Part shown: one piece after another, positions 1 through 64,000 of the stretch | Numbering within the stretch: position 1 is the stretch's first letter | How the letters are laid out: each line of letters opens with the position of its first letter | Origin: Patescibacteria group bacterium | GTDB lineage: Bacteria; Patescibacteriota; Patescibacteriia; Buchananbacterales; UBA6539 | NCBI GenBank assembly: GCA_041662625.1 | Contig: JBAZSB010000001.1 | Coordinates: forward strand, 118,467-182,466 | Direction: 5' to 3' | Length of the DNA stretch: 64,000 nucleotides | Notes under the pieces: generated by a model | What the model saw: only the letters and a program-made list of their open reading frames with translations | Told to the model about the DNA's origin: nothing | Database searches by the model: none | Position numbers and translations under genes: made by a program

Positions 1-305
1 CCTTATGGATAGCGTCGACCAGCGATCGGGCCACGGCCTTATTCCAGAATGCCCCTCATATTCTTGCTTTATTGATGAGGTTATCCATGGGTGGTTTGAT
101 TGTAATTGCGATTTTATATACTTTAATGTTACCCACCAAACCAAAAGATTATGGCTGGCAGCATTATCTGATTATGTTACTGCAGTGGGTTTTAGTCCCA
201 GTCACTTTAATTTTATTTGGGTCCTTTCCGGCCGTTGATGCCCAAACCCGTTTGGCGCTTGGGGGTCGCTTCCGACTTGGTTTTTGGGTGACGGAGAAAA
301 AATAA
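1..305 (+). CDS. Partial CDS, C-terminal end of a multi-TM membrane protein (possibly a membrane glycosyltransferase); reading frame stays open to the window edge
   Basis: Frame starting at nt 3 has no stop until TAA at 303-305; hydrophobic helices (GGLIVIAILYTLML..., LLQWVLVPVTLILFG); followed by two GT2 genes. Confidence 0.4.
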   Translation, partial: LWIASTSDRATALFQNAPHILALLMRLSMGGLIVIAILYTLMLPTKPKDYGWQHYLIMLLQWVLVPVTLILFGSFPAVDAQTRLALGGRFRLGFWVTEKK

Positions 306-370
306 AGCGATGCTAATCTACTAATACATGCTAATGATACGAATCGTTCGTAGCATTCGCATAAATTTGC
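306..370 (+). promoter_or_regulatory. About 65-bp conserved leader element (copy 1) directly upstream of a GT2 gene; contains an ATGCTAAT direct repeat and an imperfect hairpin (atgcta..acgaa/ttcgt agcat)
   Basis: Near-identical copy at 1413-1477 upstream of the second GT2 gene. Confidence 0.5.
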
Positions 371-382
371 ATTATTAGTATT

Positions 383-1411
383 ATGTCTAAAGTTTCAATC
401 CAAATTGTTACCTGGAATTCAATGCGTTATGTTTTTGATTGCCTGGAATCTTTGATGAAACAAAGCTTCCGGGATTTTTCGATTTTAGTGATTGATAATG
501 GTTCTGATGACGGAACCGTAGAATTCATCCGCTCCAATTATCCAACCGTATCAGTCCTCCAAAACTTTAAAAATCTTGGTTTTTCTAAGGCTAACAATCA
601 AGGCATTCAGTTGGCTAAAAGTGATTATGTTTTAGTGATGAATCCTGACGTTGTCCTAGCCGATGATTTTTTGGAAAAATTAGTTGTTTTTGCTGATCAG
701 CACCCAAATGGGGCAAGCTTTGGCGGAAAAGTTTTGAAGCTTCACAGTGAAGCCATTGATGATAATGATCAAAGCGGCTTGCGGGAAATGGTAAAATCCG
801 ATATCATCGACGCGGCTGGCCTGAAAATTTTTAAGAGCCGCAAAGTAATCAACCGGGGCGAGGGAGAAAAAGACAAGGGCCAATATAATAGAGCAGAAGA
901 GGTTTTTGGCCTTTCCGGGGCTTGTGTTTTATACCGGAAAGCAGCCCTGGAAGACGTAGCGGTCAAAAACGAATTTTTTGATGTTGATTTTTTTGCCTAT
1001 AAAGAAGATATTGATTTATCTTGGCGACTACGGCTTTATGGTTGGCTAAACTGGTATTATCCTGATGCCGTTTGTCATCACCGGCGCCGCTTGGTAAGTT
1101 ATGAGAGTAAAGGGGCTAAAAGAGTCATTTATCAAAGGCAAGATGTTTCTAAGTTGTTGCGGGCATTATCTTTTCGTAATCATCATTTGTTGCTAGTTAA
1201 AAATGACCAATCATTGAATATCATTTTGGATTTACCTTGGATTTTACCCCGTGAATTGAAAGTTGTAATTTATGCTTTAATTTTTGAGCCGTTTCAATAT
1301 AGAAGTCTGCTCCGATTTTTTCAGTTATTACCCTCTGTTTTGATGAAGCGGCGGATAATTATGGCTCATAAAAAAGTTCAGCCAAAAGAAATTAGAAAAT
1401 GGTTTAAATAA
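383..1411 (+). CDS. Glycosyltransferase family 2 (GT-A fold)
   Basis: N-terminal IVTWN...DNGSDDGT and DxD-type motifs; 342 aa. Confidence 0.85.
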   Translation: MSKVSIQIVTWNSMRYVFDCLESLMKQSFRDFSILVIDNGSDDGTVEFIRSNYPTVSVLQNFKNLGFSKANNQGIQLAKSDYVLVMNPDVVLADDFLEKLVVFADQHPNGASFGGKVLKLHSEAIDDNDQSGLREMVKSDIIDAAGLKIFKSRKVINRGEGEKDKGQYNRAEEVFGLSGACVLYRKAALEDVAVKNEFFDVDFFAYKEDIDLSWRLRLYGWLNWYYPDAVCHHRRRLVSYESKGAKRVIYQRQDVSKLLRALSFRNHHLLLVKNDQSLNIILDLPWILPRELKVVIYALIFEPFQYRSLLRFFQLLPSVLMKRRIIMAHKKVQPKEIRKWFK

Positions 1412-1412
1412 T

Positions 1413-1504
1413 GCGATGCTAATCTACTAATACATGCTAATGATACGAATCATTCGTAGCATTAGAATAAATTTGCTCGCCTCGCTACGCGAGTCGTAGC
1501 GGGC
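1413..1504 (+). promoter_or_regulatory. Conserved leader element (copy 2) plus an inserted GC hairpin (gctcgcctcgctacgcgagtcgtagcgggc) upstream of the second GT2 gene
   Basis: About 95% identity to 306-370 over about 65 bp; extra palindromic cgctacg/cgtagcg hairpin. Confidence 0.5.
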
Positions 1505-1522
1505 ATTATTAGCATTATATTT

Positions 1523-2389
1523 ATGGATTTATCAGTCATCATTCTAAATTACAAACAAAAAGGCTTACTTAAACAGTGTATCAAAGGAATTGTTACGGCT
1601 CAGCCTCAATTGGATTACGAATTGATTGTAGTTGACAATAATTCTGGTGATGATAGTTTGGCAATGGTGAAAAATATGTTTAAACCTGAGCTAGAGCCTG
1701 GTAAGCATCAGGTGGAGTTGCCAATTGTCAAGCCCCTTAAAGTTCCTAAGATTATTACTATTCAAGCGGTAGCTAATAATGGATTTGCGGCGGGTAATAA
1801 TTTAGGCATTAAACAAGCCCAAGGTAGATACATAATGATTCTTAATCCTGATATTGCCGTTGTCCCTGGCGCTTTAGAAAAAATGGTTGATTTTATGGAA
1901 AGAAATATCAATGCGGGAATTATTGGACCGAAATTAATTAATCCTGACGGGAGCGTTCAATATTCCTGTCGGCGCTTCCCTAAATTTTTGACCCCGATTT
2001 ATCGTCGAACAATTTTGGGCAAATTATCGTTTGCCCGGAAATCAACTAGTGATTATCTGATGACTGACTTTGATCATAGAAATAATCAGGAAGTCGACTG
2101 GCTATTTGGCGCTTGTTTGTTGATTAGAAAGTCAGTATTGGCAAAGACTGGTTTATTTGATGAACGTTTTTTCATGTATTTTGAAGATTTAGACTTATGC
2201 CGGCGGGTTTGGGAAGCAGGATTTAAAATAATTTATTTTGCCCAAGTTGAAATGGTTCATTATCACCAGCGGCTTTCAGCCGAACGTGGCGGAGTTTTAG
2301 GAATTTTCAGCCATGGCGGCCGGATTCATACTGCTTCTGGCATTAAATATTTTGCCAAGTATTTAGGGGCTAAATTACCTCAAATTTAA
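1523..2389 (+). CDS. Glycosyltransferase family 2
   Basis: VIILNYK...VVDNNSGDDS, NPDIAVVPG; 288 aa. Confidence 0.85.
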   Translation: MDLSVIILNYKQKGLLKQCIKGIVTAQPQLDYELIVVDNNSGDDSLAMVKNMFKPELEPGKHQVELPIVKPLKVPKIITIQAVANNGFAAGNNLGIKQAQGRYIMILNPDIAVVPGALEKMVDFMERNINAGIIGPKLINPDGSVQYSCRRFPKFLTPIYRRTILGKLSFARKSTSDYLMTDFDHRNNQEVDWLFGACLLIRKSVLAKTGLFDERFFMYFEDLDLCRRVWEAGFKIIYFAQVEMVHYHQRLSAERGGVLGIFSHGGRIHTASGIKYFAKYLGAKLPQI

Positions 2390-2454
2390 ATATTTAAAGA
2401 CTAGACAAAGTTAACAAAAAAGGCTAAGATTAGGTTGCTAAAATTATATTTATT

Positions 2455-3462
2455 ATGTTAATCAAAAAAATCGGAATTGATTTAGGTACTACCAACTCAC
2501 TCGTTTATGTTCCTAAGCGAGGGATTGTTATTAATGAGCCTTCGGTCGTGGCCGTTTCGGTGATTGATAAAAAGATTTTAGCCGTTGGGGCCGAAGCCAA
2601 AGAAATGCTTGGACGAACTCCGGATACCATTATTGCCGTTCGACCGATGAAAGACGGAGTTATTGCTGACTATAAAACTACGGCCGCCATGTTACGTTAT
2701 TTTGTCAATAAATCATTAGGCGGAGTAAGGTTATTTCGGCCGGAAGTGATGGTGGCTGTTCCTGCCGGTATTACTTCGACAGAGCGGCGGGCGGTGATTG
2801 ATGCAACTATTGCCGCTGGCGCTAAAGCGGCTTATATCATCAAAGAACCAATTGTGGCCGCTATCGGTGCCGATGTGCCAATTGGTTCACCCTCCGGCCA
2901 CATGATTATTGATATTGGTGGCGGAACGTCAGAAATGGCGGTTATTTCTTTAGGCGGAATTGTGGCCTCCACTTCTGTCAGAATTGGTGGTAACCGATTT
3001 GATGCGGCGATTGCTGATTTTATTCGTCGAAAGTACAATTTAGCTATTGGTGAACGGACGGCGGAAAGAATTAAAATTAATATTGGTTCAGCGATGTATA
3101 TGGAGGAACGGTTATCAGAAGAAGTGCGGGGCCGTGATATCGTCACTGGTTTACCGCGGACAATTACCGTAACTTCCGATGATATTACCGATGCAATTCA
3201 GGGCGAGCTAGAAGGAATTATTCAGGCGGTTAAGGAAGTTTTACATAAAACACCGCCGGAGCTTTCCGCCGATGTAATTGATAAGGGAATTATTATGTCG
3301 GGGGGTTCCAGCCTTTTACGTAATATTGATCAGTTAGTTACTCGCGTTACTGGCGTGCCAGCCTATTTAGCTGATGAGCCTTTATTTTGTGTTGCTAAGG
3401 GAACAGGTATTGCCTTGGAAAATTTGGAGTCATATAAACGGAGTATTTTGGCAATTAAATAA
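2455..3462 (+). CDS. mreB: Rod-shape-determining actin homologue MreB (copy 1)
   Basis: IGIDLGTTNSLVYV, actin-fold phosphate loops; 335 aa. Confidence 0.9.
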   Translation: MLIKKIGIDLGTTNSLVYVPKRGIVINEPSVVAVSVIDKKILAVGAEAKEMLGRTPDTIIAVRPMKDGVIADYKTTAAMLRYFVNKSLGGVRLFRPEVMVAVPAGITSTERRAVIDATIAAGAKAAYIIKEPIVAAIGADVPIGSPSGHMIIDIGGGTSEMAVISLGGIVASTSVRIGGNRFDAAIADFIRRKYNLAIGERTAERIKINIGSAMYMEERLSEEVRGRDIVTGLPRTITVTSDDITDAIQGELEGIIQAVKEVLHKTPPELSADVIDKGIIMSGGSSLLRNIDQLVTRVTGVPAYLADEPLFCVAKGTGIALENLESYKRSILAIK

Positions 3463-3471
3463 TTTAATAAT

Positions 3472-3750
3472 ATGACTGATGTTGAAAGAATAACTGAATC
3501 CGAAGCCCCTGCCGATATTGACAGACAAGTTTGGCTTCAGAAATGGCGGGAGTTTTTACAGTCCGAGATAATGGGTACCGATAAAGGCACATTTGAAGAA
3601 CTAAGTAAGATAGCTGGATTGTCTGATGAAGAAATAGAAAAAATCGCCCGTGGCCGTTTAGAAACGAAAACCGGTCAGGGAGAAGCTATTGAATTTCCCG
3701 ATCTACCGAAAACCGCCGCTGGATCAAGGGAGGGTCAAGAAGCCGCTTAA
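3472..3750 (+). CDS. Hypothetical small acidic protein (92 aa)
   Basis: ORF with intrinsic terminator immediately downstream. Confidence 0.4.
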   Translation: MTDVERITESEAPADIDRQVWLQKWREFLQSEIMGTDKGTFEELSKIAGLSDEEIEKIARGRLETKTGQGEAIEFPDLPKTAAGSREGQEAA

Positions 3751-3792
3751 AAAGTAAGTCATCATCTTGCCTCAACTTGGCGGAGAGTTTTA

Positions 3793-3814
3793 GGACCGAC
3801 AATGGTCTTTTTTA
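3793..3814 (+). terminator. Rho-independent terminator (ggacc gacaat ggtc + T6)
   Basis: GC stem followed by tttttt. Confidence 0.6.
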
Positions 3815-3914
3815 AATTGGTTTAAATCGAAATTTTTGCTATAATTGCTAGTGAGGGGCGGGGGACCAAACGACGCGATTTCATATTCGCCGTAGGCGAT
3901 TCTTTAATTAAGGT

Positions 3915-4931
3915 ATGAAAGAATTTTGGAAAAAAAACAAAAAGTCAGTAATAATTTTATTTTCTCTCTTTTTAATAATTGGCCTTTGGCTTTTTTTATT
4001 TATCCTTAATTTTAACTCAGGTAAAACTGTTTACGGTGTGACTTTCAGCGAAAAGTATGCTTTAGATTTAGGCCTAGATTGGCAAAAGACTTATTTAGCG
4101 ATTCTGGATGATCTAAAAGTTAGCAATTTAAGGTTAGTTGCTTATTGGGATGAAATTGAAGCTAGGCAAGATGTCTTTAATTTTACTGATTTAGACTGGC
4201 AGTTGCAGCAGGCGCAGGCTAGAAATATCAAAGTACTTTTAGTCGTCGGCCGCCGGACGCCGCGCTGGCCTGAATGTCATGATCCGACCTGGCTTTCACC
4301 TTTAGCGCCGCTGGCCATTGAGCAACAACAGCTGGAACTTATTAAAGCCGTTATTGATCGCTACAAAGATAATCCAGCGATTTATGCTTGGCAGGTAGAA
4401 AATGAGCCGTTTTTGGCGGTTTTTGGCAAATGTCCTTTATTGGATAAACAGTTTTTGAAAAAAGAAATTAGTTTAGTTAAATCATTAGACCAAAAACCGA
4501 TTGTCATTACTGACAGTGGTGAACTGGGTTGGTGGCAGCAGGCGGCCTCGTTGGGTGATATCTTGGGTAGTACGATGTACCGGATTGTTTGGAACAAAAA
4601 TTTAGGCTTTTGGGATTACTTTTTTATCCCCCCGGCATTTTATCATTATAAAGCTGAATTGACGAAGTTTTTTCATCCCAATTTAAAAAAAGTCATAATT
4701 ACTGAATTGCAGATGGAACCCTGGACGTTTGATCGGGATATGACTGATTTGACTTGGGATGAGCAGGAGCAATCTTTTGACTTGAAGCGTTTTCAGAATA
4801 ATATTATTTATGTCCAAAAAACTGGTTTTTCCGAAGTCTATTTATGGGGAGTAGAGTACTGGTATTGGCTGATTGAGCAAGGCCATCCCGAAATTTGGCA
4901 GCAGGCCAAGACGCTTTGGCAAGTTAAATAA
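3915..4931 (+). CDS. Membrane-anchored glycoside-hydrolase-like protein (TIM-barrel, GH5-like NEP motif)
   Basis: N-terminal TM helix; YAWQVENEPF motif; 338 aa. Confidence 0.45.
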   Translation: MKEFWKKNKKSVIILFSLFLIIGLWLFLFILNFNSGKTVYGVTFSEKYALDLGLDWQKTYLAILDDLKVSNLRLVAYWDEIEARQDVFNFTDLDWQLQQAQARNIKVLLVVGRRTPRWPECHDPTWLSPLAPLAIEQQQLELIKAVIDRYKDNPAIYAWQVENEPFLAVFGKCPLLDKQFLKKEISLVKSLDQKPIVITDSGELGWWQQAASLGDILGSTMYRIVWNKNLGFWDYFFIPPAFYHYKAELTKFFHPNLKKVIITELQMEPWTFDRDMTDLTWDEQEQSFDLKRFQNNIIYVQKTGFSEVYLWGVEYWYWLIEQGHPEIWQQAKTLWQVK

Positions 4932-4990
4932 GAAATTAAGAAAATAAAAAATTAAAACAATTAATTTCTTATTTTTTTAATTTTGTGTCA
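4932..4990 (+). terminator. AT-only hairpin (aagaaattaa...ttaatttctt) + T-run; terminator-like repeat also present at 9361-9425
   Basis: Inverted repeat aagaaattaa/ttaatttctt followed by attttttta. Confidence 0.4.
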
Positions 4991-5056
4991 TAATTAGAAC
5001 TTAATGGGGCAAAAAACAGGGCTTGCCAAATCCTTATTTTATGTTAAAATATATCT

Positions 5057-6085
5057 ATGTCAGATAGCAAAAATAATCGGTTCCAGTGGCCAATTGTTGG
5101 TCACTCTAATATTGTTAGCTATTTACAACAGAGTCTTTTGAATGGTCGTCTCGCTCAGGCTTATTTATTTGTTGGCCCCCTTCAGGTCGGCAAGACGACA
5201 ATCGTTAAAAGTTTTGTCAATTCTTTGGTTTGTGAAAATTTACATCAAGGTAAAGAATTGGTCCCTTGCGGCCAGTGTCAGCATTGTCGGCAGGTAACAA
5301 ATAAAATTCATCCGGATATTTTTTGGCTGGAAAGAATTGATAATGAAAAAACCGGCAAGTTGAAAAAAAATATTGGTATTGAGCAAATCAGGGAATTACA
5401 GAATAAATTAAGCCTTCATTCTTTTTTGGATTCATATAAAATTGCTGTTATTAACGAGGCCCAAACTTTAAGTTCGGAAGCTGCTAATTCCTTATTAAAA
5501 ACTTTAGAGGAACCGACACCCAAAACAATAATTATTCTTTTGACCACCAGCCTAGCTTCTTTGCCGCAAACCATTGTTTCTCGTTGTCAGATTTTGAAGT
5601 TTTTACCCGTCAGTAGTCAAGAAATATTTGATTATTTAATTTCATTAAAAGTTGAGCGCAAGAAAGCCAAAGTTTTGGCGGCCTTAGCTTTTGGCCGGCC
5701 TGGTCTAGCTATTGATTATTTTAATGAGCCGGAAAATTATCTTACGTTTCAGGATCAAACCAAACAGTTAATTACTTTGGTAAAAGCGGATCTTACTAGT
5801 CGTTTCAAAATTGTTAATGATTTAGCGTTAGGTAATGATGTTAATTCAATTAAAGAATCTTTGAGCAATTGGCAAAGAATTTTTCGGGATTTATCTTTGA
5901 TCAAAATTGGTGCGGAAAATTTAATTAGCAACCTGAATTTACAAACCGAACTAAAATCCCTGGCTGAAGGCTACAGCCGGGATAATTTACTGAAAATTAT
6001 GGCGGAAATTACTACTGCTAAACGTTATTTGGATGCTAATGTTAATCCTAAGTTAACCTTAGAAAATCTAATTTTAAACTTCTGA
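5057..6085 (+). CDS. holB: DNA polymerase III delta-prime subunit
   Basis: AAA+ GPLQVGKTT P-loop, CxxC-x-C zinc module, clamp-loader motifs; 342 aa. Confidence 0.8.
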   Translation: MSDSKNNRFQWPIVGHSNIVSYLQQSLLNGRLAQAYLFVGPLQVGKTTIVKSFVNSLVCENLHQGKELVPCGQCQHCRQVTNKIHPDIFWLERIDNEKTGKLKKNIGIEQIRELQNKLSLHSFLDSYKIAVINEAQTLSSEAANSLLKTLEEPTPKTIIILLTTSLASLPQTIVSRCQILKFLPVSSQEIFDYLISLKVERKKAKVLAALAFGRPGLAIDYFNEPENYLTFQDQTKQLITLVKADLTSRFKIVNDLALGNDVNSIKESLSNWQRIFRDLSLIKIGAENLISNLNLQTELKSLAEGYSRDNLLKIMAEITTAKRYLDANVNPKLTLENLILNF

Positions 6086-6122
6086 TATAAAATAATTTTT
6101 AAACTTTTTTACTGAAAAACCT

Positions 6123-7214
6123 ATGAAAAGAATAAAAGATAGTGTGTCCGCCAAAGGCGGCAAAAAAATTCTAGTCTTACTTTTACTTTCCCTCGTTTTA
6201 ACTAGTGGTTGCGTCGTTAAATTTGGTGGTACTAGTAAAACTCCGGTTGTCGCCGGGGTCTTTAAATCATTTGATAAAGGTACTACCTGGGTGCAAAAAA
6301 GTTTATTTATTCATTCCGGCGGAACCGGCAGTATTACCGGTCTTAATGTTGTTTCTTTAAATTTTGACCCACAAGACAATAAAGCTATTTATTTGGCCTC
6401 GGCCAGTAATGGTTTGCTTTATAGTTATGATGCTGGTGACAGCTGGTTTAAAGCCAAGGGGATTCCTGATGGGAAAATCGAGTCGGTCGCCATTGATCCA
6501 AAGAATAAATGTGTTATTTATACCACTTTTGCCGTTGCTATCCGTAAGAGTGTTGATTGCAGTCGGAGCTGGCAAGAGATTTATGTTGATACTAGGGCCG
6601 ATAAAACCGTAACTGCTTTGGCCATTGATCCCGACGATAATTTGATTATTTATGCTGGTAATAGCGCTGGTGACATTTTAAAAAGTATTGACGGCGGTGG
6701 CAATTGGCAGGTGAGTAACCGTTTTGGTAATCCGATCACTAAAATTTTAATTGACCCTAATGATAGTCGGGTAATTTATGTTGCTACTAAGTCTAAAGGT
6801 ATTTTCAAAACCATTACGGCTGGTGCTGACTGGTTTGATATTAATGAGGGTTTAAAGCAATATTCCGGTTCGCTAGAATACAAAAATTTAATTTTTGACC
6901 TTAGCCAACCCGATTCACTTTTGTTGGTTGCGAAGTATGGTTTAATTAAAACAACTGATGGTGGTGCCACTTGGGAGGCAATAAAATTAATTACCCCACC
7001 GGCCAGTACGGATATTTTTTCTGTAGCAATTAACCCGCAAGATAATCAAGAGATTTATTATGCCACGGCTTCAACTTTCTACAAAACTACCGATGGTGGT
7101 CAAAATTGGATTACCAAAAGATTGCCTTCAGCTGCCGTGGCGACTTATTTATTAATTGATCCACTCGACTCAAATATTATTTATTTAGGTATGTCGAATC
7201 TTAACAAGAAATAA
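6123..7214 (+). CDS. Secreted/lipoprotein with BNR/Asp-box repeats (sialidase/Ycf48-like beta-propeller)
   Basis: Signal peptide + repeated S-x-D-x-G-x-(T/N)-W motifs (TTDGGATW, SIDGGGNW, TTDGGQNW). Confidence 0.6.
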   Translation: MKRIKDSVSAKGGKKILVLLLLSLVLTSGCVVKFGGTSKTPVVAGVFKSFDKGTTWVQKSLFIHSGGTGSITGLNVVSLNFDPQDNKAIYLASASNGLLYSYDAGDSWFKAKGIPDGKIESVAIDPKNKCVIYTTFAVAIRKSVDCSRSWQEIYVDTRADKTVTALAIDPDDNLIIYAGNSAGDILKSIDGGGNWQVSNRFGNPITKILIDPNDSRVIYVATKSKGIFKTITAGADWFDINEGLKQYSGSLEYKNLIFDLSQPDSLLLVAKYGLIKTTDGGATWEAIKLITPPASTDIFSVAINPQDNQEIYYATASTFYKTTDGGQNWITKRLPSAAVATYLLIDPLDSNIIYLGMSNLNKK

Positions 7215-7219
7215 CAAAT

Positions 7220-7774
7220 ATGGGTTCATTAATTGATAATTATAAATCTGATTTTGGCCGGGTGATTGATAATTTAACTGGCGAATTAGCAACCCTGCGA
7301 GTTGGCCGAGCTAACCCGATAATGGTTGAAAATATTTTTGTTCAAGCCTATGGAGTTAAGACTCCGCTTAAGCAATTAGCCTCAATCACTGTGCCCGAAG
7401 CCCGAACGATTCTCATTCAACCTTGGGATAAAACAATTACTAAAGACGTCGAAAAAGCAATCTTTGAAGCTAATATTGGTATTAGCCCCACAAACGAAGG
7501 CGCTCAGATTCGTTTAACTATTCCGCCGTTAACTGAAGAAAGCCGGAAAGAACTCACCAAATCAGTCGGAGAGAAAATGGAAAAAGCCAGAATAGCCATG
7601 CGGCAAATCCGGGATAAAGTTAAAGAAGAAATTGTTAAGCAGGAAAAAAACAAAGAGATTACCGAAGATGACAAGTATGACTTACAGAAAAAATTGGATG
7701 AGTTAGTCAAGGATTATAATGAGCAAATTAAAAAATTAGGTGACAAAAAATCAGAGGAAATAATGACTTTATAA
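7220..7774 (+). CDS. frr: Ribosome recycling factor
   Basis: Characteristic RRF N-terminus and length (184 aa). Confidence 0.9.
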   Translation: MGSLIDNYKSDFGRVIDNLTGELATLRVGRANPIMVENIFVQAYGVKTPLKQLASITVPEARTILIQPWDKTITKDVEKAIFEANIGISPTNEGAQIRLTIPPLTEESRKELTKSVGEKMEKARIAMRQIRDKVKEEIVKQEKNKEITEDDKYDLQKKLDELVKDYNEQIKKLGDKKSEEIMTL

Positions 7775-7779
7775 TTTTT

Positions 7780-8949
7780 ATGCTATTTACTATTGTTACT
7801 TTTTTTGCTGTTTTAGGAATTTTAGTTCTGGTCCATGAGCTTGGTCATTTTTTTGCGGCCCGAAAAGGGGGTGTTAAAGTGGAAGAATTCGGCCTTGGTT
7901 TACCGCCGCGAATTTTTGGGTTTTATAAAAATGATGAGGGCAAATGGAAGCCAGTTGGTTTGAAGACCAAACAGGTGAACGGGACAATTTGGTCTTTAAA
8001 TTGGATCCCTCTGGGTGGTTTTGTCAAAATTAAAGGTGAAGAAGGGGGTAATGCCGAAGAAGAAGATAGTTTCGCTCATAAAAGTGTCTTGCGGCGAATT
8101 TGGATTATTTCGGCTGGAGTTTTAATGAATGTAGTTTTAGCTATAGTTTTTTTAAGTTTTGGTTTAGCTTTTGGCTCACCCCAGATGATTGACGATAGTA
8201 AGTTGCCGGCTTTTGCTAAAATCCGGGACGTCCAAATCAGAATTATGGAAGTATTGCCAGATTCACCGGCGGCGCGGGCTGGCTTGGAAGTAGCTGATAC
8301 TCTTTTGACAGTTGATGGCCAGACTTTTAGTCGAGTTGAAGATTTTCAAGATTACTTTAATCAGAAAATTGGCATTACTGTCCAACTAGAAATCGAAAGA
8401 AAACAAAAAAAACTAGCCAAAGAATTAGTACCCGAAGTAATTCCCCAAATTGGCCGGGGCGGCATGGGAGTGGCCTTGGTCCAGACTGGTTTTGTTTCTT
8501 ATCCCTGGTATATTGCGCCTTTCTACGGAGTGATAGAAACCGTCAAAATGATTGGCGGAATAATTATGGGTTTTTATCTAATTATTAAAAGCTTGATTAT
8601 ATCTCAGCAGATGATCGGCGATGTTTATGGCCCTGTTGGTATTGCCACTTTAGTTGGCGATGCCGCCCGTTTAGGCTTTTTATATATTTTGCAATTCACA
8701 GCAATGTTATCAGTTATTATCGCGGTGATCAATTTTTTGCCATTTCCGGCTTTGGATGGGGGACGAGTATTCTTTTTACTGATTGAAGGATTACGCGGTA
8801 AGCCAGTAAATCAAAAATTAGAAACTGCCATGCATAACATTGGCTTTGCTTTGTTGATGATTTTAGCCGTAGTTATTACTTTTCGCGATATCGCTCGGAT
8901 TTCTTCCGGTTTTTTGGGCTGGTGGCAGAAGATCTCAGGACTCTTCTAG
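7780..8949 (+). CDS. rseP: Site-2 (RIP) zinc metalloprotease RseP-like with PDZ domain
   Basis: HELGHFF zinc motif, PDZ segment, LDGG motif; 389 aa. Confidence 0.8.
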   Translation: MLFTIVTFFAVLGILVLVHELGHFFAARKGGVKVEEFGLGLPPRIFGFYKNDEGKWKPVGLKTKQVNGTIWSLNWIPLGGFVKIKGEEGGNAEEEDSFAHKSVLRRIWIISAGVLMNVVLAIVFLSFGLAFGSPQMIDDSKLPAFAKIRDVQIRIMEVLPDSPAARAGLEVADTLLTVDGQTFSRVEDFQDYFNQKIGITVQLEIERKQKKLAKELVPEVIPQIGRGGMGVALVQTGFVSYPWYIAPFYGVIETVKMIGGIIMGFYLIIKSLIISQQMIGDVYGPVGIATLVGDAARLGFLYILQFTAMLSVIIAVINFLPFPALDGGRVFFLLIEGLRGKPVNQKLETAMHNIGFALLMILAVVITFRDIARISSGFLGWWQKISGLF

Positions 8950-8952
8950 ATA

Positions 8953-9360
8953 GTGGATTTTTTTGACTCCCTAGTAATTCACCTTATGAAGATTTATTTG
9001 CCTTTTGAGTTTCAAATCAATTTAAGGATTTTTTTTCAGCGTGCAGGTTATACGGAGTTCAATGATCCCAATACCGGCAAAAGCAGTTATACTAAAAGAT
9101 TAAGTCATGATTATTATCCTCGGTTTCACTTATATGTTGAAACCGATAAAGATAACCGGAAATTTTTCAATTTACACTTAGACCAAAAAAAACCATCTTA
9201 TGCCGGTTCTTCCGCTCATAATGCCGAATATGATAGCCAAATTGTGATTCAGGAAGCTGAACGATTAAAGGGGCTGATAAAAAACCAGCAGGATAATGAA
9301 AAGCAGCAGCAAAAGCCAGTAGCCGAAAATAGAGGGTTTTGGAGTAAATTGTTTCATTAA
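8953..9360 (+). CDS. Hypothetical protein (135 aa)
   Basis: ORF only. Confidence 0.35.
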   Translation: MDFFDSLVIHLMKIYLPFEFQINLRIFFQRAGYTEFNDPNTGKSSYTKRLSHDYYPRFHLYVETDKDNRKFFNLHLDQKKPSYAGSSAHNAEYDSQIVIQEAERLKGLIKNQQDNEKQQQKPVAENRGFWSKLFH

Positions 9361-9425
9361 AATAAGAAATTGAAAAATTAAGAAAATAAAAAATTAAGGC
9401 CATTATTTTCTTAATTTCTTACTTT
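9361..9425 (+). terminator. AT-only hairpin terminator-like repeat (second copy of the 4932-4990 element)
   Basis: aagaaattgaaaaattaagaaaataaaaaattaa...cttaatttcttactttttta. Confidence 0.4.
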
Positions 9426-9441
9426 TTTATTTCTTTATTCC

Positions 9442-10677
9442 ATGCTTCAATCTAAACTTTTTGGTAAAACTTTAAAAGAACCGCCAAAAGACGAAGTCAG
9501 TATCAATGCGGTTATGCTTACCCGGGGCGGGTTTATTGATAAACTTACAGCCGGGGTTTATACTTATCTGCCGCTGGGTTTACGGGTTTTAAATAAAATT
9601 AAACAGATTGTTCGCGAAGAAATGAATGCCATCGATGGTCAAGAAATTTTAATGCCGGCTTTGCATCCTAAAGAAATCTGGGAAATCACCGGCCGCTGGA
9701 CTGATCCGGGTAAAGAGGTAATGTTTGAATTCAAGGGCAGAAGTAATAAAGAATATGGCTTAGGCTGGACCCACGAAGAAGTAATTACACCGCTAGTAAA
9801 AAAATTCGTTAATTCCTACAAAGATTTGCCAGTTTATCTTTACCAAATTCAGGATAAATTCCGAAACGAGCCGCGGGCCAAATCCGGGCTTTTGCGCGGC
9901 ATCGAATTTTCCATGAAAGATTTATACAGTTTTAATCGTAATGAAAAGGATTTAGAAGAATATTATCAGGAGGCCTTACAAGCTTATAGCAAAGTATTTA
10001 AGCGCTGCGGTTTGGACGCATTAGTAGTTGAAGCTTCAGGCGGCAGCTTTTCCAAATATTCTCATGAGTTTCAAGTTTTAACACCATATGGCGAAGACAC
10101 GATTTATTTTTGTGAAAAATGCCATTATGCCCAAAACAAAGATATCGCTACAGTGAAAGCTGGTGATCGATGCCCTAAGTGCGGGGGTGAAATTAAAGAA
10201 GGCAAAGCAATAGAAGTGAGCAATATTTTTCCTTTAAAAACAAAATATTCCGAGCCTTTTAAGCTGGAATATGTTGATGAAGATGGCAAGAAAAAACCAG
10301 TGATGATGGGTTGCTATGGCATTGGGCCAAGCCGGGTAATGGGCTCGGTGGTTGAAGTTTTTCACGACGAAAAAGGCATTATTTGGCCTGAAAGTATCGC
10401 GCCTTTTAAAGTCCACTTGTTGGTTTTGGGGACTGAAGGGGCGGTTGTCAAAAAAGCTAAAGAGGTGTACGATAAATTACTTAAAAGCGATGTTGAAGTC
10501 TTATTTGATGACCGGACTGAAATCAGCGCCGGTCAGAAATTTGCCGAGGCGGATTTGCTGGGTATCCCTTACCGTTTAGTGGTTTCGGGCAAAACTGGCG
10601 ACCAAATTGAAGTTAAAAAACGAAGTGAAACTAAAGCGGAAATAATGGCTTTAGATAAATTGATAAAAAAATTGTAA
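9442..10677 (+). CDS. proS: Prolyl-tRNA synthetase, short form lacking the INS editing domain
   Basis: Class II aaRS motifs, ProRS N-terminus (LTRGGFIDKL.GVYTYLPLG), Cys4 cluster; 411 aa. Confidence 0.85.
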   Translation: MLQSKLFGKTLKEPPKDEVSINAVMLTRGGFIDKLTAGVYTYLPLGLRVLNKIKQIVREEMNAIDGQEILMPALHPKEIWEITGRWTDPGKEVMFEFKGRSNKEYGLGWTHEEVITPLVKKFVNSYKDLPVYLYQIQDKFRNEPRAKSGLLRGIEFSMKDLYSFNRNEKDLEEYYQEALQAYSKVFKRCGLDALVVEASGGSFSKYSHEFQVLTPYGEDTIYFCEKCHYAQNKDIATVKAGDRCPKCGGEIKEGKAIEVSNIFPLKTKYSEPFKLEYVDEDGKKKPVMMGCYGIGPSRVMGSVVEVFHDEKGIIWPESIAPFKVHLLVLGTEGAVVKKAKEVYDKLLKSDVEVLFDDRTEISAGQKFAEADLLGIPYRLVVSGKTGDQIEVKKRSETKAEIMALDKLIKKL

Positions 10678-10701
10678 GTTTACCAGTTTGATTTTCTTAT
10701 T

Positions 10702-11760
10702 ATGTTCAACAAATTATTCAAAAAATTTTCCCGCGATGTTGGGATTGACCTAGGGACTTCTAATACCTTGATTTACGTTAAAGATCGAGGGATTGTGGTT
10801 AATGAGTCGTCAATTGTCGCCATCAATAATCGTAATGATCAGATTTTAGCGGTAGGTGAAGAGGCACAAAAGATGGTGGGCAAAACACCACCCCATATCA
10901 CAATTTCTAAACCTTTGGTTGATGGCATAATTTCTGATTTTGAAGTGACGGAAAAAATGCTTAAATATTTCATTGGCCGAATTTCTCGGGAAAGCTTTGG
11001 TCTTTCCCCACGGCCGCGAGTGGTAATTGGCGTACCTTTGGATGTGACGGAAGTGGAAAAAAAGGCCGTGGAAGACGTAGTCTTGTCTGCTGGCGCCCGG
11101 GAAGTTTATCTGGTGGAAAATGTAGTTGCTACAGCAATCGGCGCTAGGCTGCCAATTCAGGACCCGTCAGGCAGTATGGTCGTTGATCTGGGCGGTGGGG
11201 TTACTGAGATTGCCGTGATTTCTCTTTCTGGTGTTGTTGCCTGGAAATCACTGCGGACGGCGGGTAATAAATTGAATCAAGATATTATGCAGTTTGCCCG
11301 AAGTGAATTTAACTTATTGGTTGGTGAACGAGTTGCTGAAGATATTAAAATTAAAGCCGGTCGGGTAATGGACTCCGGTGAATCAGTTGAATTAAGGATG
11401 CGGGGGCGAGATTTAATGACTGGTTTGCCAAAAGAAGTTATTATTACCACCGACCAGGTTAGGCAAGCTCTCCAGCGATCAATTGCCACCATTATTGATG
11501 GCATTAAAAGCACATTAGAAATTACTCCGCCGGAACTAGTGGCTGACATTTACCAGCGAGGTATGGTTTTGGCCGGTGGGGGAGCAATGTTGGCTGGCTT
11601 AGATAAAATTATCGCTCAAACGACTAAAATACCGATTAAAGTTATAGAAGATGCCTTGACTTGCGCCGTTAGGGGCATGGGCTTGATTTTGGAAGATGAA
11701 AATTTGCTTAAAGAGGTCGCCGTGCCTTCGTCAACTCAAGAAGAAAAAAACTCTAGATAA
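10702..11760 (+). CDS. mreB: MreB paralogue (copy 2) heading the mreBCD-mrdA cluster
   Basis: VGIDLGTSNTLIYV; 352 aa. Confidence 0.85.
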   Translation: MFNKLFKKFSRDVGIDLGTSNTLIYVKDRGIVVNESSIVAINNRNDQILAVGEEAQKMVGKTPPHITISKPLVDGIISDFEVTEKMLKYFIGRISRESFGLSPRPRVVIGVPLDVTEVEKKAVEDVVLSAGAREVYLVENVVATAIGARLPIQDPSGSMVVDLGGGVTEIAVISLSGVVAWKSLRTAGNKLNQDIMQFARSEFNLLVGERVAEDIKIKAGRVMDSGESVELRMRGRDLMTGLPKEVIITTDQVRQALQRSIATIIDGIKSTLEITPPELVADIYQRGMVLAGGGAMLAGLDKIIAQTTKIPIKVIEDALTCAVRGMGLILEDENLLKEVAVPSSTQEEKNSR

Positions 11761-11792
11761 TATATGTATTCGTATTTATTAGCATCGCGTCC

Positions 11793-12608
11793 ATGTTTAA
11801 ATTTTTAAGACAAAGTCGATTATCCCTAATTTTATTAGCAGTGGCAGTTCTGCTAATTTTTTTGCATTATTCTGGTGTTGTTAGGCCAATTGAAAATTTG
11901 GCAATAAAAGTTTTTTCGCCTGTCCAAAGTCGAGTTTATTCTTTGGGTGTTAAAATTAATAATATTTATTCTAATCTTTCAGTGAATAAGGATTTAGCGG
12001 GGGAAAATCGCAGGCTGAATGAAGAAGTAAATCAGTTGACAGTTGCTAATTCTCAACTCAAAACCCAGCTTCAAGAATTTCAAGAATTCAAAGTTCAGCA
12101 AGATTTTGTTGCCTCGGCTGGCCTTGGGGCAATCGCTGCTAAAGTGATTGGTAAAAATCTAGAGCCTAATTCTCAGTCGATTATCCTTAATAAAGGCAGT
12201 GATGACGGGATTAGAGTTGATTTTCCTTTAATCACAGCTGATGGTGTTATTGTTGGCAAAATATCACGCGTTAAAGCCAGTAGCGCTGAAGCGATCTTAA
12301 TCAATGATTCCAGAAGTCGAATAGCGGTTTTGGTCCAAAATGAAGCAAATAGCCAGGGTGTGGTTGTTGGTGAACATGGTTTAAGTTTAAGAATTGAATT
12401 AATTCCTCCCAATGACCTGATTAAAGAAGATGATATGGTAGTGACTTCTGGCCTTGAGCCAACAATCCCGCGGGGGTTAGTGGTTGGTAAAATTAGTCGA
12501 ATTTTAAGTGAACCAAACAGTTTTTTTCAAACAGCAGCGATTCGGCCACAAGTTAAAATTGATAGTTTGACCGTAGTTACAGTTTTAATCAGTCCAGATT
12601 ATGACTAA
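11793..12608 (+). CDS. mreC: Rod-shape-determining protein MreC
   Basis: N-terminal TM, coiled-coil then beta-rich domain; position after mreB. Confidence 0.75.
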   Translation: MFKFLRQSRLSLILLAVAVLLIFLHYSGVVRPIENLAIKVFSPVQSRVYSLGVKINNIYSNLSVNKDLAGENRRLNEEVNQLTVANSQLKTQLQEFQEFKVQQDFVASAGLGAIAAKVIGKNLEPNSQSIILNKGSDDGIRVDFPLITADGVIVGKISRVKASSAEAILINDSRSRIAVLVQNEANSQGVVVGEHGLSLRIELIPPNDLIKEDDMVVTSGLEPTIPRGLVVGKISRILSEPNSFFQTAAIRPQVKIDSLTVVTVLISPDYD

Positions 12609-13143
12609 AATTTTAGTTAATTTATTTTCTCTAGTTATTCTCGGCATTATTCAGGTCAGTTTTTTAACGACTTGGTTGCCACCAATTAGTAATTTAAATT
12701 TGATTTTGAGTTTAGTGATTTTTTTGACAGTAATTATTAATTATCAAAAAGGCTTATGGTGGGCGCTGGGGGGAGGTTTGTTTCTGGAACTTTATAGTGG
12801 TTTAAATTTTGGTGTAACAACGCTTAGCTTAATTCTGGTTGTAGTGGAAATTAATTTTTTATTTAATAATTTTTTTACTAATCGTTCCCTTTATTCTTTA
12901 ATGATTTTAGGCTTTTTAGGCTCGCTTACTTATAATTTATTAGTTTTAATTTTTAGTTTGGTCGCTTCCGCTTTTGGTGTTTTTAGTTTAGGGATCAATT
13001 TTTGGCTTTATTTTTTCTGGCCGCCAATTTTAAATTTAGTTATTTTAGCCATTATCTTTTTTTCTTATTATATCTCAACGGTCAGACTAAAAAATATCTT
13101 TTTATTTCACTCATCAGGCTATGAAACAAAGGGCAAATTTTAA
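12601..13143 (+). CDS. mreD: Rod-shape-determining protein MreD (polytopic membrane protein)
   Basis: Hydrophobic 180 aa, between mreC and PBP2. Confidence 0.6.
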   Translation: MTKILVNLFSLVILGIIQVSFLTTWLPPISNLNLILSLVIFLTVIINYQKGLWWALGGGLFLELYSGLNFGVTTLSLILVVVEINFLFNNFFTNRSLYSLMILGFLGSLTYNLLVLIFSLVASAFGVFSLGINFWLYFFWPPILNLVILAIIFFSYYISTVRLKNIFLFHSSGYETKGKF

Positions 13144-15085
13144 TCCCTTTATTCTGACGGGCAGTCAGAAATTGAGGAATTATTCTGTAGCCACTAAATC
13201 CAAACGCCGGTGGTTTGAAGTGGATCTATTTAGTGATAAACAAAATCAAGAGGGAAATGATTCCCTTAGCCTTTTAATTAGTCAAAAAATTATCAATTGG
13301 TGGTTGATTATTATTTTAGTTGGGATTTTAGCCCTGGTGGGACGGACGGCCTATCTGCAGTTAGTTAAAGGTGATGATTTCCGGGCAATTGCTGAAGGTA
13401 ACCGAATCCGGATTAGAGATATTAAAGCGGCCCGGGGAGTAATTTATGATCGTAGCCGTAATTTATTGGTCGAAAATGTGCCTAGTTTTTCTTTAGCCAT
13501 CATTCCGGTTGATTTACCTAAAGATAAAGCTGAGTTACAGCAATTGGCCGAAGGCATTGCGCCGATTGCTCAGAAATCCGCCTCTGAGATTAATCAAATT
13601 TTAACTAGTCAACCGTTGTATTCTTATCAGCCGGTAGAAATTGCCGAAAATTTAAATCATGACCAGGCGATTTTAACCCAGATTCTTTCCAGCCATTTCA
13701 CCGGAGTAATTTTAAAGACTAATAGTACTCGTCATTATTTAACCACCATTGATCAACCAAGCTTATCCCATATTTTAGGTTATCCAGGTAAAATTGAGGA
13801 AGAAAAATTACAAGACTATTTAGCTGAAGGTTATTCCATTGATGATTATATTGGTAAAGCTGGCCTAGAGTTTTTTTATGAAACTGAGCTTAAGGGGGTT
13901 AACGGCCGGGAACAGGTTGAAGTCGATGCCACTGGCCAGGCGAAAGAAGTTTTAGCTCAGCAGAAGTCGATTTCGGGTCAAAACTTAGTTTTGACTATTG
14001 ATTCGGATTTACAAAAGCAGGCGCAAGACAGTTTATCCCGGGCTTTGGGTGCTTCTAGCAAAAAAAAGGGAGCCGTTATTGTTTTGGACCCTAATTCCGG
14101 GCAAGTTTTAGCCCTGGTTAGTCTGCCTGCCTTTGATAATAATTTATTTAGTCAGGGTATTTCCAGTGTGGATTTTAGTAAATTATTAGACGACTTGAGC
14201 CAGCCGCTTTTCTCCCGCGCCGTTTCGGGTGAATATCCTTCCGGTTCAACTTTTAAATTGGTGGTTTCTGCCGCTGCCTTGCAAGAAGGCATTATTAATG
14301 AATCAACCAGGTTTTTGAGCACTGGTGGCATTGCCGTTGATCGATGGTTTTTCCCCGATTGGAAAGCCGGCGGCCATGGCTGGACTAATGTGACAAAAGC
14401 CCTAGCCGAGTCAGTCAATACTTTCTTTTATATTATCGGCGGTGGCTACGAAGATTTCGTTGGTTTGGGGGTTGATAAGATGAAAGAATATGCGGAGAAA
14501 TTTGGTTTAAATAATAAATTAGGCATTGATTTACCCAATGAAGCCTCAGGCTTTTTTCCGAGTGTGGCTTGGAAAAATCAAACTAAAGGCGAGAAATGGT
14601 TTATTGGTGATACTTATCATGTGGCAATCGGCCAGGGTGATATTATAGTTACGCCCTTGCAGGTGGCTGCCTGGACTTCAGTTATTGCTAATGGTGGCAC
14701 GCTTTATAAACCGCACCTTATCAAAGAGCTATTGGATTCAGATAATCAAGTGACTAGTGAAATCAAGCCTCAAGTTTTGAATGAAAATTTCATTAGTCAA
14801 GAAAATATTGATATTGTTAAGCGCGGTTTGCGTTTAGCCGTAACTACGGGCAGCGCCAAAGGTCTATTTAGTCTGCCGCTTCCCGTGGCCGCCAAAACCG
14901 GTACTGCCCAATGGTCAAGTACCAAGCCGCCACACGCTTGGCTGACTGCTTTTGCTCCATACTCTAAGCCGCAAATTGTTGTAACGATTTTAGTTGAGGA
15001 AGCCGGCGAAGGCTCAAGCGTGGCTTTACCAGTAGCTTATGATATCATCAATTGGTGGGCCACTAATCGTTATTCATCAAATTAA
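13121..15085 (+). CDS. mrdA: Penicillin-binding protein 2 (peptidoglycan D,D-transpeptidase)
   Basis: SGSTFK active site, SxN, KTGT; 654 aa. Confidence 0.85.
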   Translation: MKQRANFNPFILTGSQKLRNYSVATKSKRRWFEVDLFSDKQNQEGNDSLSLLISQKIINWWLIIILVGILALVGRTAYLQLVKGDDFRAIAEGNRIRIRDIKAARGVIYDRSRNLLVENVPSFSLAIIPVDLPKDKAELQQLAEGIAPIAQKSASEINQILTSQPLYSYQPVEIAENLNHDQAILTQILSSHFTGVILKTNSTRHYLTTIDQPSLSHILGYPGKIEEEKLQDYLAEGYSIDDYIGKAGLEFFYETELKGVNGREQVEVDATGQAKEVLAQQKSISGQNLVLTIDSDLQKQAQDSLSRALGASSKKKGAVIVLDPNSGQVLALVSLPAFDNNLFSQGISSVDFSKLLDDLSQPLFSRAVSGEYPSGSTFKLVVSAAALQEGIINESTRFLSTGGIAVDRWFFPDWKAGGHGWTNVTKALAESVNTFFYIIGGGYEDFVGLGVDKMKEYAEKFGLNNKLGIDLPNEASGFFPSVAWKNQTKGEKWFIGDTYHVAIGQGDIIVTPLQVAAWTSVIANGGTLYKPHLIKELLDSDNQVTSEIKPQVLNENFISQENIDIVKRGLRLAVTTGSAKGLFSLPLPVAAKTGTAQWSSTKPPHAWLTAFAPYSKPQIVVTILVEEAGEGSSVALPVAYDIINWWATNRYSSN

Positions 15086-15104
15086 TTATTATATTGATAT
15101 TGAC

Positions 15105-15400
15105 TTTTTAGGCAAAGGGTGATAATCTTCATTAGCTCTGCAGTCCTTTGCCTTTATTATCTCGGCAGGTAGAAGTCCCAGCCACGTCCTTTCCTTTGTC
15201 TGATCGAGGCAGAACATGCGACTCTTCCGCGGAGGCGCCTTCCCGTTGCTGCATGTGCAGAATCGGGGTTTTGATCAGAAAAGTCAAGGATGTTTCGCCT
15301 CGGGCGAGTAACGGCTTAAACTTCCAACTCGAAGTTTTCTTCCGGCTAGTGGTTTGTTACGCTAGCACCCGAAGAGCTTCTACCTGCTTTTCTTTTTTAG
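15105..15400 (+). ncRNA. GC-rich structured RNA candidate of unknown class (RNase P, SRP or tmRNA identity could not be established)
   Basis: About 50% GC island in 35% GC context; 11-bp long-range stem gcaggtagaag(15165-75)/cttctacctgc(15378-88); hairpin ggcaaagg...cctttgcc; only a spurious ORF. Confidence 0.35.
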
Positions 15401-15598
15401 AGGTTTGACTTTACTTTAGTGGGGGGTTATAATTAACGAAATAATTTTCGACTGTGGATAAGTCTTGTCTTAAATCCTGTGATGACAGACTGAGAGAACC
15501 AAGATAAGCACTACCTTAAAGATCTCAACAATGTTATAAAATTTTTATTCCCAAAAGGTTAATTTATCCTCTTTTTTTATAAATCAAAATTTGAAAAT

Positions 15599-16057
15599 AT
15601 GGGTCTTAATTATATCACTAAAGAAGGGCTGCAAAAGCTAAGAGAAGAGCTAGAATACTTGAGAAAGACAAAGATGCCTGACGTAGTTGAAAGGATCGCC
15701 CGAGCTAAAGAGCTTGGTGATTTATCCGAAAATGCCGAGTACCAAGATGCTAAAGACGAACAGGGTTTTATCGCTGGCCGGATTGCTGAACTCGAAAATT
15801 TAATTAATAAGTCAGAGATTATTCGGGCCAATGGTAGCAAGGAAGTCGTTAATATCGGTTGTACGATTAAAGTCCGCTGTGGCCAGGATGAATATAGCTA
15901 CACCATCGTTGGCTCTAACGAAGCCAATCCTAGCAAAGGCTTAATTTCCAATGAATCGCCCATTGGTCGGGCATTTTTGGGTTGCAAAAAGGGCGAGAAG
16001 GTTATTGTCACAATTCCTCGAGGTGAAATGGAGTGTGAAATTTTAGAGATTTCTTAG
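15599..16057 (+). CDS. greA: Transcription elongation factor GreA
   Basis: Coiled-coil N-terminus + FKBP-like C-terminus; 152 aa. Confidence 0.9.
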   Translation: MGLNYITKEGLQKLREELEYLRKTKMPDVVERIARAKELGDLSENAEYQDAKDEQGFIAGRIAELENLINKSEIIRANGSKEVVNIGCTIKVRCGQDEYSYTIVGSNEANPSKGLISNESPIGRAFLGCKKGEKVIVTIPRGEMECEILEIS

Positions 16058-16078
16058 TCAGCTTATTGATTTACTCAG

Positions 16079-16098
16079 GCCGCCGAAAAGGCGGTTTT
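16079..16098 (+). terminator. Rho-independent terminator after greA (ccgcc gaaaag gcgg + tttt)
   Basis: GC stem + T-run. Confidence 0.55.
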
Positions 16099-16146
16099 AG
16101 TTTTGACTAAAGTCAGTATTTTTAGTAAAATATCTATATTAAACAT

Positions 16147-17616
16147 ATGGAAAAGACCTTGAACGACGAGTATCAAACCCGGCTAAATAAGCTGAAAAAG
16201 CTGAAAGAGCAGGGGATTAATCCTTATCCGGATAAATTTGAAAAGACTCAGCTTGTAGCTGAGGTTTTAAAGTTAAAACTGGGCAGCCAGGTTAAAACCG
16301 CTGGCCGGCTTTTGACGATCCGGGAAATGGGCAAGATTTGTTTTTGTCATATTTTGGACAGTTCTGGCAAAATGCAGATTGTTTTGAAGCAGGATGATGT
16401 TGATTTGAAGCAGTTTCTCAAGTTTTTTGACCCCGGCGATTTTATTGGCGTTTCGGGTGAAGTTTTCAAAACCCAGAAAGGCGAGATTTCAATTCTAGTC
16501 AAAGAATGTGTTTTGTTAGGCAAAGCTTTGCGCGGTTTGCCAGAAAAATGGCATGGTTTACAGGACCAGGAATTAAAATATCGCCAGCGCTATTTGGATC
16601 TGTTGGCTAATGATCAAACCTATCAGCGTTTTTTATTTCGCAGTGAATTCATTAAAGTTTTGCGGGAGTTTTACTGGAGTAAAGGTTTTGTTGAGGTGGA
16701 AACTCCGATTTTGACTAACGTTGCTTCTGGTGCTTTAGCTAAACCGTTTAGCACCCATTATAATGCTTTGGACCTTGATGTTTATTTGAGGATTGCGCCA
16801 GAAACTTATTTGAAAGAATGTATAATCGGTGGTCTGGAAAAAGTTTTTGAAATTGGACGGTGTTTTCGTAATGAAGGCATGGACCCTTCCCATCTTCAGG
16901 ATTTTACCATGTGCGAGCATTATGTCGCTTATTGGAACTATCAAGACAATATGAAGTTTACCGAAGAAATGTTTGCTGCAATTTTAGGTAAATTATTTGG
17001 CAGTCTGAAGATTGAAATCAAAGATCGGCAGGGGAAAATCCAAAAAATTGATTTTACCCCGCCTTGGCCAAAAGTTAGTTTTGCTGATTTAATTAAAAAA
17101 GATTGTCAGATTGATATTGATAAATTCGAAACTGCGGCTGACTTAAGAAAAGAGATCAAAAAGAAAAAAATTAAAATCAGCGATATTGATAGCCTCCAGC
17201 GGGGTAATTTGATTGATGCTTTGTATAAAACAGTTTCGCGCGATAAAATTATTCAGCCAACTTTTTTGATTTCTCATCCACTTGATCTATCGCCTCTAGC
17301 TCGGAGCAATGATAAAAAACCAAATACCGTCGATCGTTTCCAGTTGATCGTCAATACCTGGGAAATCATTAACGCCTATTCCGAGCTGGTTGATCCGCTT
17401 GACCAGAAAGAACGTTTTGCTAATCAGGCTAAGGCTAAGGCTGCTGGTGACATTGAGGCTCACGGCAAAGATGACGAATATGTTAAAGCCTTGGAACACG
17501 GTGCGCCGCCAATTTCAGGCTGGGGAATGGGTGTTGACCGAATTATTACTTTATTAACCCAACAAGATAATTTAAGGGATGTAGTGTTATTTCCGCTACT
17601 TCGTCCCGAAAAATAA
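16147..17616 (+). CDS. lysS: Lysyl-tRNA synthetase, class II
   Basis: OB-fold anticodon-binding N-terminus and class II motifs; 489 aa. Confidence 0.9.
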   Translation: MEKTLNDEYQTRLNKLKKLKEQGINPYPDKFEKTQLVAEVLKLKLGSQVKTAGRLLTIREMGKICFCHILDSSGKMQIVLKQDDVDLKQFLKFFDPGDFIGVSGEVFKTQKGEISILVKECVLLGKALRGLPEKWHGLQDQELKYRQRYLDLLANDQTYQRFLFRSEFIKVLREFYWSKGFVEVETPILTNVASGALAKPFSTHYNALDLDVYLRIAPETYLKECIIGGLEKVFEIGRCFRNEGMDPSHLQDFTMCEHYVAYWNYQDNMKFTEEMFAAILGKLFGSLKIEIKDRQGKIQKIDFTPPWPKVSFADLIKKDCQIDIDKFETAADLRKEIKKKKIKISDIDSLQRGNLIDALYKTVSRDKIIQPTFLISHPLDLSPLARSNDKKPNTVDRFQLIVNTWEIINAYSELVDPLDQKERFANQAKAKAAGDIEAHGKDDEYVKALEHGAPPISGWGMGVDRIITLLTQQDNLRDVVLFPLLRPEK

Positions 17617-17626
17617 TTAAAATTAT

Positions 17627-18121
17627 ATGGCATTAACTCTTGGTCAAATCATTTTTCGTTTAGTCCTAGCCGCAGTTTTGTCCGCCGCCATTGGTTTAGA
17701 GCGCGAATATCGGCATAAGCCAGCTGGTTTAAGAACTAATATCTTGGTGGCAGTTGGTTCAACTTTGGTCATGCTCACCTCAATTTATGCCGCTGGTATT
17801 ACCGATCAAGGTGATATTACGCGGATTGCTTCCGGCGTACTTACTGGTATTGGATTTTTGGGAGCTGGGGTAATTATGCGTGGTCGAAGTAAGGATCGAG
17901 AAGATGAGGAAATCGTCCAGGGTATTACCACGGCAGCAACAATTTGGATAGTGGCGGCAATTGGTTTGGCAGTCGGTTTAGGTTTTTATTCGGCCGCTAT
18001 CTTTTCCACCCTTATCGCCTTATTGATCCTTTTTGTTTTTAATAGCGAAAGAATTAGAGATAAATTAGACAATTTAGACAATTTGGATCAGAAAAATAGT
18101 AAAGTGAATAAGCATGAATAG
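17627..18121 (+). CDS. MgtC/SapB family membrane protein
   Basis: LAAVLSAAIGLEREYRHKPAGLRTNILVAVGSTL signature. Confidence 0.75.
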   Translation: MALTLGQIIFRLVLAAVLSAAIGLEREYRHKPAGLRTNILVAVGSTLVMLTSIYAAGITDQGDITRIASGVLTGIGFLGAGVIMRGRSKDREDEEIVQGITTAATIWIVAAIGLAVGLGFYSAAIFSTLIALLILFVFNSERIRDKLDNLDNLDQKNSKVNKHE

Positions 18122-18680
18122 AGAAACCGCTCAAAATTTATTAATTTTGCACCTAAAAGATCCGGCTAACTTGAACCATAGTCGGGAGTCAGAAGTAATA
18201 ATGAGAGCCTTAGCCGGCCATTTGGGAGAAGATCAAGATTATTGGGGCAATTTGGGCTTACTGCATGATATTGATTGGGAATATGGCGAAGATGTCCATT
18301 GTAAGAAATGCCGTGAAATTCTTGGCCAAGCGGGATTTGATGAAGAATTTATTGAAACAATTATTTCGCACGGTTATGGCGTTACGGCTTGCGGGGCGGA
18401 ATTAGCCGCTAAGCAACGCACGACTAAGCTTCAGCATTTGTTAGCTGCCGCCGAGACAATTACCGGTTTAATTTATGCCAGTGCCTTGGTCAGGCCGGAC
18501 AAGAAATTAGAATCAGTCGAGGTCAGTTCAATCAAAAAAAAGATGAAAGATAAATCATTTGCCGCCAAAGTTAACCGGGAAGTGATTCGGGAATGCGAGG
18601 CTGCCGGGATTCCGTTAGATGAATTTATCGCCATCAGTTTAAAGGCGATGAAAGAGATCGCCGGTGAAATCGGAGTTTAA
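18114..18680 (+). CDS. HD-superfamily phosphohydrolase
   Basis: LLHDIDWEYG motif; 188 aa. Confidence 0.5.
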   Translation: MNRETAQNLLILHLKDPANLNHSRESEVIMRALAGHLGEDQDYWGNLGLLHDIDWEYGEDVHCKKCREILGQAGFDEEFIETIISHGYGVTACGAELAAKQRTTKLQHLLAAAETITGLIYASALVRPDKKLESVEVSSIKKKMKDKSFAAKVNREVIRECEAAGIPLDEFIAISLKAMKEIAGEIGV

Positions 18681-18682
18681 TT

Positions 18683-19084
18683 ATGAATAAGGTAATGATT
18701 TTTGGCACTTTTGATGGTTTGCATCCTGGGCATTTAAATTTTTTTGAGCAGGCGAGAAAGTTTGGCGATAAATTGATTGTAGTCGTTGCCAGAGATAAAA
18801 ATGTAAAAAAAGTTAAAGGCCGATTGCCGAAGTTAGGTGATAAGCAAAGATTAATGAAAGTTAATAAAGCGATAAAGCAATATAGTAATAAAGCGGTTTT
18901 GGGCGGGCTAGGGGATCCGCTGGCAGTGATTAGGAAGTTTAAGCCAGACGTGATTTGCCTTGGCTATGATCAGAAAGGTTTTACCAAGGGTTTAGTCGGT
19001 AAGTTTCCAAAGATAAAGATTGTTAGACTAAAGCCTTACAAGGCTGATATTTACAAGTCCTCAAGAATTAATAAGGAATTATAA
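18683..19084 (+). CDS. Cytidylyltransferase-like nucleotidyltransferase (HxGH; FMN-adenylyltransferase/RibL-like)
   Basis: FGTFDGLHPGH motif; 133 aa. Confidence 0.5.
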   Translation: MNKVMIFGTFDGLHPGHLNFFEQARKFGDKLIVVVARDKNVKKVKGRLPKLGDKQRLMKVNKAIKQYSNKAVLGGLGDPLAVIRKFKPDVICLGYDQKGFTKGLVGKFPKIKIVRLKPYKADIYKSSRINKEL

Positions 19085-19106
19085 ACTAGCCCCTAGGCGC
19101 CTAGAG

Positions 19107-19131
19107 CCTAATTCCTAATTCCTAATTCCTA
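19107..19131 (+). repeat. (TAATTCC)x3.5 heptamer tandem repeat ending 4 nt before the serS start codon
   Basis: cctaattcctaattcctaattcctaagatATG; the same repeat precedes the GT2 start at 44185 and a CCTAATC variant precedes rpsK. Confidence 0.8.
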
Positions 19132-19135
19132 AGAT

Positions 19136-20383
19136 ATGCTAGACATTAATAAAATTCGTAACGAAAAAGAAGCAGTCAAAAAAGCGCTTTTGAAAAGAAT
19201 TAGCGAGGCTGATTTTGATTTGGATGCAATTATTAAAATTGATGATTCTAGGCGTCAATTATTGGCTGAGGTTGAAGCTTTGAAAGCTGAAAGGAATAAA
19301 TTTTCCAAGACTAAGCCCAGCCCCGATATTATCGCCAAAATGAAAGCAACTGGTGAAAAGATCAAAGAACTTGATGAACAAGTTAAGGCGACTGAAACCG
19401 AACTGACTGAACGGCTTTCTGCTTTGCCTAATATCCCGGCCGATGATGTTTTGCCTGGTGGTAAAGAAAATAACAAAGTGATCAAAACTTTTGGCAAAAA
19501 GCCCCAGTTTAAATTCGAACCCAAAGATCATTATGATTTGGCCACAAGTCTTGGAATTATTGATTATGAACGGGCGGTTAAAATGTCAGGCAATGGCTTT
19601 TGGATTTACAAGGGGGCCGGAGCAATTTTAGAATGGGCGATTTTAAGCTATTTTATTAAATTCCATCAGGAAAATAATTATACTTTTATGATCCCGCCGT
19701 TTTTGCTGACTGAGCAGTCTGCTTATACTTCTGGACATTTGCCCAAATTCCGTGATGATTTATTCTGGACCCAGGATAAGCAATGCTTGGATGCCACAGC
19801 CGAGATGATGCTAGGGAATTACCATCGCGATGAAATTTTAAACGAAGAGGAACTACCTTTGAAATACGCCGCTTACTCAGCCTGCTTTCGGCGCGAAGCC
19901 GGATCTTACCGCAAAGAAGAGCGGGGGATGATCCGCGGCCACCAGTTTAATAAAATTGAAATGTTCCATTATGCCAAGCCGGCCCAGTCTTGGGATTGTT
20001 TTGCCGAATTAGTGAGCAATGCCGAAAAATTAGTGGAGGGCTTGGGACTTCATTATCAATCAGTCCAGTTGGCAGCTGCTGATGCTTCCGCGGCGATGGC
20101 AAAAACCGTGGATGTTGAAGTCTGGCTGCCCAGTATGAATACTTATAAAGAGGTTAGTAGTGTGTCTAATGCTTTAGACTACCAGGCTAGGCGGGGTAAC
20201 GTTCGATTTAAAAACAAGGCAGGTGGTAAAAACGATTTTGTTCACACTTTGAATGCTTCGGGTTTAGCCACTAGCCGGCTTTTGCCGGCAATTCTGGAGC
20301 AGTTCCAGAATAAAGACGGCAGTGTTGAAGTGCCAAAGGTTTTACAGAAATTCTGTGGTTTTAAGAAAATTGAAAAGAAATAA
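19136..20383 (+). CDS. serS: Seryl-tRNA synthetase
   Basis: Coiled-coil N-arm + class II core; 415 aa. Confidence 0.9.
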   Translation: MLDINKIRNEKEAVKKALLKRISEADFDLDAIIKIDDSRRQLLAEVEALKAERNKFSKTKPSPDIIAKMKATGEKIKELDEQVKATETELTERLSALPNIPADDVLPGGKENNKVIKTFGKKPQFKFEPKDHYDLATSLGIIDYERAVKMSGNGFWIYKGAGAILEWAILSYFIKFHQENNYTFMIPPFLLTEQSAYTSGHLPKFRDDLFWTQDKQCLDATAEMMLGNYHRDEILNEEELPLKYAAYSACFRREAGSYRKEERGMIRGHQFNKIEMFHYAKPAQSWDCFAELVSNAEKLVEGLGLHYQSVQLAAADASAAMAKTVDVEVWLPSMNTYKEVSSVSNALDYQARRGNVRFKNKAGGKNDFVHTLNASGLATSRLLPAILEQFQNKDGSVEVPKVLQKFCGFKKIEKK

Positions 20384-20423
20384 GGCAAAGTAAAAACCAC
20401 CCGCGACTTTGACAATTGTCCTT
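20384..20423. repeat. Conserved 40-bp motif (copy 1): aaggcaaagtaaaaaccacccgcgactttgacaattgtcc; on the - strand it is the 3' flank of the small gene 20499-20705
   Basis: Second copy at 20852-20890 with compensatory change in stem caaagt/actttg vs caaagt/attttg. Confidence 0.55.
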
Positions 20424-20498
20424 TTGTTGCTTTGGACATTGCTTCCAGTCGTCTAGGTGGTTTTGGGGGGCGCGGTGCGGGCCGGGTCGGGATAGAGG

Positions 20499-20705
20499 TC
20501 AGAACCTCTCAATCCCGTCGGTCTGGACTCGGAAGAGTCCGTAACCGAAGGTCCCGATCGTGCCGGCGACCAACAGCAGCATGGCGCCGATGACGGGAAT
20601 CGTTCCCAGAGTGACCTCCGAGATCTTGTTCACCGTTTCGGTGCTGCCGGCGATGCCAGTAATGGTTGAAAGAACCAACGCTGCGAGAAACATGTACTTG
20701 ATCAT
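20499..20705 (-). CDS. Small hydrophobic membrane protein (68 aa) in a GC-rich islet
   Basis: SD aggagagag; TM core; TTGACA-17-TATCAT promoter upstream. Confidence 0.5.
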   Translation of the reverse strand: MIKYMFLAALVLSTITGIAGSTETVNKISEVTLGTIPVIGAMLLLVAGTIGTFGYGLFRVQTDGIERF

Positions 20706-20762
20706 GGTGACTCTCTCCTCTAGTTCTCTAGCATTTGCTAGATCCTCAGTTTGAATAATATA

Positions 20763-20791
20763 ATGATAACATATTTAAAGAAATTTGTCAA
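20763..20791 (-). promoter_or_regulatory. Sigma70-type promoter TTGACA-N17-TATCAT for the small gene at 20705
   Basis: -35 (rc of 20786-91) and -10 (rc of 20763-68); paralogous promoter at 21417-21445. Confidence 0.6.
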
Positions 20792-20851
20792 TAGTAAATT
20801 GATAAAAATAGCTAAATTTAGTCAAATTATAGTTTAAACAAATCGAAAATA

Positions 20852-20890
20852 AGGCAAAGTGAAAACCGCCTGCGATTTTGACAGTATCCC
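20852..20890. repeat. Conserved 40-bp motif (copy 2): aaggcaaagtgaaaaccgcctgcgattttgacagtatcc
   Basis: See 20384-20423. Confidence 0.55.
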
Positions 20891-20975
20891 GAAGGACTCT
20901 ATCAGAATCGAGGCGGTTCCTCGTGTGTTGGGTGGACTCGGACGCCGAGGCTTGGCGACTGGCGTCCTACGTCAG

Positions 20976-21122
20976 TTACTTCTGCTCAGCGTTTTGCCGA
21001 GCTTTTTCGTCGGCCGCTTCCATCAGACTGCCGACTCTGGTAAAGACTCCGCCTATCATGGCAATGATTGTCTCACCAGTCGTGGTTGCAGCCTTTGCCG
21101 GGTTACTACTCTGCTCACTCAT
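20976..21122 (-). CDS. Small protein (48 aa), second gene of a two-gene mini-operon
   Basis: SD ggaagga 6 nt upstream of ATG; 42 nt after the upstream small gene; GC-rich. Confidence 0.35.
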   Translation of the reverse strand: MSEQSSNPAKAATTTGETIIAMIGGVFTRVGSLMEAADEKARQNAEQK

Positions 21123-21164
21123 GGATTTCCTTCCGTTTTCAGGCTCGTGTGCCTGACTGCTTTG

Positions 21165-21350
21165 TCAGCTTCTGACTCGGCTGACCCTTACCACTACGAC
21201 ACATAGCAGCATCGCAGCGCCCCCGTATAGCAGCGCCGCAAAAACTGTCATTGATGTGGGCAGCGCCATACTGCCGGTTATGCCGCCGACAGCGATGCCG
21301 GCCAGCAACAGCACGATGGCGACTGCACCCAAAAAAAGGTTCAATTTCAT
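21165..21350 (-). CDS. Small hydrophobic membrane protein (61 aa), possible paralogue of the 20499-20705 product
   Basis: SD gagggacag; TM helices; TTGACA-17-TATCAT promoter. Confidence 0.5.
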   Translation of the reverse strand: MKLNLFLGAVAIVLLLAGIAVGGITGSMALPTSMTVFAALLYGGAAMLLCVVVVRVSRVRS

Positions 21351-21416
21351 CTGTCCCTCGCTTTCTTTTTCCTTCCGGTTTATATCACTCTTGTTACCAT
21401 TCCGAATTGATATATA

Positions 21417-21445
21417 ATGATACCATTTTTTAGATAAACTGTCAA
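21417..21445 (-). promoter_or_regulatory. Sigma70-type promoter TTGACA-N17-TATCAT (paralogue of 20763-20791)
   Basis: The roughly 70-bp upstream regions of both small genes are clearly homologous. Confidence 0.6.
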
Positions 21446-21488
21446 TGGAAATTTAGGAAAATAGCTAAAATAAGCAATAAATATTATC

Positions 21489-21565
21489 CAAATCTACGAA
21501 TTTATGCCAATCTACAAATTATAGGGATATTCGTAGATTCGGATAGATTTGTAGATTGGTATAAT
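21489..21565 (+). promoter_or_regulatory. Interleaved inverted repeats (aatctacgaat/attcgtagatt and aatctacaaat/atttgtagatt) plus TGGTATAAT box immediately upstream of alr; putative operator/promoter
   Basis: Two nested inverted-repeat pairs within 75 bp; extended -10 ends 3 nt before ATG. Confidence 0.4.
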
Positions 21566-21568
21566 GTT

Positions 21569-22738
21569 ATGTATAGTTCTTGGGTTGAAATTTCCAAATC
21601 CGCTATTTCGTATAATCTTGCCCAATATCAAAGAATTGTTGGCTCGAAAGTTGCCGTCATGCCGATTGTTAAAAGTAATGCCTATGGTCATGGCATGATC
21701 CAGATTGCTAAGTTAGTCAGCGCAAAAGTCAAATGGTTAGGTGTGGTGAATTTGGGCGAAGCCTTGGCGTTACGCCAAAATAAAATTAAAAATCGAATTT
21801 TTGTTTTAAGCTATTGCCAGTCAGAGTTGTTAGAGGAGGGGATTAGGCAAAATATTGATTTGCCAGTTTATGATTTAGCCATGGCTAAGCTGATTTCCAA
21901 GAAAACAAGAAATCAAAAAATCAACCCGTTCGACTACCGCTCAGGGTTGATGGTGAGCGAAGTCGAATCCATCAAGAAAACAAAAGTGCATATTAAAATT
22001 GATACTGGTGCTTCACGGGTTGGTGTTTTACCAAAAGATGCGGTAAATTTTATCAGGCAGGTATGTCAACTACCAAATTTGAAAGTAGAAGGAATTTACA
22101 GTCATTTCGCCGCTTCTGAAGAAAATCCAAAGTATACTAAGTGGCAATTAAATAATTTCAATCAAGTTTTAGCCAATTTAAAAAAAGAAGGAATTAATAT
22201 TCCTTATAAACATTTTGCCTGCAGTGCGGCCGCTTTAGTTGAGCCAAAGTCGTATTTCAATCTAATTCGCCTTGGCTTAGGTCTTTATGGTTTGTGGCCG
22301 TCCAATTTGGCTAAAAAGATAGCAATCAAGAAATATCCATGGTTAAAATTAAAACCAGCTTTAAGTTGGAAGACTAAAATTATTCAAGTTAAAGAAATTT
22401 CCAAAGACACTAAAATTGGTTACGGCTGCACTTTTATCGCCAAGAAAAAAATGAAAATTGCAGTTTTGCCGGTTGGTTATTGGGAAGGCTATGATCGGCA
22501 CTTAAGTAATCAAGGAGAAGTGATAATCAAAAATAAAAAATGCCCAGTTATTGGGCGAGTCTGTATGAATTTAACTATGGTTGATGTCAGTTTAGTTAAA
22601 GATGTTAAAATAGGTGATGAGGTAGTCTTGCTAGGCGGGGGAGTACCAGCTGAAGAATTGGCAGAAAAGATTAGGACAATCAATTATGAAGTAGTGACGC
22701 GGATTAATCCTATCTTAGAAAGACGATATTTAAAATAA
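21569..22738 (+). CDS. alr: Alanine racemase
   Basis: PLP-lysine motif VKSNAYGHG; 389 aa. Confidence 0.9.
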   Translation: MYSSWVEISKSAISYNLAQYQRIVGSKVAVMPIVKSNAYGHGMIQIAKLVSAKVKWLGVVNLGEALALRQNKIKNRIFVLSYCQSELLEEGIRQNIDLPVYDLAMAKLISKKTRNQKINPFDYRSGLMVSEVESIKKTKVHIKIDTGASRVGVLPKDAVNFIRQVCQLPNLKVEGIYSHFAASEENPKYTKWQLNNFNQVLANLKKEGINIPYKHFACSAAALVEPKSYFNLIRLGLGLYGLWPSNLAKKIAIKKYPWLKLKPALSWKTKIIQVKEISKDTKIGYGCTFIAKKKMKIAVLPVGYWEGYDRHLSNQGEVIIKNKKCPVIGRVCMNLTMVDVSLVKDVKIGDEVVLLGGGVPAEELAEKIRTINYEVVTRINPILERRYLK

Positions 22739-22740
22739 AA

Positions 22741-22800
22741 AAATTGGGCTCCCGGTCGGCACAGCAGTTTTTCCTGAACTCTTTGTGAGTTCGACTGTGT
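22741..22800 (-). terminator. Strong Rho-independent terminator for a minus-strand transcript (ggctcccggccgacacacag...ctgtgccgaccgggagcc + TTTTTT)
   Basis: About 19-bp GC stem followed on the - strand by aattttttt. Confidence 0.65.
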
Positions 22801-23435
22801 GTCGGCCGGGAGCCGTCCAATTAGGGCGATGCGCTCGCTCATCAGCGTCTTGCCAGCCTTGGGCTGACAACGCCGAAATACGGGCGTGCCCGAACACGGA
22901 GATGCGGCTTAGCCAGTCGCGGGCGATCCCGGGTTTAGGCCTGGGCGCCGTGCAATCAGCGGGGTTTAGTCCCCGCAGCACTATGTTGGCAAATGCCGCT
23001 CTCCTATCTTAGGAACACTACCTCGTAGTGGGCAAGGACCCGTAGGTCCTCGCGCAGTGTCCCTTGTCCGCGCGCCACCTCGCGCTAAACCCGCTCAGTT
23101 TGCCCGAAGGCCGACGCCGCTGAGATTGATTGCGCGACTGAACGGGTACTACCGATTGGTCAACCAGCCAAGGTCCCCAGCCTTGCGGTCGACCAGAAGA
23201 TCAATGACTTAACCAAGAAAGCCATATTCTCCCTTCCTGTTTGTCGGTTGCGACGCTACGGAGCGTCTGGTTAAAACCCAAAGTAGAAAGTCTTGGTTAC
23301 GAACTTTCTACCCGTGGAATCGGGCTCCATACACCGGCCCAAACGGTGCGGTAGCCCCCATACAACGGGAATTGACGCAACAACATCGTTCGCCCTCCAT
23401 GAGCGCCATAACTTCTGACGCTTGTTGAGGATGTG
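22741..23435 (-). ncRNA. About 700-nt GC-rich (about 58%) hairpin-dense RNA candidate of unknown class, bounded by a promoter and an intrinsic terminator
   Basis: No credible ORF (only terminator-spanning or overlapping ORFs); many hairpins with UUCG/UACG tetraloops (gcc-uucg-ggc, aggacc-uacg-ggucc); promoter at 23438-23466. Confidence 0.4.
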
Positions 23436-23437
23436 GA

Positions 23438-23466
23438 TACGTTAACATATATCTAAAAATTTGTCA
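23438..23466 (-). promoter_or_regulatory. Minus-strand promoter TTGACA-N17-TAACGT driving the GC-rich RNA locus
   Basis: TTGACA = rc of 23461-66; 17-nt spacer. Confidence 0.45.
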
Positions 23467-23483
23467 ATGATAATTGAATAAAT

Positions 23484-24641
23484 ATGTCTAAGATTAGCAA
23501 AAAAAATAAGATTAAGGTCGGTGTAATTTTTGGTGGTCGCTCAGGCGAGCACGAAGTTTCTATTGTTTCCGCTCAGTCCGTAATGAAAGCTTTGGATCGG
23601 AACAAATATGAGGTTATTCCGATTGGCGTGACTAAGGAAGGCAAATGGATTGCCGGGCCCCAGGCAGTGCAATTTCTAAAAGAAGGGTTGAAAAAATTGC
23701 CGTTCAAATCAGTTTTAACGCCTGACCCAACCGAAAAACATCTGGTCAAAGTCAAGGAAAAAGGTTTGGTGCCGCTCAAGTCTCAAGGGTCGTCAATCAC
23801 TAACCTTGACGTAGTGTTTCCGTTAATCCACGGGACTTATGGCGAAGACGGCAAGCTGCAAGGACTTTTGGAACTGGCCAACATTGCTTATATTGGGGCC
23901 GGCGTTTTAGGTTCAGCTTTAGGCATGGATAAAATTGTCCAGAAACAATTGTTTGCTGAGGTGGGGTTGGCCATAACTAAATATACTTGGTTTTTAAGTC
24001 AGGATTGGCCTAGGAAAAGAAAAAATATTTTAAGCCAGCTGGAAAAAGAACTGAAATACCCGATGTTTACCAAGCCGGCCAATACCGGTTCCAGTGTTGG
24101 TGTGGGTAAATGCCATAATCAGAAAGAATTAATTTTGGGCATTGGTGATGCTAGCCAATATGATCGCAAGGTGATTGTTGAGCAGGGGATTAATAACATT
24201 TCTGAGATTGAAGTGGCGGTTTTAGGTAATGATAATCCCAAAGCTTCAGTGCCCGGCGAAATTATTGCTAGTAATGAATTTTATGATTATGATGCCAAAT
24301 ATGTTGATGGCAAATCACAGGCAATAATTCCGGCTAAACTGCCCCAAGCAGTGGTTAAGAAAATTCAAAGAATGGCAGTTGAGGCTTTTAAAGTTTTAGA
24401 TTTATCCGGTATGGCCCGGGTTGATTTTTTGGTCACCAAAGGCCGCTATCAAATTTATCTGAATGAAGTCAACACTATTCCCGGCTTTACTTCAATTTCC
24501 ATGTATCCAAAGCTCTGGCAGGCTTCCGGTCTTTCGTATTCTGATTTGCTGGGTGAATTGATTAAATTGGCAATTGAGCGTTTTAAAGAAAAAAATAAGC
24601 TGAAAACTTCTTATCAGCCGAAGCAGGATTGGTATAAATAA
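23484..24641 (+). CDS. ddl: D-alanine--D-alanine ligase
   Basis: KVGVIFGGRSGEHEVS N-terminus, ATP-grasp; 385 aa. Confidence 0.9.
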   Translation: MSKISKKNKIKVGVIFGGRSGEHEVSIVSAQSVMKALDRNKYEVIPIGVTKEGKWIAGPQAVQFLKEGLKKLPFKSVLTPDPTEKHLVKVKEKGLVPLKSQGSSITNLDVVFPLIHGTYGEDGKLQGLLELANIAYIGAGVLGSALGMDKIVQKQLFAEVGLAITKYTWFLSQDWPRKRKNILSQLEKELKYPMFTKPANTGSSVGVGKCHNQKELILGIGDASQYDRKVIVEQGINNISEIEVAVLGNDNPKASVPGEIIASNEFYDYDAKYVDGKSQAIIPAKLPQAVVKKIQRMAVEAFKVLDLSGMARVDFLVTKGRYQIYLNEVNTIPGFTSISMYPKLWQASGLSYSDLLGELIKLAIERFKEKNKLKTSYQPKQDWYK

Positions 24642-24645
24642 TTTT

Positions 24646-25509
24646 GTGAAACGCAAACGAGATTACCAAAGAAAAAATTTTAGGAACCCTTTTTTTAATA
24701 AGAAGGGGAAAACACATAAACGCCGGCCTTGGCTGGTTTTAATTTTATTTTTAGTTATTTTTTTTATCAGCTCATACTTTCTAAATAATATTAGCCAATT
24801 ACAGATTAAAACGGTCCAAATTAAAGGTAATGAGCATATTAGTCAGCAGGAAATTGAAGGCTTGGTCTTTAAACAGGCCCATGAGAGGCGTCTTTTCTTT
24901 TTCAGCCAGAATAACCTGATTTTTTTTAGCAAACGCGAATTGAAGAAAAAATTGAACGAAAATTACTTTTTGGAGCAGCTGAAAATCCATAAAAAATATC
25001 CTGGTACTTTAATTATTGAAATTAAAGAGGAAATTTCATCTTTAATTTGGTCGAGTGGCGGTATCCAGTATTACTTGGATTTAAAAGGAGTGGCCTTAAG
25101 AAAAGCCACGACTGATGACTTGATTATTGAGCCTGGAGCCGGGGAGATGAAACTTATTAGACCGCAAGTCAGTTCTGGTCAATATCCATTGATTTATGAT
25201 CAAAGTAATACTCCTGTTACTATTGGTCAGCCAATTATTACCGAAATTTTAGTTAATTTTATTATTAATTTAACTGAGCAAGTTAAACAGAGAGCTGAGT
25301 TTATTTTGGCTCACTACCAAATTCCTGACCCCAGTTCAACGGAAATTACTTTAGTTACTAATGAAGGTTTGAAAATATATTTTAGATTAACTGATCCATT
25401 AGATCAACAACTGGAAACCTTATTTTCGGTTTTAAACACAGAAGTTAAAGATTGGCATAGATTAGAATATATTGATTTACGTTTTGGCGGAAAAGTTTTT
25501 TGGAAATAA
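24646..25509 (+). CDS. ftsQ: Cell-division protein FtsQ/DivIB-like (TM + POTRA)
   Basis: Basic N-terminus, one TM, POTRA-like region; classic ddl-ftsQ synteny. Confidence 0.55.
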   Translation: MKRKRDYQRKNFRNPFFNKKGKTHKRRPWLVLILFLVIFFISSYFLNNISQLQIKTVQIKGNEHISQQEIEGLVFKQAHERRLFFFSQNNLIFFSKRELKKKLNENYFLEQLKIHKKYPGTLIIEIKEEISSLIWSSGGIQYYLDLKGVALRKATTDDLIIEPGAGEMKLIRPQVSSGQYPLIYDQSNTPVTIGQPIITEILVNFIINLTEQVKQRAEFILAHYQIPDPSSTEITLVTNEGLKIYFRLTDPLDQQLETLFSVLNTEVKDWHRLEYIDLRFGGKVFWK

Positions 25510-25651
25510 TATAAATGCCTCCTCATTCCCACTAATTTTATTCCTAGTATCTATGCGTCGTAAAATATTTTAGAGTGGGGAAGTCATCTTTAGCGGGGAA
25601 GAGGCAATTAGTTTAACCAATTAAGATCAATTTGGACATCTAAGTACCCTT

Positions 25652-25726
25652 AAAGCCCTGAAAGTGCATTTTGTCATCCTGAACTTGATTTAGGATCTCA
25701 TCAGAATCGCACCTTCAGGGCTTTTA
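25652..25726 (+). terminator. Long hairpin (gccctgaaagtgc...gcaccttcagggc) + TTTT after ftsQ
   Basis: 12-bp stem with one mismatch, T-run. Confidence 0.45.
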
Positions 25727-25800
25727 GTAATTTTTGAATATAAATAGCTAAATATAAATAGCTATAGGTGGTTTATATGAGTTGCTAAATCTGCGCTATG

Positions 25801-25945
25801 TTAAGTGACTCATTGAGATACTCAAATGGTCTTATAATGAGTCGCTTAACCAGATTTTACGACACCGTGTCGGTGTCATAAAATCTGGTCACCTTAAGCG
25901 ACTCATAAGGACAACAAAATGGTCATACTATGAGTCGCTTAAGGT
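25801..25945. repeat. About 145-bp nested palindromic element: three consecutive hairpins (gactcat..atgagtc; 17-bp central ccagattttacgacaccg|cggtgtcataaaatctgg; gactcat..atgagtc) linked by gcttaa/ttaagc palindromes
   Basis: Direct reading of the sequence; capable of alternative cruciform or three-way pairing. Confidence 0.7.
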
Positions 25946-26057
25946 ATATTGTGCGACCCTAAACTATCCAACAAATAAGGCAAAATGACTCTCCCCTAGG
26001 AATAAGATGTAATAGATTGAGTTTATTTCCGTCTTAATTATATGGCGCCAAGATGAT

Positions 26058-26086
26058 TCTTTACTGGAAAAAGAATTTGACGGAAG
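26058..26086 (+). promoter_or_regulatory. Promoter TTGACG-N17-TAAGAT
   Basis: Hexamers with 17-nt spacer; drives the GC-rich 26.1-26.48 kb transcript. Confidence 0.5.
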
Positions 26087-26264
26087 AATCTTTTTGCCCT
26101 AAGATATGAAGTCGCCCTTTGAAACCACACCCATTGCCCTCCCCTAGCTGTTGGTGTTAGCCGCCGCTAGCTAAAGGAGGGCAATTGCGAGAATGTGACT
26201 TGCACGGCCAGTGTCGTCAGCTGGTTGTTAGCCTCTCCGATTCTAATCAATAAGCCCCAATCAT

Positions 26265-26438
26265 ATGATCAGGGCACTTTCGGGGGCGCTAACACTAGCT
26301 TTGGGCATTATCGTGCTAAAGCTTCTGTTACCTGAGATTGCTGTGGGTTTGATTGACCTTATCGTCAAAATCATCCACATCATCAATGTTGCAGTCGATC
26401 AGACTTCAGCTAATCTCAATATCCCCATCTCGCACTAA
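26265..26438 (+). CDS. Candidate small hydrophobic peptide (57 aa), no obvious SD
   Basis: ATG ORF MIRALSGALTLALGIIVLKLLLPEIAVGLIDL...; promoter upstream, terminator downstream. Confidence 0.3.
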   Translation: MIRALSGALTLALGIIVLKLLLPEIAVGLIDLIVKIIHIINVAVDQTSANLNIPISH

Positions 26439-26440
26439 TC

Positions 26441-26480
26441 AAAAAGGCTCAAGGATTTCTCCCTGAGCCTTTTGTCTTTA
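26441..26480 (+). terminator. Rho-independent terminator (ggctcaagg...cctgagcc + TTTTGTCTTT), also placed to terminate the convergent sdpI-like gene
   Basis: Stem + T-run. Confidence 0.55.
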
Positions 26481-26494
26481 TTGTTTTGTTTTCG

Positions 26495-27163
26495 CTAGAT
26501 ATTTTGATTTCTATTTTTTCGGTAAAGCAGATACGAATAAACCATTGGCACCAAAGAGACAATAGCGATGCCAGCGACAAAAAGCCACCAAAATATGGCT
26601 GGCGGTAGAATTGCCCCAAAAATCATAAATAAACCCATGATCATAAATAATTTACCGCCCAAGCGATGAGTTTTATTCCAAACTTCCTCGCTAGACAAAG
26701 TCCAGGGCGTGCGGATACCCATAAACCAGTTCGATTTAATTTTTCCCATGTAATTGCCTAAAACAACAAATAAAATGCCAATTGCTGGCGGGATGACCAT
26801 GGTTACCGGTAACTCATAGCCTAAACCGGCTAAGCCCACATAAAAATAGATTGCTGTCATTACTGCAACCATCAGGCCTTTAAAAACGTGATAGACTTTA
26901 GCAAACTCAGCATAGCGGTCTTTTTTTGGGTCAAGATAAGGAAAAACCAAAAACAGCAGATACATTCCTAAGTTTAAGCCGGGAAAGAAAAAAGCGGCAA
27001 AAGTTTTGCCTGACCAGCCGTCGATTTCCCCTTTGTAGTTCCAATGGGTTGGGACTTTATCAGGAAAATTGGCATAGAAATAGAAGCTGGCCAAAACACT
27101 TAAAATAATTAAAACAATTGGGATAATTTCGGTTTTAAAGGTTGGTTTGATTGGGTTAGCCAT
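26495..27163 (-). CDS. SdpI/YhfL-family membrane protein (DUF1648 + SdpI immunity/signalling domain)
   Basis: KSNWFMGIRTPWTLSSEEVWNKTH signature, 6 TM; paired with an ArsR repressor. Confidence 0.7.
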   Translation of the reverse strand: MANPIKPTFKTEIIPIVLIILSVLASFYFYANFPDKVPTHWNYKGEIDGWSGKTFAAFFFPGLNLGMYLLFLVFPYLDPKKDRYAEFAKVYHVFKGLMVAVMTAIYFYVGLAGLGYELPVTMVIPPAIGILFVVLGNYMGKIKSNWFMGIRTPWTLSSEEVWNKTHRLGGKLFMIMGLFMIFGAILPPAIFWWLFVAGIAIVSLVPMVYSYLLYRKNRNQNI

Positions 27164-27168
27164 ATTTT

Positions 27169-27438
27169 TTATTTAGATTTATTAAAAAAATTATAAATTT
27201 CTTCAGCAATTTCTTCAAAAACGCTCAAATTTAAAGAATAAATAATCTGTTGTCCCCTTCTTTGGGTGGAAACTAAATCGGCCCCTTTTAAGATAGTTAA
27301 ATGGTGGGAAAGCGATGGTAAGGTAATATCAAAATTTATGGCGATTTCATTAACCGGCAGATCCTTTTTTTTAAGCAATTGGAGAATTTTGCGGCGGGTC
27401 GGATCAGATAAGGCAAAAAATGTATTATTTAAAGTCAT
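27169..27438 (-). CDS. ArsR/SmtB-family HTH repressor (SdpR-like)
   Basis: LSDPTRRKILQLL...VNEIA...SLSHHL wHTH; 89 aa; 5 nt upstream of the sdpI-like gene. Confidence 0.8.
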   Translation of the reverse strand: MTLNNTFFALSDPTRRKILQLLKKKDLPVNEIAINFDITLPSLSHHLTILKGADLVSTQRRGQQIIYSLNLSVFEEIAEEIYNFFNKSK

Positions 27439-27482
27439 ATTCCCCTACTTTGTGATCCCTTGTAGCAATTGGGATAAGTTTA

Positions 27483-27507
27483 GATATTTAGACAACTATC
27501 TAAATAT
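27483..27507. promoter_or_regulatory. 12-1-12 inverted repeat ATATTTAGACAA|CTATCTAAATAT, putative ArsR/SdpR operator about 45 bp upstream of the repressor gene
   Basis: 10/12 symmetric positions. Confidence 0.5.
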
Positions 27508-27597
27508 TATCATAAAAAAATAGTCTGTCAAGACCTTATTTTTAAAAAATGTGGATATCTTATTTGTCTAAAATGGAATAATTAGTTAATATAATTA

Positions 27598-27830
27598 TGT
27601 GGACATCCCCCCCAGGATGCGAAACGTTAGGCCCCGCTAGGGTTCCCTCCGGGGAACCCCGGCGAAAACAAACTCGCACCTAGTGCGAACAGTGCGAGAG
27701 ATCCACATAGATCTTTGCCGGGCTTTGCGCCCAACAACCGCGGCTGCTACGGCGGCCAACGACCCTCCCCAGAGTGGACAGGTAGAGTAAGAGAGTTTTG
27801 CTCAGCCTGTCCCTCATTTTTTTTATTTTT
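27598..27830 (+). ncRNA. GC-rich (about 60%) small structured RNA candidate with its own terminator
   Basis: Hairpins gggttcc-ctcc-ggaaccc, ctcgcac...gtgcgag, closing tgtgga/tccaca; TATAAT at 27590; terminator ggacagg..cctgtcc + T8 at 27775-27826. Confidence 0.3.
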
Positions 27831-28230
27831 AGAGCTGGCCCCAATACATTATCTTTAAGTAAGATAAAACCAAAAAAACCGTCACTGCGGCCAAAACATC
27901 TTTTAGAGTGGGAACTTGTTTAAAGAAAAAAGGTAAAATTATAATCAGAACTGGGAGAAAATAAGTTAAAAGGTCATGTTTTAAGGCCTGGTACCAGTTT
28001 AATTCGATACTAATTTTAGAATCAGTTTTGTCTTTGGTTTTTTTGATTTGCTCCTGGTCGCGGCCAAAAACTAAAATCCCTCCAATTGTGAAGACAATTG
28101 TTGGGATAAGTGAAATTAGAATATCAACCAGTGATTTAGATTTATAGAGATAGTTAAAATAGACAATGGCAGTGGCAACAGTCAGAAACATGATGACAAT
28201 GCTGCTTATTTTTTGCTGTGAAATTTTCAT
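27829..28230 (-). CDS. Hypothetical membrane protein (133 aa)
   Basis: 4 predicted TM segments. Confidence 0.4.
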   Translation of the reverse strand: MKISQQKISSIVIMFLTVATAIVYFNYLYKSKSLVDILISLIPTIVFTIGGILVFGRDQEQIKKTKDKTDSKISIELNWYQALKHDLLTYFLPVLIIILPFFFKQVPTLKDVLAAVTVFLVLSYLKIMYWGQL

Positions 28231-28233
28231 GGG

Positions 28234-29553
28234 TTAAAATGGGGGCAGATATTCCAAAGGATTAACTGGGATACCATTCAGCCGGACTTCAAAGTGAAGA
28301 TGAGGTCCGGTGCTGAGATTACCTGACCCAGTTCCGCCCGGCATCCCACCAGATAAAGCAATCGCCTGGCCCTTGTTTACATATTCATCCTCTTTAACTA
28401 ACGGTTGAGAAATATGGCCAAAGACAGTAGAGAGACCATCATTGTGGATTAACATAATATAGGCATAGCTACTGTCACCTCGGAATTGAACTCGGGCGAC
28501 GTATCCTGACTCGGGAGCCTGGATGGTTGTCCCTTGGCCAGCCCGAATGTCAATTGCCGGGTGTTCAAAGATATAGCGGAATGGGTAATCTGGGTCATGA
28601 AAATAGGCACTAACTCCTTTAACAGGGATAATTGGCCAAGCTAGCTGAGCCGGGCCGAAACCTTTGAATCTTTCCGCTGCATCTCTGGCTTCGAGTTGTT
28701 CCCGAACGTTTTTTTCTAAAGTAACAATTTCGGAATTAATCTGCTGCTGCTCCAGTTGGAGTTGGTATTTAAAGTTTTGGTATTGTTTTTCCGTCAGTCG
28801 TGCCTGGAGAAGCAGAACTCCTTGAGCGGTACTTTTTTCCGTTAATTCCGATTTTTCTTCTTGAAGTTGGTCTTTAAGCTTTTCCTCTAGCTTTGCTTTT
28901 TCTTCCCAATTTGATTTTTGCACCCCTAAATTTTGCTTATGATTTTTTAATTTTACTAAAGCGGCCGAAAGATTATTATGGATTTCTTCGGTATATTTGG
29001 TTTGATCAAAGAAATCGGAGAATGATTCATTGACTAAAAGTATTTCAAAGTAACTGATTTGATCAGTTTTGTAAATTAGGCGGAGGTATTCAGAAATTTT
29101 TTGTTTTCGGTCAGCAATCAAATTTTCCAAATCTTGGATTTGAAGGTTCAAGCTCTGGATTTCTAGATTGGTTTCTTCGATTCTGGCTTCGGTGGCTTCA
29201 ATATCGAGATTAATTTTAGCCACCTGATTATCTAAAATGGCAATTTGATTTCTTAAACTTTTTGCCTCTTTTTGTTTAGTGCTAATTTGTTGGTTATAAG
29301 CGTCGATTTCTTGTTGTAAAGCATTAATATCCTTGCGTCGAGTTTCAATCCGGCGGTTTAGCTCAGCTATTTCTTCTTCCCGAGTTGAGCTAGTTGTTTC
29401 ATTCTGGTCAGTTTCCGCCCAAGCGGTCAGTATTGGTTGGCTAATAAAAAAAATAGCCAAACTAAAGCTAAATATTAGGGGAAAAATAAATATTTTCCTT
29501 GAATGCTGAATTTTGTTTCTGTTTTTATTATTCATTAATATATTGTAGCACAA
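28234..29553 (-). CDS. M23 family peptidoglycan metalloendopeptidase with long N-terminal coiled coil (EnvC-like)
   Basis: HxxxD...GPHLHFE M23 motifs; coiled-coil repeats. Confidence 0.85.
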   Translation of the reverse strand: MCYNILMNNKNRNKIQHSRKIFIFPLIFSFSLAIFFISQPILTAWAETDQNETTSSTREEEIAELNRRIETRRKDINALQQEIDAYNQQISTKQKEAKSLRNQIAILDNQVAKINLDIEATEARIEETNLEIQSLNLQIQDLENLIADRKQKISEYLRLIYKTDQISYFEILLVNESFSDFFDQTKYTEEIHNNLSAALVKLKNHKQNLGVQKSNWEEKAKLEEKLKDQLQEEKSELTEKSTAQGVLLLQARLTEKQYQNFKYQLQLEQQQINSEIVTLEKNVREQLEARDAAERFKGFGPAQLAWPIIPVKGVSAYFHDPDYPFRYIFEHPAIDIRAGQGTTIQAPESGYVARVQFRGDSSYAYIMLIHNDGLSTVFGHISQPLVKEDEYVNKGQAIALSGGMPGGTGSGNLSTGPHLHFEVRLNGIPVNPLEYLPPF

Positions 29554-29596
29554 AATTTTGGAAAAATCAATTTTTTCTTTTCCCGTAGTAGTTTTT

Positions 29597-31033
29597 TTAT
29601 TTCAATAAATCAATAGCTTTTTGAATCCGTTTTAAACTTTCCGTTTTTCCTAAAACTTCAGCAATTTCAAAAGGACCCGGTGAAGCTTGGCGGCCACTTA
29701 GGGCAACGCGCATTGGCCAAAGCATATCCCCTACTCCCCGCCCCTTTTCTTTAATTAATCCGATAATTTCTTCTTCTAAATCTTTTTTTTGCCATTTTTT
29801 TTCAGCGAGATTTTCCAAAAATTCTTTTAAAATTTTTAGATTATCAGCAGTTTGATTTTTATCTATTTTTTTCCAGATAAGTAATTTTGGTTCGTAGGTT
29901 GGCTCTTTAAAGAAAAACTCCGTGACCGGGACAATGTCACTTAATTTTTTAATTCTTTCGTGTTCTGTGGCAACTATTTTTTCCAGACTTTTTAAATCCG
30001 CTTTAATGCCGACTTCAGCAAAAAATGGCTGACAGAGTTTAGCTAGTTCAGGTAAAGGTTTTTGGCGAATGTATTGGCCGTTTAGCCAGTCAAGTTTTTG
30101 GGTATCAAACACCGCTCCGGATTTATTAACTTTTTCCAAATCAAAAGCCTTTGCCATTTCTTCCAGATTACTAAAAATTTCTTGGTCAGTTCCGGGATTC
30201 CAACCCAAAAGCAAAACAAAATTAAGCAAGGCTTCGGGAAGATAGCCTTTTTTCAAAAAATCTTCAACTGCTACATCCCCTTGGCGTTTAGAAAGTTTTG
30301 AACGGTCGGGATTAAGCAAAAGCGGCAGATGGGCAAATTCCGGCGGCTGCCAGCCAAAAGCTTGATATAACAAAATATGTTTTGGTGTTGAGGGTAGCCA
30401 TTCCTCCCCCCTAAACACGTGGGTTGTCGCCATATCGTGGTCATCAACCACCGAAGCTAAATGATAGGCGGGAAAGCCATCTGATTTCAAAATAATCGGA
30501 TCATCCAAAAGTTTATTATCAAAAGTCACCTGGCCGCGGATTAAATCAGTGAATTCAGTTTGACCGGTTCTTGGTATCTTGAAACGAATAACGTAAGGCG
30601 TTTTAGCCGTTAGCTTAGCTTTGGTTTCAGCAGCAGGTAAATCCCGGCAGCAGCCGTCATACATTGGCGGCAGACCTTTTTGCTGCTGGACTTTTCTTAA
30701 ATTATCTAATCTTTCTTTGGAACAAAAACAGTAATAGGCTTTTTCTTTTTTGATTAACTCTTGGGCGGCTTGCTGGTATTCTTTCAGTCGTTCAGATTGA
30801 ACCATGACTTTTTTATTATCCCAAGTCAAACCAAACTGTTTTAAAATTATTTTTAAATTTTCAGAGGCCCCTTCGACTTTTCTTTCCTGATCCGTATCCT
30901 CAATCCGCAGTAAAAAATTTCCCTGATTTTTTTTAGCAAAAAGATAATTATATAAAGCCGTTCGAAGACTGCCGACGTGCAAAGAGCCAGTCGGGCTGGG
31001 GGCAAAGCGAGTTATTATTTTTTTAGGCATCAT
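29597..31033 (-). CDS. gltX: Glutamyl-tRNA synthetase
   Basis: Class I HIGH (SLHVGSL) and KLSKR motifs; 478 aa. Confidence 0.9.
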   Translation of the reverse strand: MMPKKIITRFAPSPTGSLHVGSLRTALYNYLFAKKNQGNFLLRIEDTDQERKVEGASENLKIILKQFGLTWDNKKVMVQSERLKEYQQAAQELIKKEKAYYCFCSKERLDNLRKVQQQKGLPPMYDGCCRDLPAAETKAKLTAKTPYVIRFKIPRTGQTEFTDLIRGQVTFDNKLLDDPIILKSDGFPAYHLASVVDDHDMATTHVFRGEEWLPSTPKHILLYQAFGWQPPEFAHLPLLLNPDRSKLSKRQGDVAVEDFLKKGYLPEALLNFVLLLGWNPGTDQEIFSNLEEMAKAFDLEKVNKSGAVFDTQKLDWLNGQYIRQKPLPELAKLCQPFFAEVGIKADLKSLEKIVATEHERIKKLSDIVPVTEFFFKEPTYEPKLLIWKKIDKNQTADNLKILKEFLENLAEKKWQKKDLEEEIIGLIKEKGRGVGDMLWPMRVALSGRQASPGPFEIAEVLGKTESLKRIQKAIDLLK

Positions 31034-31236
31034 ATTTTTTGACGTGGGTTTTACTCCTCGGTTTGAGCGGGACCTTCTTTTTTAGTTTTTAATTATATTC
31101 ACAATCCTAGCTTTTTTAAGTTTTGACTTTGTCCGCCATATTGAGTTCAGAGGCGTATTCCGGTATTCTTGACAAAAATTGATTATTATATAAACTTAAT
31201 TGAGTGATTGATTACGTATATGGAGGGTCAAACCAG

Positions 31237-31557
31237 ATGAAAATACGCAGAGATCGCTGTGATGAGGCATGGGCTAAAGCCCCGATTCTGGCCGAGTTTC
31301 GTCAGGGCACAGAGCCTTTGAGGATTAAGGCTAAGGTTTTTCGAGCGATTATTGCTAGGGTCAAAGATCGCCGAGACGGCTTGATTCGTGTTTTGGCACT
31401 TGACCGACCTGACGGTAAGAAGCGCTTGCGCCAAGAAATCTGCTGGGAAAGAAATGGCATGAGTCGCATTTTTCGCTGCCAGACCAAGAAACCAATGGCT
31501 CTGGAATACAGAGTCGTATTGGACTTGGGTAGGCTCACCAGCTCTTTGTCTGATTAG
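31237..31557 (+). CDS. Hypothetical basic protein (106 aa) in a GC-rich islet
   Basis: SD ggaggg 8 nt upstream of ATG 31237; about 50% GC. Confidence 0.4.
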   Translation: MKIRRDRCDEAWAKAPILAEFRQGTEPLRIKAKVFRAIIARVKDRRDGLIRVLALDRPDGKKRLRQEICWERNGMSRIFRCQTKKPMALEYRVVLDLGRLTSSLSD

Positions 31558-32339
31558 TCGGCACCTTCGTCGGTATTATTCTCCCGAGGTTCTTTGGGGA
31601 AACCAAGGAATCTTTTTTTTATTATTAAAAGCGGAAAAATAATTACGGCATTAATGATTCTTCTCCAGCGCTGCGGTTGTTTGATTAAACGATAAAGCCA
31701 TTCTAGCCCGGCTCTTTTAATAAATCGGGGCGGCCGTTTGACCACGCCGGAAATATAATCAAAAGCCCCGCCGACGCCAATTGCTAATTTCACCGAAGGC
31801 AATTTATCAAGATGATAAAAAATCCATTTTTCCTGTTTGACTTGGCCAAAAGCAATAAACAAAATTTTTGGCCCGGCATCATTAATTCTATTTAATAAAT
31901 CTAAATCAACCTGTTGTGGGTCAGCAATCTCTCCCCCGCTTTCAGCCCCAACGACTTTCAAGTTTGGGAATTCCTGCTGTAAAACTTCAGTGGCAGCGGC
32001 CGCGACCATCTCACCGCCACCCAAAAAATAAACCGGACAACTTTTTTGTTCAGCTAGTTCTGAAATCGCCCAGACTAAATCAACGCCCGTGACTCTTATT
32101 AATTGCTTGCCTAAATATTTAGCGGCTTTGATTAAACCGATGCCATCAGCAACAGCAATGTCGGCATAATTTAGAATTTCTTTAAAATTTGGATCTTTTT
32201 GTGCTGCTACCAGAAATTCTGGATTAGGGGTAACAATATAATGTTGATCAGGTGAATCTAAAAACTGGCTGACTTTTTCCAAGACTTCCTGTAAGGAGAG
32301 ATTATCAATTTTAACTCCCAGAATCTCTACTTTGTTCAT
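31554..32339 (-). CDS. WecB/TagA/CpsF family glycosyltransferase (GT26)
   Basis: ILGVKID...YIVTPNPE...ADGIGLI motifs; 261 aa. Confidence 0.8.
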   Translation of the reverse strand: MNKVEILGVKIDNLSLQEVLEKVSQFLDSPDQHYIVTPNPEFLVAAQKDPNFKEILNYADIAVADGIGLIKAAKYLGKQLIRVTGVDLVWAISELAEQKSCPVYFLGGGEMVAAAATEVLQQEFPNLKVVGAESGGEIADPQQVDLDLLNRINDAGPKILFIAFGQVKQEKWIFYHLDKLPSVKLAIGVGGAFDYISGVVKRPPRFIKRAGLEWLYRLIKQPQRWRRIINAVIIFPLLIIKKRFLGFPKEPRENNTDEGAD

Positions 32340-32496
32340 ATCGTAATTTCCATACTTTTAAACCAATTTTTTAGGTCGAGGCAGGGGCTGGCTAAATCTA
32401 AAGCGCTGGACTTCCTGCGGCCCGTTGGCCAGGTAGCGGCTTTTGGTCCGATAGCGGGTCACTTTTGATTTGTTGTATTTTCGGGAAGAATGGTCT

Positions 32497-32650
32497 CTCA
32501 TAGAATTTTGAATTTTTAATTTCGCCTCTCGACTCGCTTCGCTTGCTCGAGGCGACCTGAGCGGAGTCGAATGGTCGAATTTTGATTCAATATTATAATA
32601 TTTGAATATTCAAAATTGATTCAAAATTTAAAATTCAAAATTAAGATTTA
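32497..32650. repeat. Intergenic composite repeat, copy 1: AT-rich palindrome (aatattataatatt) flanked by ttgaat/ttcgaa words plus a GC-rich hairpin module
   Basis: Reverse complement of 39585-39730 (near identical); AT part also at 46070-46180. Confidence 0.75.
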
Positions 32651-33202
32651 TTTCAATGTGTAACTTTCGATTATTCTATACTCCGCACTATTGGGCAAAA
32701 GAGTGCTTTCCATCAGTTCCAGGCTTTTGACCGGAATTAACAAATTCGGCAATTTTATTGGTTCAGTTTTGAACTGGCAAGGGCCAACAATTCGGGCCAA
32801 AGTTAAATGCGGGTGCCAGGCTCGGTGATCAACGTCAATACCAATTTTTTCCAATTCCGCGCCAAGATTTTCTTGGAGGCCGGTTAAACTATCCCCTGCT
32901 TTTTCCTGGCTACTTAAAAAAATAACTCGCGGGTATTTTAAATTGGGAAAAGCGCCAATTGGACCGGTAATCAGTTCAGTTTGCTTGTACTTTTGCGCTA
33001 AATTTTTTAAGACAGTTTTAACTTGATTAATTTGTGCCTCATCTAAATAACCCAAAAAATGTAAAGTCAGATGAATGCCTTTGGTTTTTACGTAGCGAAT
33101 CACCGGCCGGGAATTAATTTTTTGACAAAGTGAAAGTAATTTATTTAATTCCCCTTTGATATTTTCCGGTAGGTTAATCGCTATAAAAACCCGTTTTTTC
33201 AT
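32648..33202 (-). CDS. 2'-5' RNA ligase / 2H phosphoesterase (ThpR/LigT)
   Basis: Two HxTx motifs (HLTLHF, HPHLTLAR); start taken at internal MKKRVFIAINLP because the upstream part of the ORF overlaps the divergent radical-SAM gene. Confidence 0.7.
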   Translation of the reverse strand: MKKRVFIAINLPENIKGELNKLLSLCQKINSRPVIRYVKTKGIHLTLHFLGYLDEAQINQVKTVLKNLAQKYKQTELITGPIGAFPNLKYPRVIFLSSQEKAGDSLTGLQENLGAELEKIGIDVDHRAWHPHLTLARIVGPCQFKTEPIKLPNLLIPVKSLELMESTLLPNSAEYRIIESYTLK

Positions 33203-33240
33203 AATTGAATTATACCATCCAGAAATGTTATAATCAAGAT

Positions 33241-34128
33241 ATGAAAGAAGCTTTATTCTATCAAAAATTAGAAAATAAACAGGTGAAATGCGAACTTTGT
33301 CACCAGTTCTGTCAGATTGCTCCTGGTAAACGGGGTTTATGCGGTGTTCGCGAAAATCAAAATGGTGTTTTGGTAACTTTAGTCTACGGTAAGGTGATTG
33401 CCGCTCACGTTGACCCAATTGAGAAAAAGCCGCTTTATCATTTTTTACCAGGAACTTATTCTTATTCCCTGGCCACGATTGGCTGTAATTTCCGTTGTGC
33501 CCATTGTCAAAACGCCGATATTTCTCAGGCCTCAAAAGAAGGTTTATTTTTTCAGCGGCAAGAAATTCCGGGCGAAGAAATGGCGCCAAAAGACGTGATT
33601 GATCAGGCTAAAAAGTCCCAGTGCCCCAGTATTTCTTATACTTACACTGAGCCGACAATTTTTTTTGAGTTTGCTTTTGATTGCATGAAGTTAGCCCAAG
33701 AAAGCAAGCTAAAAAATGTCTGGGTTTCTAACGGTTATACCAATCTACCGGCTTTAGAAATGGCTAAGCCTTACTTGGATGCAGTCAATATTGATTTGAA
33801 ATTTTTTAACGATTCAACTTACAAAAAAATTTGTGGCGCTAGACTTCAGCCAGTTTTGGACAACCTGGTTTGGTATAAACAAAATGGCGTTCATTTAGAA
33901 GTCACTACTTTGATTATCCCCTCTTTAAATGATAGTGATGAAGAATTAACTGGAATTGCTAAATTTATTAAAGACAAATTGGGAGCTGATACTCCCTGGC
34001 ACGTTACGGCTTTTTGGCCGACTTATAAATTGAATGATTTACCGCCGACTTCGCGGGAAACGATTTTGCAAGCCAAAGAGATTGGAGAAAAGGCGGGGTT
34101 GGAGCATGTCCACGTGGGAAATATTTAA
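33241..34128 (+). CDS. AmmeMemoRadiSam-system-type radical SAM enzyme (PFL-activase-like)
   Basis: CNFRCAHCQN CxxxCxxC cluster, N-terminal CxxC...C; start at MKEALFYQKL (ORF opens at 33205). Confidence 0.7.
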   Translation: MKEALFYQKLENKQVKCELCHQFCQIAPGKRGLCGVRENQNGVLVTLVYGKVIAAHVDPIEKKPLYHFLPGTYSYSLATIGCNFRCAHCQNADISQASKEGLFFQRQEIPGEEMAPKDVIDQAKKSQCPSISYTYTEPTIFFEFAFDCMKLAQESKLKNVWVSNGYTNLPALEMAKPYLDAVNIDLKFFNDSTYKKICGARLQPVLDNLVWYKQNGVHLEVTTLIIPSLNDSDEELTGIAKFIKDKLGADTPWHVTAFWPTYKLNDLPPTSRETILQAKEIGEKAGLEHVHVGNI

Positions 34129-34129
34129 T

Positions 34130-35515
34130 ATGCAAAGAAATAAGAAATTAAGAAATCAAAAAATTAAGAAATTAAAGCTATACTCTGTTTTATTTTCTTA
34201 TTTTCTTATTTTCTTATTTTTTTATCCGAGCGTAGCCTTGGCTGAGTATTATTTTAATCCTCATTTTATTTTGACTGATGAAGAAATGACTGACTCGTTG
34301 GCTCTGACTTTGAACGAGGTCCAAAAGTTTTTAGAAGCAAAAGGCAGCGGTTTGGCTAATTTAGTTTCATCAGATTATAATGGCGTTAATAAAAAAGCTT
34401 CAGAGATTATTTGGCAGGCTGCTATTGAAAGCAAAATTAGCCCTAAAGTTTTGCTGGTGACTTTGCAAAAAGAACAAAGTCTAGTGGAAGAACCATTCCC
34501 AACTCAAACTCAATTAGATCGGGCAATGGGCTATCGTTGTCCTGACAGTGGATCATGCAATCCGAGTACGCTAGATTTTGGCAAACAGGTCGACGGCGCG
34601 GCCTGGCAATTTCGCCAATACTTTGATAATCCATTCAACTGGAATTATCAAAAGGGCCAGACTTATGTAGTTGATGATTATTTAATAACTCCAGTCAATC
34701 AGGCCACGGCTTGCCTTTATAATTATACCCCTCATTACTCTGGCAACCGGCATTTTTGGCAAATTTGGCAGAGCTACTGGGGCCGCGATTACCTCGATGG
34801 TTCACTTTTAAAAGGTTATGACAGTCCGGCTGTCTGGCTTATTCAGTATGGCGGCCGAAGATTGATTACTTCCTGGGGAGTTTTGATTTCCCGCTTTGAT
34901 CCGAAGAAAATAATTACCGTTTCCCAAACCGATTTGGAAAAATATGAAATTGGCCCACCGATTAAATTTTATAACTACTCATTATTGGAAGCGCCGGACG
35001 GTAAAATTTATTTGTTAGTTGATGACCAGTTGCGTCATATTGCCAGTCTGGAAGTTTTTCGGATTATCGGTTTTAATCCCGAAGAAGTAATTGCGGTAGA
35101 GGAAGCCGATTTAGCCGGTTATAAATATGGTCCCGACATTACTACCAGTAGTGTCTACCCGACTGGAGCTTTAATTCAAAATAATAAAACTGGCGGTGTC
35201 TATTATGTTGAAGATGGCATAAAACACCCGATTTATTCTCGTGAAATTCTTGCTGCCAATTTTAAAAGCAAGGTCCTGACTGCCGTTAGCCCCGAAGAAC
35301 TAGATCAATATCAGCTGGGCCTACCGGTTAAATTTAAAGATGGTGAGTTGATTAAAGCCAGTAACGACTCAAAAATTTATGTAATTGCCGATGGCCTTCG
35401 CCATTGGATTAAATCTGAAGAAGCATTTGCCAAGTTTTCCTATAAATGGGATAATGTAATTGTCACGACGCAGCAGGCGGTTGAAATTCATCTTCTTGGT
35501 GAAGATATCGAATGA
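34130..35515 (+). CDS. Secreted protein with four degenerate repeats of a (K/D)GxIY.V.DG.(R/K)H.I.S motif
   Basis: Signal peptide after MQRNKK...; start 1 nt after the radical-SAM stop. Confidence 0.5.
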   Translation: MQRNKKLRNQKIKKLKLYSVLFSYFLIFLFFYPSVALAEYYFNPHFILTDEEMTDSLALTLNEVQKFLEAKGSGLANLVSSDYNGVNKKASEIIWQAAIESKISPKVLLVTLQKEQSLVEEPFPTQTQLDRAMGYRCPDSGSCNPSTLDFGKQVDGAAWQFRQYFDNPFNWNYQKGQTYVVDDYLITPVNQATACLYNYTPHYSGNRHFWQIWQSYWGRDYLDGSLLKGYDSPAVWLIQYGGRRLITSWGVLISRFDPKKIITVSQTDLEKYEIGPPIKFYNYSLLEAPDGKIYLLVDDQLRHIASLEVFRIIGFNPEEVIAVEEADLAGYKYGPDITTSSVYPTGALIQNNKTGGVYYVEDGIKHPIYSREILAANFKSKVLTAVSPEELDQYQLGLPVKFKDGELIKASNDSKIYVIADGLRHWIKSEEAFAKFSYKWDNVIVTTQQAVEIHLLGEDIE

Positions 35516-35537
35516 TGTATAATTTATAATTAATTTT

Positions 35538-36335
35538 ATGCCGTTAGTTTTTTCTGCCATTACTCCTCATCCGCCGGTTTTGATTCCGGAGATTGGCAAG
35601 GACAATTTAAAAAAGTTGGTTAAAACTGAAGAGGCAATGAAAAAGTTGGAGCAAGAATTTTATGCTTCAAAGCCGGAAAGTATTTTAATTATTTCCCCCC
35701 ACGGCGAAATTTTTGACAGTTCCTTTAATATTAATTTAAGCGCTGACTACTCGGCCAACTTTAAAGAATTTGGTGATTTCGGTTTGGAATTAAAATTTAA
35801 AAGTGATTACATGTCAATTCAGGAAATCCGGGCGGCTGACGAAACCCAAAAGGCAGTCGCTGTAGCTTTGACCAGCAATCAGGAGCTGGATCATGGTTGT
35901 TCTATCCCGCTCTATTATTTGACCCAGCATCTTAAAAATATCCCAATTATCCCGGTTACCTATTCTGGTTTAGATTTAAAGCAGCATTTCATTTTTGGTC
36001 AGTTTTTATATCAGCAGTTGGCTAAAATTAATAAACGTTTTGCCGTGATTGCTTCTGGTGATTTATCTCATCGTTTAACTAAAGATGCTCCTGGTGGTTA
36101 TTCTGCCCAAGGTAAAGAATTTGATAAAAAATTAGTTGGTTTAATTAAAAAAAAGGATGTTCAGGGAATTTTGAACATCGATCCAAAGTTAGGCCAGGAA
36201 GCTGGCGAGTGTGGCCTGCGGTCAATTGCAATTCTTCTGGGAATAATCGAATCACTTAATACAAAAACCGACGTGCTATCTTATGAAGGACCTTTTGGCG
36301 TCGGTTACTTAGTTTGCAATTTTCAGTTAGTTTAG
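35538..36335 (+). CDS. Memo-like / class III extradiol dioxygenase B-subunit family protein (AmmeMemoRadiSam protein B-like)
   Basis: MPLVFSAITPHPPVLIPEIG, SPHG, SGDLSHRL motifs; 265 aa. Confidence 0.6.
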   Translation: MPLVFSAITPHPPVLIPEIGKDNLKKLVKTEEAMKKLEQEFYASKPESILIISPHGEIFDSSFNINLSADYSANFKEFGDFGLELKFKSDYMSIQEIRAADETQKAVAVALTSNQELDHGCSIPLYYLTQHLKNIPIIPVTYSGLDLKQHFIFGQFLYQQLAKINKRFAVIASGDLSHRLTKDAPGGYSAQGKEFDKKLVGLIKKKDVQGILNIDPKLGQEAGECGLRSIAILLGIIESLNTKTDVLSYEGPFGVGYLVCNFQLV

Positions 36336-36342
36336 AAAAGAA

Positions 36343-36395
36343 ATCAGAAATCAGAGATTATAAAACAGAGACTAAAATTAGTTCTCTGATTTTTT
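36343..36395 (+). terminator. Bidirectional hairpin terminator (aatcagaga...tctctgatt + T6)
   Basis: 9-bp stem, T-run. Confidence 0.5.
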
Positions 36396-36659
36396 ATTGG
36401 CTAGCTTGAAGAAGTATTTCCAGCACTCTCCTGTCTGGCAAAGTTCTTTGGTGTCATTAAGGCATTTTTCCACAAATTGTTTGGGATTTTCCTTGCAGAC
36501 TTTGAAGACAGAATTTCTTTTATAAGACGGAATGTTTAATTCTTCAATTATTTTTAAGGCAAAGTCTTGCCAAGGATAAGCCGGCGGTTTGACGGTCTTT
36601 TTTTGTTTGATAATATCTTGGAAATTCTGGGGGCCAGTATTGATTTTTGAGGTATTCAT
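36378..36659 (-). CDS. Hypothetical Cys-containing small protein (93 aa)
   Basis: ORF only. Confidence 0.35.
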   Translation of the reverse strand: MNTSKINTGPQNFQDIIKQKKTVKPPAYPWQDFALKIIEELNIPSYKRNSVFKVCKENPKQFVEKCLNDTKELCQTGECWKYFFKLANKKSEN

Positions 36660-36724
36660 AGTATTAAAATTATATCAATTTTTTGTTAATAAAAAAAGAG
36701 ATTCGCCAAATTAAGGGCAAATCA

Positions 36725-36892
36725 CTACAAGGAACTTAGGCTATCGCCATAGATACCACTTGGCCGCCGACCAATGATCCAAGCACCGAATTCCCAGAGA
36801 AATACCCCTAGAGCGATGGCGAGAACAGCGATCGTCACGCCGGCAATAAAAAGGAATTCGGACAGAGTTAGTCTGTGATTGGTTGTTGGCAT
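36725..36892 (-). CDS. Small single-TM membrane protein (55 aa), third gene of a mini-protein operon
   Basis: MPTTNHRLTLSEFLFIAGVTIAVLAIALGVFLW...; SD gggaga; start 5 nt after the previous stop. Confidence 0.5.
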   Translation of the reverse strand: MPTTNHRLTLSEFLFIAGVTIAVLAIALGVFLWEFGAWIIGRRPSGIYGDSLSSL

Positions 36893-36896
36893 CTTT

Positions 36897-37124
36897 CTAC
36901 ATCTCCCACTTGGAAGAGCCGTGTGGCGATTGGGGTGGGTACGGGAACTCGTCACGGGCGACGTTTTCCCAGATTGAGCAAACCCGGTCAAAGAGCCACG
37001 ATAACGCCAGCCCCAGAGCCAGTACAATGCCGAAGGCTTGTCGTCTGACTAGAACTAGCAGACTCGCGCCGACGGCAAGTAGAATTATAACAATTGCCGT
37101 CCAGGTGGTAATGTCTCTTACCAT
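36897..37124 (-). CDS. Small two-TM membrane protein (75 aa), second gene of the operon
   Basis: MVRDITTWTAIVIILLAVGASLLVLV...; SD aagggagga; ATG 2 nt after the upstream stop (tga tc atg). Confidence 0.5.
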   Translation of the reverse strand: MVRDITTWTAIVIILLAVGASLLVLVRRQAFGIVLALGLALSWLFDRVCSIWENVARDEFPYPPQSPHGSSKWEM

Positions 37125-37126
37125 GA

Positions 37127-37276
37127 TCAGTCCTCCCTTATGACCAGAATGCCAAGGCCGCCAAAACAGATGGCACCTACATTCAGGCCGGCTACAATGA
37201 CTAGTACGGCTAGGTGTTTGGCTAGCCAAACTATTATTGCTGCTTGCCACAGAGCAATAAAAAGATCTCCTATCAT
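37127..37276 (-). CDS. Small hydrophobic protein (49 aa), first gene of the operon
   Basis: MIGDLFIALWQAAIIVWLAKHLAVLVIVAGL...; SD ggaggg 8 nt upstream. Confidence 0.5.
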   Translation of the reverse strand: MIGDLFIALWQAAIIVWLAKHLAVLVIVAGLNVGAICFGGLGILVIRED

Positions 37277-37344
37277 AATCAAGCCCTCCGTTGTTGTCCA
37301 CTGCAGTGAGCTTAGATAATTTATAGAAAAAAGTCAATTATAGA

Positions 37345-37385
37345 TATAGAAAAACCCGGCGGTCGCAGGGCGACGTCGGGTGTGA
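37345..37385 (-). terminator. Compound GC hairpin + TTTTT terminating the upstream mono-cistronic small gene
   Basis: cccgacgtcgccctgcgaccgccggg + ttttt on the - strand. Confidence 0.5.
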
Positions 37386-37415
37386 ATCTTCCCTCGGTTC
37401 ATCAAGGAGTTTTCC

Positions 37416-37562
37416 TCAAATTCCTTTGGGCGGAGTGTACCAGTGTTTTGGTCTCACAAAACCAATGAGCAGGTCGGACCAAGCCATCGGCGGCCATGTC
37501 AACCAAAGGTTGAACGCGACAATGGCTAACACTCCAACTATTACCGCAATGATCCACCACAT
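37416..37562 (-). CDS. Small hydrophobic protein (48 aa), mono-cistronic
   Basis: MWWIIAVIVGVLAIVAFNLWLTWPP...; SD ggaggg 8 nt upstream; TTGACT-17-TAAGAT promoter near 37700. Confidence 0.5.
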   Translation of the reverse strand: MWWIIAVIVGVLAIVAFNLWLTWPPMAWSDLLIGFVRPKHWYTPPKGI

Positions 37563-37818
37563 ATCTGTACCCTCCAAGGGTTGCCCTTTCTACTGTAGAG
37601 AATTATTCCCAACAAATAGGGTAGTTCTCCCGGAAGGATATCATCATTAGCGAATGCAAAAGCTATCTATTTTTAATCTTAAGCCTATTGGAAGAAAAAG
37701 TCAATTTATCCTCCTACCTTTTAATTATTTTATAAAAGATAACTCCATAGATTGATAAATGATTTCAATTTGATTTTAAAGTATCAAAGGTGGGAGGATT
37801 TATCCCCAAAAAGAGCTT

Positions 37819-37848
37819 GACATAATAATTGATTGCGGTATAATATAT
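37819..37848 (+). promoter_or_regulatory. Near-perfect sigma70 promoter TTGACA-N16/17-TATAAT for the def-fmt transcription unit
   Basis: agcTTGACAtaataattgattgcggTATAAT. Confidence 0.65.
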
Positions 37849-37923
37849 TTTTCAAAACCAAATTTCTCCCAAAAGTTACCGGGAGTTTTTAATTTTCTAA
37901 CAAAAATAACAACAAAAAATAAA

Positions 37924-38061
37924 ATGCCAAAAGACAATCAATCAACCGTTGATCAGCTGAAATTTTTTCTGACTTTGCAGCTGGAAGCTTACCAAAGAAA
38001 CGACCAGCCACTTTATCAGCAGCTGGAAGAAAAAATTTTGGATCTAGAAAAAAAATTATAG
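37924..38061 (+). CDS. Possible 45-aa leader ORF between the promoter and def
   Basis: ATG ORF MPKDNQSTVDQLKFFLTLQLEAYQRNDQPLYQQLEEKILDLEKKL. Confidence 0.25.
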   Translation: MPKDNQSTVDQLKFFLTLQLEAYQRNDQPLYQQLEEKILDLEKKL

Positions 38062-38102
38062 TTTTAAGCTAAGCTATGCTATAATATAAGCAGGTTTTAA
38101 TT

Positions 38103-38627
38103 ATGTCTAAGTTGCTGCCCATAAAAATTTATCCCTGTCAGGTTTTACGCCAGAAATCAGAGGAACTAAAAACCGAAGAGCTGCATCAATCCGAGATTAA
38201 GCAGCTTATTTTGGATATGGAAAAAACCATGCGGGAAAAAGATGGTGTCGGTTTGGCTGCTCCCCAGGTGGGAGTTAATAAAAGGATTGTCGCGATTGAA
38301 ATTGCCGCGGATAACCCACGTTATCCCGGTCATTCCCCGGTTTCGTCATTAGTTCTCATTAATCCAAAAATTTTAAGAAAGTCATGGAAAAAAGAAATCA
38401 TGGAAGAAGGCTGTTTGAGCCTGCCTGAGATTTTTGGTCTGGTTAAACGTTCAGCCAAAATCACCGTAGTTGCCTTGGACCGTAATGGCAAAAAAATAAC
38501 CTTCAAGGCTTCGGGAATGTTTGCCCGGGTGGTGCAACATGAAGTTGATCATCTTGATGGAGTTTTGTTTATTGATCGAGCCAAGGAGATTGTTAAGGGA
38601 AAAGAAAAATTAAAGAAGATGAATTAG
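38103..38627 (+). CDS. def: Peptide deformylase
   Basis: GLAAPQVG, EGCLSLP, HEVDHLDG motifs. Confidence 0.9.
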   Translation: MSKLLPIKIYPCQVLRQKSEELKTEELHQSEIKQLILDMEKTMREKDGVGLAAPQVGVNKRIVAIEIAADNPRYPGHSPVSSLVLINPKILRKSWKKEIMEEGCLSLPEIFGLVKRSAKITVVALDRNGKKITFKASGMFARVVQHEVDHLDGVLFIDRAKEIVKGKEKLKKMN

Positions 38628-38632
38628 GAATT

Positions 38633-39583
38633 ATGAATATGGAAGTTTCAAAGTCAAAAATTGTTTTTCTCGGCACGCCTGAGTTTGCTATGCCAATCTT
38701 GCAGGCTTTAATTGGCAATAATTATAAGCTAGCCTTAGTTATTACTCAGCCGGATAAACCAGCAGGACGTAAACAAGAATTAATTCCCCCACCGATTAAA
38801 GTTTTAGCTCAGAAAAATAATCTGGCAATTGCCCAGCCAAATAATAAAAAAGAATTAGCCGCTATCTTTGAACAGAATAAATTTGATCTGGCAGTATTAG
38901 CGGCCTATGGCATGATTATTCCTGACGAAATTTTGACCAAACCGAAGTTTGGTTTTTTAAATATTCATCCTTCGCTTTTGCCGAAGTATCGTGGCTCTTC
39001 ACCAATTCAATCAGCAATTTTGACCGGCGACAAAAAAACTGGCGTTAGCATCATTCAGCTTGCCAAAAAGATTGATGCCGGTCCGATAGTAGCCCAAGCA
39101 GAGACGGAAATTGAACCTCAAGACAATGTCGAAATACTAAGCCAGAAATTAGCGGAATTGGGTGGGCAGTTGCTAATTGAAACTATACCGGGTTATCTGA
39201 AAGGTGAGGTTAAATTACGGCCGCAAAACGAAACCGAAGCCACTTTTACTAAGATGATTGAACGCGAAGATGGCCTGATAAATTGGCAAAAAACAGCCAG
39301 TCAAATAGAACGGCAATTTCGGGCTTTTTACCCTTGGCCAGGTGTATTTACCCACTTGGCGGGCAAACGCCTTAAAATCGCAAATTTAGGCGTTTTAGAG
39401 GGTGATTTTAAGCCTAATCTAGGTCCAGGGACGGTATTTTTAGGGCCAAATCAAACCTTGGCAGTTAAATGTGGTCAGGGCGCAGTTGAACTTAAGGCGG
39501 TCCAGCTTGAAGGTAAAAAAGAACTGCTCGGCAAAGAATTTTTACGCGGGCAGAAAGAGTTGATTGGAAAGATTTTGGAATAA
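38633..39583 (+). CDS. fmt: Methionyl-tRNA formyltransferase
   Basis: N-terminal formyltransferase core + C-terminal domain; def-fmt synteny. Confidence 0.9.
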   Translation: MNMEVSKSKIVFLGTPEFAMPILQALIGNNYKLALVITQPDKPAGRKQELIPPPIKVLAQKNNLAIAQPNNKKELAAIFEQNKFDLAVLAAYGMIIPDEILTKPKFGFLNIHPSLLPKYRGSSPIQSAILTGDKKTGVSIIQLAKKIDAGPIVAQAETEIEPQDNVEILSQKLAELGGQLLIETIPGYLKGEVKLRPQNETEATFTKMIEREDGLINWQKTASQIERQFRAFYPWPGVFTHLAGKRLKIANLGVLEGDFKPNLGPGTVFLGPNQTLAVKCGQGAVELKAVQLEGKKELLGKEFLRGQKELIGKILE

Positions 39584-39584
39584 A

Positions 39585-39730
39585 TTTGAATTTCGAATTT
39601 TTAATTTTGAATCAATTTTTAATATTCGAATATTATAATATTGAATTGAAATTCGACCATTCGACTCCGCTCAGGTCGCCTCGAGCAAGCGAAGCGAGTC
39701 GAGAGGCGAAATTAAAAATTTAAAATTTTA
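39585..39730. repeat. Intergenic composite repeat, copy 2 (inverted relative to copy 1), between convergent fmt and the phosphatase gene
   Basis: rc matches 32497-32650 including the GC hairpin tcgactcgcttcgcttgctcgaggcgacctgagcggagtcga. Confidence 0.75.
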
Positions 39731-40262
39731 AAATATATTGCCAGCCTGGTTGCCAGGCTTTTTTGTTTCGCCAGTCTTGGGCAATCGCTTGTGCCCAAGT
39801 TTTTTTATTTAGGATAACTTCCAAGGCCAGTTGCGGCGCTTGGTGAGCGACTAAAGCAATATTTTTGCCGTCGTAATTTTCTTTAAGAAAATTTAAGAAA
39901 CCAGTAATTCGTTTTTCAACATCTGAATAACTTTCGCCATTAGGAAATGGTTTGTCAACATAAGCGACCAAGTTATTTTTAAAGTCATCAGGCTTTTGGG
40001 TAAAATCGCCGTAGTTAATTTCTCTTAGTCTTTTGTCAGAAATGATTTTATGTTTAGCACCAAAAGCCAGCTGAGCTGAATCAACAGCTCTTTTTAGATC
40101 AGAACAAAATATGGCGTCGAAGTTTTTGGGCGTGACCAATTGGCCCAATTCTTTCATCTGGCTTTTACCCAGTTCGGATAATTCCCCGTCCTGCCAGCCA
40201 GTAGCCAAACCCTTCTCGTTATCAGTAGTGGTGCCGTGGACAAAGTAAGTAATTTTAATCAT
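39720..40262 (-). CDS. Histidine phosphatase (phosphoglycerate-mutase-like) family protein
   Basis: KITYFVHGTT...RHG-type catalytic motif; 180 aa. Confidence 0.7.
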   Translation of the reverse strand: MIKITYFVHGTTTDNEKGLATGWQDGELSELGKSQMKELGQLVTPKNFDAIFCSDLKRAVDSAQLAFGAKHKIISDKRLREINYGDFTQKPDDFKNNLVAYVDKPFPNGESYSDVEKRITGFLNFLKENYDGKNIALVAHQAPQLALEVILNKKTWAQAIAQDWRNKKAWQPGWQYILKF

Positions 40263-41745
40263 GGATATTTAATATTGTTGAGACTAGCATAATATAGCTG
40301 ATCCCTAATGGGTGGTTAAGATAAGGTGAAAATATGTTGGTGATGCAAAGGGCAGTCAGGCCAAGGAGTAGGCCAGGAAATAGAAGGTAGGAATTAGGAA
40401 GTAGGTCGATATTCTTGATTCTTGATTCTTGATTCTTGATTCTTTTTAGCCCTTGATAAAATATCATCCCAATTAAGGCCAGATAAATTAACAATCCCAC
40501 CAACCCGAGCTTTAGAACAATATCCAAATATCCCCATTCAAAAGCATAGGTGGTATAAATACCGCCGGGGTGAGTTTTTAAAATCCGGGGGTCATTACTT
40601 TGATAAGTTAATTCTTTGCCAAAACCATAGCCGAATAAAGCCTGCTGGCCGATATTATAAAGTAATGGCTGAAGCTGGTTTAAGCGGCTGATGCCAGCAG
40701 CTTCACCTTGGAGATTTCCGAACCGATCCGCAATAACATTACCGGCAAAGTTGCCGCTGACCAGCTGGATTAGAAATACTTGGGAGGCAAAGGTTACTGC
40801 CAAAATAATTATTAATAAAGCGGTTTTTTTGATTCTAAAGTTAAATTTCCACCAGCTAAAAATTAAAAGTCCAAAGATGGCGACTGCTCCCCCAACCCAA
40901 AAACTGCGCGATTGGCTGATAATTATTGTTAAGCTAATCAGGTAAAGATAAATGGCGGGCAAAAGATACTTTTTCCATTCCTTAAGTCGGGAGTTAGCAA
41001 TTAAAATCGTCAGGACAATCAGAAAGCCGATTAGGCAATAAAGCTGGGATTGGAAAAAAATGCGAAACATGGTGCCGGAAATGTAAGTGATTTCCCCTAC
41101 TCCGCTGTCGCGCAGCCATTTGTAAAAAAAACCGCCAATGCCGGCGAAATTATGGGAGAATAAAAAAAGCACGCTGATTGTTTTTAATGCCAAATAGGTT
41201 GTGGCGCCGGTTAAAACCTGCAAAATGTTTTCAATTGTTTGTTTATTATTGATGACATTAAAAAAGACAAAAATTAAAGCAAAATAAAGCCAAGCATTGG
41301 CGTCGAAGAAGACGTTGGCGGGTTGATTATGACTAAAGCCATTAATAGCACCAAGCAAGATGGTGATAAAGAGCAAGGAGTAAAGAATCAAGGGGTTAGA
41401 ATTAAGAATTAAGGAAAGGCTACCCTTAACTCTTAATTCCTTATTCTTAATTCTAGTAAACAGCCAGACTACCAAAAGCACCAAAAATAATCCCATTCTG
41501 ATTGACACCGTAATGCCACCTAAATTCAGGTCAAACAAATGGCCATGGCCGCCGACAAAAAGTTCTGCCAGTAAAGCATAAAAGCCATATTCTAGTTTTA
41601 TTATCGAAAGAATCAAAACGGCACCTAAAATAACAAAAAAAGCCACCGGTCCAAGTGGCGATAAAAGATAAGCTATTAAAGAAAAAAGTTCAGTAAAAAT
41701 TAAAAGTAAGATTGTGAGTGATGATAGCTTGCTGAAGAGATTCAT
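40255..41745 (-). CDS. Polytopic membrane protein, O-antigen ligase/polymerase (Wzy/WaaL)-like; coding sequence contains heptamer tandem repeats
   Basis: At least 10 TM; (aagaatc)n at 40411-40445 and gaattaag repeats at 41386-41455 translated in frame. Confidence 0.5.
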   Translation of the reverse strand: MNLFSKLSSLTILLLIFTELFSLIAYLLSPLGPVAFFVILGAVLILSIIKLEYGFYALLAELFVGGHGHLFDLNLGGITVSIRMGLFLVLLVVWLFTRIKNKELRVKGSLSLILNSNPLILYSLLFITILLGAINGFSHNQPANVFFDANAWLYFALIFVFFNVINNKQTIENILQVLTGATTYLALKTISVLFLFSHNFAGIGGFFYKWLRDSGVGEITYISGTMFRIFFQSQLYCLIGFLIVLTILIANSRLKEWKKYLLPAIYLYLISLTIIISQSRSFWVGGAVAIFGLLIFSWWKFNFRIKKTALLIIILAVTFASQVFLIQLVSGNFAGNVIADRFGNLQGEAAGISRLNQLQPLLYNIGQQALFGYGFGKELTYQSNDPRILKTHPGGIYTTYAFEWGYLDIVLKLGLVGLLIYLALIGMIFYQGLKRIKNQESRIKNIDLLPNSYLLFPGLLLGLTALCITNIFSPYLNHPLGISYIMLVSTILNIHD

Positions 41746-41840
41746 GGCTTTATTTTAGCCTAAAATAGTCAGGAAAACAAGGAATGAAAAAACGCCAGCC
41801 GATCCCAAGTGGAATCAGTGGCGTTGACGGTAAGTTTTCT

Positions 41841-42224
41841 TCAGCCAAAGATGGCTTTGAAGGCAGCCGGAATATCTAGCAACCGTAAACCATCTTCTCC
41901 TTTCCGGAATCTTTTTTCCTCATCTTCGGTGATTGGACTTGCCTTCTTTTGTCTTTTGCTTAATCCCGGATCAAGCTTTGGAGTTGCCTCCGCTTCCCGA
42001 GACGAAGGTTGAGTATTGGGTAGTACCGCGTTAGCGATAACACCCATCACTGCTCGAAAAATCTCTCCTCGAGCACTCTCTGCATCTTTCCCCAATTCTC
42101 GAGGATCAACCATGGCACAACCCTTAAAATTCACCAGGGGTTGGCCGCATTGACAATGGGTAATCTCAAGAACATCTCGAGGTTCTTGTCCTTCCGCTCC
42201 ACATCTTGGGCAAGATATCCTCAT
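41841..42224 (-). CDS. Hypothetical zinc-ribbon protein (127 aa) in a GC-rich island
   Basis: CPRCG...CQCG four-Cys ribbon; SD ggtgagg before internal ATG; ORF opens further upstream at 42365. Confidence 0.4.
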   Translation of the reverse strand: MRISCPRCGAEGQEPRDVLEITHCQCGQPLVNFKGCAMVDPRELGKDAESARGEIFRAVMGVIANAVLPNTQPSSREAEATPKLDPGLSKRQKKASPITEDEEKRFRKGEDGLRLLDIPAAFKAIFG

Positions 42225-42457
42225 AGTAACCTCACCTTTCTTGCTTGGTTTGTACCTTTTGTTCCTTTCTGTTTGTACCCCCATTATCGCCTTGTCATAT
42301 TTAGTTAAAAAAGTCAATAATTGACCAATAAAAAATACAGCCCCAACTTCAGCTGTCTTCTCCACCGAGGGCGGAAAAAACTGCCAAAGAAGGGGCTGGG
42401 TAATGCTTACTGCAATGCCGGTTCAAACCGGTGACTCACGCGACGAGCTGTCGTGCG

Positions 42458-42955
42458 TTAAGCCACGGTAAGGACCGGCGCCGGCGCATACCCGATGATC
42501 AGGCTTGATCCCGGTGCCGGACTGGCGACGAGCGAACTCCCAACGAAAGAACTTCCGATATCTGCGTACGCGGCTTCGACGACGGCGAAATGGTACGCAT
42601 CGGGGTGTGTGGCCGGGACTACGACAGCGGCCATGGTTCTCGTGCCGGCGATGTATGACACATCGCCGGTTCTCATCAACTCAACGTCCACGCGGTTCGC
42701 CGTAATATTGGCTGTGCTCTTCGAAAGGGCCGTGCTCGTCCCAATGTCTACATCGGGCCGGGCGGAAATCGTCAACAGGTAATCGCCAGCGGTCGCAGCG
42801 TACGTTTCGGGCGTGACCGTCAACAGGGGGGTAATCGCGGCAGGCTGTACCACGAGGGCTTCGATCGCAGCGTTCGGCGCGGTCTTCGCGGAAGCCGGGG
42901 TGGCCAGGACGAGCATAATCGTAAACGCAATCAACAGCACGGTACATCGTTTCAT
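42458..42955 (-). CDS. Secreted Ala/Thr/Val-rich hypothetical protein (165 aa) in a GC-rich (about 60%) island
   Basis: Signal peptide MKRCTVLLIAFTIMLVLATPASA; SD agagagg; TTGACA -35 upstream. Confidence 0.45.
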   Translation of the reverse strand: MKRCTVLLIAFTIMLVLATPASAKTAPNAAIEALVVQPAAITPLLTVTPETYAATAGDYLLTISARPDVDIGTSTALSKSTANITANRVDVELMRTGDVSYIAGTRTMAAVVVPATHPDAYHFAVVEAAYADIGSSFVGSSLVASPAPGSSLIIGYAPAPVLTVA

Positions 42956-43396
42956 AGGGACCTCTCTTTCTGATTCGCGTTCCATCTAAGGGACGCAGTC
43001 CTTGTCAACTTCGTTCCGTTTTTGACGCTTGGTGCCAATCTGCCGTTGGCGTTTCTCCTCCTTTCGATCTAGCTTCTTTATCCGAAGCGGATTGGGCTTC
43101 AGTAAGAAGCTAGGGTTGCCAATCTTGGATCAGCCTCCTTTCTCCAGGGCCGCGCTGGTAACACAAGCGGCTGTCACGGCATTCTTCGTAGCCATGATTT
43201 GGAGAACCTCCAGGTACTGTAGAAGCGGCGACATTGCCGCCACAGGTTGGTTGTATACTAACCTATTTTTACCAAAAAGTCAATTTTTGGGGAATTTTTA
43301 GCTAAATTTATTTAAAATAAAAAGTCCCAGCGGTTTTGTGGCACTGGGTGATTCTAATTGGTTATTTTTTAAGTGTAGGAATTATGGTTTCCTGAT

Positions 43397-44185
43397 TCAG
43401 TTTTTACCAAAACCATGTTTACTAAAATAATACCAGGCGCTTTTGAAAAAAGTTATTTGGTTTTTCCAGGGCACTTCTTTTTTGAAGCTTTGGCCGCCAT
43501 AATGGATGATTTCAGTTTCGGGATTATACCAAACTTGCCAGCCCGCCGATTTGGCGCGTTTACATAAGTCGACTTCCTCAAACCAAGTGAAGAAATTTTC
43601 ATCAAACATGCCAATTTCATCAATCAGTTGGCGCCGGATCATAAAAAAACTGCCCGCCACTTGATCAACCGGCTGGGCGATTTTGTAATCAAAATCTTTG
43701 GCTAAATAATTATAAACCGGCGGGATGTTTGGAATAATTTTGGCAATTTTGGTGAAGATAAAAAACAGGGCAAAAAAATTGGGAAAGCGCCGAACCGAAG
43801 GCTGCAAAGTCCAATCCGGGTTAAGATGCTTGCAGCCGGCAATGCCAATCTGGGGATTTCTTTTCATAAAGTCAACCATTTTTTGCAAAGCATCTTTAAT
43901 GATTTTAGTATCCGGATTTAAAGCCAAAATAAACTGGCCTTGGCTTTTCAAAATCCCCTGGTTGTTGGCTGTAGCAAAACCTAAATTATTGGAATTAGGA
44001 ATCAGTTTAACCTGGGTGAATTCTTTTTTTATCATTTCCACTGTCCCATCATTTGAGGCATTATCAGCAACAATTATTTCGAATTCCAATTTGCCCTGAT
44101 GCTTAAAAATAGACAGCAGGCATTCCTTCAGCAGTTTTTTGACATTCCAAGAAACAATGATGATGGATAGGTCGGTCGTGGACAT
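43397..44185 (-). CDS. Glycosyltransferase family 2
   Basis: IIVSWNVK...ADNASNDGT, NPDT; 262 aa. Confidence 0.85.
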   Translation of the reverse strand: MSTTDLSIIIVSWNVKKLLKECLLSIFKHQGKLEFEIIVADNASNDGTVEMIKKEFTQVKLIPNSNNLGFATANNQGILKSQGQFILALNPDTKIIKDALQKMVDFMKRNPQIGIAGCKHLNPDWTLQPSVRRFPNFFALFFIFTKIAKIIPNIPPVYNYLAKDFDYKIAQPVDQVAGSFFMIRRQLIDEIGMFDENFFTWFEEVDLCKRAKSAGWQVWYNPETEIIHYGGQSFKKEVPWKNQITFFKSAWYYFSKHGFGKN

Positions 44186-44187
44186 TT

Positions 44188-44275
44188 TAGGAATTAGGAA
44201 TTAGGAATTAGGAATTAGGGTTTTGATATGCTTCCCTAATTCATAATTCTTAATTTATGATTCTTGATTTTAATA
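44188..44275. repeat. (GGAATTA)x5 heptamer tandem array (= TAATTCC on the - strand) abutting the GT2 start codon, followed by degenerate taattc/tgattct units
   Basis: ggaattaggaattaggaattaggaattaggg at 44191-44220. Confidence 0.8.
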
Positions 44276-44947
44276 AACCTCTTCTCGCCCAATCTCCCGC
44301 CACTCCCCTTCCTTTAAGTCCCCTAATTCCAATTTACCGATTCTGATTCTTTTTAATTTTACCACGTTATAGCCCAGCCTGCCCAGCATTCGTCTGATTT
44401 GGCGGTTGATTCCTTCATGTAAAATTATTTTGGCCGATTTATTTTTGCTCATTATCACTTTAATCGGCTGCAATTTTTTGCCGCTAATCATCATTCCCCT
44501 CTCTAATTTTTTTATATCTTCTGGCCTTAAGTCTTGATCCAAAACAACGAAGTATTCTTTGCTTGACTGGTAGCGGGGGTGAGTAATTTGGTTGGCAAAT
44601 TCGCCGTCATTAGTCAAAAGAATCAAGCCGCTTGAGTCTTTATCGAGTCGGCCGACCGGGTAAAGTCGCTGTTTTGATTTAACCAAATCTAAGATTGATT
44701 TACCCTGGGTTCGGTCGGTGCTGCAGATATAGCCAGTCGGTTTATTAAGGGCAATATAGATCCTCAGTGGTTTTACCTTCAGGATTTTTCCTTTAAACTC
44801 CACGGTGTCGAGCTTTTCATCGACTTTAGTTCCTAGCTCGGTTGTGATTTTGCCGTTTACCTTGATTTGGCCCGCCTCGATCAGTTTTTCCGCCTGGCGG
44901 CGTGAAGTAATTCCGGCAGCCGCTAAAAATTTTTGCAGCCTCATCAT
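44270..44947 (-). CDS. rRNA pseudouridine synthase, RsuA/RluB family (S4 + PUS domains)
   Basis: S4 domain N-terminus, catalytic GRLDKDSSGLILLTND; 225 aa. Confidence 0.85.
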   Translation of the reverse strand: MMRLQKFLAAAGITSRRQAEKLIEAGQIKVNGKITTELGTKVDEKLDTVEFKGKILKVKPLRIYIALNKPTGYICSTDRTQGKSILDLVKSKQRLYPVGRLDKDSSGLILLTNDGEFANQITHPRYQSSKEYFVVLDQDLRPEDIKKLERGMMISGKKLQPIKVIMSKNKSAKIILHEGINRQIRRMLGRLGYNVVKLKRIRIGKLELGDLKEGEWREIGREEVY

Positions 44948-45393
44948 AATTTTATTTTATTCCATTTTACGTAGTTGCTAAGTAGCTGGCGCAGGGCAGG
45001 GTGAAATAATTTTTTAATATTTTTTGGAGTCAGCTTTATCCATTTAAACTCAGTATGCTCGTCAGAAATTTTAATTTGGCCCGCAAGATGTTTAGCTTCA
45101 AATAAAATATAAAGTCGTTCATGCTCAAAACTATAACGATATTTTGCCAGTGATACCGGATCAAGTCGCAATTTGTATTTAATTGGTCCGCACTCTTCCC
45201 TGATTTCTCGGCGGATAATTTTTTGAAAATCAGTATTGATTTCGTCAAAATCAATCGTGCCGCCCGGTAGATCATACCTGCCGCAAAAATATTTGCTTTT
45301 GGAAAGTGATTTTAAAATTAAAAATCTGTTATGTTTGTCCCAAATAGCAGCTTTTACCGAAATATAAAACAAAGCTCGTTTTTTTAGATTCAT
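44944..45393 (-). CDS. NUDIX hydrolase
   Basis: Nudix box GG..DFDE...REIREECG. Confidence 0.8.
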   Translation of the reverse strand: MNLKKRALFYISVKAAIWDKHNRFLILKSLSKSKYFCGRYDLPGGTIDFDEINTDFQKIIRREIREECGPIKYKLRLDPVSLAKYRYSFEHERLYILFEAKHLAGQIKISDEHTEFKWIKLTPKNIKKLFHPALRQLLSNYVKWNKIKL

Positions 45394-46067
45394 AAATTAT
45401 GTTTTTCTTTAATAATTTTTTCCGCCTCTTTGTATTGCCTGACTTTTTTTAGCCAAGGTAATTTATAGGCAACGCTGGGTAGCCAATTGCTCATCGTGCC
45501 GCCAGGTTTGACCGTAAATAAAACTTGGTTGATAAAAAGTCCTTTATGCCCCCGCTTTAGCATCGTCAGCCATAAATCCCAGTCCTGGAACCTTTTTAAT
45601 TTTTTATCAAAACCGGGGAAATGTTTTTGCCTAATCAAAGAAGTGGTATGGATATAAGGCATTGTTTTTAATCGTTTGGGATCAAAGGGCCAAAGCTTGA
45701 AAGTCTTGCGGCCAAATTTAAATGATGAATAAACGTATGAGGCACCCTGTTTTTTCCGGAGAGCTTTAGTCATTATCTCAAGCATTTTTGGGGTCATCAC
45801 GATATCGGCATCACAAAAAATTAGAAATTGGCCCCGGCTGATTTTGGCTCCGGCGTTTCTGGCCCCACCCGCCCCTTGGTTTGGCTGATTGACAATAGTA
45901 ATCTGCCTTTGGTATTTTTGCAGAATTTTTAAGCTGTTATCCGTGCTGCCATCATTAACAGCGATAACTTCGAAACTTCTGAAGGTTTGGCTAAAAACGC
46001 TGGCTAAACATTTTTCCAGCGTCTTTTGGGCATTATAAACAGGGATGATGATGCTGATTTGGGGCAT
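45390..46067 (-). CDS. Glycosyltransferase family 2
   Basis: ISIIIPVYNA...AVNDGSTDNS, DAD motif. Confidence 0.8.
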   Translation of the reverse strand: MPQISIIIPVYNAQKTLEKCLASVFSQTFRSFEVIAVNDGSTDNSLKILQKYQRQITIVNQPNQGAGGARNAGAKISRGQFLIFCDADIVMTPKMLEIMTKALRKKQGASYVYSSFKFGRKTFKLWPFDPKRLKTMPYIHTTSLIRQKHFPGFDKKLKRFQDWDLWLTMLKRGHKGLFINQVLFTVKPGGTMSNWLPSVAYKLPWLKKVRQYKEAEKIIKEKHNL

Positions 46068-46069
46068 AA

Positions 46070-46180
46070 TTTTTAAATTCGAATTTTGAATTTTGAATCA
46101 ATTTTGAATATTCAAATATTATAATATTGAATCAAAATTCGAAATTAAAAATTCAAAATTATTTTAAAATTGCTTTAATC
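46070..46180. repeat. Intergenic AT-rich repeat, copy 3 (lacks the GC hairpin module)
   Basis: ttttgaattttgaatcaattttgaatattcaaatattataatattgaatcaaaattcga identical to rc of copy 1. Confidence 0.7.
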
Positions 46181-47424
46181 CTCTCTGTCTGGCTATGCCA
46201 GTCAAATTCTTCCTCAACTCTTTGCAGCCCTTGGAGACCCAATCTTTCCGCATAGGCTTGGTCGGTCAGTAATTTGATAGCGGCCTGGGCAATTTCTTCG
46301 GTATCAGTGGGATTAACTAGAATTCCTGTTTGGCCATCGAGCACAGCTTCAGGTACTCCCCCGCTTTTGCCGCCGATTACCGGTTTGCCAAATAAATTGG
46401 CTTCTAAATAAACAATGCCAAAACCTTCAACGTCGCCATTAGGCAGTCGGCGAGCGGGCATAATGAAGACATCACCGATTTGATAAAACGAAGCTAAATC
46501 ATTTTGCGTCACTGACCCGACAAATTTGACATAATCACCTAAATTATTTTGGTTGACTAGCTCTTCCAATTTTTTCCGGTTGGGGCCACCACCGACAATC
46601 AAATAAACTACATTGGGCACAGCTTTGATTATTTTAGGCAAAGCTTTGATCACCATATCATGGCCTTTTCTTTCAACCAGGCGGCCGACGGTCAAAAGAA
46701 TTTTTTTACCTTTTAGCTCATGTTCCTCGGTGATTTCGGCCATCTTCCATTCTGAAGCCTGTTCAGTTTTTAGATTAGGACCAGGATGAACAACAATCAC
46801 TTTTTCTTTTTCGGCTCCCAGCTTAATTAGTTCATCTTTAGTCCAGTAACTATTAGCAACGATATTTTGGGCATTAGCAATAATTTTCTTGAGCAAAGTT
46901 TTTTTGCGCATGAATTTTTGGGGCAAGGTAATATCCAGGCCATGTGCATAAACAATGTAAGGAATATTTTTTCTTTTTTTGTAAATCAATGCCAGCGTGC
47001 CCAAAGGTAAAATTTGGCCCACCTGGATCAATTCAATCTGATGATTTTTTATTGTTTGCGCTAAATGTTTAATAATCGAAAGCCAACGGATTGTCGCGGT
47101 AATTTTAATAATTCCGCAGATTCCTTTAGGGAAAGTCTCGGGGAAGCGATTGAGGAGTTTTTTGCGAATGATAGTAAAGTCTTGTTTTTGGTCAAAGCCT
47201 TCTGTCCCGATTTCCACCGGCGGTAAGACTACAGTTTTATCGCGAATGATAGTAAAATTTTGTTTTTGGTCAAAGCCTTCTGCTCCGATTTGCTCCGGCG
47301 CTAGTACCACAATTTTATTTGGGGGCAAATTTTTACAAACATTATAATAAAAGGTAGCCACGCCACCAAGACGGGGTGGAAAATCCAGAGTAACAAGCAG
47401 GGTTTTTTTAATGTCGGAAGACAT
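46159..47424 (-). CDS. Glycosyltransferase family 4 (GT-B, retaining) carrying an in-frame 75-bp tandem duplication
   Basis: EX7E motif EGFGIVYLEA; duplicated ...EGFDQKQ(N/D)FTIIR(D/K)K... Confidence 0.85.
   Translation of the reverse strand: MSSDIKKTLLVTLDFPPRLGGVATFYYNVCKNLPPNKIVVLAPEQIGAEGFDQKQNFTIIRDKTVVLPPVEIGTEGFDQKQDFTIIRKKLLNRFPETFPKGICGIIKITATIRWLSIIKHLAQTIKNHQIELIQVGQILPLGTLALIYKKRKNIPYIVYAHGLDITLPQKFMRKKTLLKKIIANAQNIVANSYWTKDELIKLGAEKEKVIVVHPGPNLKTEQASEWKMAEITEEHELKGKKILLTVGRLVERKGHDMVIKALPKIIKAVPNVVYLIVGGGPNRKKLEELVNQNNLGDYVKFVGSVTQNDLASFYQIGDVFIMPARRLPNGDVEGFGIVYLEANLFGKPVIGGKSGGVPEAVLDGQTGILVNPTDTEEIAQAAIKLLTDQAYAERLGLQGLQRVEEEFDWHSQTERIKAILK
47150..47300. repeat. Intragenic 75-bp x2 tandem duplication (about 92% identity)
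   Basis: cgaatgatagtaaa.t.ttgtttttggtcaaagccttctg.cccgattt repeated. Confidence 0.8.
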
Positions 47425-47457
47425 AGTAAAATTAAAAATTCGAATTTAGTAATGAAA

Positions 47458-48891
47458 TTATTTGATTCCTTTCCTGACCATTTCTTTCACTTCGATAACA
47501 GTAAAACCCTTAAACAAAAATAAACTGAAAAAATAAATCACTATGCCAAAAGGCACTAAAAACGCCAGGTGCAGGTATGGTCTAACCAGATAAATTGCTA
47601 TTATCATTATAATACTGGCACTTAATGATTTGAATACCACTTTGAATAAGACCGGCCAATCTAAGGGAATAATTTTTCTGACCCAGAAAAAATCCAAAAA
47701 AAGCAAAATGAAGTTGGTGATAAAAAAAGTAATGCCGGTCCCAAAAAAGCTTAATTTGGGGATTAAAATTATGTTTAAGATTACGGCTAAAGCCGTTATC
47801 AGGCCGCGGTTAAGAGTAGTATTTCTTTGCCGGTCACAAGAATTAAGCAGATAGCCGGTGGGAAAAGCCAAAAAGATGAAAGGAATGGCCAGACTCATGG
47901 CATAAAAAGTTGGAATAACTCTAGCGTAAGAGGGCCAAACCGAATTGATAATTTGGGGTGCTAAAATAATTAAGCCTGCCGTAATCGGTAACGAGACAAT
48001 TGTTAAATAAGCAAAAGCTTTGTCAAAGGTTTTAGCCAAAAGCTCTTTAGAATTGGCGTAGTAAAAACTAAAAGCGGGAAAAATGACAGCGGCAAACGCT
48101 GCCGGAATAATTTGCTGTAAGGCATAAACAACTTTAGCGGGGACGGCAAAAAAGCCAACAGCAGCATCTGAATCTAGATAACCCAAAAGGACTGAATCTG
48201 AAGTATTATAAATTTTGACAAAAATTCCGGCCAAAGCAAAAGCTGGGACAATTTTTAAAAAGTATTTGACAATTTCTGGATCATACTGGGGAGCCAGAGA
48301 AAATTTAAGTTTAAATTTTAAAAGGCTTAAAGACAGCAAAAAATTAAAAATGCTGGCAACCAGCAAGGCCAGCATCAAGTATTTGACATTATGAGTGGTA
48401 AATAATGCAATAATTCCCAAAGTGAAAATAATGATTTGGACCAAAATCGTAGCGATACTTTCATATTTCATGATTTGTCTAGCTCGGAAAATCACCCAAA
48501 AACTTAGCGAGAAAGAATCTAAAAGCATGATTACGCTTGCCAAATAAACCAAGATCCGGACGTTTTCGGGTTTACCCGTGACATTAATAACTACCCAGGC
48601 AACGATCATAGTGATAGCAGCAAGTGGAATTTTCAAACCTAAAATGTTTTTCAAATAAATATTAGCCTGTTCTTTGCTTTTGGCCGCTTCTCTGGTGAGG
48701 ACTGGCGATAAGCCCAAATCAATGAAGATGGAAAACATGGTGGTAAAAGAAAGAGCAAAAATATACTGGCCTAATTGGTTGGGAAATAAATTGTTAGAAA
48801 TGAACCAAAAATAAATAAAAGCCAGAATTTTCTGGAGAGTGAGTGCGGCAGTATAATAAGTTGTATTTTTAGTCAAACTTGGATTAGACAT
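47458..48891 (-). CDS. Polysaccharide/O-unit flippase, MOP superfamily (Wzx-like)
   Basis: About 14 TM, 477 aa, within the GT cluster. Confidence 0.7.
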   Translation of the reverse strand: MSNPSLTKNTTYYTAALTLQKILAFIYFWFISNNLFPNQLGQYIFALSFTTMFSIFIDLGLSPVLTREAAKSKEQANIYLKNILGLKIPLAAITMIVAWVVINVTGKPENVRILVYLASVIMLLDSFSLSFWVIFRARQIMKYESIATILVQIIIFTLGIIALFTTHNVKYLMLALLVASIFNFLLSLSLLKFKLKFSLAPQYDPEIVKYFLKIVPAFALAGIFVKIYNTSDSVLLGYLDSDAAVGFFAVPAKVVYALQQIIPAAFAAVIFPAFSFYYANSKELLAKTFDKAFAYLTIVSLPITAGLIILAPQIINSVWPSYARVIPTFYAMSLAIPFIFLAFPTGYLLNSCDRQRNTTLNRGLITALAVILNIILIPKLSFFGTGITFFITNFILLFLDFFWVRKIIPLDWPVLFKVVFKSLSASIIMIIAIYLVRPYLHLAFLVPFGIVIYFFSLFLFKGFTVIEVKEMVRKGIK

Positions 48892-49008
48892 GCCTTAATT
48901 TTGCCATTTTTTTGCTTTTTAGTCAAAACAAAAAAGATCAGGCTCAGCACCTGCATCCAAGTAATCAAAAAGACGGTCTGATATTAGACCAGTCTTAATG
49001 GTTTTATT

Positions 49009-49257
49009 TCAACTAATTCCCAATACCTGTGAGAGTTTTTGTTGGTCAAAGCCAACAATCATTTCTTCTTGACCATCTTTTTCGACAATAATAACCGGGG
49101 TTCCCATTTGACCTGATTTTTTGATCATTATTTCGGCCTCATCAGGATTAGCTAAAACATCAATATCTTGGTATTCAATCTTATTTTCATCTAAAAACCT
49201 CTTTGCCATTTTACAATAAGGACAAGTCGGCAGAGAATAAATTGTAACTTTTGTCAT
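49009..49257 (-). CDS. Glutaredoxin/NrdH-like redoxin
   Basis: CPYC active site, 82 aa. Confidence 0.8.
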   Translation of the reverse strand: MTKVTIYSLPTCPYCKMAKRFLDENKIEYQDIDVLANPDEAEIMIKKSGQMGTPVIIVEKDGQEEMIVGFDQQKLSQVLGIS

Positions 49258-49270
49258 AATTTAAAAGTGA

Positions 49271-49603
49271 TTATTTTTTCAGACCAAAAAAGGCAAAAAA
49301 GCCGTAAAAGAATATTAAGGGCGGGGCAAAAACACCTAAAATTCCGATCAACCCGAGCCAGCCCATCTTCCAGACATCTTTAGGTTCACCTTTATTGATA
49401 TACGTTAGAACGTTATAAATTACCGAGACAGCAAAGATTAAAGTCAGCATCAGAGCAGTAATAAACAAGACCGCCTCCTCAATCCTGAAAATAGCATAAA
49501 TAAAATTGTGAATAACTACGACGATAAGTGTGGCCGCCGCTAGCCAAAACGGCAAAAGGGTCGCCGGTTCCAAAAAAGTCTTTTTTTTCATGAAGTTTTT
49601 CAT
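49271..49603 (-). CDS. Hypothetical membrane protein (110 aa)
   Basis: 3 TM. Confidence 0.4.
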   Translation of the reverse strand: MKNFMKKKTFLEPATLLPFWLAAATLIVVVIHNFIYAIFRIEEAVLFITALMLTLIFAVSVIYNVLTYINKGEPKDVWKMGWLGLIGILGVFAPPLIFFYGFFAFFGLKK

Positions 49604-49684
49604 AAAGCCTCCTTTTAATATTTAAGTAACCTACTTTAATCCTCTCATTTATTTAACTTTATGTCAAAGCCGGCTGGTTGATTT

Positions 49685-50683
49685 TTACGGCTGCAAAATA
49701 TCTTCTGTTCGGCCGTCAATCGAGATAATTACATTATTTACGGTCGGGAATTGTTTTAAGGTTTGCCTAATTTGACTGCTGATTGCCGCCACCCGGCAGG
49801 AACCGCCGACTGCATACTCCAGTTGGGCGTTAAAGTCGACTTTGGCAGTGCCATTTTCAATATTTAAGCTTTGGATTTTAACTCCGGGATTAATTGAGGT
49901 AAAATAACCATCATTTTTTTCCGTTTCAGTTGGCCCTTTTAGTAATTCTTCTAAAGCAGCTCGGCCAATGGCTTCGGTTTTAACAATCGTTCTTTGGATT
50001 GCAAAAACCTTAGTACAATCCATCACTTCAGGATCAAACTGGGAATTACCAAAATAAACATTGATATTATCAGTCTCTGGTTGGCTCAAAATCAAGGGAA
50101 TAGTTATTTGTTCATCGTTTTGGGGTAAGCCGGAAGGGTTATCGCGCTGTAAAACCAAGGTCACTGGTATCTGGCCGCTTTGGCTTAAAATACTGCCGAC
50201 AATTTCGGCTTCGAAAGGCACAAAGTCCGTTGTCATCCAGTCGCTTTTGGCTGAAGCAATAGTTTGAGCAATGACTTGATTATTAGCATCGAGTAGTTTA
50301 ACTGGGAATGAAGCCTCAAAAAACCAATTGCCTCGGGCTTCCCCGGTAATGGTTAAAGGGAAAGTGAATTCTTGGTTTTTGTTTGGCGAATAAACAATAA
50401 TTTTGTTGCCGACCTGACATTCATTGCGGAAATAAGCCCATTCTTCACATTTGGAACCATCAGAAAAAGTGCAAATGCCAATTTGATTGCCAACTAATCC
50501 GCCAGCGTCTTCGATGATATTTAAGGTACCGCTGTCTTGCTCGCATTTAACTGAAGCGGGGTTAGCTAAGCCGACATTAGTGTTAGTTTGTCCTTCTTGT
50601 TTTGAAGATTGTATCAGTTTTAGGCAACCGGTCAACAAAAGAGTCAGGATAAGAATTGAAATCAAAAAAAGATTTTTTTTCAT
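49685..50683 (-). CDS. Lipoprotein with DUF333 (putative haemolysin-like) N-domain and GerMN/Gmad2-like C-domains
   Basis: Lipobox LLTGC; CEQDSG...CTFSDGSKCEEWAYFRNEC; GerMN-like C-terminus. Confidence 0.55.
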   Translation of the reverse strand: MKKNLFLISILILTLLLTGCLKLIQSSKQEGQTNTNVGLANPASVKCEQDSGTLNIIEDAGGLVGNQIGICTFSDGSKCEEWAYFRNECQVGNKIIVYSPNKNQEFTFPLTITGEARGNWFFEASFPVKLLDANNQVIAQTIASAKSDWMTTDFVPFEAEIVGSILSQSGQIPVTLVLQRDNPSGLPQNDEQITIPLILSQPETDNINVYFGNSQFDPEVMDCTKVFAIQRTIVKTEAIGRAALEELLKGPTETEKNDGYFTSINPGVKIQSLNIENGTAKVDFNAQLEYAVGGSCRVAAISSQIRQTLKQFPTVNNVIISIDGRTEDILQP

Positions 50684-50693
50684 AGAGACTAAA

Positions 50694-51179
50694 TTAAATA
50701 TTTAAGGTAGCAAGCCACTCGGCTAATTTTTTCTTATTTTCAGCTTGATTTCTCAGCGGTTCTCTAAAAGCAATTTCTCCGATTATCTCATTACCCGTTA
50801 ATTCCGATTTTAGATTAGTTAAAGCCTTGCCCGGCATCCCATCATGACAGCAAAATAAAGCAATTTTTTTATTGGTCAGTTCATTTTGGCTCAGAAAAGT
50901 CCGCAGGGCCGGGGCAAAACTAAAAGCCCAGACCTGTGTGCCTAAAATTATTAGGTTGTAATCAGCTATATTTTTTGTTAAAGGTAAGAGCTTTGGTTTT
51001 TCTTTGGTCATGACCTGCTTGCCGCCCCAAAAAATTGTCCGCAAATCGTGGCTGCTTTTAAATTCTTTTTCCAGTTTTAATTCCAAAATTTCGCCACTAG
51101 TGATTTCGGCGATAGTTTGGGCAATAAATTTAGTGTTGCCGGTCAATGAATAAAAAATGATTATTGGTTTTTCTGTCAT
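50694..51179 (-). CDS. Flavodoxin
   Basis: IIFYSLTGNTKFIA FMN-binding loop. Confidence 0.75.
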   Translation of the reverse strand: MTEKPIIIFYSLTGNTKFIAQTIAEITSGEILELKLEKEFKSSHDLRTIFWGGKQVMTKEKPKLLPLTKNIADYNLIILGTQVWAFSFAPALRTFLSQNELTNKKIALFCCHDGMPGKALTNLKSELTGNEIIGEIAFREPLRNQAENKKKLAEWLATLNI

Positions 51180-51185
51180 AATTAT

Positions 51186-51650
51186 TTAGCGGTTTAATAA
51201 CCAAACTTGGTAAGTTAGATAGGTGGCAAAACAAACCCAGCCAAAATATGGTAGCAGTAAGATTGCCGCTGCTAGTGAATAAGGCCAAATCAAAATAATT
51301 AAGGCTAGAACAGAAATACCTAAAAGTCCGGCTTCAAAAACAGCCGGACCAATTAGATTTAAGCCGAAAAAAAGATAGCTCCAGCCAACATTCAATAAGG
51401 CATTGACGATAAAAAGTAAGATAATAAGCCAGAAATTTCTTTCTGTAAAATAACGGTTCCAGATAATCAATACTGAGATAGTGGCTAAAATGAAAATTAC
51501 GGTCCAAACTGTGCCAATGACTGAGCCTGGTGGTGTCCAGCTGGGCAGGTTAATACTTTTGTACCAACTCATTCCTCGATTAGTCAGCCAACTGCCAAGG
51601 GCGGCGGTTAAAAAGGTTAGAATAGGAATGATTAAATAATTTGGTTTCAT
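51186..51650 (-). CDS. TspO/MBR (tryptophan-rich sensory protein) family
   Basis: WY.SINLPSWTPPG...VWTVIF motif, 5 TM. Confidence 0.7.
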   Translation of the reverse strand: MKPNYLIIPILTFLTAALGSWLTNRGMSWYKSINLPSWTPPGSVIGTVWTVIFILATISVLIIWNRYFTERNFWLIILLFIVNALLNVGWSYLFFGLNLIGPAVFEAGLLGISVLALIILIWPYSLAAAILLLPYFGWVCFATYLTYQVWLLNR

Positions 51651-52034
51651 AAGCTAATTTTCTCATTTTTAGGTTTCTTAGTCAAACAAAAAATAAGGCC
51701 AAAAGCCTTTTTAGATATGCGAAAAGACTGAGTGCTTTTCGGGATGATGGCGAAATGCGAGAATGAAGTTGTTGTTGTGGGGGTATTGTATTGAGGTGTT
51801 GCACGAAAGTGTGCGGCGTATGGTAGAGAAGAAGTGGGGGGTGATGGGTTCTGAACCCATCTAAGGTACAAAACTCATCACCCATCGCCTCATATCTCTA
51901 TTCCCCTTTTAAACTTCAATCTATTCTCAGTCTTCAATTATATTTTACCATACTGATATTGGCTGTCAATAGTTTTTTATTTTGCGGAGTTGAGAGAATT
52001 TTTTTAGTTATCCCCAATTTGGTTTTTTAAAGTA

Positions 52035-52067
52035 AAAAAAGAACCAGCTTAGTCGCTGGTTCTTTTG
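52035..52067 (-). terminator. Rho-independent terminator for the rpsI-rplM unit (agaaccagc gactaa gctggttct + T7 on the - strand)
   Basis: 9-bp stem + T-run. Confidence 0.6.
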
Positions 52068-52090
52068 AATGATATTTATTGATTTTGTAA

Positions 52091-52552
52091 TTACCGTTTG
52101 CTGAACTGAGGGGCACGCCGGGCGCGTTTGAGACCTGGTTTTTTCCGTTCTTTGCGCCGCGGATCGCGCCGAAGATAACCCTGATGTTTCAAAACTTTCC
52201 TAAAGTCTTTTTCAAAAATCACTAAAACCCGGGCAATGCCGTGTCTAGCAGCTTCGGCTTGACCGCTAGGCCCGCCGCCGGCGACTTTGATTGAAATATT
52301 GAATTCTTTGAGCTTACCCAGTGTTTCTAGTGGTTGAGTAACTGTTTGGCGTAATTCAAAAGTGGGAAAATATTTATCGTATTCTTTATCGTTAACTGTG
52401 ATTTTTCCTTCTCCTTTTTTAAAGAGGCGAACTCGGGCAACCGCTTTTTTTCGACGACCGACGGCATATAAATAGCTATGTCGTACCCGCTTTTTTTCGG
52501 CTTCGCTTTCTTTTTTTTCTTCAACTTTTTTTGGTCGAGGCATAGATAACAA
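52091..52552 (-). CDS. rpsI: Ribosomal protein S9
   Basis: C-terminal ...RRAPQFSKR. Confidence 0.9.
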   Translation of the reverse strand: MLSMPRPKKVEEKKESEAEKKRVRHSYLYAVGRRKKAVARVRLFKKGEGKITVNDKEYDKYFPTFELRQTVTQPLETLGKLKEFNISIKVAGGGPSGQAEAARHGIARVLVIFEKDFRKVLKHQGYLRRDPRRKERKKPGLKRARRAPQFSKR

Positions 52553-52577
52553 TTAACATTTAACCATTAGCAATTGA

Positions 52578-52997
52578 CTAATTAGTAATTTTTAGCCGCT
52601 TAATCATTTTGGCTCTTAACTTATTTTTTGGTAGCATATTCCAGACTGCTCTTTTTAAAACCTCTGAGGGATTTTTGGAAAAAACTTCATTCATTTTTTT
52701 TATTTTTAAACCACCGGGGTAGCCGGAATAATGATAATAAACTTTTTGATTTAATTTTTTACCGCTGGTTTTGATTTTAGCGGCGTTAATAACGATGATA
52801 TTATTACCCCCTTCGATATGATGTTGAAAAGTTGGCTTATTTTTGCCCCGTAATAAAATAGAGATTTCCGAAGCTAACCGTCCCAAAATTTTAGCCGTGG
52901 CATCAATTTTATAAGTTTCCCGCACCACTGTCAGCTTTTTCTTTTTGGCCGGTTTAATTATTCGTTTGGTTTGTTTTTTTAAATCTTTGGTTACCAT
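52578..52997 (-). CDS. rplM: Ribosomal protein L13
   Basis: YKIDATAKILGRLAS motif; start trimmed to MVTKDLKK (the ORF as drawn overlaps L17). Confidence 0.85.
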   Translation of the reverse strand: MVTKDLKKQTKRIIKPAKKKKLTVVRETYKIDATAKILGRLASEISILLRGKNKPTFQHHIEGGNNIIVINAAKIKTSGKKLNQKVYYHYSGYPGGLKIKKMNEVFSKNPSEVLKRAVWNMLPKNKLRAKMIKRLKITN

Positions 52998-53001
52998 AAG
53001 A

Positions 53002-53352
53002 TTAAACAAATTCGATTTGGACAATTTCTGCTCCATCACCTTGTCTTCGACCTAAATTGATAATTCTTAAATAACCACCCTGGCGTTCTTTGTAACGCGG
53101 GCCCAAGACTTCCAAAGCTTTATTAACAGCTTTTTTATGATAAAGGATGGTTAGAAGTTTTCGGCGAGCAGTTAAGTCATTCTTTTTGGCAGTCGTAATT
53201 AATTTCTCGACTAAAGGTTTAACGGCTTTAGCTTTTGCTTTGGTCGTTTTGATTTTTTCATAAATAACAATACTGGTCGCTAAACTGCGCAGCAAAGCTT
53301 CTCGCGATTCTTTTTTTCGGTCCAAGATTTTTCCTTTTTTTCGATGACGCAT
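53002..53352 (-). CDS. rplQ: Ribosomal protein L17
   Basis: MRHRKKGKILDRKK...LATSIV. Confidence 0.9.
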   Translation of the reverse strand: MRHRKKGKILDRKKESREALLRSLATSIVIYEKIKTTKAKAKAVKPLVEKLITTAKKNDLTARRKLLTILYHKKAVNKALEVLGPRYKERQGGYLRIINLGRRQGDGAEIVQIEFV

Positions 53353-53367
53353 AAATACCAGTCGGAC

Positions 53368-54216
53368 TTATTTTTTATCTTCTTTTTTATCGGCTTTTTT
53401 TGTTCGTTTTCGGCCAACTTTTGCTTCCGGCTCAGACGCCACGGCCTCCGTGTCGCTTTCGCTAGCTTTTTCTTCTTTTTCTTTGGCTTTCTTTTCCTTG
53501 GTTGTTTTTTTAGCCTTAACTTCTGGGACAACTTGATCAGCAATAAATTGGAAATGGTTGATTAAAATTTGAGTTGCTTGGTTTAAAGCTTCCTGCGGCG
53601 AGATTGAGCCATCAGTTTCAATCGTTAAGATCAAATTTTCATAGTTTGTCATCTGGCCGACCCGAATACTTTCAAGATTAAAACCGACATTTTTGACGGG
53701 GGTAAAAATGGAATCAATCATGATCATATTGGTTTCCAAATCTTCTTTTTCTCTCGTTTCGGTCGGGATATAGCCTCGGCCCTGGGTGGCAACAATTTCA
53801 ATCTCTAGTTCCGCCTCTTTATTGGTTAAAGTGGCGATAACTAAATCAGAGTTGATAACTTCCACATCGCTATTAGTCTTGATATCTTTAGCGGTGACTA
53901 CTTTTTCACCCTTAGCTTTAAGTTCCAGACGAACCGGTTCTTCTGAATAAACCTTTAATCGTAGTTGTTTTAAATTTAAAGAGATTTCCACCAGGTCTTC
54001 TTTGACATAAGGAACAGTTGAAAATTCATGACTAACCCCTTTGATTTTAAAAGCGGTGACGGCGGCTCCTGGTAAAGAAGATAACATCACCCGGCGTAAA
54101 GCATTACCCAAAGTGGTACCATAGCCAGGATGGCAAGGTTGGATACTAATAATTTCTTCGTTTTGTTTTTGGCCCGGCCGAGCTTCAATTTTTGAGGGCA
54201 AAGGAATATTTTCCAT
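53368..54216 (-). CDS. rpoA: RNA polymerase alpha subunit with N-terminal domain only; canonical alpha-CTD replaced by a 50-aa K/E-rich tail
   Basis: YGTTLGNALRRVMLSS NTD motifs; C-terminus KKTTKEKKAKEKEEK...KKADKKEDKK with no HhH module; 282 aa. Confidence 0.85.
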   Translation of the reverse strand: MENIPLPSKIEARPGQKQNEEIISIQPCHPGYGTTLGNALRRVMLSSLPGAAVTAFKIKGVSHEFSTVPYVKEDLVEISLNLKQLRLKVYSEEPVRLELKAKGEKVVTAKDIKTNSDVEVINSDLVIATLTNKEAELEIEIVATQGRGYIPTETREKEDLETNMIMIDSIFTPVKNVGFNLESIRVGQMTNYENLILTIETDGSISPQEALNQATQILINHFQFIADQVVPEVKAKKTTKEKKAKEKEEKASESDTEAVASEPEAKVGRKRTKKADKKEDKK

Positions 54217-54248
54217 AATTTTTTTATTCCGCCTTTGGCGGAAATTAA

Positions 54249-54878
54249 TTATCTTGAATAAAACTCAACGATTAGTCGGGGGTTGAATATTTGTTCAAGT
54301 GCACTCCCGCTTGGTTTATTTAAAATTTTTGCCGTTTTGGTTTTTAAATCAAAACTAATCCAACCCGGGGCTTCTTGCTTTTCTAATTTTTTTTCTAAAT
54401 CAGTGAAATTTTTTACTTTGATTTTTTCTGGCTTAATGGTGATTTCATCTTTAGCTTTAAGCTGGTAGGACGGGATATTAACAGTTTTACCATTAACTAA
54501 AAATAGATTATGGCCCACCATTTGTCGCGCTTGCTTTCTTGATTTGGCAAGATTCAGGCGATAAATAACATTATCTAGTCTCATTTCTAAGAGTTGTTGG
54601 ATAATTTCTCCCGTGTCCCCTTTTTGCGTAATTGCCTTGCGGTAATAATTTCGGAATTGTCTTTCTAAAATGCCATAAACCCTTTTTGCTTTTTGTTTTT
54701 CGCGTAATTGCTGGCCATATTCTGTCTGCCGGCGCCGTCCCTTAGGACCGTGGAGACCAGGCGGATAATTCCTTTTCAAAATCGCGCATTTCGGTGAAAA
54801 ACATCTCTCACCTTTCAAAAAGAGTTTTGTACTCTCACGTCGACATTGTTTACATTTTGGATCTAAAGTTTTTGCCAT
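54249..54878 (-). CDS. rpsD: Ribosomal protein S4 (zinc-ribbon form)
   Basis: CKQCRRE...C..C and S4 domain. Confidence 0.9.
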   Translation of the reverse strand: MAKTLDPKCKQCRRESTKLFLKGERCFSPKCAILKRNYPPGLHGPKGRRRQTEYGQQLREKQKAKRVYGILERQFRNYYRKAITQKGDTGEIIQQLLEMRLDNVIYRLNLAKSRKQARQMVGHNLFLVNGKTVNIPSYQLKAKDEITIKPEKIKVKNFTDLEKKLEKQEAPGWISFDLKTKTAKILNKPSGSALEQIFNPRLIVEFYSR

Positions 54879-54884
54879 AGATTA

Positions 54885-55340
54885 TTAAACTCGTCTTGGT
54901 TTTTTAGGTCGGCAACCGTTATGAGGAATCGGGGTCACGTCTTTGATACTTAAAACATTAATGCCATTAGTGTTGATTGATCGGATAGCGGCTTCTCGGC
55001 CACCGCCAACACCTTTAACAAAAACGTTAACTTCTTTGAGACCATAGGGTTTGACTCGTTCAGCGGCCTTTTGGACAATTATGCCGGCGGCATAAGGCGT
55101 TGATTTTTTTGGGCCGCGGAAACCAACTTGGCCAGCCGAACACTGAGTCAAAGTATCACCGTTTTGATCGGTAAAAGTAATAACGGTATTATTATAGGTT
55201 GCTTTAACATAAGCCCGGCCGGAAGTAACCTGCCTTTTCATTTTTTTCTTGGAAACAGTTTTAGCTTTAACTTCCTTTTCTGGAGCTTCTTTTGTTTCCT
55301 CGGTTTCGGTAGAGGGTTTTTTAACTTTCTGTTGACCCAT
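54885..55340 (-). CDS. rpsK: Ribosomal protein S11
   Basis: K-rich N-terminal extension + S11 core. Confidence 0.9.
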   Translation of the reverse strand: MGQQKVKKPSTETEETKEAPEKEVKAKTVSKKKMKRQVTSGRAYVKATYNNTVITFTDQNGDTLTQCSAGQVGFRGPKKSTPYAAGIIVQKAAERVKPYGLKEVNVFVKGVGGGREAAIRSINTNGINVLSIKDVTPIPHNGCRPKKPRRV

Positions 55341-55381
55341 AGATTAGGGATTAGGTTATATAGGTTATTAGGGATTAGGTT
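55341..55381. repeat. Heptamer repeat (GATTAGG / CCTAATC) filling the rpsM-rpsK intergenic and abutting the rpsK start codon
   Basis: minus strand: ccctaataacctatataacctaatccctaatctATG. Confidence 0.7.
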
Positions 55382-55764
55382 TTTTGGGCAGTTGGTTTGC
55401 GGCCAGAACCCATGGTTCGTCTGACATTACCGCGAACCGTTCGGGTGTTGGTTTTAGTTCTTTGGCCACGGCAGGGTAAACCTTTAGCATGGCGAGAACC
55501 ACGATAGCTATCAATTTCTTTCAATCTTTTGATATTTAATAAAATTTCTCTTTTTAGTTCACCTTCTACTTTATGGTTTTTTTCAATAATTTCTCTCAGC
55601 CGGTTAGTTTCTTCGTCGGTTAAATTTTTGACGCGGGTATTAGGATCAACTTTGGCTTCCTTTAAAATTTTGTTGGCAGAAGTTTTGCCAATGCCAAAAA
55701 TATAAGTCAAACCGATTTCCACTCTTTTGTCGTTAGGTAAGGTTATGCCCGCAATTCTTGCCAT
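55375..55764 (-). CDS. rpsM: Ribosomal protein S13
   Basis: [10 protein letters not shown]... Confidence 0.9.
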
Positions 55765-55773
55765 AAGTAGTAA

Positions 55774-55887
55774 TTAGCCTTGTCTTTGGCGATGTCTCGG
55801 ATTTTTACAAATAATATGAACCCGCTTTTTGCGGCGGATTACTTTGCAATCTTTACAAATTTTTTTTACTGAAGCTTTAACTTTCAT
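55774..55887 (-). CDS. rpmJ: Ribosomal protein L36 (37 aa; below the ORF-track cutoff)
   Basis: Manual translation [37 protein letters not shown]. Confidence 0.85.
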
Positions 55888-56004
55888 CCCGTTAGAGATA
55901 GGTCACGGCCAAAACCGTTACCTGTCTATTAGTTAGTTAAATAATATTTTTATCTTTAACCCGTTAAAATGTTTCCATCAATGCAACAGCAATCTCTAAC
56001 GGGA
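55888..56004. promoter_or_regulatory. 12-bp inverted repeat cccgttagagat ... atctctaacggg bracketing the 95-nt rpmJ-infA spacer
   Basis: Perfect 12-bp arms at 55888-99 and 55993-56004. Confidence 0.45.
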
Positions 56005-56013
56005 TTCATATCC

Positions 56014-56250
56014 TTAGTAACGGAAAGTAATACGGCCTTTGGTTAAATCATAAGGGGTCATTTGAATTTTGACTTTATCTCCTGGCAAAAGCCGAATTTT
56101 AAACATCCGCATTTTTCCGGACAGATGGGCCAAAACTTCGTGCCCATTTTCCAGCTTAACCCTAAAAGTGGCTGCTGGCAGTAATTCTATAACTTCTCCA
56201 TTAATTTCGATAAACTCTTTGCTGGGGGGAGTATTTTTGTTTTTTGCCAT
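56014..56250 (-). CDS. infA: Translation initiation factor IF-1
   Basis: S1-like OB fold sequence. Confidence 0.9.
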
Positions 56251-56403
56251 AATTTAGATTGAATCCCTGGCTGTGGATATGGGATTATGCCCGATTAAAT
56301 GGCTCATTTAGAAAAAATAAAATTCTTGGCATCATCAGAAATCTTACTTTAGCCTAGAATTTTACCCAAAATAAGACAAATTTTATTTATCTTCACTAAA
56401 ATT

Positions 56404-56433
56404 ATTATAGTGGATTTGGATTTAATTTGTCAA
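56404..56433 (-). promoter_or_regulatory. Consensus sigma70 promoter TTGACA-N17-TATAAT for the infA-rpmJ-rpsM-rpsK-rpsD-rpoA-rplQ operon
   Basis: Perfect hexamers (rc of tgtcaa 56428-33 and attatag 56404-10). Confidence 0.7.
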
Positions 56434-56562
56434 TAATAGAATTATTCTATAGCAAACTCAGAAAAATGTCAACATAAAGGGAAAGGCCACCAGTTCAGCT
56501 TTTCCCTTTGTGGGGCTTACTTTGGTGGCCTTTGTGGGCGCAATGACGATGTTCCTTACCGG

Positions 56563-56865
56563 TTAGGCAAGGACAAGGGCGGGTTGTCCACTCGTCGTCG
56601 TGTCGGCGCCGTAATCGCCGCGGCCAGTGAAGAAAGTGGACATCACATCTTCCATATCCGCCAAGGGGCGGTTACCTTCGAAGACGGTCTTTTGGCCGGT
56701 AAACTTCTCCCAACTCGGGGATTTCTCGGCCTCGGCGAGGTCACTTTCGGTGGCGTGGTGGTGTGTGCACCCCGGCCTGATCCGGAGTATGAGTCCGTTG
56801 CTGTCCTTGGCCAGAAATACTGGCTTTCCATTATGGACATATAGGACTTCGATCTTGTACGGCAT
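56563..56865 (-). CDS. Hypothetical 100-aa protein in a GC-rich islet (paralogue A)
   Basis: SD agagaggag; MPYKIEVLYVHNGKPV...PGCTHHH; about 56% GC. Confidence 0.45.
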   Translation of the reverse strand: MPYKIEVLYVHNGKPVFLAKDSNGLILRIRPGCTHHHATESDLAEAEKSPSWEKFTGQKTVFEGNRPLADMEDVMSTFFTGRGDYGADTTTSGQPALVLA

Positions 56866-57075
56866 TAGTATTCTCCTCTCTTTCTTTGCTTCTGCTTCCG
56901 TTGAGACACACAAACCCAAATTGATAAGTGTATTATAGCAGATTATTATGGGTATGTCAATGGATTTTGAATAAAAATGGCTAAAATTAGATATTTTTGT
57001 TGATTTAAAGTAATAAAAAAACACCAGTCCAAGAGGAAAAACCCTGGACCGGCTTCAAAAGGTCAGAAATAAGAA

Positions 57076-57408
57076 TCAGTCGCTGCTGCAACTACCAGCA
57101 GGAACCGGCGTCGGCTGGTCACTTTGGTGATTGAAGTACACCGTCATGTGGCGGACCATGCAGCGCCGGGCTAAGAAAGTAAAGTCAGGGCTGACAATGC
57201 CCAGGCGCTCGGCGAATGCTTCAGCCGTGGTAAACTCGGGTGTTGTATCCGGGTTAACTGGAAACGCTGGTGAGCCCTCGTCAAAGACCTCAGGCTCGGG
57301 TTCTCCGGCCACAAGAACCATTAGACGGTGCTTTGTGGCCATTCCACCCATACTCTCCTCGACAAGGCAACTTCTTTGACCCGGGTTAACATAAAGAACC
57401 TTTAGCAT
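57076..57408 (-). CDS. Hypothetical 110-aa protein in a GC-rich islet (paralogue B, shares the VLYV(N/H)xG N-terminus)
   Basis: SD ggaggaaaag; TTGACA-17-TAATTT promoter upstream. Confidence 0.45.
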   Translation of the reverse strand: MLKVLYVNPGQRSCLVEESMGGMATKHRLMVLVAGEPEPEVFDEGSPAFPVNPDTTPEFTTAEAFAERLGIVSPDFTFLARRCMVRHMTVYFNHQSDQPTPVPAGSCSSD

Positions 57409-57509
57409 ATCTTTTCCTCCATCCCCGTTGGCTTGGGGAAATCTAGTTTTGCTGTGACTAGCTAGATAAATTATCACGGTAGGTATTTTTTGTCAAAAAT
57501 GAATAAAAC

Positions 57510-57563
57510 AAAAAAGGCACGAGGTCCCGGATTGAGTCTAAGATGACAATTGTGCCTTTTTTG
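57510..57563. terminator. Bidirectional hairpin terminator (aaggcac...gtgcctt flanked by A6/T6) after alaS
   Basis: 7-bp stem, runs on both sides. Confidence 0.5.
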
Positions 57564-57565
57564 GT

Positions 57566-59332
57566 TTATTCTAAGATTGCTTTGATTCTTCGGACGCCGG
57601 CGCTGCTGGATTCTTCTTTGAGGATTTTGAAATGCCCCAGCTCGCCGGTTGTTTTGGCATGCGGCCCGCCGCAGATTTCTTTACTGAATTCGCCGGCTGA
57701 GTAAACCTTTACTTTGTCGCCGTATTTATTTTCAAAAACACCCATTGCCCCTTTGGCTTTGGCTTGTTCTAAGCTTAACTCTTCGCAAACTACAGGCAGA
57801 TTTTTTTTGATTTGTTCATTAACGATATCTTCAACCTGCTTAATCTGTTCGGGTGTCATTTTTTCGCTGTGGGAAAAATCAAAGCGAATTCGTTCGGGAG
57901 TGATGTTTGAACCTTTTTGAAAAACATGGTCACCTAGAATTTGGCGCAGGGCGGCTAGCATTAAATGAGTGGCGGTGTGCATTTTCGCAGTTATCTCAGA
58001 ATTGTCAGCCAGTCCACCTTTGAATCGGCCTTCTGTGGCGGTGCGGGAAAGTTCCTGGTGTTTTTTAAATTCTTCGTTAAATCCGGCTTCGTCGATTTCT
58101 ATTCCTTTTTCTGCCGCCAGCTCCTTAGTTATTTCAAAAGGAAAACCGTAAGTGGAAAATAAAATAAAAGCTTCTTGACCGGAAATGCCGTCTTCAGACA
58201 TTTTTTCAAATTGTTTTAAACCATTCTCTAAAGTTTGGGAAAATTTTTCTTCTTCTCTGACTAGTTGCTCTTCAATGAAATCCTTATTCTTTTTTAATTC
58301 CGGATAATCAGCGCTGTATTCTTTTACCACAATTTTGGCAATAGCAAAAGTAAAGGGTTTATCAATGCCAATCATTTTGCCGTGGCGGATGGCCCGCCTG
58401 ATCAGCCGGCGCAAAACATAACCTTGGTCTAAGTTTGAAGGCACTATTCCCTTTTCATCACCCAGAATGAAAGTGGCGCTGCGCAAATGGTCAGCAATGA
58501 TCCGGATTGATTTCTCGCCTCGATTCGGAGTCGAAGCGGGTTCATTTTCAGTCTTAGCCAGCTTTTTTATTTCTTTAATGATTGGTGCAAATAACTCAGT
58601 AGTAAAGACATTATTTTGGCCATTTAATACCGCTAAGGTTCTTTCGACGCCCATGCCAGTATCAACATTTTTTTGCTTTAACTCCTCATACTTACCAGCA
58701 GCGGTTTTATTGTATTGCATAAATACATCATTCCAGATTTCCACCCAGCCGCTCTTATTGTCGCCTGTAAGCAGATCTGGCGGGTTACCTTTGCCGGTCC
58801 AATAAAACATTTCTGTGTCCGGACCGCAAGGACCAGTCTGGCCGGCTGGGCCCCACCAGTTGTCATTTTTGCCAAAAAAATAGATTCGGTTTTTTGGAAT
58901 ACCCATCTTCTGCCAGATCGCCGCTGACTCTTCATCTTTTGGCGCATCCGAGTCGCCGGCAAAGCAAGAGACAGCTAATTTTTCCAAAGGGATATTAAGT
59001 TCCTTGGTTAAAAATTCAAAGCTCCACTGGATCGCTTCTTTTTTCCAGTAGTCGCCCAGCGACCAGTTACCGAGCATCTCAAAGAAAGTCAAATGGACAT
59101 CATCGCCGACTTCATCAATATCACCGGTTCTGATGCATTTTTGGACATCAACTAATCTTTTGCCGGCTGGATGCTTTTCACCTAGTAAATAAGGCACGAG
59201 CGGATGCATGCCGGCATTGGTAAACAAAACCGTGGGGTCGTTTTCCGGAATCAAAGAAGCCGAAGGGATGATTGCATGGCCCTTTTCAGCAAAAAATTTA
59301 AGATATTTTTTCTTAAGTTCGTTGGCTTTCAT
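57566..59332 (-). CDS. alaS: Alanyl-tRNA synthetase, minimal form (catalytic + tRNA-recognition + editing domains; no C-Ala domain)
   Basis: AlaRS N-terminus, editing HxxxH and CGGPH motifs; only 588 aa. Confidence 0.85.
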   Translation of the reverse strand: MKANELKKKYLKFFAEKGHAIIPSASLIPENDPTVLFTNAGMHPLVPYLLGEKHPAGKRLVDVQKCIRTGDIDEVGDDVHLTFFEMLGNWSLGDYWKKEAIQWSFEFLTKELNIPLEKLAVSCFAGDSDAPKDEESAAIWQKMGIPKNRIYFFGKNDNWWGPAGQTGPCGPDTEMFYWTGKGNPPDLLTGDNKSGWVEIWNDVFMQYNKTAAGKYEELKQKNVDTGMGVERTLAVLNGQNNVFTTELFAPIIKEIKKLAKTENEPASTPNRGEKSIRIIADHLRSATFILGDEKGIVPSNLDQGYVLRRLIRRAIRHGKMIGIDKPFTFAIAKIVVKEYSADYPELKKNKDFIEEQLVREEEKFSQTLENGLKQFEKMSEDGISGQEAFILFSTYGFPFEITKELAAEKGIEIDEAGFNEEFKKHQELSRTATEGRFKGGLADNSEITAKMHTATHLMLAALRQILGDHVFQKGSNITPERIRFDFSHSEKMTPEQIKQVEDIVNEQIKKNLPVVCEELSLEQAKAKGAMGVFENKYGDKVKVYSAGEFSKEICGGPHAKTTGELGHFKILKEESSSAGVRRIKAILE

Positions 59333-59459
59333 ATTTGGATTTTAGCAGATACAGTAGTTATTTTCAAGCTGTTTAATTAAAAAAAGAACCTCGGCAACCA
59401 AAACCTTTTGGTCAGGCTGGAGAGGTGGATAGGAAAGGAATCACTTCGTCCCCCGTAGT

Positions 59460-59897
59460 CTATTTCTTTGTTCGCACGTGGATGACATCGAAGTACTCGG
59501 CGAGCTGATGGAACAGATCACTCGTCAGGTAGTAGACGTACTTGAGTTGGTCTGACTCTTTGAAATTGTTGAAGTCGACCATGGCGACTTTCTTCAAACC
59601 CTCCTGCTCAGAGTCAGGATAAACCACGAGTGTGTAAGTCGCCGAGTTGAAGGACATTTCGGTCAGATCAGCAGTCATCTGCTCGGGCGCAGATTCCCCT
59701 AATCGAATTCGCAGAATTGCTTGGCCAGGACCTTGTTTGACCAAGTCGAAACCCAGATCCCGGGTCTCCTCTGCTTTCTTTGCTGCCTCCTTTGCCTCCT
59801 TGCTCACGTTGGTCAGCGGCTGCTGGCTTTTGGTGCTAGCCAGGCAAAATCCAGCCAGGACAACCAACACCAGCGAAAGAACTGTTGCCTTTCTCAT
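59460..59897 (-). CDS. Secreted hypothetical protein (145 aa) in a GC-rich (about 52%) islet
   Basis: SD aaggaggg before MRKATVLSLVLVVLAGFCLA signal peptide; TTGACA-17-TAAGAT promoter. Confidence 0.5.
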   Translation of the reverse strand: MRKATVLSLVLVVLAGFCLASTKSQQPLTNVSKEAKEAAKKAEETRDLGFDLVKQGPGQAILRIRLGESAPEQMTADLTEMSFNSATYTLVVYPDSEQEGLKKVAMVDFNNFKESDQLKYVYYLTSDLFHQLAEYFDVIHVRTKK

Positions 59898-59994
59898 TTG
59901 AGGACCCTCCTTGTGTGACACGGCAGTTGTCTATCTATTCTTTGGCATCTTATGATTTATTAATTTGGATGTCAATATTGTATAAATTATTAAG

Positions 59995-61098
59995 TTAAAT
60001 TGAATTGATAACGCCGCCACCCAAAACCGTTTGGCCCTGGTAAAAAACTGCGGACTGGCCAGGCATGATAGCGCGCTGGGGTATTTTTAAAGTGACAATA
60101 TTTTTATTGATAGTACAAGGAATGGTTTTGGCTTGGTATCTGATTTTAACGCCAAACTTTTCGGACTTTTTTGGTGGTTGGCCCAAAATCCAGTTAAGCT
60201 CTTTAATCTTAAATTTTTTTGTATAAAGCAGTTTATCGTCGCGATTATTGGAAACAAATAAAGTATTAGTTTTGTAATCTAGCTTAACCACATAGAACGG
60301 GCCAATACCGCCGATTTTAATCCCCTGCCGCTGGCCCAAAGTATAAAGAGGCAAACCATCATGTTGGCCTAAAGCTTTGCCAGCCAGATTTTTGATTGGC
60401 CCCGGCTTTAATTTTAAATGGCGTTTTAAAAAAGGATAATGAGTCTTTTCCGGAATAAAACAAATTTCCTGGCTTTCAGCTTTTTGGTAGACTGGCAGCT
60501 TTAGTTTTTTTGCTATTGCTCTGACCTCGGTCTTGGTTAAATTACCCAGCGGGAAAAGTAAATGCTTAAGCTGATTTTGAGTTAAGGTGTATAGAAAATA
60601 GGACTGATCTTTTTGTTTGTCTTTGGCTGTTTTAAGAAAACAGAGACCAGAGATCAGAGATAAGTTTCTGTTTTCTGATTTCTGTTTTCTGATTTCTGCG
60701 TAGTGTCCTGTTGCCAGATAATCGCAACCAAGCATTTTCGCTTTTCGCAAAAGCAAATCAAACTTAATGAACTGATTGCAGCGGATGCAGGGATTTGGGG
60801 TTAAACCTTGCCGGTGTTTTCTTAGCCAGTCATCAACAACAGTCTTTTTAAATGGTTGCTGAAAATTTAAAGTATACAAAGGAAAGCCGATTTTATTAGC
60901 AACTCTTCTGGCATCATTATAGGCATCAGCTGAACAGCATTTATTTTCGATGTCGGTTTTTGTCTCGGTCCAAAATTTTAGGAAAATGCCAATACAATCA
61001 TAGCCTTGCTGTTTTAGCAAAGCTGCGGCCACCGATGAATCAACGCCGCCGGACATTGCTATTGCGATTTTTTTCCCTTTGTTTAGCTTTGTATCCAT
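59995..61098 (-). CDS. mnmA: tRNA-specific 2-thiouridylase MnmA (coding sequence includes an AGAAATCAGAAAAC x2 repeat)
   Basis: PP-loop SGGVDSS, catalytic Cys; 367 aa. Confidence 0.9.
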   Translation of the reverse strand: MDTKLNKGKKIAIAMSGGVDSSVAAALLKQQGYDCIGIFLKFWTETKTDIENKCCSADAYNDARRVANKIGFPLYTLNFQQPFKKTVVDDWLRKHRQGLTPNPCIRCNQFIKFDLLLRKAKMLGCDYLATGHYAEIRKQKSENRNLSLISGLCFLKTAKDKQKDQSYFLYTLTQNQLKHLLFPLGNLTKTEVRAIAKKLKLPVYQKAESQEICFIPEKTHYPFLKRHLKLKPGPIKNLAGKALGQHDGLPLYTLGQRQGIKIGGIGPFYVVKLDYKTNTLFVSNNRDDKLLYTKKFKIKELNWILGQPPKKSEKFGVKIRYQAKTIPCTINKNIVTLKIPQRAIMPGQSAVFYQGQTVLGGGVINSI

Positions 61099-61233
61099 AG
61101 TTAATTTATTTCGATTTTATGTCCGTCCCGAGCTTGTCGAGGGGCCGACATAGCAATGCAGACTTTTTTACCCCGATTTTTCATAATTTTATTATATCAA
61201 ATAAATGCTGATTAACGAAAAGTTTTCCGGCTC

Positions 61234-61262
61234 TTGACAGTTGTTTTGAGTTTGGCTAGAAT
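61234..61262 (+). promoter_or_regulatory. Promoter TTGACA-N17-TAGAAT for the small acidic-protein gene
   Basis: cTTGACAgttgttttgagtttggcTAGAAT. Confidence 0.6.
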
Positions 61263-61387
61263 ATTTTTATTGCCGAATGAAGCAAGTAAAATACAAAAAT
61301 CGATAACTAATTATTAAGGTTCTGGTTATCTTATTTTTTTGGCCTTTTTTCGAGCTTTTCTGCCAGAACTAAAAGGAGAAAATCTAA

Positions 61388-61546
61388 ATGATTTTCCAAG
61401 ATCAAGATGATGATTTAACCACCACTGATGAAGGCATGGATGAAGATGGTGGTGACGACGCCATGGGCGATGATGATATGGATGAAGACATGGATGATAT
61501 GGATGATGAAACTGCCGAAGGCGAAGAAGAAGCCGAAGTTGAATAG
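61388..61546 (+). CDS. Small highly acidic protein (52 aa, 50% Asp/Glu)
   Basis: SD aaaaggag 8 nt upstream; MIFQDQDDDLTTTDEGMDEDGGDDAMGDDDMDEDMDDMDDETAEGEEEAEVE; own promoter and terminator. Confidence 0.55.
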   Translation: MIFQDQDDDLTTTDEGMDEDGGDDAMGDDDMDEDMDDMDDETAEGEEEAEVE

Positions 61547-61580
61547 TTATCTAATCAAGAATCGAATTTCTTCAATTTTG

Positions 61581-61620
61581 AAAAATAGGAGCCAGGTTTC
61601 CCCGGCTCCTATTTTTATTT
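61581..61620. terminator. Bidirectional Rho-independent terminator (ggagccagg tttcc ccggctcc flanked by A5/T5)
   Basis: GC stem with runs on both sides. Confidence 0.65.
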
Positions 61621-61663
61621 ATTGTTGAGAGTAATAATTTAAAATAAAAAGTCGTCCAGATTT

Positions 61664-61800
61664 TTCTCCTCCAAAGCCACTATTTTCTAATAATGAACTT
61701 GGAGGAGAGGAGCTGGTATACACGCTATCGCATGTTACGTCAGCTCCCCAATACTTTCGGACTCGTTTCGCTCGCTTCAGCCAATCGGCTGATTAGCGGG
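61664..61800. repeat. About 130-bp structured direct repeat, copy 1, immediately 3' of the stop codon of the minus-strand gene 61806-62036
   Basis: About 95% identical to 62270-62395; hairpins ctcctccaa...ttggaggag and ggagctg...cagctcc; 5-nt indel between copies destroys the apparent ORF. Confidence 0.8.
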
Positions 61801-61805
61801 AGGAA

Positions 61806-62036
61806 TCACTGGGCAACGGCCAGCGCATTGCGTTTTTCTATGCGCGCCAGCCTCTTGAAATACGCCCAAACCTCATCGCGGAGGTCCTGAAACTCACTGT
61901 TGCGCACGACCCCAATGAGGTCGCGTAACATGGGAGTCCACGTAATCGAATTCCAGGACTTCATGTTACTTTGCAGGTATTCACACCCGCAGTTCTCGTC
62001 ACAATCGTGACATGGGGTAGAACACTGAAATGCCAT
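61806..62036 (-). CDS. Small Cys-rich protein (76 aa; CSTPCHDCDENCGC at the N-terminus), possible metal-binding module
   Basis: SD agaggag; GC about 52%. Confidence 0.45.
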   Translation of the reverse strand: MAFQCSTPCHDCDENCGCEYLQSNMKSWNSITWTPMLRDLIGVVRNSEFQDLRDEVWAYFKRLARIEKRNALAVAQ

Positions 62037-62269
62037 CTCTATATCTCCTCTGTAGAGATTCCGGCTAAGAATAGCCGTGTCTACCTCCGGGTTGACAACC
62101 CATCATCAGTAGACTGACAATCTGCCCTGGCTCCCTATGAACCCGGGGTACTGAATCGCCTGGACAGTGGCGCATTTTTCCAAATTTTCTCGCATTACTG
62201 GCGAGAGGTTTAGGGAAGTATTTTCCCCAAGCTTCTCACCAGTAACTAAGAAATCTTGTAAAGAACTAT

Positions 62270-62395
62270 TCTCCTCCAAACCCACTATTTTCTAATAATG
62301 AACTTGGAGGAGAGGAGCTGGTATACACGCTATCGCATGTTACGTCAGCTCCCCAATACTTTCGGACTCGTTCCGCTCAGCCAATCGGCTGAGGA
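62270..62395. repeat. About 130-bp structured direct repeat, copy 2, starting right after the stop codon of gene 62414-62983
   Basis: See copy 1. Confidence 0.8.
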
Positions 62396-62413
62396 GCAGG
62401 AGGAGTCACCGAC

Positions 62414-62983
62414 TCACAGATTCCGGCATGCCTTTAGGCATGCGACGAACTCTTTGTTCCAGCTCATGTCGCTGTAATACCTGCCTCCCCAGACCCTTTT
62501 GGTTGTTGGAGAAGCGATAAGGCATTCAAGCTCATGGCGGAACTTTTCCTTTACCTCAGGGTGGTCAATTCCCACCGTTGATGCAAAGGTAAGAGCCTCG
62601 GGCTCAGACAAAACTTCAAGCGTTTGCCGGGCCAACTTCTCGTAGAGGAGATCACTGGAGGCAAGAGGATTTTGCCTACCAATGTAGAGGAAGAATATCT
62701 CCAGGGCGTGCGCAATCAGAGTTCGGTCAAAATTCTTGTCTCGCAATACCCTGTCGAGAAAGAAGCTTTCTCCATCGGTGATGAGACAATAACCCTCTCT
62801 GTTGCGGATGGAAATCAGCTCCTTCATAGCTTCTGCTGCCCCTCTCAATTGGACGCAGTTGTAGAGGAACTGATTGCGGTTATTGTATTCCCGCCGCATT
62901 TTGTCTACAAACTTCAATGCCGCCCAAAAGCCCAATACCGCGCCTACTATCAGCGCTACCACAACCACTATCAAAGTACCCAT
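62414..62983 (-). CDS. Hypothetical protein with one N-terminal TM helix and a 160-aa cytoplasmic domain (189 aa)
   Basis: SD gggag; promoter TTGACA-N17-TATATT at 63106-63134; GC about 52%. Confidence 0.5.
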   Translation of the reverse strand: MGTLIVVVVALIVGAVLGFWAALKFVDKMRREYNNRNQFLYNCVQLRGAAEAMKELISIRNREGYCLITDGESFFLDRVLRDKNFDRTLIAHALEIFFLYIGRQNPLASSDLLYEKLARQTLEVLSEPEALTFASTVGIDHPEVKEKFRHELECLIASPTTKRVWGGRYYSDMSWNKEFVACLKACRNL

Positions 62984-63105
62984 CGTTTTTCTCCCGCGTC
63001 ACTCGTAAGTGCCGCTTTTGTATGCCTTTTTTAACTCGGACGTATCCGGTTAGCGTGCGTACACGCAGGCATTGGCCACCATTGGATCTGTTCCAATGAT
63101 TTGTT

Positions 63106-63134
63106 AATATAGCATATTTTAAAGAATATGTCAA
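63106..63134 (-). promoter_or_regulatory. Promoter TTGACA-N17-TATATT for gene 62414-62983
   Basis: rc of tgtcaa 63129-34 and aatata 63106-11. Confidence 0.55.
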
Positions 63135-63216
63135 TAAAATTGGAATAGTTTTATCTAAAATTAGCCAAAAATAAAAAACTCCTATTTACAGAGTTTAAGG
63201 GTTTTTGGCTAATTTA

Positions 63217-64000
63217 TTAAATTTTTATCAATTCCACGGCGACGCCGGCCAAAAACATGATGATTATCAGATAGACCAAAATTTTAGGCAGATTGATTTG
63301 GTAGGTTGGCTTAAGCTGGCCGGTCTTTTTGGCTTTCTTGTGGATCAAAAAAACCAGGATGCCATCAATGCCCATAGTCACGGCGCCGGTGAAACCGATG
63401 ATGGCGATGAAATCTTTTAGCCCAATGAGGTATAAAAGTAAAGGAATAAAAGTGGCCAGGACCCAGGCGCTGAAATGGGAGAATTTTAGATCATACCAAA
63501 ATATTTTTTTGATGGTTAGCCCGACATTGATGTAAGAAGTAAAAACGGCCAAAGTGCCGAGTAAAAAACCGGCAATCAGAATTTTTTCACCCAAAAAAAG
63601 CTTTAAGCCGCTTAAGGCATCAGGTGTTGTAGTTGAGCCGCAGACGCCCAAGATAAAAAAGATAAAAATCAGGTAAATAAAAGCCGGAATCAGTGAGCCG
63701 GCAATAATAACGCTTTTAAGTTTTTTACTTTCATTGCCTAAAATTTCTCGGACTTCAGGAATAATCGACATGCCGGACAGGGCGAACAAAATCACGCCAT
63801 AAGGCAGGAAGAAGTTGGTAAGTTGGAAAGTTTGTAAGTTGGTAAGTTGGATGTGAGGTAGGCTTTTAATTAGTAAAAAAATTAGGATACCAAAGAAAAC
63901 CATTAGATTAATCAAATCAGAGCGAGAAATAGCCTTGCTGCCCAAAAAAATTACTAGGCTAGCGATGAAGAAAAAGATCAAGACATAAATCAGTTCATTG
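63217..64000 (-). CDS. Partial CDS: C-terminal part of a polytopic transporter-like membrane protein (amino-acid permease-like); frame open past the window end
   Basis: At least 7 TM; the drawn ORF starts on TTG and the frame continues upstream to the window edge. Confidence 0.4.
   Translation of the reverse strand, partial: NELIYVLIFFFIASLVIFLGSKAISRSDLINLMVFFGILIFLLIKSLPHIQLTNLQTFQLTNFFLPYGVILFALSGMSIIPEVREILGNESKKLKSVIIAGSLIPAFIYLIFIFFILGVCGSTTTPDALSGLKLFLGEKILIAGFLLGTLAVFTSYINVGLTIKKIFWYDLKFSHFSAWVLATFIPLLLYLIGLKDFIAIIGFTGAVTMGIDGILVFLIHKKAKKTGQLKPTYQINLPKILVYLIIIMFLAGVAVELIKI

Follow-up and report, generated by a model that had tools for sequence, protein, structure and literature searches.

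In the genome of an uncultured member of the Patescibacteria, two tiny GC-rich units lie on the minus strand between the housekeeping genes serS and alr, both of which are on the opposite strand. This locus raises the question of what the units are, whether they are paralogues as originally predicted, and what the sequence repeated downstream of each of them represents. The stretch of DNA analyzed, referred to as the window, is 64,000 nucleotides long, and the genes flanking the units are serS, alr, ddl and ftsQ. The three ORFs were found at the predicted coordinates (Table 1) and both units occupy GC-rich patches, with a GC content of 0.53-0.64 compared to 0.40 for the window. The GC3 of the units is 0.55-0.77 vs. 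0.39 for the neighboring genes, and all six frames of the GC-rich islands are open for 29-106 codons. A search with the Rfam covariance models gave no match at the gathering score in the window, the E-value scan of 20200-28000 gave nothing meaningful, and no known RNA family was found for the islands. The core genes of the host lack Shine-Dalgarno sites. The units carry them, and each of the three ORFs begins with ATG and is preceded by a purine-rich site at the right distance. The anti-Shine-Dalgarno motif is absent in some Parcubacteria (PMC9297842). Because of this, and because the host core genes lack the sites, the Shine-Dalgarno-like sequences are weaker evidence of translation than usual. 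The analysis described below supports the prediction of two small-gene units that are autonomous and whose regulatory ends are related, as far as these can be recognized from sequence.

Table 1. Positions of the predicted features of units 1 and 2 in the window.
Feature	Position	Strand	Description
Putative terminator, copy T1	20378..20464	-	hairpin 20464-20393 (AAAACCACCU...GGGUGGUUUU), then UACUUUGCCUUAUUU
C-rich stretch of unit 1 3' UTR, stop codon to terminator hairpin	20465..20498	-	80% GC (sequence, composition)
Unit 1 ORF, 68 aa (WC675_00660)	20499..20705	-	two hydrophobic stretches; GAGGAG 9 nt upstream of ATG; GC3 0.77
Predicted promoter module P1	20758..20837	-	palindrome-like element 20811-20822 (GCTAAATTTAGT); 19 nt; -35 TTGACA 20791-20786; 17-nt spacer; TG-extended -10 TATCAT 20768-20763; predicted transcription start near 20756
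Putative terminator, copy T2	20847..20920	-	hairpin about 20920-20862 (GGAACCGCCUCGAUU...AAUCGCAGGCGGUUUU), then CACUUUGCCUUAUUU
Unit 2 3'-UTR hairpin (GGACGCC...GGCGUCC)	20935..20973	-	predicted fold; same hairpin in the L085 fold
Unit 2 second ORF, 48 aa	20976..21122	-	own GGAAGGA site; 42 nt past first ORF
Unit 2 first ORF, 61 aa	21165..21350	-	two hydrophobic stretches; GAGGGA 5 nt upstream of ATG; GC3 0.65
Predicted promoter module P2	21401..21492	-	palindrome-like element 21464-21475 (GCTAAAATAAGC); 18 nt; -35 TTGACA 21445-21440; 17-nt spacer; TG-extended -10 TATCAT 21422-21417; predicted transcription start near 21410

The repeat downstream of the units was readily confirmed. A 37-nt sequence at 20378-20414 recurs at 20847-20883 with 89% identity, and the degenerate 33-mer has exactly two matches, compared to 0.00 expected in shuffled sequences. 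The motif begins ~75 nt after the last stop codon in unit 1 and ~83 nt after it in unit 2. The weaker third copy that had been proposed at 25975 was discarded; it shares only AAATAAGGCAAA and failed a 17-mer search in which 3 mismatches were allowed, the nhmmer profile and the covariance model. Further copies were sought as exact matches in 80 related loci and with the covariance model in the window and in 31 loci, the 30 closest of the 80 included, and none was found. The first of two metagenome scans returned nothing and the second, which was looser, returned one chance match in a mitochondrial ND1-like gene. The lack of further copies in all of these searches is an outcome that the original prediction had listed against itself, together with a lack of conservation of the ORFs, but the 68-aa ORF proved to be conserved.

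The motif had been interpreted as a special RNA element built on a 6-bp stem (CAAAGU/ACUUUG), either a non-canonical terminator or a binding site for a protein or sRNA. On the minus strand this stem can form in 15 of 16 cells in three copies. Moreover, the sequence of the 3' arm and tail is more conserved than that of the 5' arm, which the maintenance of a stem would not by itself require. However, the conservation of the tail is due in part to its overlap with the stop codon and last codons of serS. The compensatory change reported for the stem was not borne out, since there was neither covariation nor a double compensatory change. The G-U wobble attributed to copy 2 is confined to the plus strand; on the transcribed strand, where the ORFs lie, it is replaced by an A·C mismatch. 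By our own inspection, the plus strand of the L083 copy (L083 and L085 are related genomes) pairs at only 2 of the 6 positions, and the CAAAGU half is entirely absent from the L085 copy. Furthermore, a 10-bp helix at the base of a much longer hairpin has its 3' strand within the 14-nt loop of the stem, so that the two structures are mutually exclusive, and the competing hairpin is worth -29 to -34 kcal/mol. An element based on the 6-bp stem is thus very unlikely indeed.

In the predicted fold, the 40-nt motif is the descending (3') arm and U-tract of this long minus-strand hairpin, which has the design of an intrinsic terminator with an A-tract, a GC-rich stem and a U-tract. What had been described as copy 2 of the motif is the 3' arm and tail of T2. 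Four copies of the hairpin were available, T1, T2 and two orthologues that adjoin serS in L083 and L085, and the covariation analysis is based on these four sequences. RNAalifold applied to a MAFFT alignment of the four terminators misaligned the short L085 hairpin, and an alignment fitted to the covariance model was used instead. All four copies fold into long structures of 55-72 nt with energies of -22 to -34 kcal/mol and z scores of -3.5 to -5.9. The values for T1 are -28.8 kcal/mol, z -5.2 and a covariance model score of 102 bits, and those for T2, which is also supported by repeats D2 and D4, are -34.3 kcal/mol, z -5.9 and 79.8 bits. In the 10-bp basal helix, 30 of 30 cells are paired in three sequences, with 2 double changes. 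With all four sequences, 39 of 40 cells are paired with 3 double compensatory changes, compared to 37-62% in slid controls. The prediction of a functional RNA 3' element therefore stands in the sense that a conserved structured RNA appears to be under selection, but not with regard to the non-canonical 6-bp stem, since the covariation lies in a different helix.

The hairpins lie 35-60 nt beyond the last stop codon. Each is followed by UUUU(U/C/A)ACUUUGCCUUAUU, and the U-rich tract is directly 3' of the stem; the last bases of the stems are GGUGGUUUUU, GGCGGUUUUC, GGCGGCUUUA and GGCGGUUUUC, and ACUUUGCCUUAUUU comes next in every case. Much of the U-tract pairs with the upstream A-tract in the predicted fold. 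A textbook intrinsic terminator is shorter, with a stem of about 5-14 bp and a loop of 3-8 nt, and in this respect the hairpins differ, the stems being long, interrupted and three-tiered, with internal loops. A scan with a simple terminator consensus did not flag T1 and flagged T2 only by way of an alternative small hairpin (AGGCGG/UUGCCU followed by UAUUUU), which is kept in all four copies.

Within this sub-clade the hairpin directly follows the stop codon of serS. The T1, L083 and L085 copies all adjoin this codon and the tail of T1 overlaps it (20381-20383). The plus strand of T1 folds to the same hairpin, followed by UUUUGGGG. Additionally, alignment with the end of serS showed a relic of the serS 3' end, ~20 nt resembling it, after T2 at 20831-20848. 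We infer that the hairpin is an intrinsic terminator convergent with serS, probably bidirectional, and that it was duplicated once. T1 probably terminates both unit 1 and serS. Bidirectionality is plausible only for T1, because T2 and the L083 copy have a poor U-tract on the plus strand.

Both units are preceded by a predicted sigma-70 promoter of the form TTGACA-N17-TATCAT with a TG extension, as had been proposed. These are the two best sigma-70 matches between 19 and 28 kb, each agreeing at 11 of 12 positions. The homology of the upstream regions was also upheld, with 76% mean column identity (68% over 84 nt in another alignment), and an nhmmer profile made from four copies recovered P2 with E 1.4e-16 and P1 with E 1.6e-10. 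The pair is not private, however, but belongs to a module family that has at least five copies in the window, so at least three other promoters there, and more in related genomes. In this family a palindrome, GCTAA-NN-TTAGC, is phased ~19 or ~29 nt upstream of TTGACA, with 10 cases at offsets of 19-21 nt and 7 cases at 28-30 nt compared to ~0.12 expected per offset. P2 and the promoter of the orthologous L085 unit share 81% identity. The module also precedes GC-rich bodies without an ORF between alr and ddl in the window, L003 and L005.

The 68-aa protein of unit 1 has one true homologue in a full HMMER search of 1.84 billion representatives, an orthologue (P0009 on L083) with 45-48% identity and E 5.6e-4. 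The two share the motif ITGI..ST.TV and the C-terminal GIERF. The dN/dS ratio is about 0.36 (0.35-0.38) and 16 synonymous differences were counted among 30 conserved residues, so the ORF is kept in a relative under purifying selection. Furthermore, the 68-aa frame alone is open in both genomes, and its frame score is 114 vs. 22-65 for the others. On this comparison, the ORF is a genuine, fast-evolving protein-coding gene. Its product is probably a two-helix membrane protein, with membrane insertion predicted from the hydrophobic stretches. AlphaFold returned one long helix (pLDDT 80, pTM 0.33), which was uninformative.

The ORFs of unit 2 have a different standing. The 61-aa ORF has coding-like composition (GC3 > GC1 > GC2) and encodes two clean hydrophobic helices, but no homologue was found among 5.8 billion proteins, and the closest relative, L085, lacks the ~190 nt that hold the ORF. 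The 48-aa ORF had been described as coupled to it, but the two are not translationally coupled, and the 48-aa ORF lies downstream with a purine-rich ribosome-binding-like site of its own (Table 1). It has a counterpart of 50 aa in L085 (33% amino acid identity, shuffle z 6.9) in which the start and the N-terminal SE..SNPA.A.TT are kept. The substitution pattern is nearly neutral, with dN 0.65, dS 0.86 and omega 0.76, and the differences by codon position number 24, 17 and 24. The frame test was not distinctive and a reverse frame is equally open. The ORFs of unit 2 are candidate coding sequences, which may be neither translated nor under selection at the protein level. Downstream of the ORFs, the block GCCAGTC...CGGCGTCCGAGTC of the 3'-UTR hairpin is conserved in L085.

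The units had been called paralogous, and this holds for the promoter and terminator shells but not for the ORFs. The 68-aa and 61-aa peptides, said to be homologous, gave nothing in BLASTP, shuffle z scores of -0.3 and -0.6, and an hhalign probability of 0.4%. Short collinear DNA similarities between the units (D3, D6, D7 and D8) were rejected as evidence of paralogy, as they reflect low-complexity hydrophobic coding. By our own reading of the alignment, T1 is closer to T2 (89% identity) than to the L083 copy. The identity between the unit 1 protein and its L083 orthologue is nevertheless still 48%, so that unit 2, if it were a diverged copy of unit 1, should be recognizable as such, and it is not. 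For the three peptides, k-mer and HMMER searches returned the query sequences only, viral contigs nothing, and Pfam, NCBIfam, PHROGs, PADLOC and PDB sub-threshold matches (E 0.02-1) that were treated as noise. Other small hydrophobic ORFs in the window are unrelated to both units. As judged from these comparisons, the cargo of the two units appears unrelated and the homology limited to the regulatory shells, the promoter shell being part of a wider family.

Comparison with related genomes addressed the origin of the units. serS and alr are neighbors in many relatives, and in five of them (L003, L005, L006, L009 and L013) the gap between the two is 10-30 nt. In L001, L024 and L072 the slot holds differing small units, the cargo differs across these three, L083 and L085, and in L085 a unit of the unit 2 type directly adjoins serS. 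Two further contigs, L081 and L082, are the same population (99.9-100% identity) and add nothing. Homology among the hydrophilic peptides found in the same slot (48 aa in the window, 33 aa in L001 and 40 aa in L024) was considered and was not convincing. At a second locus, a 150-nt 3' module is repeated behind two unrelated ORFs. The gene order shows the units to be lineage-specific, moron-like insertions.

Alternatively, unit 2, and possibly other members of the class, could chiefly be a gene for a non-coding or dual-function RNA, in which selection would maintain the promoter, leader, 3'-UTR hairpin and terminator and the ORFs would be incidental in GC-rich sequence. Between the window and L085 the promoter, the blocks CCTGAAAACGGA, AGTAACCCGGCA and CGGCGTCCGAGTC and the terminator are conserved, while the 48-aa ORF evolves almost neutrally and the 61-aa ORF is dispensable. 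The six open frames of the islands and the ORF-free GC-rich bodies between alr and ddl under the same promoter module point in the same direction. However, all three ORFs have the well-spaced purine-rich site and ATG, the 61-aa ORF has a coding-like composition and two clean helices, the start and N-terminus of the 48-aa ORF are retained in L085, and no Rfam family was matched. For unit 1 this explanation is excluded by the selection on its ORF; for unit 2 it is a minority possibility of some substance. A different proposal makes the hydrophobic peptides membrane toxins, similar to those of type I toxin-antitoxin systems or to holins, with serS read-through or an antisense RNA as the antidote. 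In favor of this, they are of small size, have charged C-termini and two hydrophobic helices, and are lineage-specific with quick turnover, and the units have strong predicted promoters and are convergent with serS. Peptides of 61-68 aa with two helices nevertheless exceed typical type I toxins, and PADLOC, PHROGs, Pfam and NCBIfam gave no match. No convincing antisense promoter was found over either mRNA, the plus strand sites at 20735 and 21391 pointing away from the ORFs, and a long terminator that blocks read-through from serS speaks against antisense control. Such toxins are highly improbable here.

The shared shells could also represent a cassette-exchange platform, functionally similar to an integron, in which recombination swaps cargo between fixed expression signals. 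This would account for homologous shells around unrelated cargo, the differing cargo in the slot of L001, L024, L072, L083 and L085, and the 150-nt module of the second locus. The unit 2 type beside serS in L085 is consistent with a deletion between the T1 and T2 repeats. Integron cassettes carry attC sites with R''/L''-L'/R' cores (GTTRRRY), have an adjacent integrase and are mostly promoterless. Unlike attC, the hairpin has AAAACCACC and GGTGGTTTT as its two ends and by inspection no GTTRRRY core, and unlike integron cassettes each unit has its own near-consensus promoter. Moreover, the window holds only two T copies, an unsystematic look identified no recombinase, and ordinary homologous recombination between duplicated stretches of regulatory DNA accounts for the pattern. 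A dedicated exchange platform is thus improbable.

The explanation we favor, and consider likely, is that these are two independent lineage-specific units with related promoter shells, a duplicated serS-end hairpin terminator and unrelated cargo, and that the 68-aa gene is real. Transcription of each unit would start from a sigma-70 promoter that is close to consensus, has a TG-extended -10 and lies downstream of a palindrome, and would run through a 50-60-nt leader ending in a Shine-Dalgarno-like site and one or two short GC-rich ORFs to the closing long hairpin and U-rich tract. The serS-end hairpin, with an A-tract and a U-tract flanking it on opposite sides, would block mutual read-through of the convergent serS and mini-gene transcripts. 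T2, as a duplicate of this terminator, would keep transcription of unit 2 out of the unit 1 promoter. The cargo of unit 1 is the fast-evolving 68-aa protein, predicted to be a membrane protein with two helices.

In itself the locus is rather ordinary, because the 3' motif described as conserved makes up the downstream half of what is probably a hairpin terminator, though the locus is one of an odd class of mini-genes found across the genome. It contributes a validated orphan small membrane protein, which has a single orthologue and is under purifying selection, and is a clear example of a terminator hairpin kept by compensatory change. A bolder and rather doubtful reading is that the units belong to a clade-wide, separately controlled accessory class in Buchananbacteria-like Patescibacteria, consisting of GC3-rich alien mini-genes or RNAs with a dedicated promoter and Shine-Dalgarno sites in recombination-prone slots. 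If this were true, the phased palindrome module would imply one regulator, the Shine-Dalgarno sites would imply a distinct mode of translation initiation in a genome otherwise without them, and cargo, e.g., host-interaction or envelope peptides, would turn over quickly between housekeeping genes. More useful than the locus is its context, which suggests a fast-evolving pool of mini-genes in reduced uncultured bacteria, unlike the core in composition, ribosome-binding signals and promoter architecture. If transcriptomics confirms this pool, it would provide a handle on accessory-gene regulation and translation where core genes lack Shine-Dalgarno sites, and on the gain and loss of new small genes between essential genes.

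Several known systems resemble the units in part. Small hydrophobic bacterial proteins, such as type I toxins and small membrane-protein regulators, are matched in size (61-68 aa), in the two predicted membrane helices and in the short monocistronic or bicistronic mRNA with its own predicted promoter and terminator. Unlike those families, the peptides have no sequence, profile or structure match and no antisense partner was found. Phage morons were reportedly described by Juhala et al. and by Hendrix et al. in 2000. They are autonomous promoter-gene-terminator units inserted between conserved genes (PMC3594210). Similarly, the units lie between genes that are adjacent in five related genomes, and have their own predicted sigma-70 promoter, a putative factor-independent terminator and deviant composition. 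They differ from morons in their chromosomal housekeeping context (serS, alr, ddl and ftsQ), without a PHROG or viral-contig match, and in that their promoters belong to a host-wide module family.

Ju et al. are said to have reported bidirectional intrinsic terminators in 2019. Such terminators occur between convergent genes (10.1101/2022.10.23.513370). T1 is alike in that its A-tract, GC-rich hairpin and U-tract separate serS from the convergent unit 1, both of its strands can fold and the stem appears to be selected. However, at 55-72 nt and with three tiers the hairpin far exceeds the usual length, and the plus strand U-tract is weak in T2 and L083. Finally, the promoter modules recall class I activator-dependent promoters, in which a dimer site is centered near -61.5 or -71.5, as for CRP. 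The palindrome of the module family similarly occurs at two offsets upstream of the -35, one helical turn apart. In contrast, the core promoters here are already near consensus, which is unusual for such promoters, and the palindrome could instead be a repressor site or an UP-like element.

The original prediction that a conserved 3' motif follows both minus-strand mini-genes, unit 1 (68-aa ORF) and unit 2 (61-aa and 48-aa ORFs), was borne out by a 37-nt repeat that is 89% identical between copies, and its degenerate consensus occurred exactly twice vs. zero expected. The supposed third copy at 25975 has only 12 nt in common with the motif and failed the mismatch search, the nhmmer profile and the covariance model. 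Near that position, in the spacer downstream of ftsQ, are two 49-nt direct repeats, each of which is an inverted repeat (TTAAGCGACTCAT...ATGAGTCGCTTAA). Read on the transcribed (minus) strand, each 3' motif forms the descending arm of a long hairpin. The arms are AAAACCACCU...GGGUGGUUUU in the unit 1 hairpin (T1; -29 kcal/mol, z -5.2) and GGAACCGCCUCGAUU...AAUCGCAGGCGGUUUU in that of unit 2 (T2; -34 kcal/mol, z -5.9), and both hairpins are followed by (U/C)ACUUUGCCUUAUUU.

The motif copies show four differences; two of them have matching changes in the 5' arm, which is not part of the repeat (A-U to G-C; G-C to A-U), and a third changed G·U to A-U. Two additional hairpins were found in relatives, both directly 3' of the serS stop codon: one in L083, a 924-nt contig bearing the sole homologue of the 68-aa protein, and one in L085, a JGI contig from the closest relative found (SerS identity 94%). 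In three sequences, all 30 cells of the 10-bp basal helix were paired and 2 double changes occurred; a model-guided alignment of all four gave 39/40 paired cells and 3 double changes, no two of them in the same sequence, with slid controls at 37-62%. The 6-bp stem proposed originally, CAAAGU/ACUUUG, showed no double change, is without a counterpart in the L085 copy and would include the 3' strand of the basal helix in its loop. Moreover, the G-U wobble thought to preserve it in copy 2 exists on the plus strand only, the transcribed strand having an A·C mismatch. A small hairpin, RGGYGG/UUGCCU followed by UAUUU, is also conserved, via one-sided changes only. T1 folds on both strands, and the plus-strand fold is followed by UUUU. 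The layout of A-tract, GC-rich stem and U-tract, positioned between convergent genes, is that of a bidirectional intrinsic terminator, and the hairpins would be expected to terminate transcription.

Positions of the features in the window
Feature	Position (nt)	Strand	Details
serS	19136-20383	+
37-nt repeat	20378-20414; 20847-20883
68-aa ORF (unit 1)	20499-20705	-
serS-end-like sequence behind T2	20831-20848		resembles 20358-20375
48-aa ORF (unit 2)	20976-21122	-
61-aa ORF (unit 2)	21165-21350	-
AT-rich inverted repeat	21480-21568
alr	21569-22738	+
Promoter-module copies	20791; 21445; 23467; 56960; 63134	-	-35 hexamer starts; ~75-nt family
alr-ddl island	22740-23440
49-nt direct repeats	25801-25942
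Conserved 57-aa gene	26265-26438
Further GC-rich islands	27590-27830	-
Further GC-rich islands	41841-42985; 56563-57477; 59460-59921
Four tandem hydrophobic ORFs	36725-37577	-	48, 49, 75, 55 aa; ATGs 37562, 37276, 37124, 36892
Three-hairpin 3' module	61664-61810; 62269-62412	-
AT-rich repeats at gene ends	4920-4990; 9355-9435; 34130-34225; also 39577-39656 and 46063-46142

The units occupy the 1.2-kb serS-alr spacer of an uncultured Patescibacteria genome (window GC 40%; locus tags WC675_00660 and WC675_00665 in the 922-kb source contig). Buchananbacteria-like and other Parcubacteria MAGs have SerS proteins 70-81% identical to the one encoded here. The spacer was confirmed to hold two GC-rich patches that could be transcribed on the minus strand, with their ORFs as described. 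The serS-alr distance is 10-30 nt in five relatives, and in three loci (L001, L024, L072) the slot is taken by different small units that have promoters of the same type. As a positive control, tblastn readily recovered the conserved 57-aa gene in relatives. The AT-rich inverted repeat (40-nt arms, 80% complementary, four ATCTAC(G/A)AAT boxes) covers a TTGGTATAAT promoter-like site directly upstream of the alr start codon and could be an operator.

The possibility was considered that the hydrophobic 68-aa and 61-aa peptides are paralogous, as had been proposed, and no similarity was detectable beyond composition. The 68-aa ORF is demonstrably a real protein-coding gene. Its homologue in L083 (63 aa, 45-48% identical) lies in the orthologous position and has the motifs ITGI..ST.TV and GIERF in common with it. 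Different codons are used at 16 of 30 conserved residues (for example, GGG ATT GAG AGG TTC vs. GGA ATC GAA AGA TTC), dN/dS is ~0.36 with dS ~1.2, and the frame is the sole one open in both genomes, scoring 114 vs. 22-65 for the others. Hydropathy analysis gave two membrane-length helices; the AlphaFold model, a single helix, was uninformative. The 61-aa and 48-aa ORFs are unproven as coding genes. The homologue search gave no match for the 61-aa ORF, and the ~190 nt bearing it are missing from L085. In L085 the 48-aa ORF is matched by a 50-aa counterpart (shuffle z 6.9), with an omega of 0.76 vs. 0.04 for serS between the same genomes, and a reverse frame is open to the same extent. Conservation in unit 2 is higher in the promoter, the short leader and UTR blocks and the terminator than in this ORF. 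Because this ORF lies 42 nt beyond the 61-aa ORF and is preceded by a purine-rich site of its own, it would be co-transcribed rather than coupled as first suggested.

The two TTGACA-N17-(TG)TATCAT promoters were recovered as predicted, as the best sigma-70 matches within 19-28 kb, and the upstream regions of the units could indeed be aligned. These modules, P1 and P2, share 68% identity across 84 nt, no more than other members of a family of five minus-strand copies (identity 55-68% among the five). A profile built from four copies recovered the fifth at 23503-23438 (E 2e-6) and also copies in the relatives L004, L024, L048, L020, L063, L017, L072, L006, L003 and L001. The consensus core is TTGACA-N17-TGnTAT(C/A)AT, with a GCTAA-NN-TTAGC palindrome upstream. 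Among 175 strong promoters from the window and the related loci covered by this count, the -35 hexamer was preceded by the palindrome core at a distance of 19-21 nt in 10 cases and of 28-30 nt in 7, with ~0.12 cases expected per offset. Since the two peaks stand one helical turn apart, this suggests a candidate protein-binding site centred near -61.5 or -71.5. Within the window, GC-rich sequence lies 3' of every palindrome promoter. In L020, a perfect palindrome lies between two divergent promoters. L085 (5574-8412; JGI 3300029288, Ga0265297_10003260) has no alr between serS and ddl, and its ddl start codon is overlapped by the promoter module of the orthologous unit 2. Wherever the module adjoins ddl, the complement of the palindrome supplies the opening codons of the gene (M-x-K-I-S-K); in L006, without the module, ddl begins MSKNKIK.

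GC3 was 0.55-0.77 in the unit ORFs vs. 0.39 ± 0.08 in window genes and 0.31-0.35 in ribosomal protein genes. The L083 orthologue of the 68-aa ORF still has a GC3 of 0.64 at near-saturated dS, compatible with either GC-directed selection or the slow amelioration of an import that was very GC-rich. No Shine-Dalgarno-like motif preceded any of the 38 core-gene starts inspected, among them those of ribosomal protein genes, and the single case among 50 long ORFs lay inside a GC-rich island. A GGAGG-type site is present 5-10 nt ahead of the ATG in nearly all island ORFs. The pattern, the same in relatives (L001, L003, L005, L006, L009 and L013), points to two classes of translation-initiation region within one genome. 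The anti-SD motif is reported to be absent from about half of Parcubacteria 16S rRNAs (PMC9297842).

Other islands were observed amid the AT-rich core genes. The alr-ddl island (700 nt, 62% GC), downstream of a promoter-module copy overlapping the ddl start codon, lacks a convincing ORF and matches no Rfam family. The same slot holds non-homologous GC-rich bodies with terminators in L001 (12677-13576), L003 (12381-12633) and L005 (12391-12691), and none in L006; the island and these bodies are possibly fast-evolving non-coding RNAs. The four tandem hydrophobic ORFs, also in a GC-rich island, each have a strong GGAGG-type site and are unrelated to one another and to units 1 and 2. The further islands include a 200-nt ORF-poor segment that is not alignable with L085, and several others carry orphan ORFs of 100-175 aa without a Pfam match, one with a signal-peptide-like N-terminus. 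The three-hairpin 3' module (~150 nt, -65 kcal/mol, z -7; copies ~97% identical) immediately follows each of two unrelated ORFs in a single unit driven by the promoter module, a second case, after T1/T2, of a shared 3' module behind different cargo. AT-rich repeats at gene ends comprise AAATAAGAAATTAAGAAAAT-type units and an 80-nt repeat with 89% identity.

The ~20 nt behind T2 resemble the last serS codons, which argues that T2 is a duplicate of the serS-end terminator. The unit 2 orthologue directly adjoins serS in L085, and the unit 1 orthologue does so in L083. Because L083 is the more distant (SerS identity 87% vs. 94%), the common ancestor probably had both units in tandem and L085 lost unit 1, possibly by recombination between the T repeats. 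The covariance model found no further hairpins in the window or 31 loci, and two metagenome scans added none; the terminator element is local and no dispersed repeat.

The original finding was real and in part well read. The core of the locus is a duplicated serS-convergent terminator hairpin with promoter-family members, around unrelated, fast-evolving mini-genes, one of which demonstrably encodes a protein. Mechanistically the locus is ordinary; its gene class is worth follow-up. Units 1 and 2 fit the operational definition of phage morons (PMC3594210), but differ in being chromosomal and lying between housekeeping genes.

What the first reader, a model, noticed from the sequence alone, without database searches (positions are those of the whole stretch)
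22741..23470. About 700-nt GC-rich hairpin-dense non-coding RNA candidate bounded by a promoter and a strong intrinsic terminator
The 700 bp between alr and ddl are 58% GC and lack any credible ORF; the only two either run through the terminator stem and T-run or overlap each other. Read on the minus strand, the region starts 25-30 nt after a TTGACA-N17-TAACGT promoter and ends in a 19-bp GC stem plus TTTTTT. In between are many short GC stems capped by UUCG/UACG/GNRA-like tetraloops (gcc-uucg-ggc, aggacc-uacg-ggucc, cgggg-acuaaa-ccccg). That is the signature of a large structured RNA rather than mRNA. No RNase P, tmRNA or SRP consensus could be recognised by eye. Size and composition are in the range of large ornate RNAs (OLE, GOLLD, ROOL or raiA-like), or it could be an undescribed class. 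Two mini-ORFs with perfect SDs (29 and 21 aa) are embedded, so a dual-function or small-peptide locus is not excluded.
Basis: seen in the sequence. Interest (0 to 1): 0.7.

Follow-up and report, generated by a model that had tools for sequence, protein, structure and literature searches.

The report
Orphan GC-rich noncoding RNA cassette
A self-contained, GC-rich, roughly 690-base transcription unit wedged between two cell-wall genes of an uncultured CPR (Buchananbacteria-like) bacterium is non-coding and matches no known RNA family, but only two copies of a 37-base hairpin in it are shared with relatives, so it looks like a lineage-specific regulatory RNA locus rather than a new giant ornate RNA.

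Summary
Window 22741-23435 is 57.7% GC in a 40.1% GC window. On the minus strand it runs from a TTGACA-17-TAACGT promoter to a long hairpin plus U7 terminator. It has no codon periodicity, unlike the other GC-rich islands here, which are small ORFan protein genes. Rfam 15 gives nothing, so OLE, GOLLD, ROOL, raiA, RNase P, tmRNA and SRP membership is not met.

The "large ornate RNA" reading is only partly supported. In relatives, other units occupy the same site, divergently upstream of ddl. Only a 37-nt bulged hairpin (ACCGCA...UGYAUGG) is shared. I found five instances in four genomes, two of them in this window (23322-23357 and 23158-23194). Seven of 13 pairs show compensatory changes. The box is read in two different frames, so conservation is at RNA level. 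Each copy lies 13-35 nt after a strong SD plus start codon of a 21-37 codon mini-ORF. The remaining ~575 nt have no detectable homologue.

Best reading: a stand-alone, fast-evolving regulatory ncRNA whose function sits in the RBS-plus-hairpin modules, possibly a ribosome-gated attenuator. This is inferred, not shown. It shares a palindromic promoter-upstream box with neighbouring GC-rich cassettes.

The parts
23485..23497 (-). Promoter-upstream palindromic box CTAATCTTAGACA (family consensus GCTAA-WT-TTAGC-YATTTT). Here it overlaps ddl codons 1-5.
   Evidence: Pattern CTWAWHTTAGVYA has 5 sites in the window against 0.3 expected. All lie just upstream of the -35 of minus-strand GC-rich cassettes. 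The same box precedes cassettes in L006, L007, L017, L088, L089 and L094 and, read by eye, L103.
23439..23467 (-). Sigma-70-type promoter: -35 TTGACA (23467-23462), 17-nt spacer, -10 TAACGT (23444-23439). Predicted start near 23432.
   Evidence: Read from the sequence and listed by the regex scan. Equivalent consensus promoters head the related units in L017, L089 and L103.
22741..23432 (-). Predicted primary transcript, about 690 nt, 57.7% GC, non-coding.
   Evidence: No Rfam family.
23393..23430 (-). 5' leader helix in which CCUC (23430-23427) pairs with the SD of mini-ORF1 (GGAGGG, 23398-23393).
   Evidence: MFE equals centroid for the 143-nt 5' unit. Prediction only.
23297..23386 (-). Mini-ORF1, 29 codons (MLLRQFPLYGGYRTVWAGVWSPIPRVESS), with a strong SD.
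   Evidence: The peptide is not conserved: substitutions are spread evenly over codon positions, with about 9 non-synonymous and 1 synonymous (hand count).
23322..23357 (-). Conserved hairpin motif, copy 1 (GGGCU-A-CC-GCACCG-UUUGGGC-CGGUGU-AU-GG-AGCCC).
   Evidence: CM R1 67.5 bits. Homologues at L017 5853-5903(-) and L089 3270-3320(-). Covariation.
23273..23311 (-). Internal terminator-like hairpin (9 bp, 23311-23303 with 23291-23283). The mini-ORF1 stop codon (23299-23297) sits in its loop, and UUUGGGUUUU follows.
   Evidence: Read from the sequence and folded. Function is inferred.
23160..23237 (-). SD2 (GGAAGGGAG, 23237-23229) and mini-ORF2, 21 codons (MAFLVKSLIFWSTARLGTLAG). SD2 and the AUG are predicted to be base-paired.
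23158..23194 (-). Conserved hairpin motif, copy 2 (GGUCG-A-CC-GCAAGG-CUGGGGA-CCUUGG-CU-GG-U-UGACC). It is read in a different frame from copy 1.
   Evidence: CM R1 14.5 bits, E=3.9e-4 in the 781-nt element and E=0.04-0.12 in larger searches. Frames.
22815..23157 (-). Species-specific GC-rich 3' tail, dense in hairpins (UUCG, UACG and ACUAAA loops), with possible long-range helices.
   Evidence: z -4.1 for 22820-23254; I1, I9, I10. No homologue found.
22737..22814 (-). Intrinsic terminator: a long hairpin at 22747-22814, then CAA and U7. The U run overlaps the alr stop codon.
   Evidence: I2.

Best explanation
It is a stand-alone non-coding RNA gene of a Buchananbacteria-like CPR bacterium. It is transcribed on the minus strand, convergent with alr and divergent from ddl.

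Shown:
- It has its own consensus promoter and terminator.
- It lacks every coding signature tested.
- It matches no curated RNA family.
- It contains two copies of a 37-nt bulged hairpin. That hairpin recurs at the same genomic site in three other genomes, with compensatory base changes and in two different reading frames.
- Each copy lies 13-35 nt downstream of a strong Shine-Dalgarno plus start codon of a 21-37 codon mini-ORF.
- The Shine-Dalgarno sequences are predicted to be base-paired.

Inferred:
- The RBS-plus-hairpin modules are the functional part. They would be recognised by the ribosome and/or an RNA-binding factor.
- The long 3' tail is a fast-evolving, species-specific appendage.

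The specific mechanism I favour is ribosome-gated attenuation (sub-probability about 0.2). When SD1 is freed, a ribosome translates mini-ORF1 through hairpin 1. It stops in the loop of an internal terminator-like hairpin (23273-23311) and prevents that hairpin from forming. This switches output from a roughly 160-nt RNA to the roughly 690-nt RNA, which carries module 2 and the tail.

The unit also belongs to a set of GC-rich promoter-to-terminator cassettes in this genome. These share a palindromic box upstream of the -35, so it is probably co-regulated with them.
For: Unit boundaries and composition.

Non-coding:
- Period-3 power is 0.44-0.78 of background (not significant). Most GC-rich coding cassettes give 2.4-11.9 (two short ones 1.7-2.0), and alr and ddl give 5.9 and 10.3.
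- Stop codons occur in all frames.
- No Pfam or PHROG hits.
- No protein homologue for the longest open stretch.

Not a known RNA.

The conserved hairpin:
- nhmmer and blastn find only this core, in L017 and L089.
- The CM finds a second copy in the window and one in L103.
- Over five sequences, 92% of cells are paired and 7 of 13 pairs carry compensatory changes. None of 500 shuffles reaches the observed covariation, and slid controls give about 0.03-0.09 against 0.55.
- Its G-U pairs exist only on the minus strand.
- The ACCGCA box is read in two frames.
- A 1.01-Mb search finds no other instance.

SD sequestration and the stop codon in a hairpin loop.

Shared promoter box.

Related non-coding units at the same site also lack periodicity.
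Against: - No expression data exist, so the promoter, terminator and internal attenuator are all sequence predictions.
- There are only five motif instances from four genomes. Two were picked by a structure-aware model, which biases the pair counts towards the structure.
- A degenerate-pattern scan of JGI metagenome contigs found only the same organism. The motif is therefore rare, or my pattern was too strict.
- The 5' unit on its own folds only modestly better than shuffles (z -1.9 to -2.6).
- The internal U tract (UUUGGGUUUU) is interrupted.
- No downstream gene exists for an attenuator to regulate.
- About 575 nt have no homologue. Most of the 700 nt carry no evidence of selection beyond composition and folding energy.
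Confidence: 0.5

Rival explanations
1. It is a small-protein locus. Mini-ORF1 (29 aa) and/or mini-ORF2 (21 aa) are the products, and the rest is a long structured UTR that stabilises the mRNA. This is what the other GC-rich cassettes of this genome look like.
For: - The SDs are strong and correctly spaced.
- Mini-ORFs of 29-30 codons recur in w1, L017, L103 and L089c when its ATG start is used.
- Neighbouring GC-rich islands are bona fide small membrane or secreted protein genes with the same promoter box.
- L102 has a 30-aa ORF followed by a long GC-rich tail.
Against: - The peptides share nothing outside the hairpin.
- Within the hairpin, changes fall equally on codon positions 1, 2 and 3, with about 9 non-synonymous and 1 synonymous.
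- The same RNA box is read in two different frames.
- There is no period-3 signal.
- There are no family hits.
Confidence: 0.2
2. It is a decaying remnant of a horizontally acquired GC-rich cassette. It would still be transcribed from a resident promoter but have no function of its own. The site upstream of ddl is simply a hot spot where such cassettes come and go.
For: - The content of the site differs in nearly every relative. It is empty in L004, L005 and L088. It holds unrelated small ORFs in L006, L007, L101 and L102, and unrelated non-coding units in L085.
- The cassette proteins are strict ORFans.
- All nine contigs carrying one ddl allele break about 140-165 nt upstream of ddl.
- The 3' 575 nt has no homologue.
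Against: - The hairpin module is kept at nucleotide level between genomes whose Ddl proteins are only 64-76% identical, while the flanks are randomised.
- It is duplicated within the unit, with compensatory changes.
- The promoter, the terminator and both SDs are intact.
- Folding is well below shuffles.
Confidence: 0.15
3. Its role lies in the act of transcription rather than in the RNA. A strong convergent, antisense unit inserted into the ancestral alr-ddl operon would uncouple or down-tune alr read-through into ddl. The shared palindromic box overlaps the ddl start codon, which would couple ddl expression to the cassette regulator.
For: - alr and ddl are adjacent and co-oriented in L004, L005 and L088.
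- Here the unit's U run overlaps the alr stop codon. Its -35 lies 17 nt from the ddl ATG, and the palindrome covers ddl codons 1-5.
- The same overlap occurs in L017, L007 and L103.
Against: - This does not explain the RNA-level covariation of the hairpin or the paired RBSs.
- Units with quite different content sit at the same place.
- No ddl promoter could be assigned with confidence (one search lists only a 9/12 match at 23442-23471).
- It is compatible with the best explanation rather than exclusive of it.
Confidence: 0.1
4. It is a divergent member of a known RNA class: a large ornate RNA (OLE, GOLLD, ROOL, raiA, HEARO); a housekeeping RNA (RNase P, tmRNA, SRP, 6S); or a guide-RNA array (CRISPR or a TIGR stem-loop array).
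For: Only its size, GC content and hairpin density. TIGR systems do occur in CPR bacteria, including a Buchananbacteria MAG (PMC12045711).
Against: - No Rfam 15 hit at gathering score in the window or in eight related loci, and only junk at E<=10.
- ARAGORN finds no tmRNA.
- There are no tandem or interspersed repeat units.
- The neighbours are SerRS, Alr, Ddl and FtsQ, not Nop/Tas, Cas, IscB or an RT.
Confidence: 0.02

Closest known systems
Orphan structured-ncRNA candidates found as long GC-rich intergenic regions in AT-rich bacterial genomes (the GC-IGR approach; e.g. PMC8632094, PMC11109978, PMC8723152, titles and abstracts seen)
   Same: It has the same signature: an unusually long and GC-rich intergenic region in an AT-rich genome, its own promoter and terminator, no coding potential, and a small motif supported by covariation.
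   Different: Only a 37-nt module is conserved, in four genomes. The bulk of the RNA is species-specific. The motif is always coupled to an RBS and mini-ORF. No family has been described.
Large ornate RNAs: OLE, GOLLD, ROOL, raiA motif and HEARO (Rfam families; the list is from my own knowledge)
   Same: Size range (about 200-800 nt), high predicted structure content, and stand-alone genes.
   Different: No covariance-model match. Those classes are conserved over their full length across many genera, and this one is not. None of their typical partners is present (OLE-associated proteins, phage context, IscB).
Dual-function sRNAs and leader-peptide attenuators (SgrS/SgrT, RNAIII/hld, SR1/SR1P; trp, pyrBI and erm leaders; established knowledge, not tested here)
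   Same: Short translated or translatable ORFs sit inside a structured RNA. The SD is masked by pairing. A stop codon is placed inside a terminator-like hairpin, so ribosome position could decide the transcript's fate.
   Different: No downstream structural gene is regulated. The peptides are not conserved. There are two modules in series. The conserved element is a hairpin inside the ORF, not the ORF or a regulatory codon run.
Phage 'morons': autonomous promoter-gene-terminator units of deviant composition (established knowledge)
   Same: Each is an autonomous transcription unit with a strong promoter, a terminator and atypical GC content. Each is inserted between unrelated genes and varies between close relatives.
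   Different: This one is chromosomal and sits between housekeeping genes. It has no phage similarity. It carries no protein gene. The cassettes share a host-lineage-specific palindromic box.

Membership tests
OLE / GOLLD / ROOL / raiA / HEARO (large ornate RNAs in Rfam) | Match to the family covariance model at or near the gathering score | tested here: not met
   cmscan of the whole window at gathering score gives 0 hits. At E<=10 on 22600-23600, only miRNA-like hits on the terminator hairpin appear. Eight related loci give 0 hits.
OLE / GOLLD / ROOL / raiA / HEARO | Full-length conservation of a multi-domain fold across genera | tested here: not met
   Downstream of the hairpin there is no similarity to the units in L017, L089, L085 or L103 (z<1.4).
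RNase P RNA / tmRNA / SRP RNA / 6S RNA | Covariance-model or ARAGORN match | tested here: not met
TIGR array (dual-repeat or stem-loop type; PMC12045711) | Tandem units repeated 5-15 times, with conserved edge and loop repeats or box C/D-flanked stem-loops | tested here: not met
   TRF finds no array. The repeat finder finds only 10-17-nt chance-level repeats. Box C/D spacing was not examined in detail.
TIGR array | An adjacent gene for a Nop-domain Tas protein | tested here: not met
   The flanking genes are seryl-tRNA synthetase, alanine racemase, D-Ala-D-Ala ligase and FtsQ-like. The same conserved neighbourhood is seen in relatives. The rest of the 922-kb contig was not available.
Leader-peptide transcription attenuator | A short ORF with its own RBS in the 5' part of the transcript | tested here: met
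   Mini-ORF1 at 23297-23386(-) with SD GGAGGG. Analogous ORFs are present in L017, L089 and L103.
Leader-peptide transcription attenuator | A terminator hairpin whose formation depends on ribosome position | tested here: inconclusive
   There is a 9-bp hairpin with the stop codon in its loop, followed by UUUGGGUUUU. Similar but weaker arrangements occur in L103, L017 and L089c. Termination activity cannot be tested with these tools.
Leader-peptide transcription attenuator | A downstream structural gene under its control | tested here: not met
   There is no coding signal downstream. The next gene on that strand is absent, because alr is convergent.
Type I toxin-antitoxin (small hydrophobic toxin mRNA) | A conserved small hydrophobic or membrane peptide | tested here: not met
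   The mini-ORF peptides are not conserved and not transmembrane-like. There are no Pfam or PHROG hits.
Type I toxin-antitoxin | An overlapping or adjacent antisense RNA antitoxin | not testable with these tools
   This needs strand-specific transcript mapping.
GC-rich promoter-to-terminator cassettes of this genome (descriptive group defined here) | The palindromic box GCTAA-WT-TTAGC 10-14 nt upstream of a TTGACA -35, then a GC-rich body and an intrinsic terminator, on the minus strand | tested here: met
   (D5, D10).
GC-rich promoter-to-terminator cassettes of this genome | Body encodes a small protein, shown by period-3 signal | tested here: not met
   the target gives 0.44, while six of eight coding cassettes give 2.4-11.9 (the other two give 1.7-2.0).

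The most novel reading that the evidence does not exclude
The hairpin-plus-RBS module defines an undescribed CPR-specific riboregulator class: a ribosome- or protein-gated switch embedded in mini-ORFs. It would be one output of a lineage-specific regulon of hypervariable, GC-rich, ORFan and non-coding cassettes, all driven from promoters with a common palindromic operator (GCTAA-N2-TTAGC). These cassettes turn over rapidly at fixed chromosomal hot spots such as the site upstream of ddl. The result would be a moron-like accessory layer in the reduced genomes of episymbiotic bacteria, possibly serving host interaction or defence.
Probability: 0.2. Interest if true: 0.7.

Novelty: new variant of a known kind. 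Interest (0 to 1): 0.45.

Why it matters
CPR/Patescibacteria have tiny genomes, and almost nothing is known about their regulatory RNAs. This locus gives a concrete, testable candidate:
- a small hairpin motif with covariation support, always coupled to a masked ribosome-binding site;
- an RNA whose remainder evolves too fast to align.

The locus also exposes a broader pattern. Many GC-rich, self-contained ORFan and non-coding cassettes share an operator-like palindrome in a 40% GC genome. If that pattern is general, it would say something about how these symbionts acquire and regulate accessory functions. It also cautions against reading "GC-rich, hairpin-dense, no ORF" as evidence for a large ornate RNA class.

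Tried and rejected
1. Known RNA families. Rfam at gathering score and at E<=10, and ARAGORN, found nothing.

2. A hidden or decayed protein gene.
- Six-frame reading, period-3 test, Pfam and PHROGs.
- phmmer of a 91-aa open stretch against 1.84 billion proteins found nothing.

3. Mobile-element, phage or plasmid origin. blastn against phage and plasmid collections gave no match. There are no terminal inverted repeats.

4. More homologues by pattern.
- A degenerate core pattern in viral contigs gave 0 hits. In JGI metagenome contigs it recovered only the same organism.

5. Synteny walk with all 12 contig look-ups. This yielded L089 and L103 as new motif carriers. L017 came from the genome scan. 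The three contigs with an identical protein (L001-L003) are 100% identical over the region, so they give no population signal.

6. Full-length homology between the motif-carrying units. Local alignment against dinucleotide shuffles was not significant.

7. Folding energy as a discriminator. It does not separate the target from GC-rich coding cassettes.

8. CsrA-type GGA enrichment. A hand count of about 10 GGA matches the roughly 12 expected from composition (own estimate, no tool call), so this was dropped.

9. TIGR or CRISPR array. There are no repeats and no effector gene nearby.

10. Literature. Searches for CPR or Buchananbacteria ncRNAs or GC-rich cassettes gave nothing relevant.
Full report
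**Organism and setting.** The flanking genes are seryl-tRNA synthetase (19136-20383), alanine racemase (21569-22738), D-Ala-D-Ala ligase (23484-24641) and an FtsQ-like protein (24646-25509), all on the plus strand. The Ddl protein is identical to one from an NCBI "Patescibacteria group bacterium" MAG on a 922-kb contig. Its nearest named relatives are Candidatus Buchananbacteria, at 70-81% identity. The window is 40.1% GC. It contains no tRNA, no tmRNA and no Rfam family at gathering score.

**Checking the observation.** The 745-nt alr-ddl spacer is 55-58% GC, about 4 sd above the mean for 700-nt windows.
- Promoter: on the minus strand it starts after TTGACA (23467-23462), a 17-nt spacer and TAACGT (23444-23439).
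- Terminator: it ends in a long hairpin (22747-22814) followed by CAA and U7. That U run overlaps the alr stop codon.
- ORFs: the only ones are the two mini-ORFs with strong SDs (29 aa, 23297-23386; 21 aa, 23160-23225), short chance ORFs, and an 83-aa ORF that runs through the terminator.
- Folding: whole-unit energy is about 6-7 sd below dinucleotide shuffles on either strand.

So the description is accurate.

**Is it non-coding?** The window holds several other GC-rich islands: 20400-20830, 20870-21475, 36740-37700, 42458-42985, 56563-57000, 57076-57500 and 61800-63170. When read, each is a minus-strand unit with a consensus promoter, an SD, a small ORF (often a membrane or signal-peptide protein) and a terminator. 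That made "just another small-protein cassette" the obvious rival.

A period-3 test separates them. Six of eight coding cassettes give 2.4-11.9 times background power (the two short ones give 1.7 and 2.0, not significant), and alr and ddl give 5.9 and 10.3. The target gives 0.44-0.78, which is not significant. Further negatives:
- Stop codons occur in all six frames.
- There are no Pfam or PHROG matches.
- The longest open stretch (91 aa) finds nothing among 1.84 billion representative proteins.

I conclude the unit is non-coding apart from, possibly, the mini-ORFs. Folding energy does not discriminate. By parts the target gives z = -1.9, -3.1 and -5.5, while coding cassettes span +0.2 to -5.0.

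**Known families.** Rfam 15 gives nothing at gathering score for the window or for eight related loci. At E<=10 on the region, only miRNA-like matches to the terminator hairpin appear. Membership of OLE, GOLLD, ROOL, raiA, HEARO, RNase P, tmRNA, SRP or 6S is therefore not met. TIGR stem-loop arrays occur in CPR bacteria (PMC12045711). They were considered and rejected: there are no repeated units and no Nop-domain gene next door.

**Comparative evidence.** Three other metagenome contigs carry the identical protein and a 100% identical spacer, so they give no variation. I then walked Ddl synteny through GTDB representatives and metagenome assemblies. The position divergently upstream of ddl is a hot spot.
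- It is empty in L004, L005 and L088.
- It holds unrelated GC-rich small-ORF cassettes in L006, L007, L101 and L102.
- It holds unrelated GC-rich non-coding units in L085.
- All nine contigs with one ddl allele break about 140-165 nt upstream of ddl.

Sequence similarity to the target exists only in L017 (Ddl 64% identical) and L089 (76%). It is confined to about 35-50 nt in the 5' part. Downstream of that core the units do not align better than shuffles. No unit hits anything else in about 1 Mb of loci, nor phage or plasmid collections.

**The conserved core is an RNA hairpin.** The core folds as GGGCU-A-CC-GCACCG-[UUUGGGC]-CGGUGU-AU-GG-AGCCC. A covariance model built from the three cores found two further instances.
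- A second copy sits in the window itself at 23148-23199(-): 14.5 bits, E=3.9e-4 within the 781-nt element, and 0.04-0.12 in larger searches.
- One sits in the serS-ddl unit of L103: 13.8 bits, E=0.018 in 21.5 kb.

Both lie on the same strand, at the orthologous site. Over the five sequences, 92% of cells are paired. Seven of 13 pairs show changes on both sides. No shuffle of 500 reaches the observed covariation, and slid registers give 0.02-0.09 against 0.55. There is a caveat. The two weak members were selected by a structure-aware model and the alignment is fitted to it, so these numbers lean towards the structure. A model rebuilt from the five found no further instance in 1.01 Mb, where the best other hit had E=0.69 in a non-CPR locus.

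Three further points favour RNA-level constraint on the minus strand.
- Several pairs are G-U, which would be A-C mismatches on the other strand.
- Within mini-ORF1, differences among w1, L017 and L089c fall equally on codon positions 1, 2 and 3. There are about nine non-synonymous changes and one synonymous change, and fourfold-degenerate third positions are invariant (hand count).
- The ACCGCA box is read as (U)AC-CGC-A in copy 1, L017 and L089c, but as ACC-GCA in copy 2 and L103.

**Anatomy of the modules.** Every motif instance lies 13-35 nt downstream of a strong SD plus start codon. The ORFs that cross it are 21-37 codons long. Four of them are 29-30 codons if the ATG start is used for L089c. 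In the window both SDs are predicted to be paired. SD1 pairs with an upstream CCUC, and SD2 and AUG2 pair with the first codons of mini-ORF2. In L017 the SD pairs with CUCCUUU inside the ORF.

The mini-ORF1 stop codon (23299-23297) sits in the loop of a perfect 9-bp hairpin (23311-23303 with 23291-23283) that is followed by UUUGGGUUUU. Weaker versions occur in L103, L089c and L017, with the stop codon in or at the base of a hairpin followed by a short U-rich stretch.

This arrangement underlies my preferred mechanism, ribosome-gated attenuation that chooses between a roughly 160-nt and a roughly 690-nt RNA. It is inference only. The U tract is poor, and there is no downstream gene to regulate.

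**A shared promoter box.** The repeat search had flagged about 50-nt similarities among the cassette promoters (D5 and D10). Listing all TTGACA-type promoters shows a clear pattern. Those followed by GC-rich DNA carry GCTAA-WT-TTAGC-YATTTT about 10-14 nt upstream of the -35. This holds in this window and in L006, L007, L017, L088, L089 and L094 and, read by eye, L103. A degenerate pattern has five sites in the window against 0.3 expected, all at such promoters. The pattern was derived from these sites, so the enrichment is indicative only. For the target, and for L017, L007 and L103, the box overlaps the first codons of ddl. The target is thus one member of a probable regulon, or of a set with common promoter ancestry. 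It is the non-coding member.

**Verdict.** The feature is real and its description is correct. It is non-coding and belongs to no described RNA family. Evidence for selection covers only two roughly 37-nt hairpin modules coupled to masked ribosome-binding sites. The other roughly 575 nt are species-specific. I therefore rate it a new variant of a known kind: a stand-alone, possibly dual-function or attenuator-type bacterial ncRNA. It is not a new large ornate RNA class.

Confidence in the general reading is about 0.5, and in the specific attenuation mechanism about 0.2. The rivals are:
- small peptides as the product, 0.2;
- a decaying acquired cassette, 0.15;
- transcriptional interference with alr-ddl, 0.1 (not exclusive);
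- a known family, 0.02.

Interest is 0.45. The hairpin motif and the cassette/operator system in CPR genomes are worth a proper Infernal/R-scape survey and transcript mapping, but the present support rests on four genomes and no expression data.

Noticed in passing
window 20400-20830, 20870-21475, 36740-37700, 42458-43000, 56563-57000, 57076-57500, 61800-63170 (all minus strand): There are at least seven GC-rich (49-60%) stand-alone cassettes in a 40% GC genome. Each has a consensus promoter, an SD, small ORFan ORF(s) (transmembrane or signal-peptide-like) and a terminator. Codon periodicity confirms coding for most. The 175-aa protein has no relative among 5.8 billion proteins other than itself. 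One cassette (20976-21122) has a homologue in L101 at the site upstream of ddl.
   Followed up: partly
window 20809-20821, 21462-21474, 23485-23497, 56978-56993, 63152-63167; also L006 ~8560, L007 ~6000, L017 ~6010, L088 ~1695, L089 ~740/3030/3440, L094 ~2900, L103 ~1935: An operator-like palindrome, GCTAA-WT-TTAGC (then YATTTT), lies 10-14 nt upstream of the -35 of the GC-rich cassettes. The window has 5 sites against 0.3 expected. Upstream of ddl it overlaps the ddl start codon (ATG-nCT-AAn-nTT-AGC = M-x-K-I/F-S). This suggests a common regulator or a shared promoter module.
   Followed up: partly
L089 2065-2470 and 2590-2980 (minus strand): Two tandem paralogous GC-rich (61-63%) units of about 400 nt sit between alr and ddl, each with its own promoter and terminator. 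They are about 70% identical, with conserved blocks. RNAalifold predicts 86 pairs, 11 with compensatory changes from just two sequences. There is no Rfam hit, and no period-3 signal in copy a. This may be another undescribed structured RNA.
   Followed up: partly
window 61664-61773 and 62269-62378 (minus strand): A 110-nt element is 98% identical in two copies, each directly after the stop codon of a cassette ORF. It folds into three stable hairpins (146-nt context -62.7 kcal/mol, z = -6.95). It could be a shared 3' UTR module, a processing site or a recombination site.
   Followed up: partly
window 32501-32656, 39575-39730, 46063-46160: AT-rich repeats of about 80-156 nt are 89-94% identical in direct and inverted orientation, and are built from TTGAATATTCAAA-type palindromes. 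They sit at intergenic positions, like a MITE or a shared regulatory region.
   Followed up: no
window 25801-25849 and 25894-25942: Two 49-nt palindromic hairpin repeats (TTAAGYGACTCAT...ATGAGTCGCTTAA, 78% identical, 93 nt apart) lie in the otherwise empty 985-nt gap between the ftsQ-like gene and sdpI. Relatives have a similar long gap there.
   Followed up: no
window 300-370 and 1406-1476: A 71-nt repeat, 94% identical, lies just upstream of two consecutive genes (383-1411 and 1523-2389). It may be a duplicated leader or promoter region.
   Followed up: no
window 47158-47313: A tandem 78-nt duplication (83% identical) lies inside the 421-aa ORF at 46159-47424(-), giving an in-frame 26-aa repeat.
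   Followed up: no
L090-L093 (contigs encoding Ddl P0118): All nine assemblies carrying this ddl allele end 139-165 nt upstream of ddl. This suggests strain-level heterogeneity or repeats at the cassette hot spot that break assemblies.
   Followed up: no
window 1-64000: There is no tRNA, no rRNA and no Rfam family at gathering score in 64 kb.
   Followed up: yes
L089 3043-3091 (minus strand): The terminator hairpin of unit L089c weakly resembles the conserved motif (AACGCAC...GUGUAAGUAAGCAG; R1 8.8 bits, E 0.05 in 1.45 kb). This hints that the motif and the terminator hairpins may be evolutionarily related.
   Followed up: no

Follow-up and report, generated by a model that had tools for sequence, protein, structure and literature searches.

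A small gene of Candidatus Buchananbacteria, members of the Candidate Phyla Radiation (CPR), is preceded by a conserved, structured 5′ leader RNA. The three hairpins of this leader, P1 to P3, have covariation support and are absent from Rfam, and they are the new result of this analysis. The gene lies next to an sdpR-sdpI pair, an ordinary, already annotated and routine module. According to our best explanation, to which we give a probability of about 70%, the interval consists of two independent transcription units (A, the sdpRI operon, and B, the small gene) that converge on one bidirectional terminator. The sdpRI module and the mini-gene are neighbours, and a partnership between them is not demonstrable.

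Coordinates refer to the window, the whole 64,000-nt stretch of DNA that was analysed; the small gene is on the plus strand, sdpR and sdpI on the minus strand. Local GC content is 52%, compared with 40% across the whole window, in agreement with the description of a GC-rich transcript in an earlier note on this DNA. The two units contain the following features:

26077..26105, plus strand: σ70-like promoter of unit B (–35 TTGACG at 26077-26082, –10 TAAGAT at 26100-26105)
26112..26264, plus strand: structured 5′ leader of unit B
26265..26438, plus strand: small gene for a 57-aa predicted membrane protein (GenBank hypothetical protein WC675_00685)
26442..26473, both strands: bidirectional intrinsic terminator, a hairpin with a T-run on each side, common to the small gene (plus) and sdpI (minus)
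26495..27163, minus strand: sdpI, SdpI-family membrane protein with DUF1648 and SdpI domains
27169..27438, minus strand: sdpR, predicted ArsR-type winged-helix autorepressor of the SdpR family
27479..27509, minus strand: predicted SdpR-type operator, read on the minus strand as TAATATTTAGATAGTTGTCTAAATATCTAAA, overlapping the –10 region and the transcript start
27504..27531, minus strand: sdpRI promoter, TTGACA-16-TAATAT with an extended –10 TG, 10/12 match

The sdpRI module and its conserved operator

The identity of both genes in unit A is established by profile searches. The sdpI product scores 82.6 bits with Pfam SdpI (PF13630, cut-off 28.2) over the full length of the profile (1-71 of 71), and 62.2 bits with Pfam DUF1648 (cut-off 28.7). 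For the sdpR product, the NCBIfam SdpR-family model NF033789 gives 108.7 bits (cut-off 100) and Pfam HTH_5 matches at 2e-12. The earlier note had read the two genes as an sdpR-sdpI pair and had named the SdpI and DUF1648 profiles as a check; both curated cut-offs are exceeded and the assignment is confirmed. The sdpI reading frame, 26495-27163 on the minus strand, contains SNWFMGIRTPWTLSSEEVW. Its product matches 45 of 50 positions of SdpI-family motif 2 at residues 128-177; this motif, GNY..K…GIRTPWTLS.EEVW.KTHR, lies between TMS 4 and 5 (Povolotsky et al. 2010, PMC2910880). Motif 1, which in the standard 6-TMS topology is placed between TMS 1 and 2 (Povolotsky et al. 2010, PMC2910880), is matched at 14 of 29 positions, with the core P-D-K-V-P-T-H-W-N…G-E-I-D-G. 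A simple hydropathy scan resolved five clear peaks, the family standard being six TMS. An identical protein is already named “SdpI family protein” at NCBI, in a Candidatus Buchananbacteria genome, and many of the more than 3400 SdpI homologues carry the SdpI family name. Literature searches returned nothing on SdpI in Patescibacteria.

Within the operon, sdpR precedes sdpI with a gap of 5 nt; the sdpRI promoter is strong, and both its –35 and its –10 region are kept in relatives. The earlier note had proposed a 12-1-12 inverted repeat upstream of sdpR as a plausible operator. An inverted repeat does exist at this position, but not in that arrangement: its perfect part is 9-6-9 (ATATTTAGA / TCTAAATAT), and the 24 bases then quoted (27484-27507) are two abutting 12-mers with 10 of 12 positions matching. 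A third operator half-site, TTTAGATA, begins at 27479. The proposed function is supported by comparison with other genomes. Among seven sdpR upstream regions that have otherwise diverged, the element is nearly invariant; it is also found in locus L100, in Falkowbacteria (L103) and in Magasanikbacteria (L106), and it overlaps the –10 region at every sdpR promoter examined. Based on this conservation across CPR classes, we regard the palindrome as a real, if predicted, operator at the sdpR promoters of Buchanan-, Falkow- and Magasanikbacteria. A consensus shared across CPR, TAATATTTAGATA-N4-TCTAAATATCTAA, was derived in this analysis, and we found no earlier description of it. The window contains one exact copy of the operator; a search for further copies in the window yielded only matches with three mismatches, at chance level.

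Both the gene order, with the repressor gene preceding that of the membrane protein, and the families of the two products are those of the B. subtilis sdpRI operon (Ellermeier et al. 2006, reviewed in PMC2910880): SdpR-family membership is above cut-off, and the SdpI domain is present together with motif 2 and a partial match to motif 1. The promoter is likewise predicted to be autoregulated, with the operator over the –10 region, and the operon also converges with a neighbouring unit for a hydrophobic peptide. By homology with B. subtilis, SdpR would bind the conserved operator and thus switch off its own promoter, while SdpI in the membrane would sense a membrane-active signal and sequester SdpR, so that the operon is derepressed. 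In contrast to the B. subtilis system, homologues of sdpABC are absent here, the hydrophobic peptide encoded alongside bears no relation to SdpC and is not consistently linked to the module, and the host is a CPR bacterium of ∼0.9 Mb rather than a sporulating Firmicute. Orphan SdpR/SdpI-family pairs are widespread among bacteria (Povolotsky et al. 2010, PMC2910880). The module described here resembles them, from which it shows no substantive difference: the gene for an ArsR/SdpR-type regulator precedes that for the SdpI homologue, and toxin genes are lacking.

A coding mini-gene next to sdpI

The 57-codon ORF is a genuine protein-coding gene and has a promoter and a terminator of its own. It is open and homologous in 16 lineages, mostly with a length of 53 aa instead of the 57 aa found here. 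Codon-position entropy is highest at the third position (1.04, 0.66 and 1.49 bits), synonymous differences amount to 1622 compared with 512 and 206 in the other frames, a three- to eightfold excess, and the protein alignment stays conserved down to about 40% identity. The earlier note had proposed the ORF as a gene for a hydrophobic peptide, and the conserved reading frame, the codon-position signature and the conserved promoter and terminator all speak for this proposal. The stretch from 26161 to 26400 is 97-100% identical to that of a close relative (L002), compared with about 78-85% for the neighbouring genes.

The promoter suggested in the earlier note, TTGACG-N17-TAAGAT, is present, and transcription would start near 26112. 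Taken by itself this site is a weak match (9/12), and such sites are not more frequent in the region than in shuffled sequences. Its weight comes only from comparison: 13 of 16 related loci have a similar site at the equivalent position, with the –10 region ending 142-172 nt before the ATG. At the other end of the gene, a hairpin with a T-run follows the stop codon in 16 of 16 homologous units and its stem covaries; in the window this hairpin carries T-runs on both strands, as expected from the shared terminator described in the earlier note. Unit B would be a monocistronic mini-gene of a Candidatus Buchananbacteria subclade, consisting of promoter, a leader of ∼150 nt with P1-P3, the long-range helix P5, the 57-codon ORF and the terminator.

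The strong folding and high GC content of this island, together with an ATG that lacks a preceding Shine-Dalgarno (SD) sequence, could also be explained if the transcript 26112-26480 were a non-coding RNA and the ORF fortuitous. We give this interpretation hardly any credence: the frame is open in all 16 lineages with the third-position signature and the synonymous excess of a coding sequence, the protein remains conserved to about 40% identity, the ORF contains no conserved RNA structure beyond P5, and absence of an SD sequence is the norm in this genome. A long hairpin inside the ORF in the minimum free energy (MFE) structure of the window is not conserved, and ARAGORN reported neither a tRNA nor a tmRNA.

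The gene founds an unannotated small family of two-helix proteins of ∼53 residues. Profiles from Pfam, NCBIfam, PHROG and the PDB revealed no relative of the protein, and 12 cluster representatives were found among 1.84 billion. Two predicted helices meet at the invariant Pro23 of an LPE(V/I)A motif, and an AF2 model places them at residues 2-21 and 23-51 (pLDDT 80.6). A weak match to a calcineurin helix was judged spurious. We infer a location in the membrane. The gene closely follows alr-ddl-ftsQ, a cluster of cell-wall and division genes.

The small hydrophobic protein could be the cognate partner of SdpI, a membrane-active toxin or signal that SdpI would detect and neutralize, as had been proposed in the earlier note. 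Such an arrangement would mirror sdpABC and sdpRI of B. subtilis, which the convergent, terminator-sharing layout recalls (PMC2910880), and the small gene indeed adjoins sdpI in 10 of 16 informative lineages. These ten lineages all belong to one syntenic clade, and the adjacency is therefore not independent evidence of a link. Six lineages (L008, L009, L017, L088/L089, L098 and L101) carry the small gene with no sdpI next to it, a count that concerns this locus, since sdpI could be encoded elsewhere in those genomes. In L002, a flavodoxin-like gene separates the two. Conversely, no ORF resembling the small gene is present within 5 kb of the sdpRI pairs of Falkow- and Magasanikbacteria, and the >3400 SdpI homologues face only 12 clusters of the small protein. 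The promoter of the small gene lacks the SdpR operator. Moreover, neither the protein nor its 20 relatives matched a Pfam family or showed similarity to SdpC, and sdpA- or sdpB-like neighbours are absent from the locus. With each gene occurring without the other, we consider a cognate toxin improbable, and this part of the earlier proposal is not supported; some functional link between the two genes may nevertheless exist.

The structured leader and the long-range helix P5

The leader is a conserved structured 5′ RNA located at a fixed position upstream of the same gene across lineages. Its structure was derived from alignments A5 and A6 with RNAalifold. The conserved 5′ end is single-stranded (consensus CUGnUCUUUAAAA) and is followed by the hairpins P1, P2 and P3; a fourth helix, P5, extends into the ORF:

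26133..26185, plus strand: hairpin P1, about 16 pairs with a variable tip; 3′ arm AAAGGAGGGCAA
26186..26204, plus strand: hairpin P2, UGCGAG / CUUGCA, with the 7-nt loop AAUGUGA holding ATGTGA (26193-26198)
26205..26227, plus strand: hairpin P3, core CCAG / CUGG, loop with an invariant U-GUC
26226..26240, plus strand: 5′ arm of P5, UGUUAGC-C-UCUCCGA, directly after P3
26280..26294, plus strand: 3′ arm of P5, within codons 6-10 of the ORF, UCGGGGG-C-GCUAACA

Positions of P1-P3 are paired in 88.3% of cases compared with 74.1% in shuffles, and compensatory changes occur in 20 of 24 pairs. The covariation score of 0.544 drops to at most 0.17 when the partners are slid against each other. All three hairpins contribute to this signal: P1 is 87.5% paired with changes on both sides in 12 of 16 pairs, and compensatory changes affect 4/4 core pairs in P2, which has an A-rich loop, as well as 4/4 core pairs in P3, in which the T, G, T and C columns of the loop are invariant. 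A covariance model of the leader (R1) matches 26112-26270 at 119 bits and recovers held-out loci (82.6 bits for L100 and 40.5 bits for L099). It gives a single match per locus that always ends at the ATG, including the held-out L100, L099 and L102. In L098 and L101, the most distant members of the family, the leader has diverged or is unrecognizable. At the gathering score, Rfam 15 matched nothing in the whole window or in 13 related loci, and with E values up to 10 the region 25500-28000 gave only chance-level matches to miRNAs and sRNAs. Literature searches for this leader RNA were equally negative.

The hairpins also account for a feature of the 5′ UTR that the earlier note had read as a strong SD sequence followed by a start-stop mini-ORF. 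The sequence aaaggagggcaattgcgagaATGTGA is present at 26173-26198 as described, but the GGAGGG in it forms the 3′ arm of P1, which covaries, and its ATGTGA lies within the loop of P2. Apart from the window, the SD-like sequence and ATGTGA are each present in its closest relative only; other relatives replace ATGTGA by AAATAA, AAAGAC and similar sequences. Of the 51 genes in the window, no more than 8 have anything SD-like. We discarded the mini-ORF and also an overlapping 46-aa GTG ORF, neither of which is conserved in frame or sequence.

Helix P5 connects the leader segment directly after P3 with codons 6-10 and is present in the MFE structure of the window. It was tested by duplex energies, by a permutation of cognate against swapped arms and by counting in hand-specified columns. 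The duplex reaches –21.3 kcal/mol compared with –10.7 in shuffles, and cognate arms pair at –15.9 compared with –11.5 kcal/mol for swapped ones, with none of 5000 permutations as good. In the hand-specified columns, 8 of 11 pairs show compensatory changes. On the unfitted alignment P5 is only 70.6% paired because bulges shift between lineages, and RNAalifold predicted nothing around the ATG on the MAFFT alignment because indels put the arms out of register. A further hairpin directly around the ATG, P4, appears in some lineages only and overall does not exceed shuffles (mean z –0.47).

By pairing the leader with codons 6-10, P5 places the AU-rich start region (about –24 to +15) in a 39-nt loop (26241-26279) containing the ATG and codons 1-5. 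Across 17 sequences, no other portion of the transcript is predicted to be as accessible as this region (P(unpaired) 0.54 and 0.43, compared with 0.21-0.31 in the flanks), and the loop would be the sole open stretch of an otherwise GC-rich, folded RNA. Since the genome initiates largely without SD sequences, we infer that the fold serves to set or gate ribosome access to this loop and to stabilize the mRNA. The conserved loops of P2 (A-rich) and P3 (U-GUC) may contact some factor.

Long-range interactions between the 5′ region and the coding sequence are typical of the hok, tisB and aapA1 mRNAs. The leader-to-coding helix P5 is real, and the mRNA that carries the small hydrophobic ORF is both strongly structured and highly conserved (fold z –8.96). 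Unit B could accordingly be a type I toxin-antitoxin-like locus, its mRNA being locked by the pairing of 5′ and coding regions and controlled by an antisense or trans-acting sRNA. Against this, the start region is not sequestered but more open than any other part of the RNA. In 16 loci, the interval from –230 to +260 relative to the ATG contained no antisense promoter conserved in position. The gene is also maintained as a single copy in a fixed syntenic slot even though peptide identity drops to about 40%. A GC-rich, sRNA-like unit next to it is no more complementary to the mRNA of the small gene than expected by chance (13 of 25 shuffles were as good); a distant trans-acting sRNA is a possible antitoxin. 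Taken together, we regard a type I system as highly improbable.

Instead of a constitutive structural frame, the leader could be a true sensor, acting as a riboswitch or as an operator RNA for a protein and alternating between two folds. The CU-rich 5′ arm of P5 would then be contested by codons 6-10 and by the purine tract in the 3′ arm of P1. The invariant loop nucleotides and the conserved single-stranded 5′ end would fit such a function, and the suggestive observation that the CU-rich arm pairs with the 3′ arm of P1 better than shuffles in 16 of 19 sequences (mean z –1.4) points in the same direction. The alternative pairing is weak, with –11 to –19 kcal/mol compared with –20 to –26 for P1, and statistically unconvincing, and the RNA lacks the junction-rich core of an aptamer. 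In addition, the leader would control one gene only and hence offers no regulon that would hint at a ligand. A switching sensor is therefore unlikely in our view, although it deserves some weight.

Relation to known leaders and implications

As a conserved multi-hairpin 5′ UTR tied to one gene, the leader resembles those of ribosomal protein genes and translational riboswitches, and with hok and tisB mRNAs it shares a long-range helix between leader and early coding region that determines the state of the start region. It differs from these leaders by displaying the start codon in a loop instead of burying it, by the lack of an SD sequence, by the absence of an Rfam match and by a distribution restricted to one CPR subclade. 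To our knowledge, few cis-regulatory RNAs have been described in the Candidate Phyla Radiation. A more speculative proposal, which we consider quite doubtful, is that the P1-P3 leader and the P5 clamp represent a new class of translational-control RNA that serves initiation without SD sequences in CPR bacteria. Through the invariant loops of P2 and P3, such an RNA would detect a metabolite, an ion or a protein and open or close the start-codon loop; the small membrane protein would act in the envelope beside alr-ddl-ftsQ, possibly as an endogenous signal read by the neighbouring SdpI.

For the sdpRI module, the operator consensus common to three CPR classes provides a testable DNA target for SdpR-family repressors of unculturable organisms. 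The leader also calls for caution in annotation: in a GC-rich island, a GGAGG that resembles an SD sequence and precedes an ATG may form the arm of a helix and not a ribosome-binding site. The leader RNA, coupled to an uncharacterized, predicted small membrane protein just after alr-ddl-ftsQ, is the more useful result compared with sdpRI, and it offers a compact model of how a start site is defined or gated in a genome largely without Shine-Dalgarno sequences.

Gene order and the sdpR-sdpI operon

The closest genomes in a Ddl protein search were Candidatus Buchananbacteria and Patescibacteria MAGs. The window has a GC content of 40%, and SD sequences are rarely used by this genome: only 8 of the 51 sizeable genes in the window have an SD-like sequence upstream. 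The studied interval is organized as follows:

Upstream, plus strand: serS, alr, ddl and ftsQ, in this order
26112-26264, plus strand: leader RNA of the small gene
26265-26438, plus strand: small gene (57-aa predicted membrane protein)
26442-26473: common terminator
26495-27163, minus strand: sdpI
27169-27438, minus strand: sdpR
27479-27509: predicted operator
Beyond, minus strand: genes for a 133-aa membrane protein, an M23 peptidase and gltX

Outside the Candidate Phyla Radiation (CPR), the nearest homologues of Ddl (gene at 23484-24641; ∼55–62% identity) belong to Ignavibacteriota, Bacteroidota and Chlorobi, not to other Patescibacteria, a hint that ddl was laterally transferred long ago. 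The alr-ddl spacer (22739-23483, 745 nt) reaches 69% GC in this 40% GC genome and folds strongly (z –5.2 for 22745-23300); it contains no ORF of at least 100 aa and has no Rfam match. In L100, a locus of more distant Buchananbacteria, alr and ddl are only 4 nt apart. The serS-alr spacer (20384-21568, 1.2 kb, GC 0.60–0.64) resembles the alr-ddl spacer. Three tandem copies of the heptamer AATTCCT (AATTCCTAATTCCTAATTCCTAA) are located directly 5′ of serS (∼19111-19135; serS begins at 19136) and again at ∼44186-44210 (minus), directly upstream of the minus-strand gene 43397-44185. The poorly conserved spacer between ftsQ and the small gene carries two 49-nt direct repeats (25800-25945, 78% identical), each a hairpin TTAAG(T/C)GACTCAT…ATGAGTCGCTTAA, which flank a third hairpin (25849-25889) and possibly represent a minor repeat element or a further RNA; the closest relative of the window, L002, has one copy.

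The earlier note had read the two minus-strand genes as an sdpR-sdpI-like pair, and profile searches over curated cut-offs bear this out. In the HMM check that it had proposed, the Pfam SdpI and DUF1648 profiles match the 222-aa protein with 82.6 and 62.2 bits, respectively, each far over the gathering score. It agrees with SdpI motif 2 at 45 of 50 positions and more loosely with motif 1 (motifs as defined in Povolotsky et al. 2010, PMC2910880). The 89-aa protein, encoded 5 nt from sdpI, reaches 108.7 bits on NCBIfam NF033789 “autorepressor SdpR family” (cut-off 100). SdpI has more than 3400 homologues (E < 1e-10), many already carrying the name “SdpI family protein”, and the operon therefore is a known, annotated kind of module; an identical protein from Patescibacteria is already on record. 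This part of the locus is ordinary and has been annotated before.

Upstream of sdpR, we identified the best promoter match of the region, TTGACA-16-TAATAT, whose –10 is extended. A 31-nt element (TAATATTTAGATAGTTGTCTAAATATCTAAA) starts within this –10 and occurs only once in the window. Seven sdpR upstream regions with diverged flanks preserve it almost unchanged, and it is also found at the sdpR promoters of L100, L103 (Falkowbacteria) and L106 (Magasanikbacteria). The element looks as an autorepressor operator should. Its conservation, wider than could be known from one sequence, argues that the operator suggested previously is real. The inverted repeat reported there is present with another geometry: instead of 12-1-12 (the quoted 12-mers agree at 10 of 12 positions), it forms a perfect 9-6-9 repeat (ATATTTAGA / TCTAAATAT) plus a third half-site. 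With this correction, every sequence feature quoted in the earlier note is present where it had been placed, and the observation is largely confirmed. By homology, SdpR would occlude the operator and SdpI, on sensing its signal, would sequester SdpR.

Divergent from the sdpR promoter, a second GC-rich island (27596-27830, plus, ∼60% GC) has the appearance of a separate sRNA gene, ∼225 nt long. It is preceded by a promoter-like TTGTCT-17-TAATAT (27564-27592), contains several hairpins (fold z –6.35), ends in a terminator hairpin with T8 (∼27772-27825) and has no Rfam match. In L002 the unit is duplicated in tandem (12183-12421 and 12501-12740), both copies having a promoter and terminator of their own; L004, L005 and the other loci lack it.

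The small gene and its relation to sdpI

A word-indexed search returned one close homologue of the small protein and an exhaustive phmmer search over 1.84 billion cluster representatives returned 12; further members were taken from syntenic loci in genomes and metagenomes. The ORF stays open throughout 16 lineages, with codon-position entropies of 1.04, 0.66 and 1.49 bits and 1622 synonymous pairwise differences versus 512 and 206 in the other two frames, which contain 92 and 33 stop codons. Because of this codon evidence, a purely non-coding RNA is excluded, and the comparison of sequences shows that the small gene is real. The proteins are usually 53 residues long and share the consensus M.KA.SGALTLAL.IIVLKLFLPEVA..LIEL..KVL.I.N...DQA...LP with invariant Val17 and Pro23; AlphaFold2 predicts helices 2-21 and 23-51 (mean pLDDT 80.6). 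No relatives were found in Pfam, NCBIfam, PHROG or PDB, and the GenBank entry reads hypothetical protein. This is an undescribed family of small, predicted membrane proteins within one CPR subclade. In the L017 homologue (∼9560-9720), an in-frame TAA occurs near codon 31 and family-like sequence resumes in frame beyond it, indicating a pseudogene, a misassembly or read-through.

The promoter proposed for the small gene, TTGACG-17-TAAGAT, is there but unremarkable alone: it matches at 9 of 12 positions, and such sites are no commoner in the region than in shuffles. It is credible only because its position is conserved, a promoter-like site with a –10 ending 142–172 nt 5′ of the ATG being found in 13 of 16 loci. 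Each homologue also has a covarying hairpin and T-run immediately 3′ of the stop codon. With its own promoter-like site and terminator, the small gene is therefore monocistronic.

The peptide had further been proposed as a possible toxin-like partner of the immunity module. Of the lineages whose flanks extend far enough, ten have the small gene and sdpI in convergent orientation: the window, L002, L004, L005, L007 (where sdpR is lacking), L090, L092, L093, L094 and L100. These cases all come from one syntenic clade and therefore amount to about one observation. The slot between both genes tolerates gene gain and loss: in L002, a 261-aa flavodoxin_2/FMN-reductase (flavodoxin-like) gene absent from the window lies there (10300-11085). 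At L008, L009, L017, L088/L089, L098 and L101, other genes replace sdpI next to the small gene, although sdpI could lie elsewhere in these genomes. The sdpRI pairs of Falkowbacteria and Magasanikbacteria have unrelated surroundings, where no member of the small-protein family lies within 5 kb of them, and no SdpR operator is present at the promoter of the small gene. Since each is found without the other next to it, no operator is shared and adjacency reflects a single clade, the toxin-immunity pairing is not supported and is unlikely.

A structured leader and a long-range helix

Unexpectedly, the small gene carries a structured leader of a kind not described before. The interval 26161-26400 is 97–100% identical between the window and L002, with neighboring genes at ∼78–85%, and nhmmer located the leader element 3′ of ddl-ftsQ in seven further genomes. 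Alignments of 17 leaders revealed three hairpins (P1–P3), followed by a long-range helix (P5):

26133-26185: P1
26186-26204: P2
26205-26227: P3, with an invariant U-GUC in the loop
26226-26240: P5 5′ arm, UGUUAGC-C-UCUCCGA, a conserved CU-rich stretch 3′ of P3
26280-26294: P5 3′ arm, UCGGGGG-C-GCUAACA, codons 6–10 of the small ORF

In P1–P3, 88.3% of the cells are paired (74.1% in shuffles) and 20 of 24 pairs show compensatory changes (10.2 in shuffles), values reached by none of 500 shuffles in either case; the covariation score is 0.544 versus at most 0.17 with partners slid. A covariance model built on these leaders finds exactly one copy per locus, its 3′ end always at the ATG, and recovers loci outside its training set (L100, 82.6 bits; L099, 40.5; L102, 18.4). 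Rfam 15, searched with the window and 13 related loci, contains no matching family.

Within this leader, an SD followed by a start-stop mini-ORF had been suspected, a reading that we reject. The GGAGGG tract is the P1 3′ arm and covaries with the 5′ arm (e.g., GGAGGAC with GTCCTTCC, GTGAGGC with GCCTCAC), ATGTGA sits in the P2 loop, where relatives have AAATAA, AAAGAC, AAAAAG and others, and SD use is rare in this genome.

P5 already appears in the minimum-energy fold of the window sequence itself. Its duplex beats composition-matched shuffles in 21 homologues (mean z –2.2), 16 of them below –1.65, taken as approximately the one-sided 5% level. Cognate arms average –15.9 kcal/mol versus –11.5 when swapped (0 of 5000 permutations as good), and the arms co-evolve. 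Specific compensations follow amino-acid changes: GUUAG:CUAAC (Leu-Thr) is replaced by CCAAAU:AUUUGG (Phe-Gly) in the related locus L096, and CUCC:GGAG by AACC:GGUU in L100. Hand-specified P5 is 70.6% paired on an unfitted MAFFT alignment, with 8 of 11 pairs compensatory and a covariation score about twice that of shuffle and slide controls. The alternative, in which the CU tract would pair with the purine arm of P1, is only weakly supported.

The small hydrophobic ORF, the tightly folded mRNA and the leader-to-coding pairing could all be accounted for by a type I toxin-antitoxin locus. However, a position-conserved antisense promoter was not found among 16 loci, there is one copy of the gene in a fixed position, and its start region is exposed, not buried. 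Inside P5 lies an AU-rich 39-nt loop (26241-26279) that includes the ATG and five codons; when 17 transcripts were folded by partition function, no other region was as accessible (P(unpaired) 0.54 and 0.43 versus 0.21–0.31 in the flanks). We infer that the leader fold together with P5 would define or gate ribosome access to the SD-less start site, and the fold probably stabilizes the small-gene mRNA.
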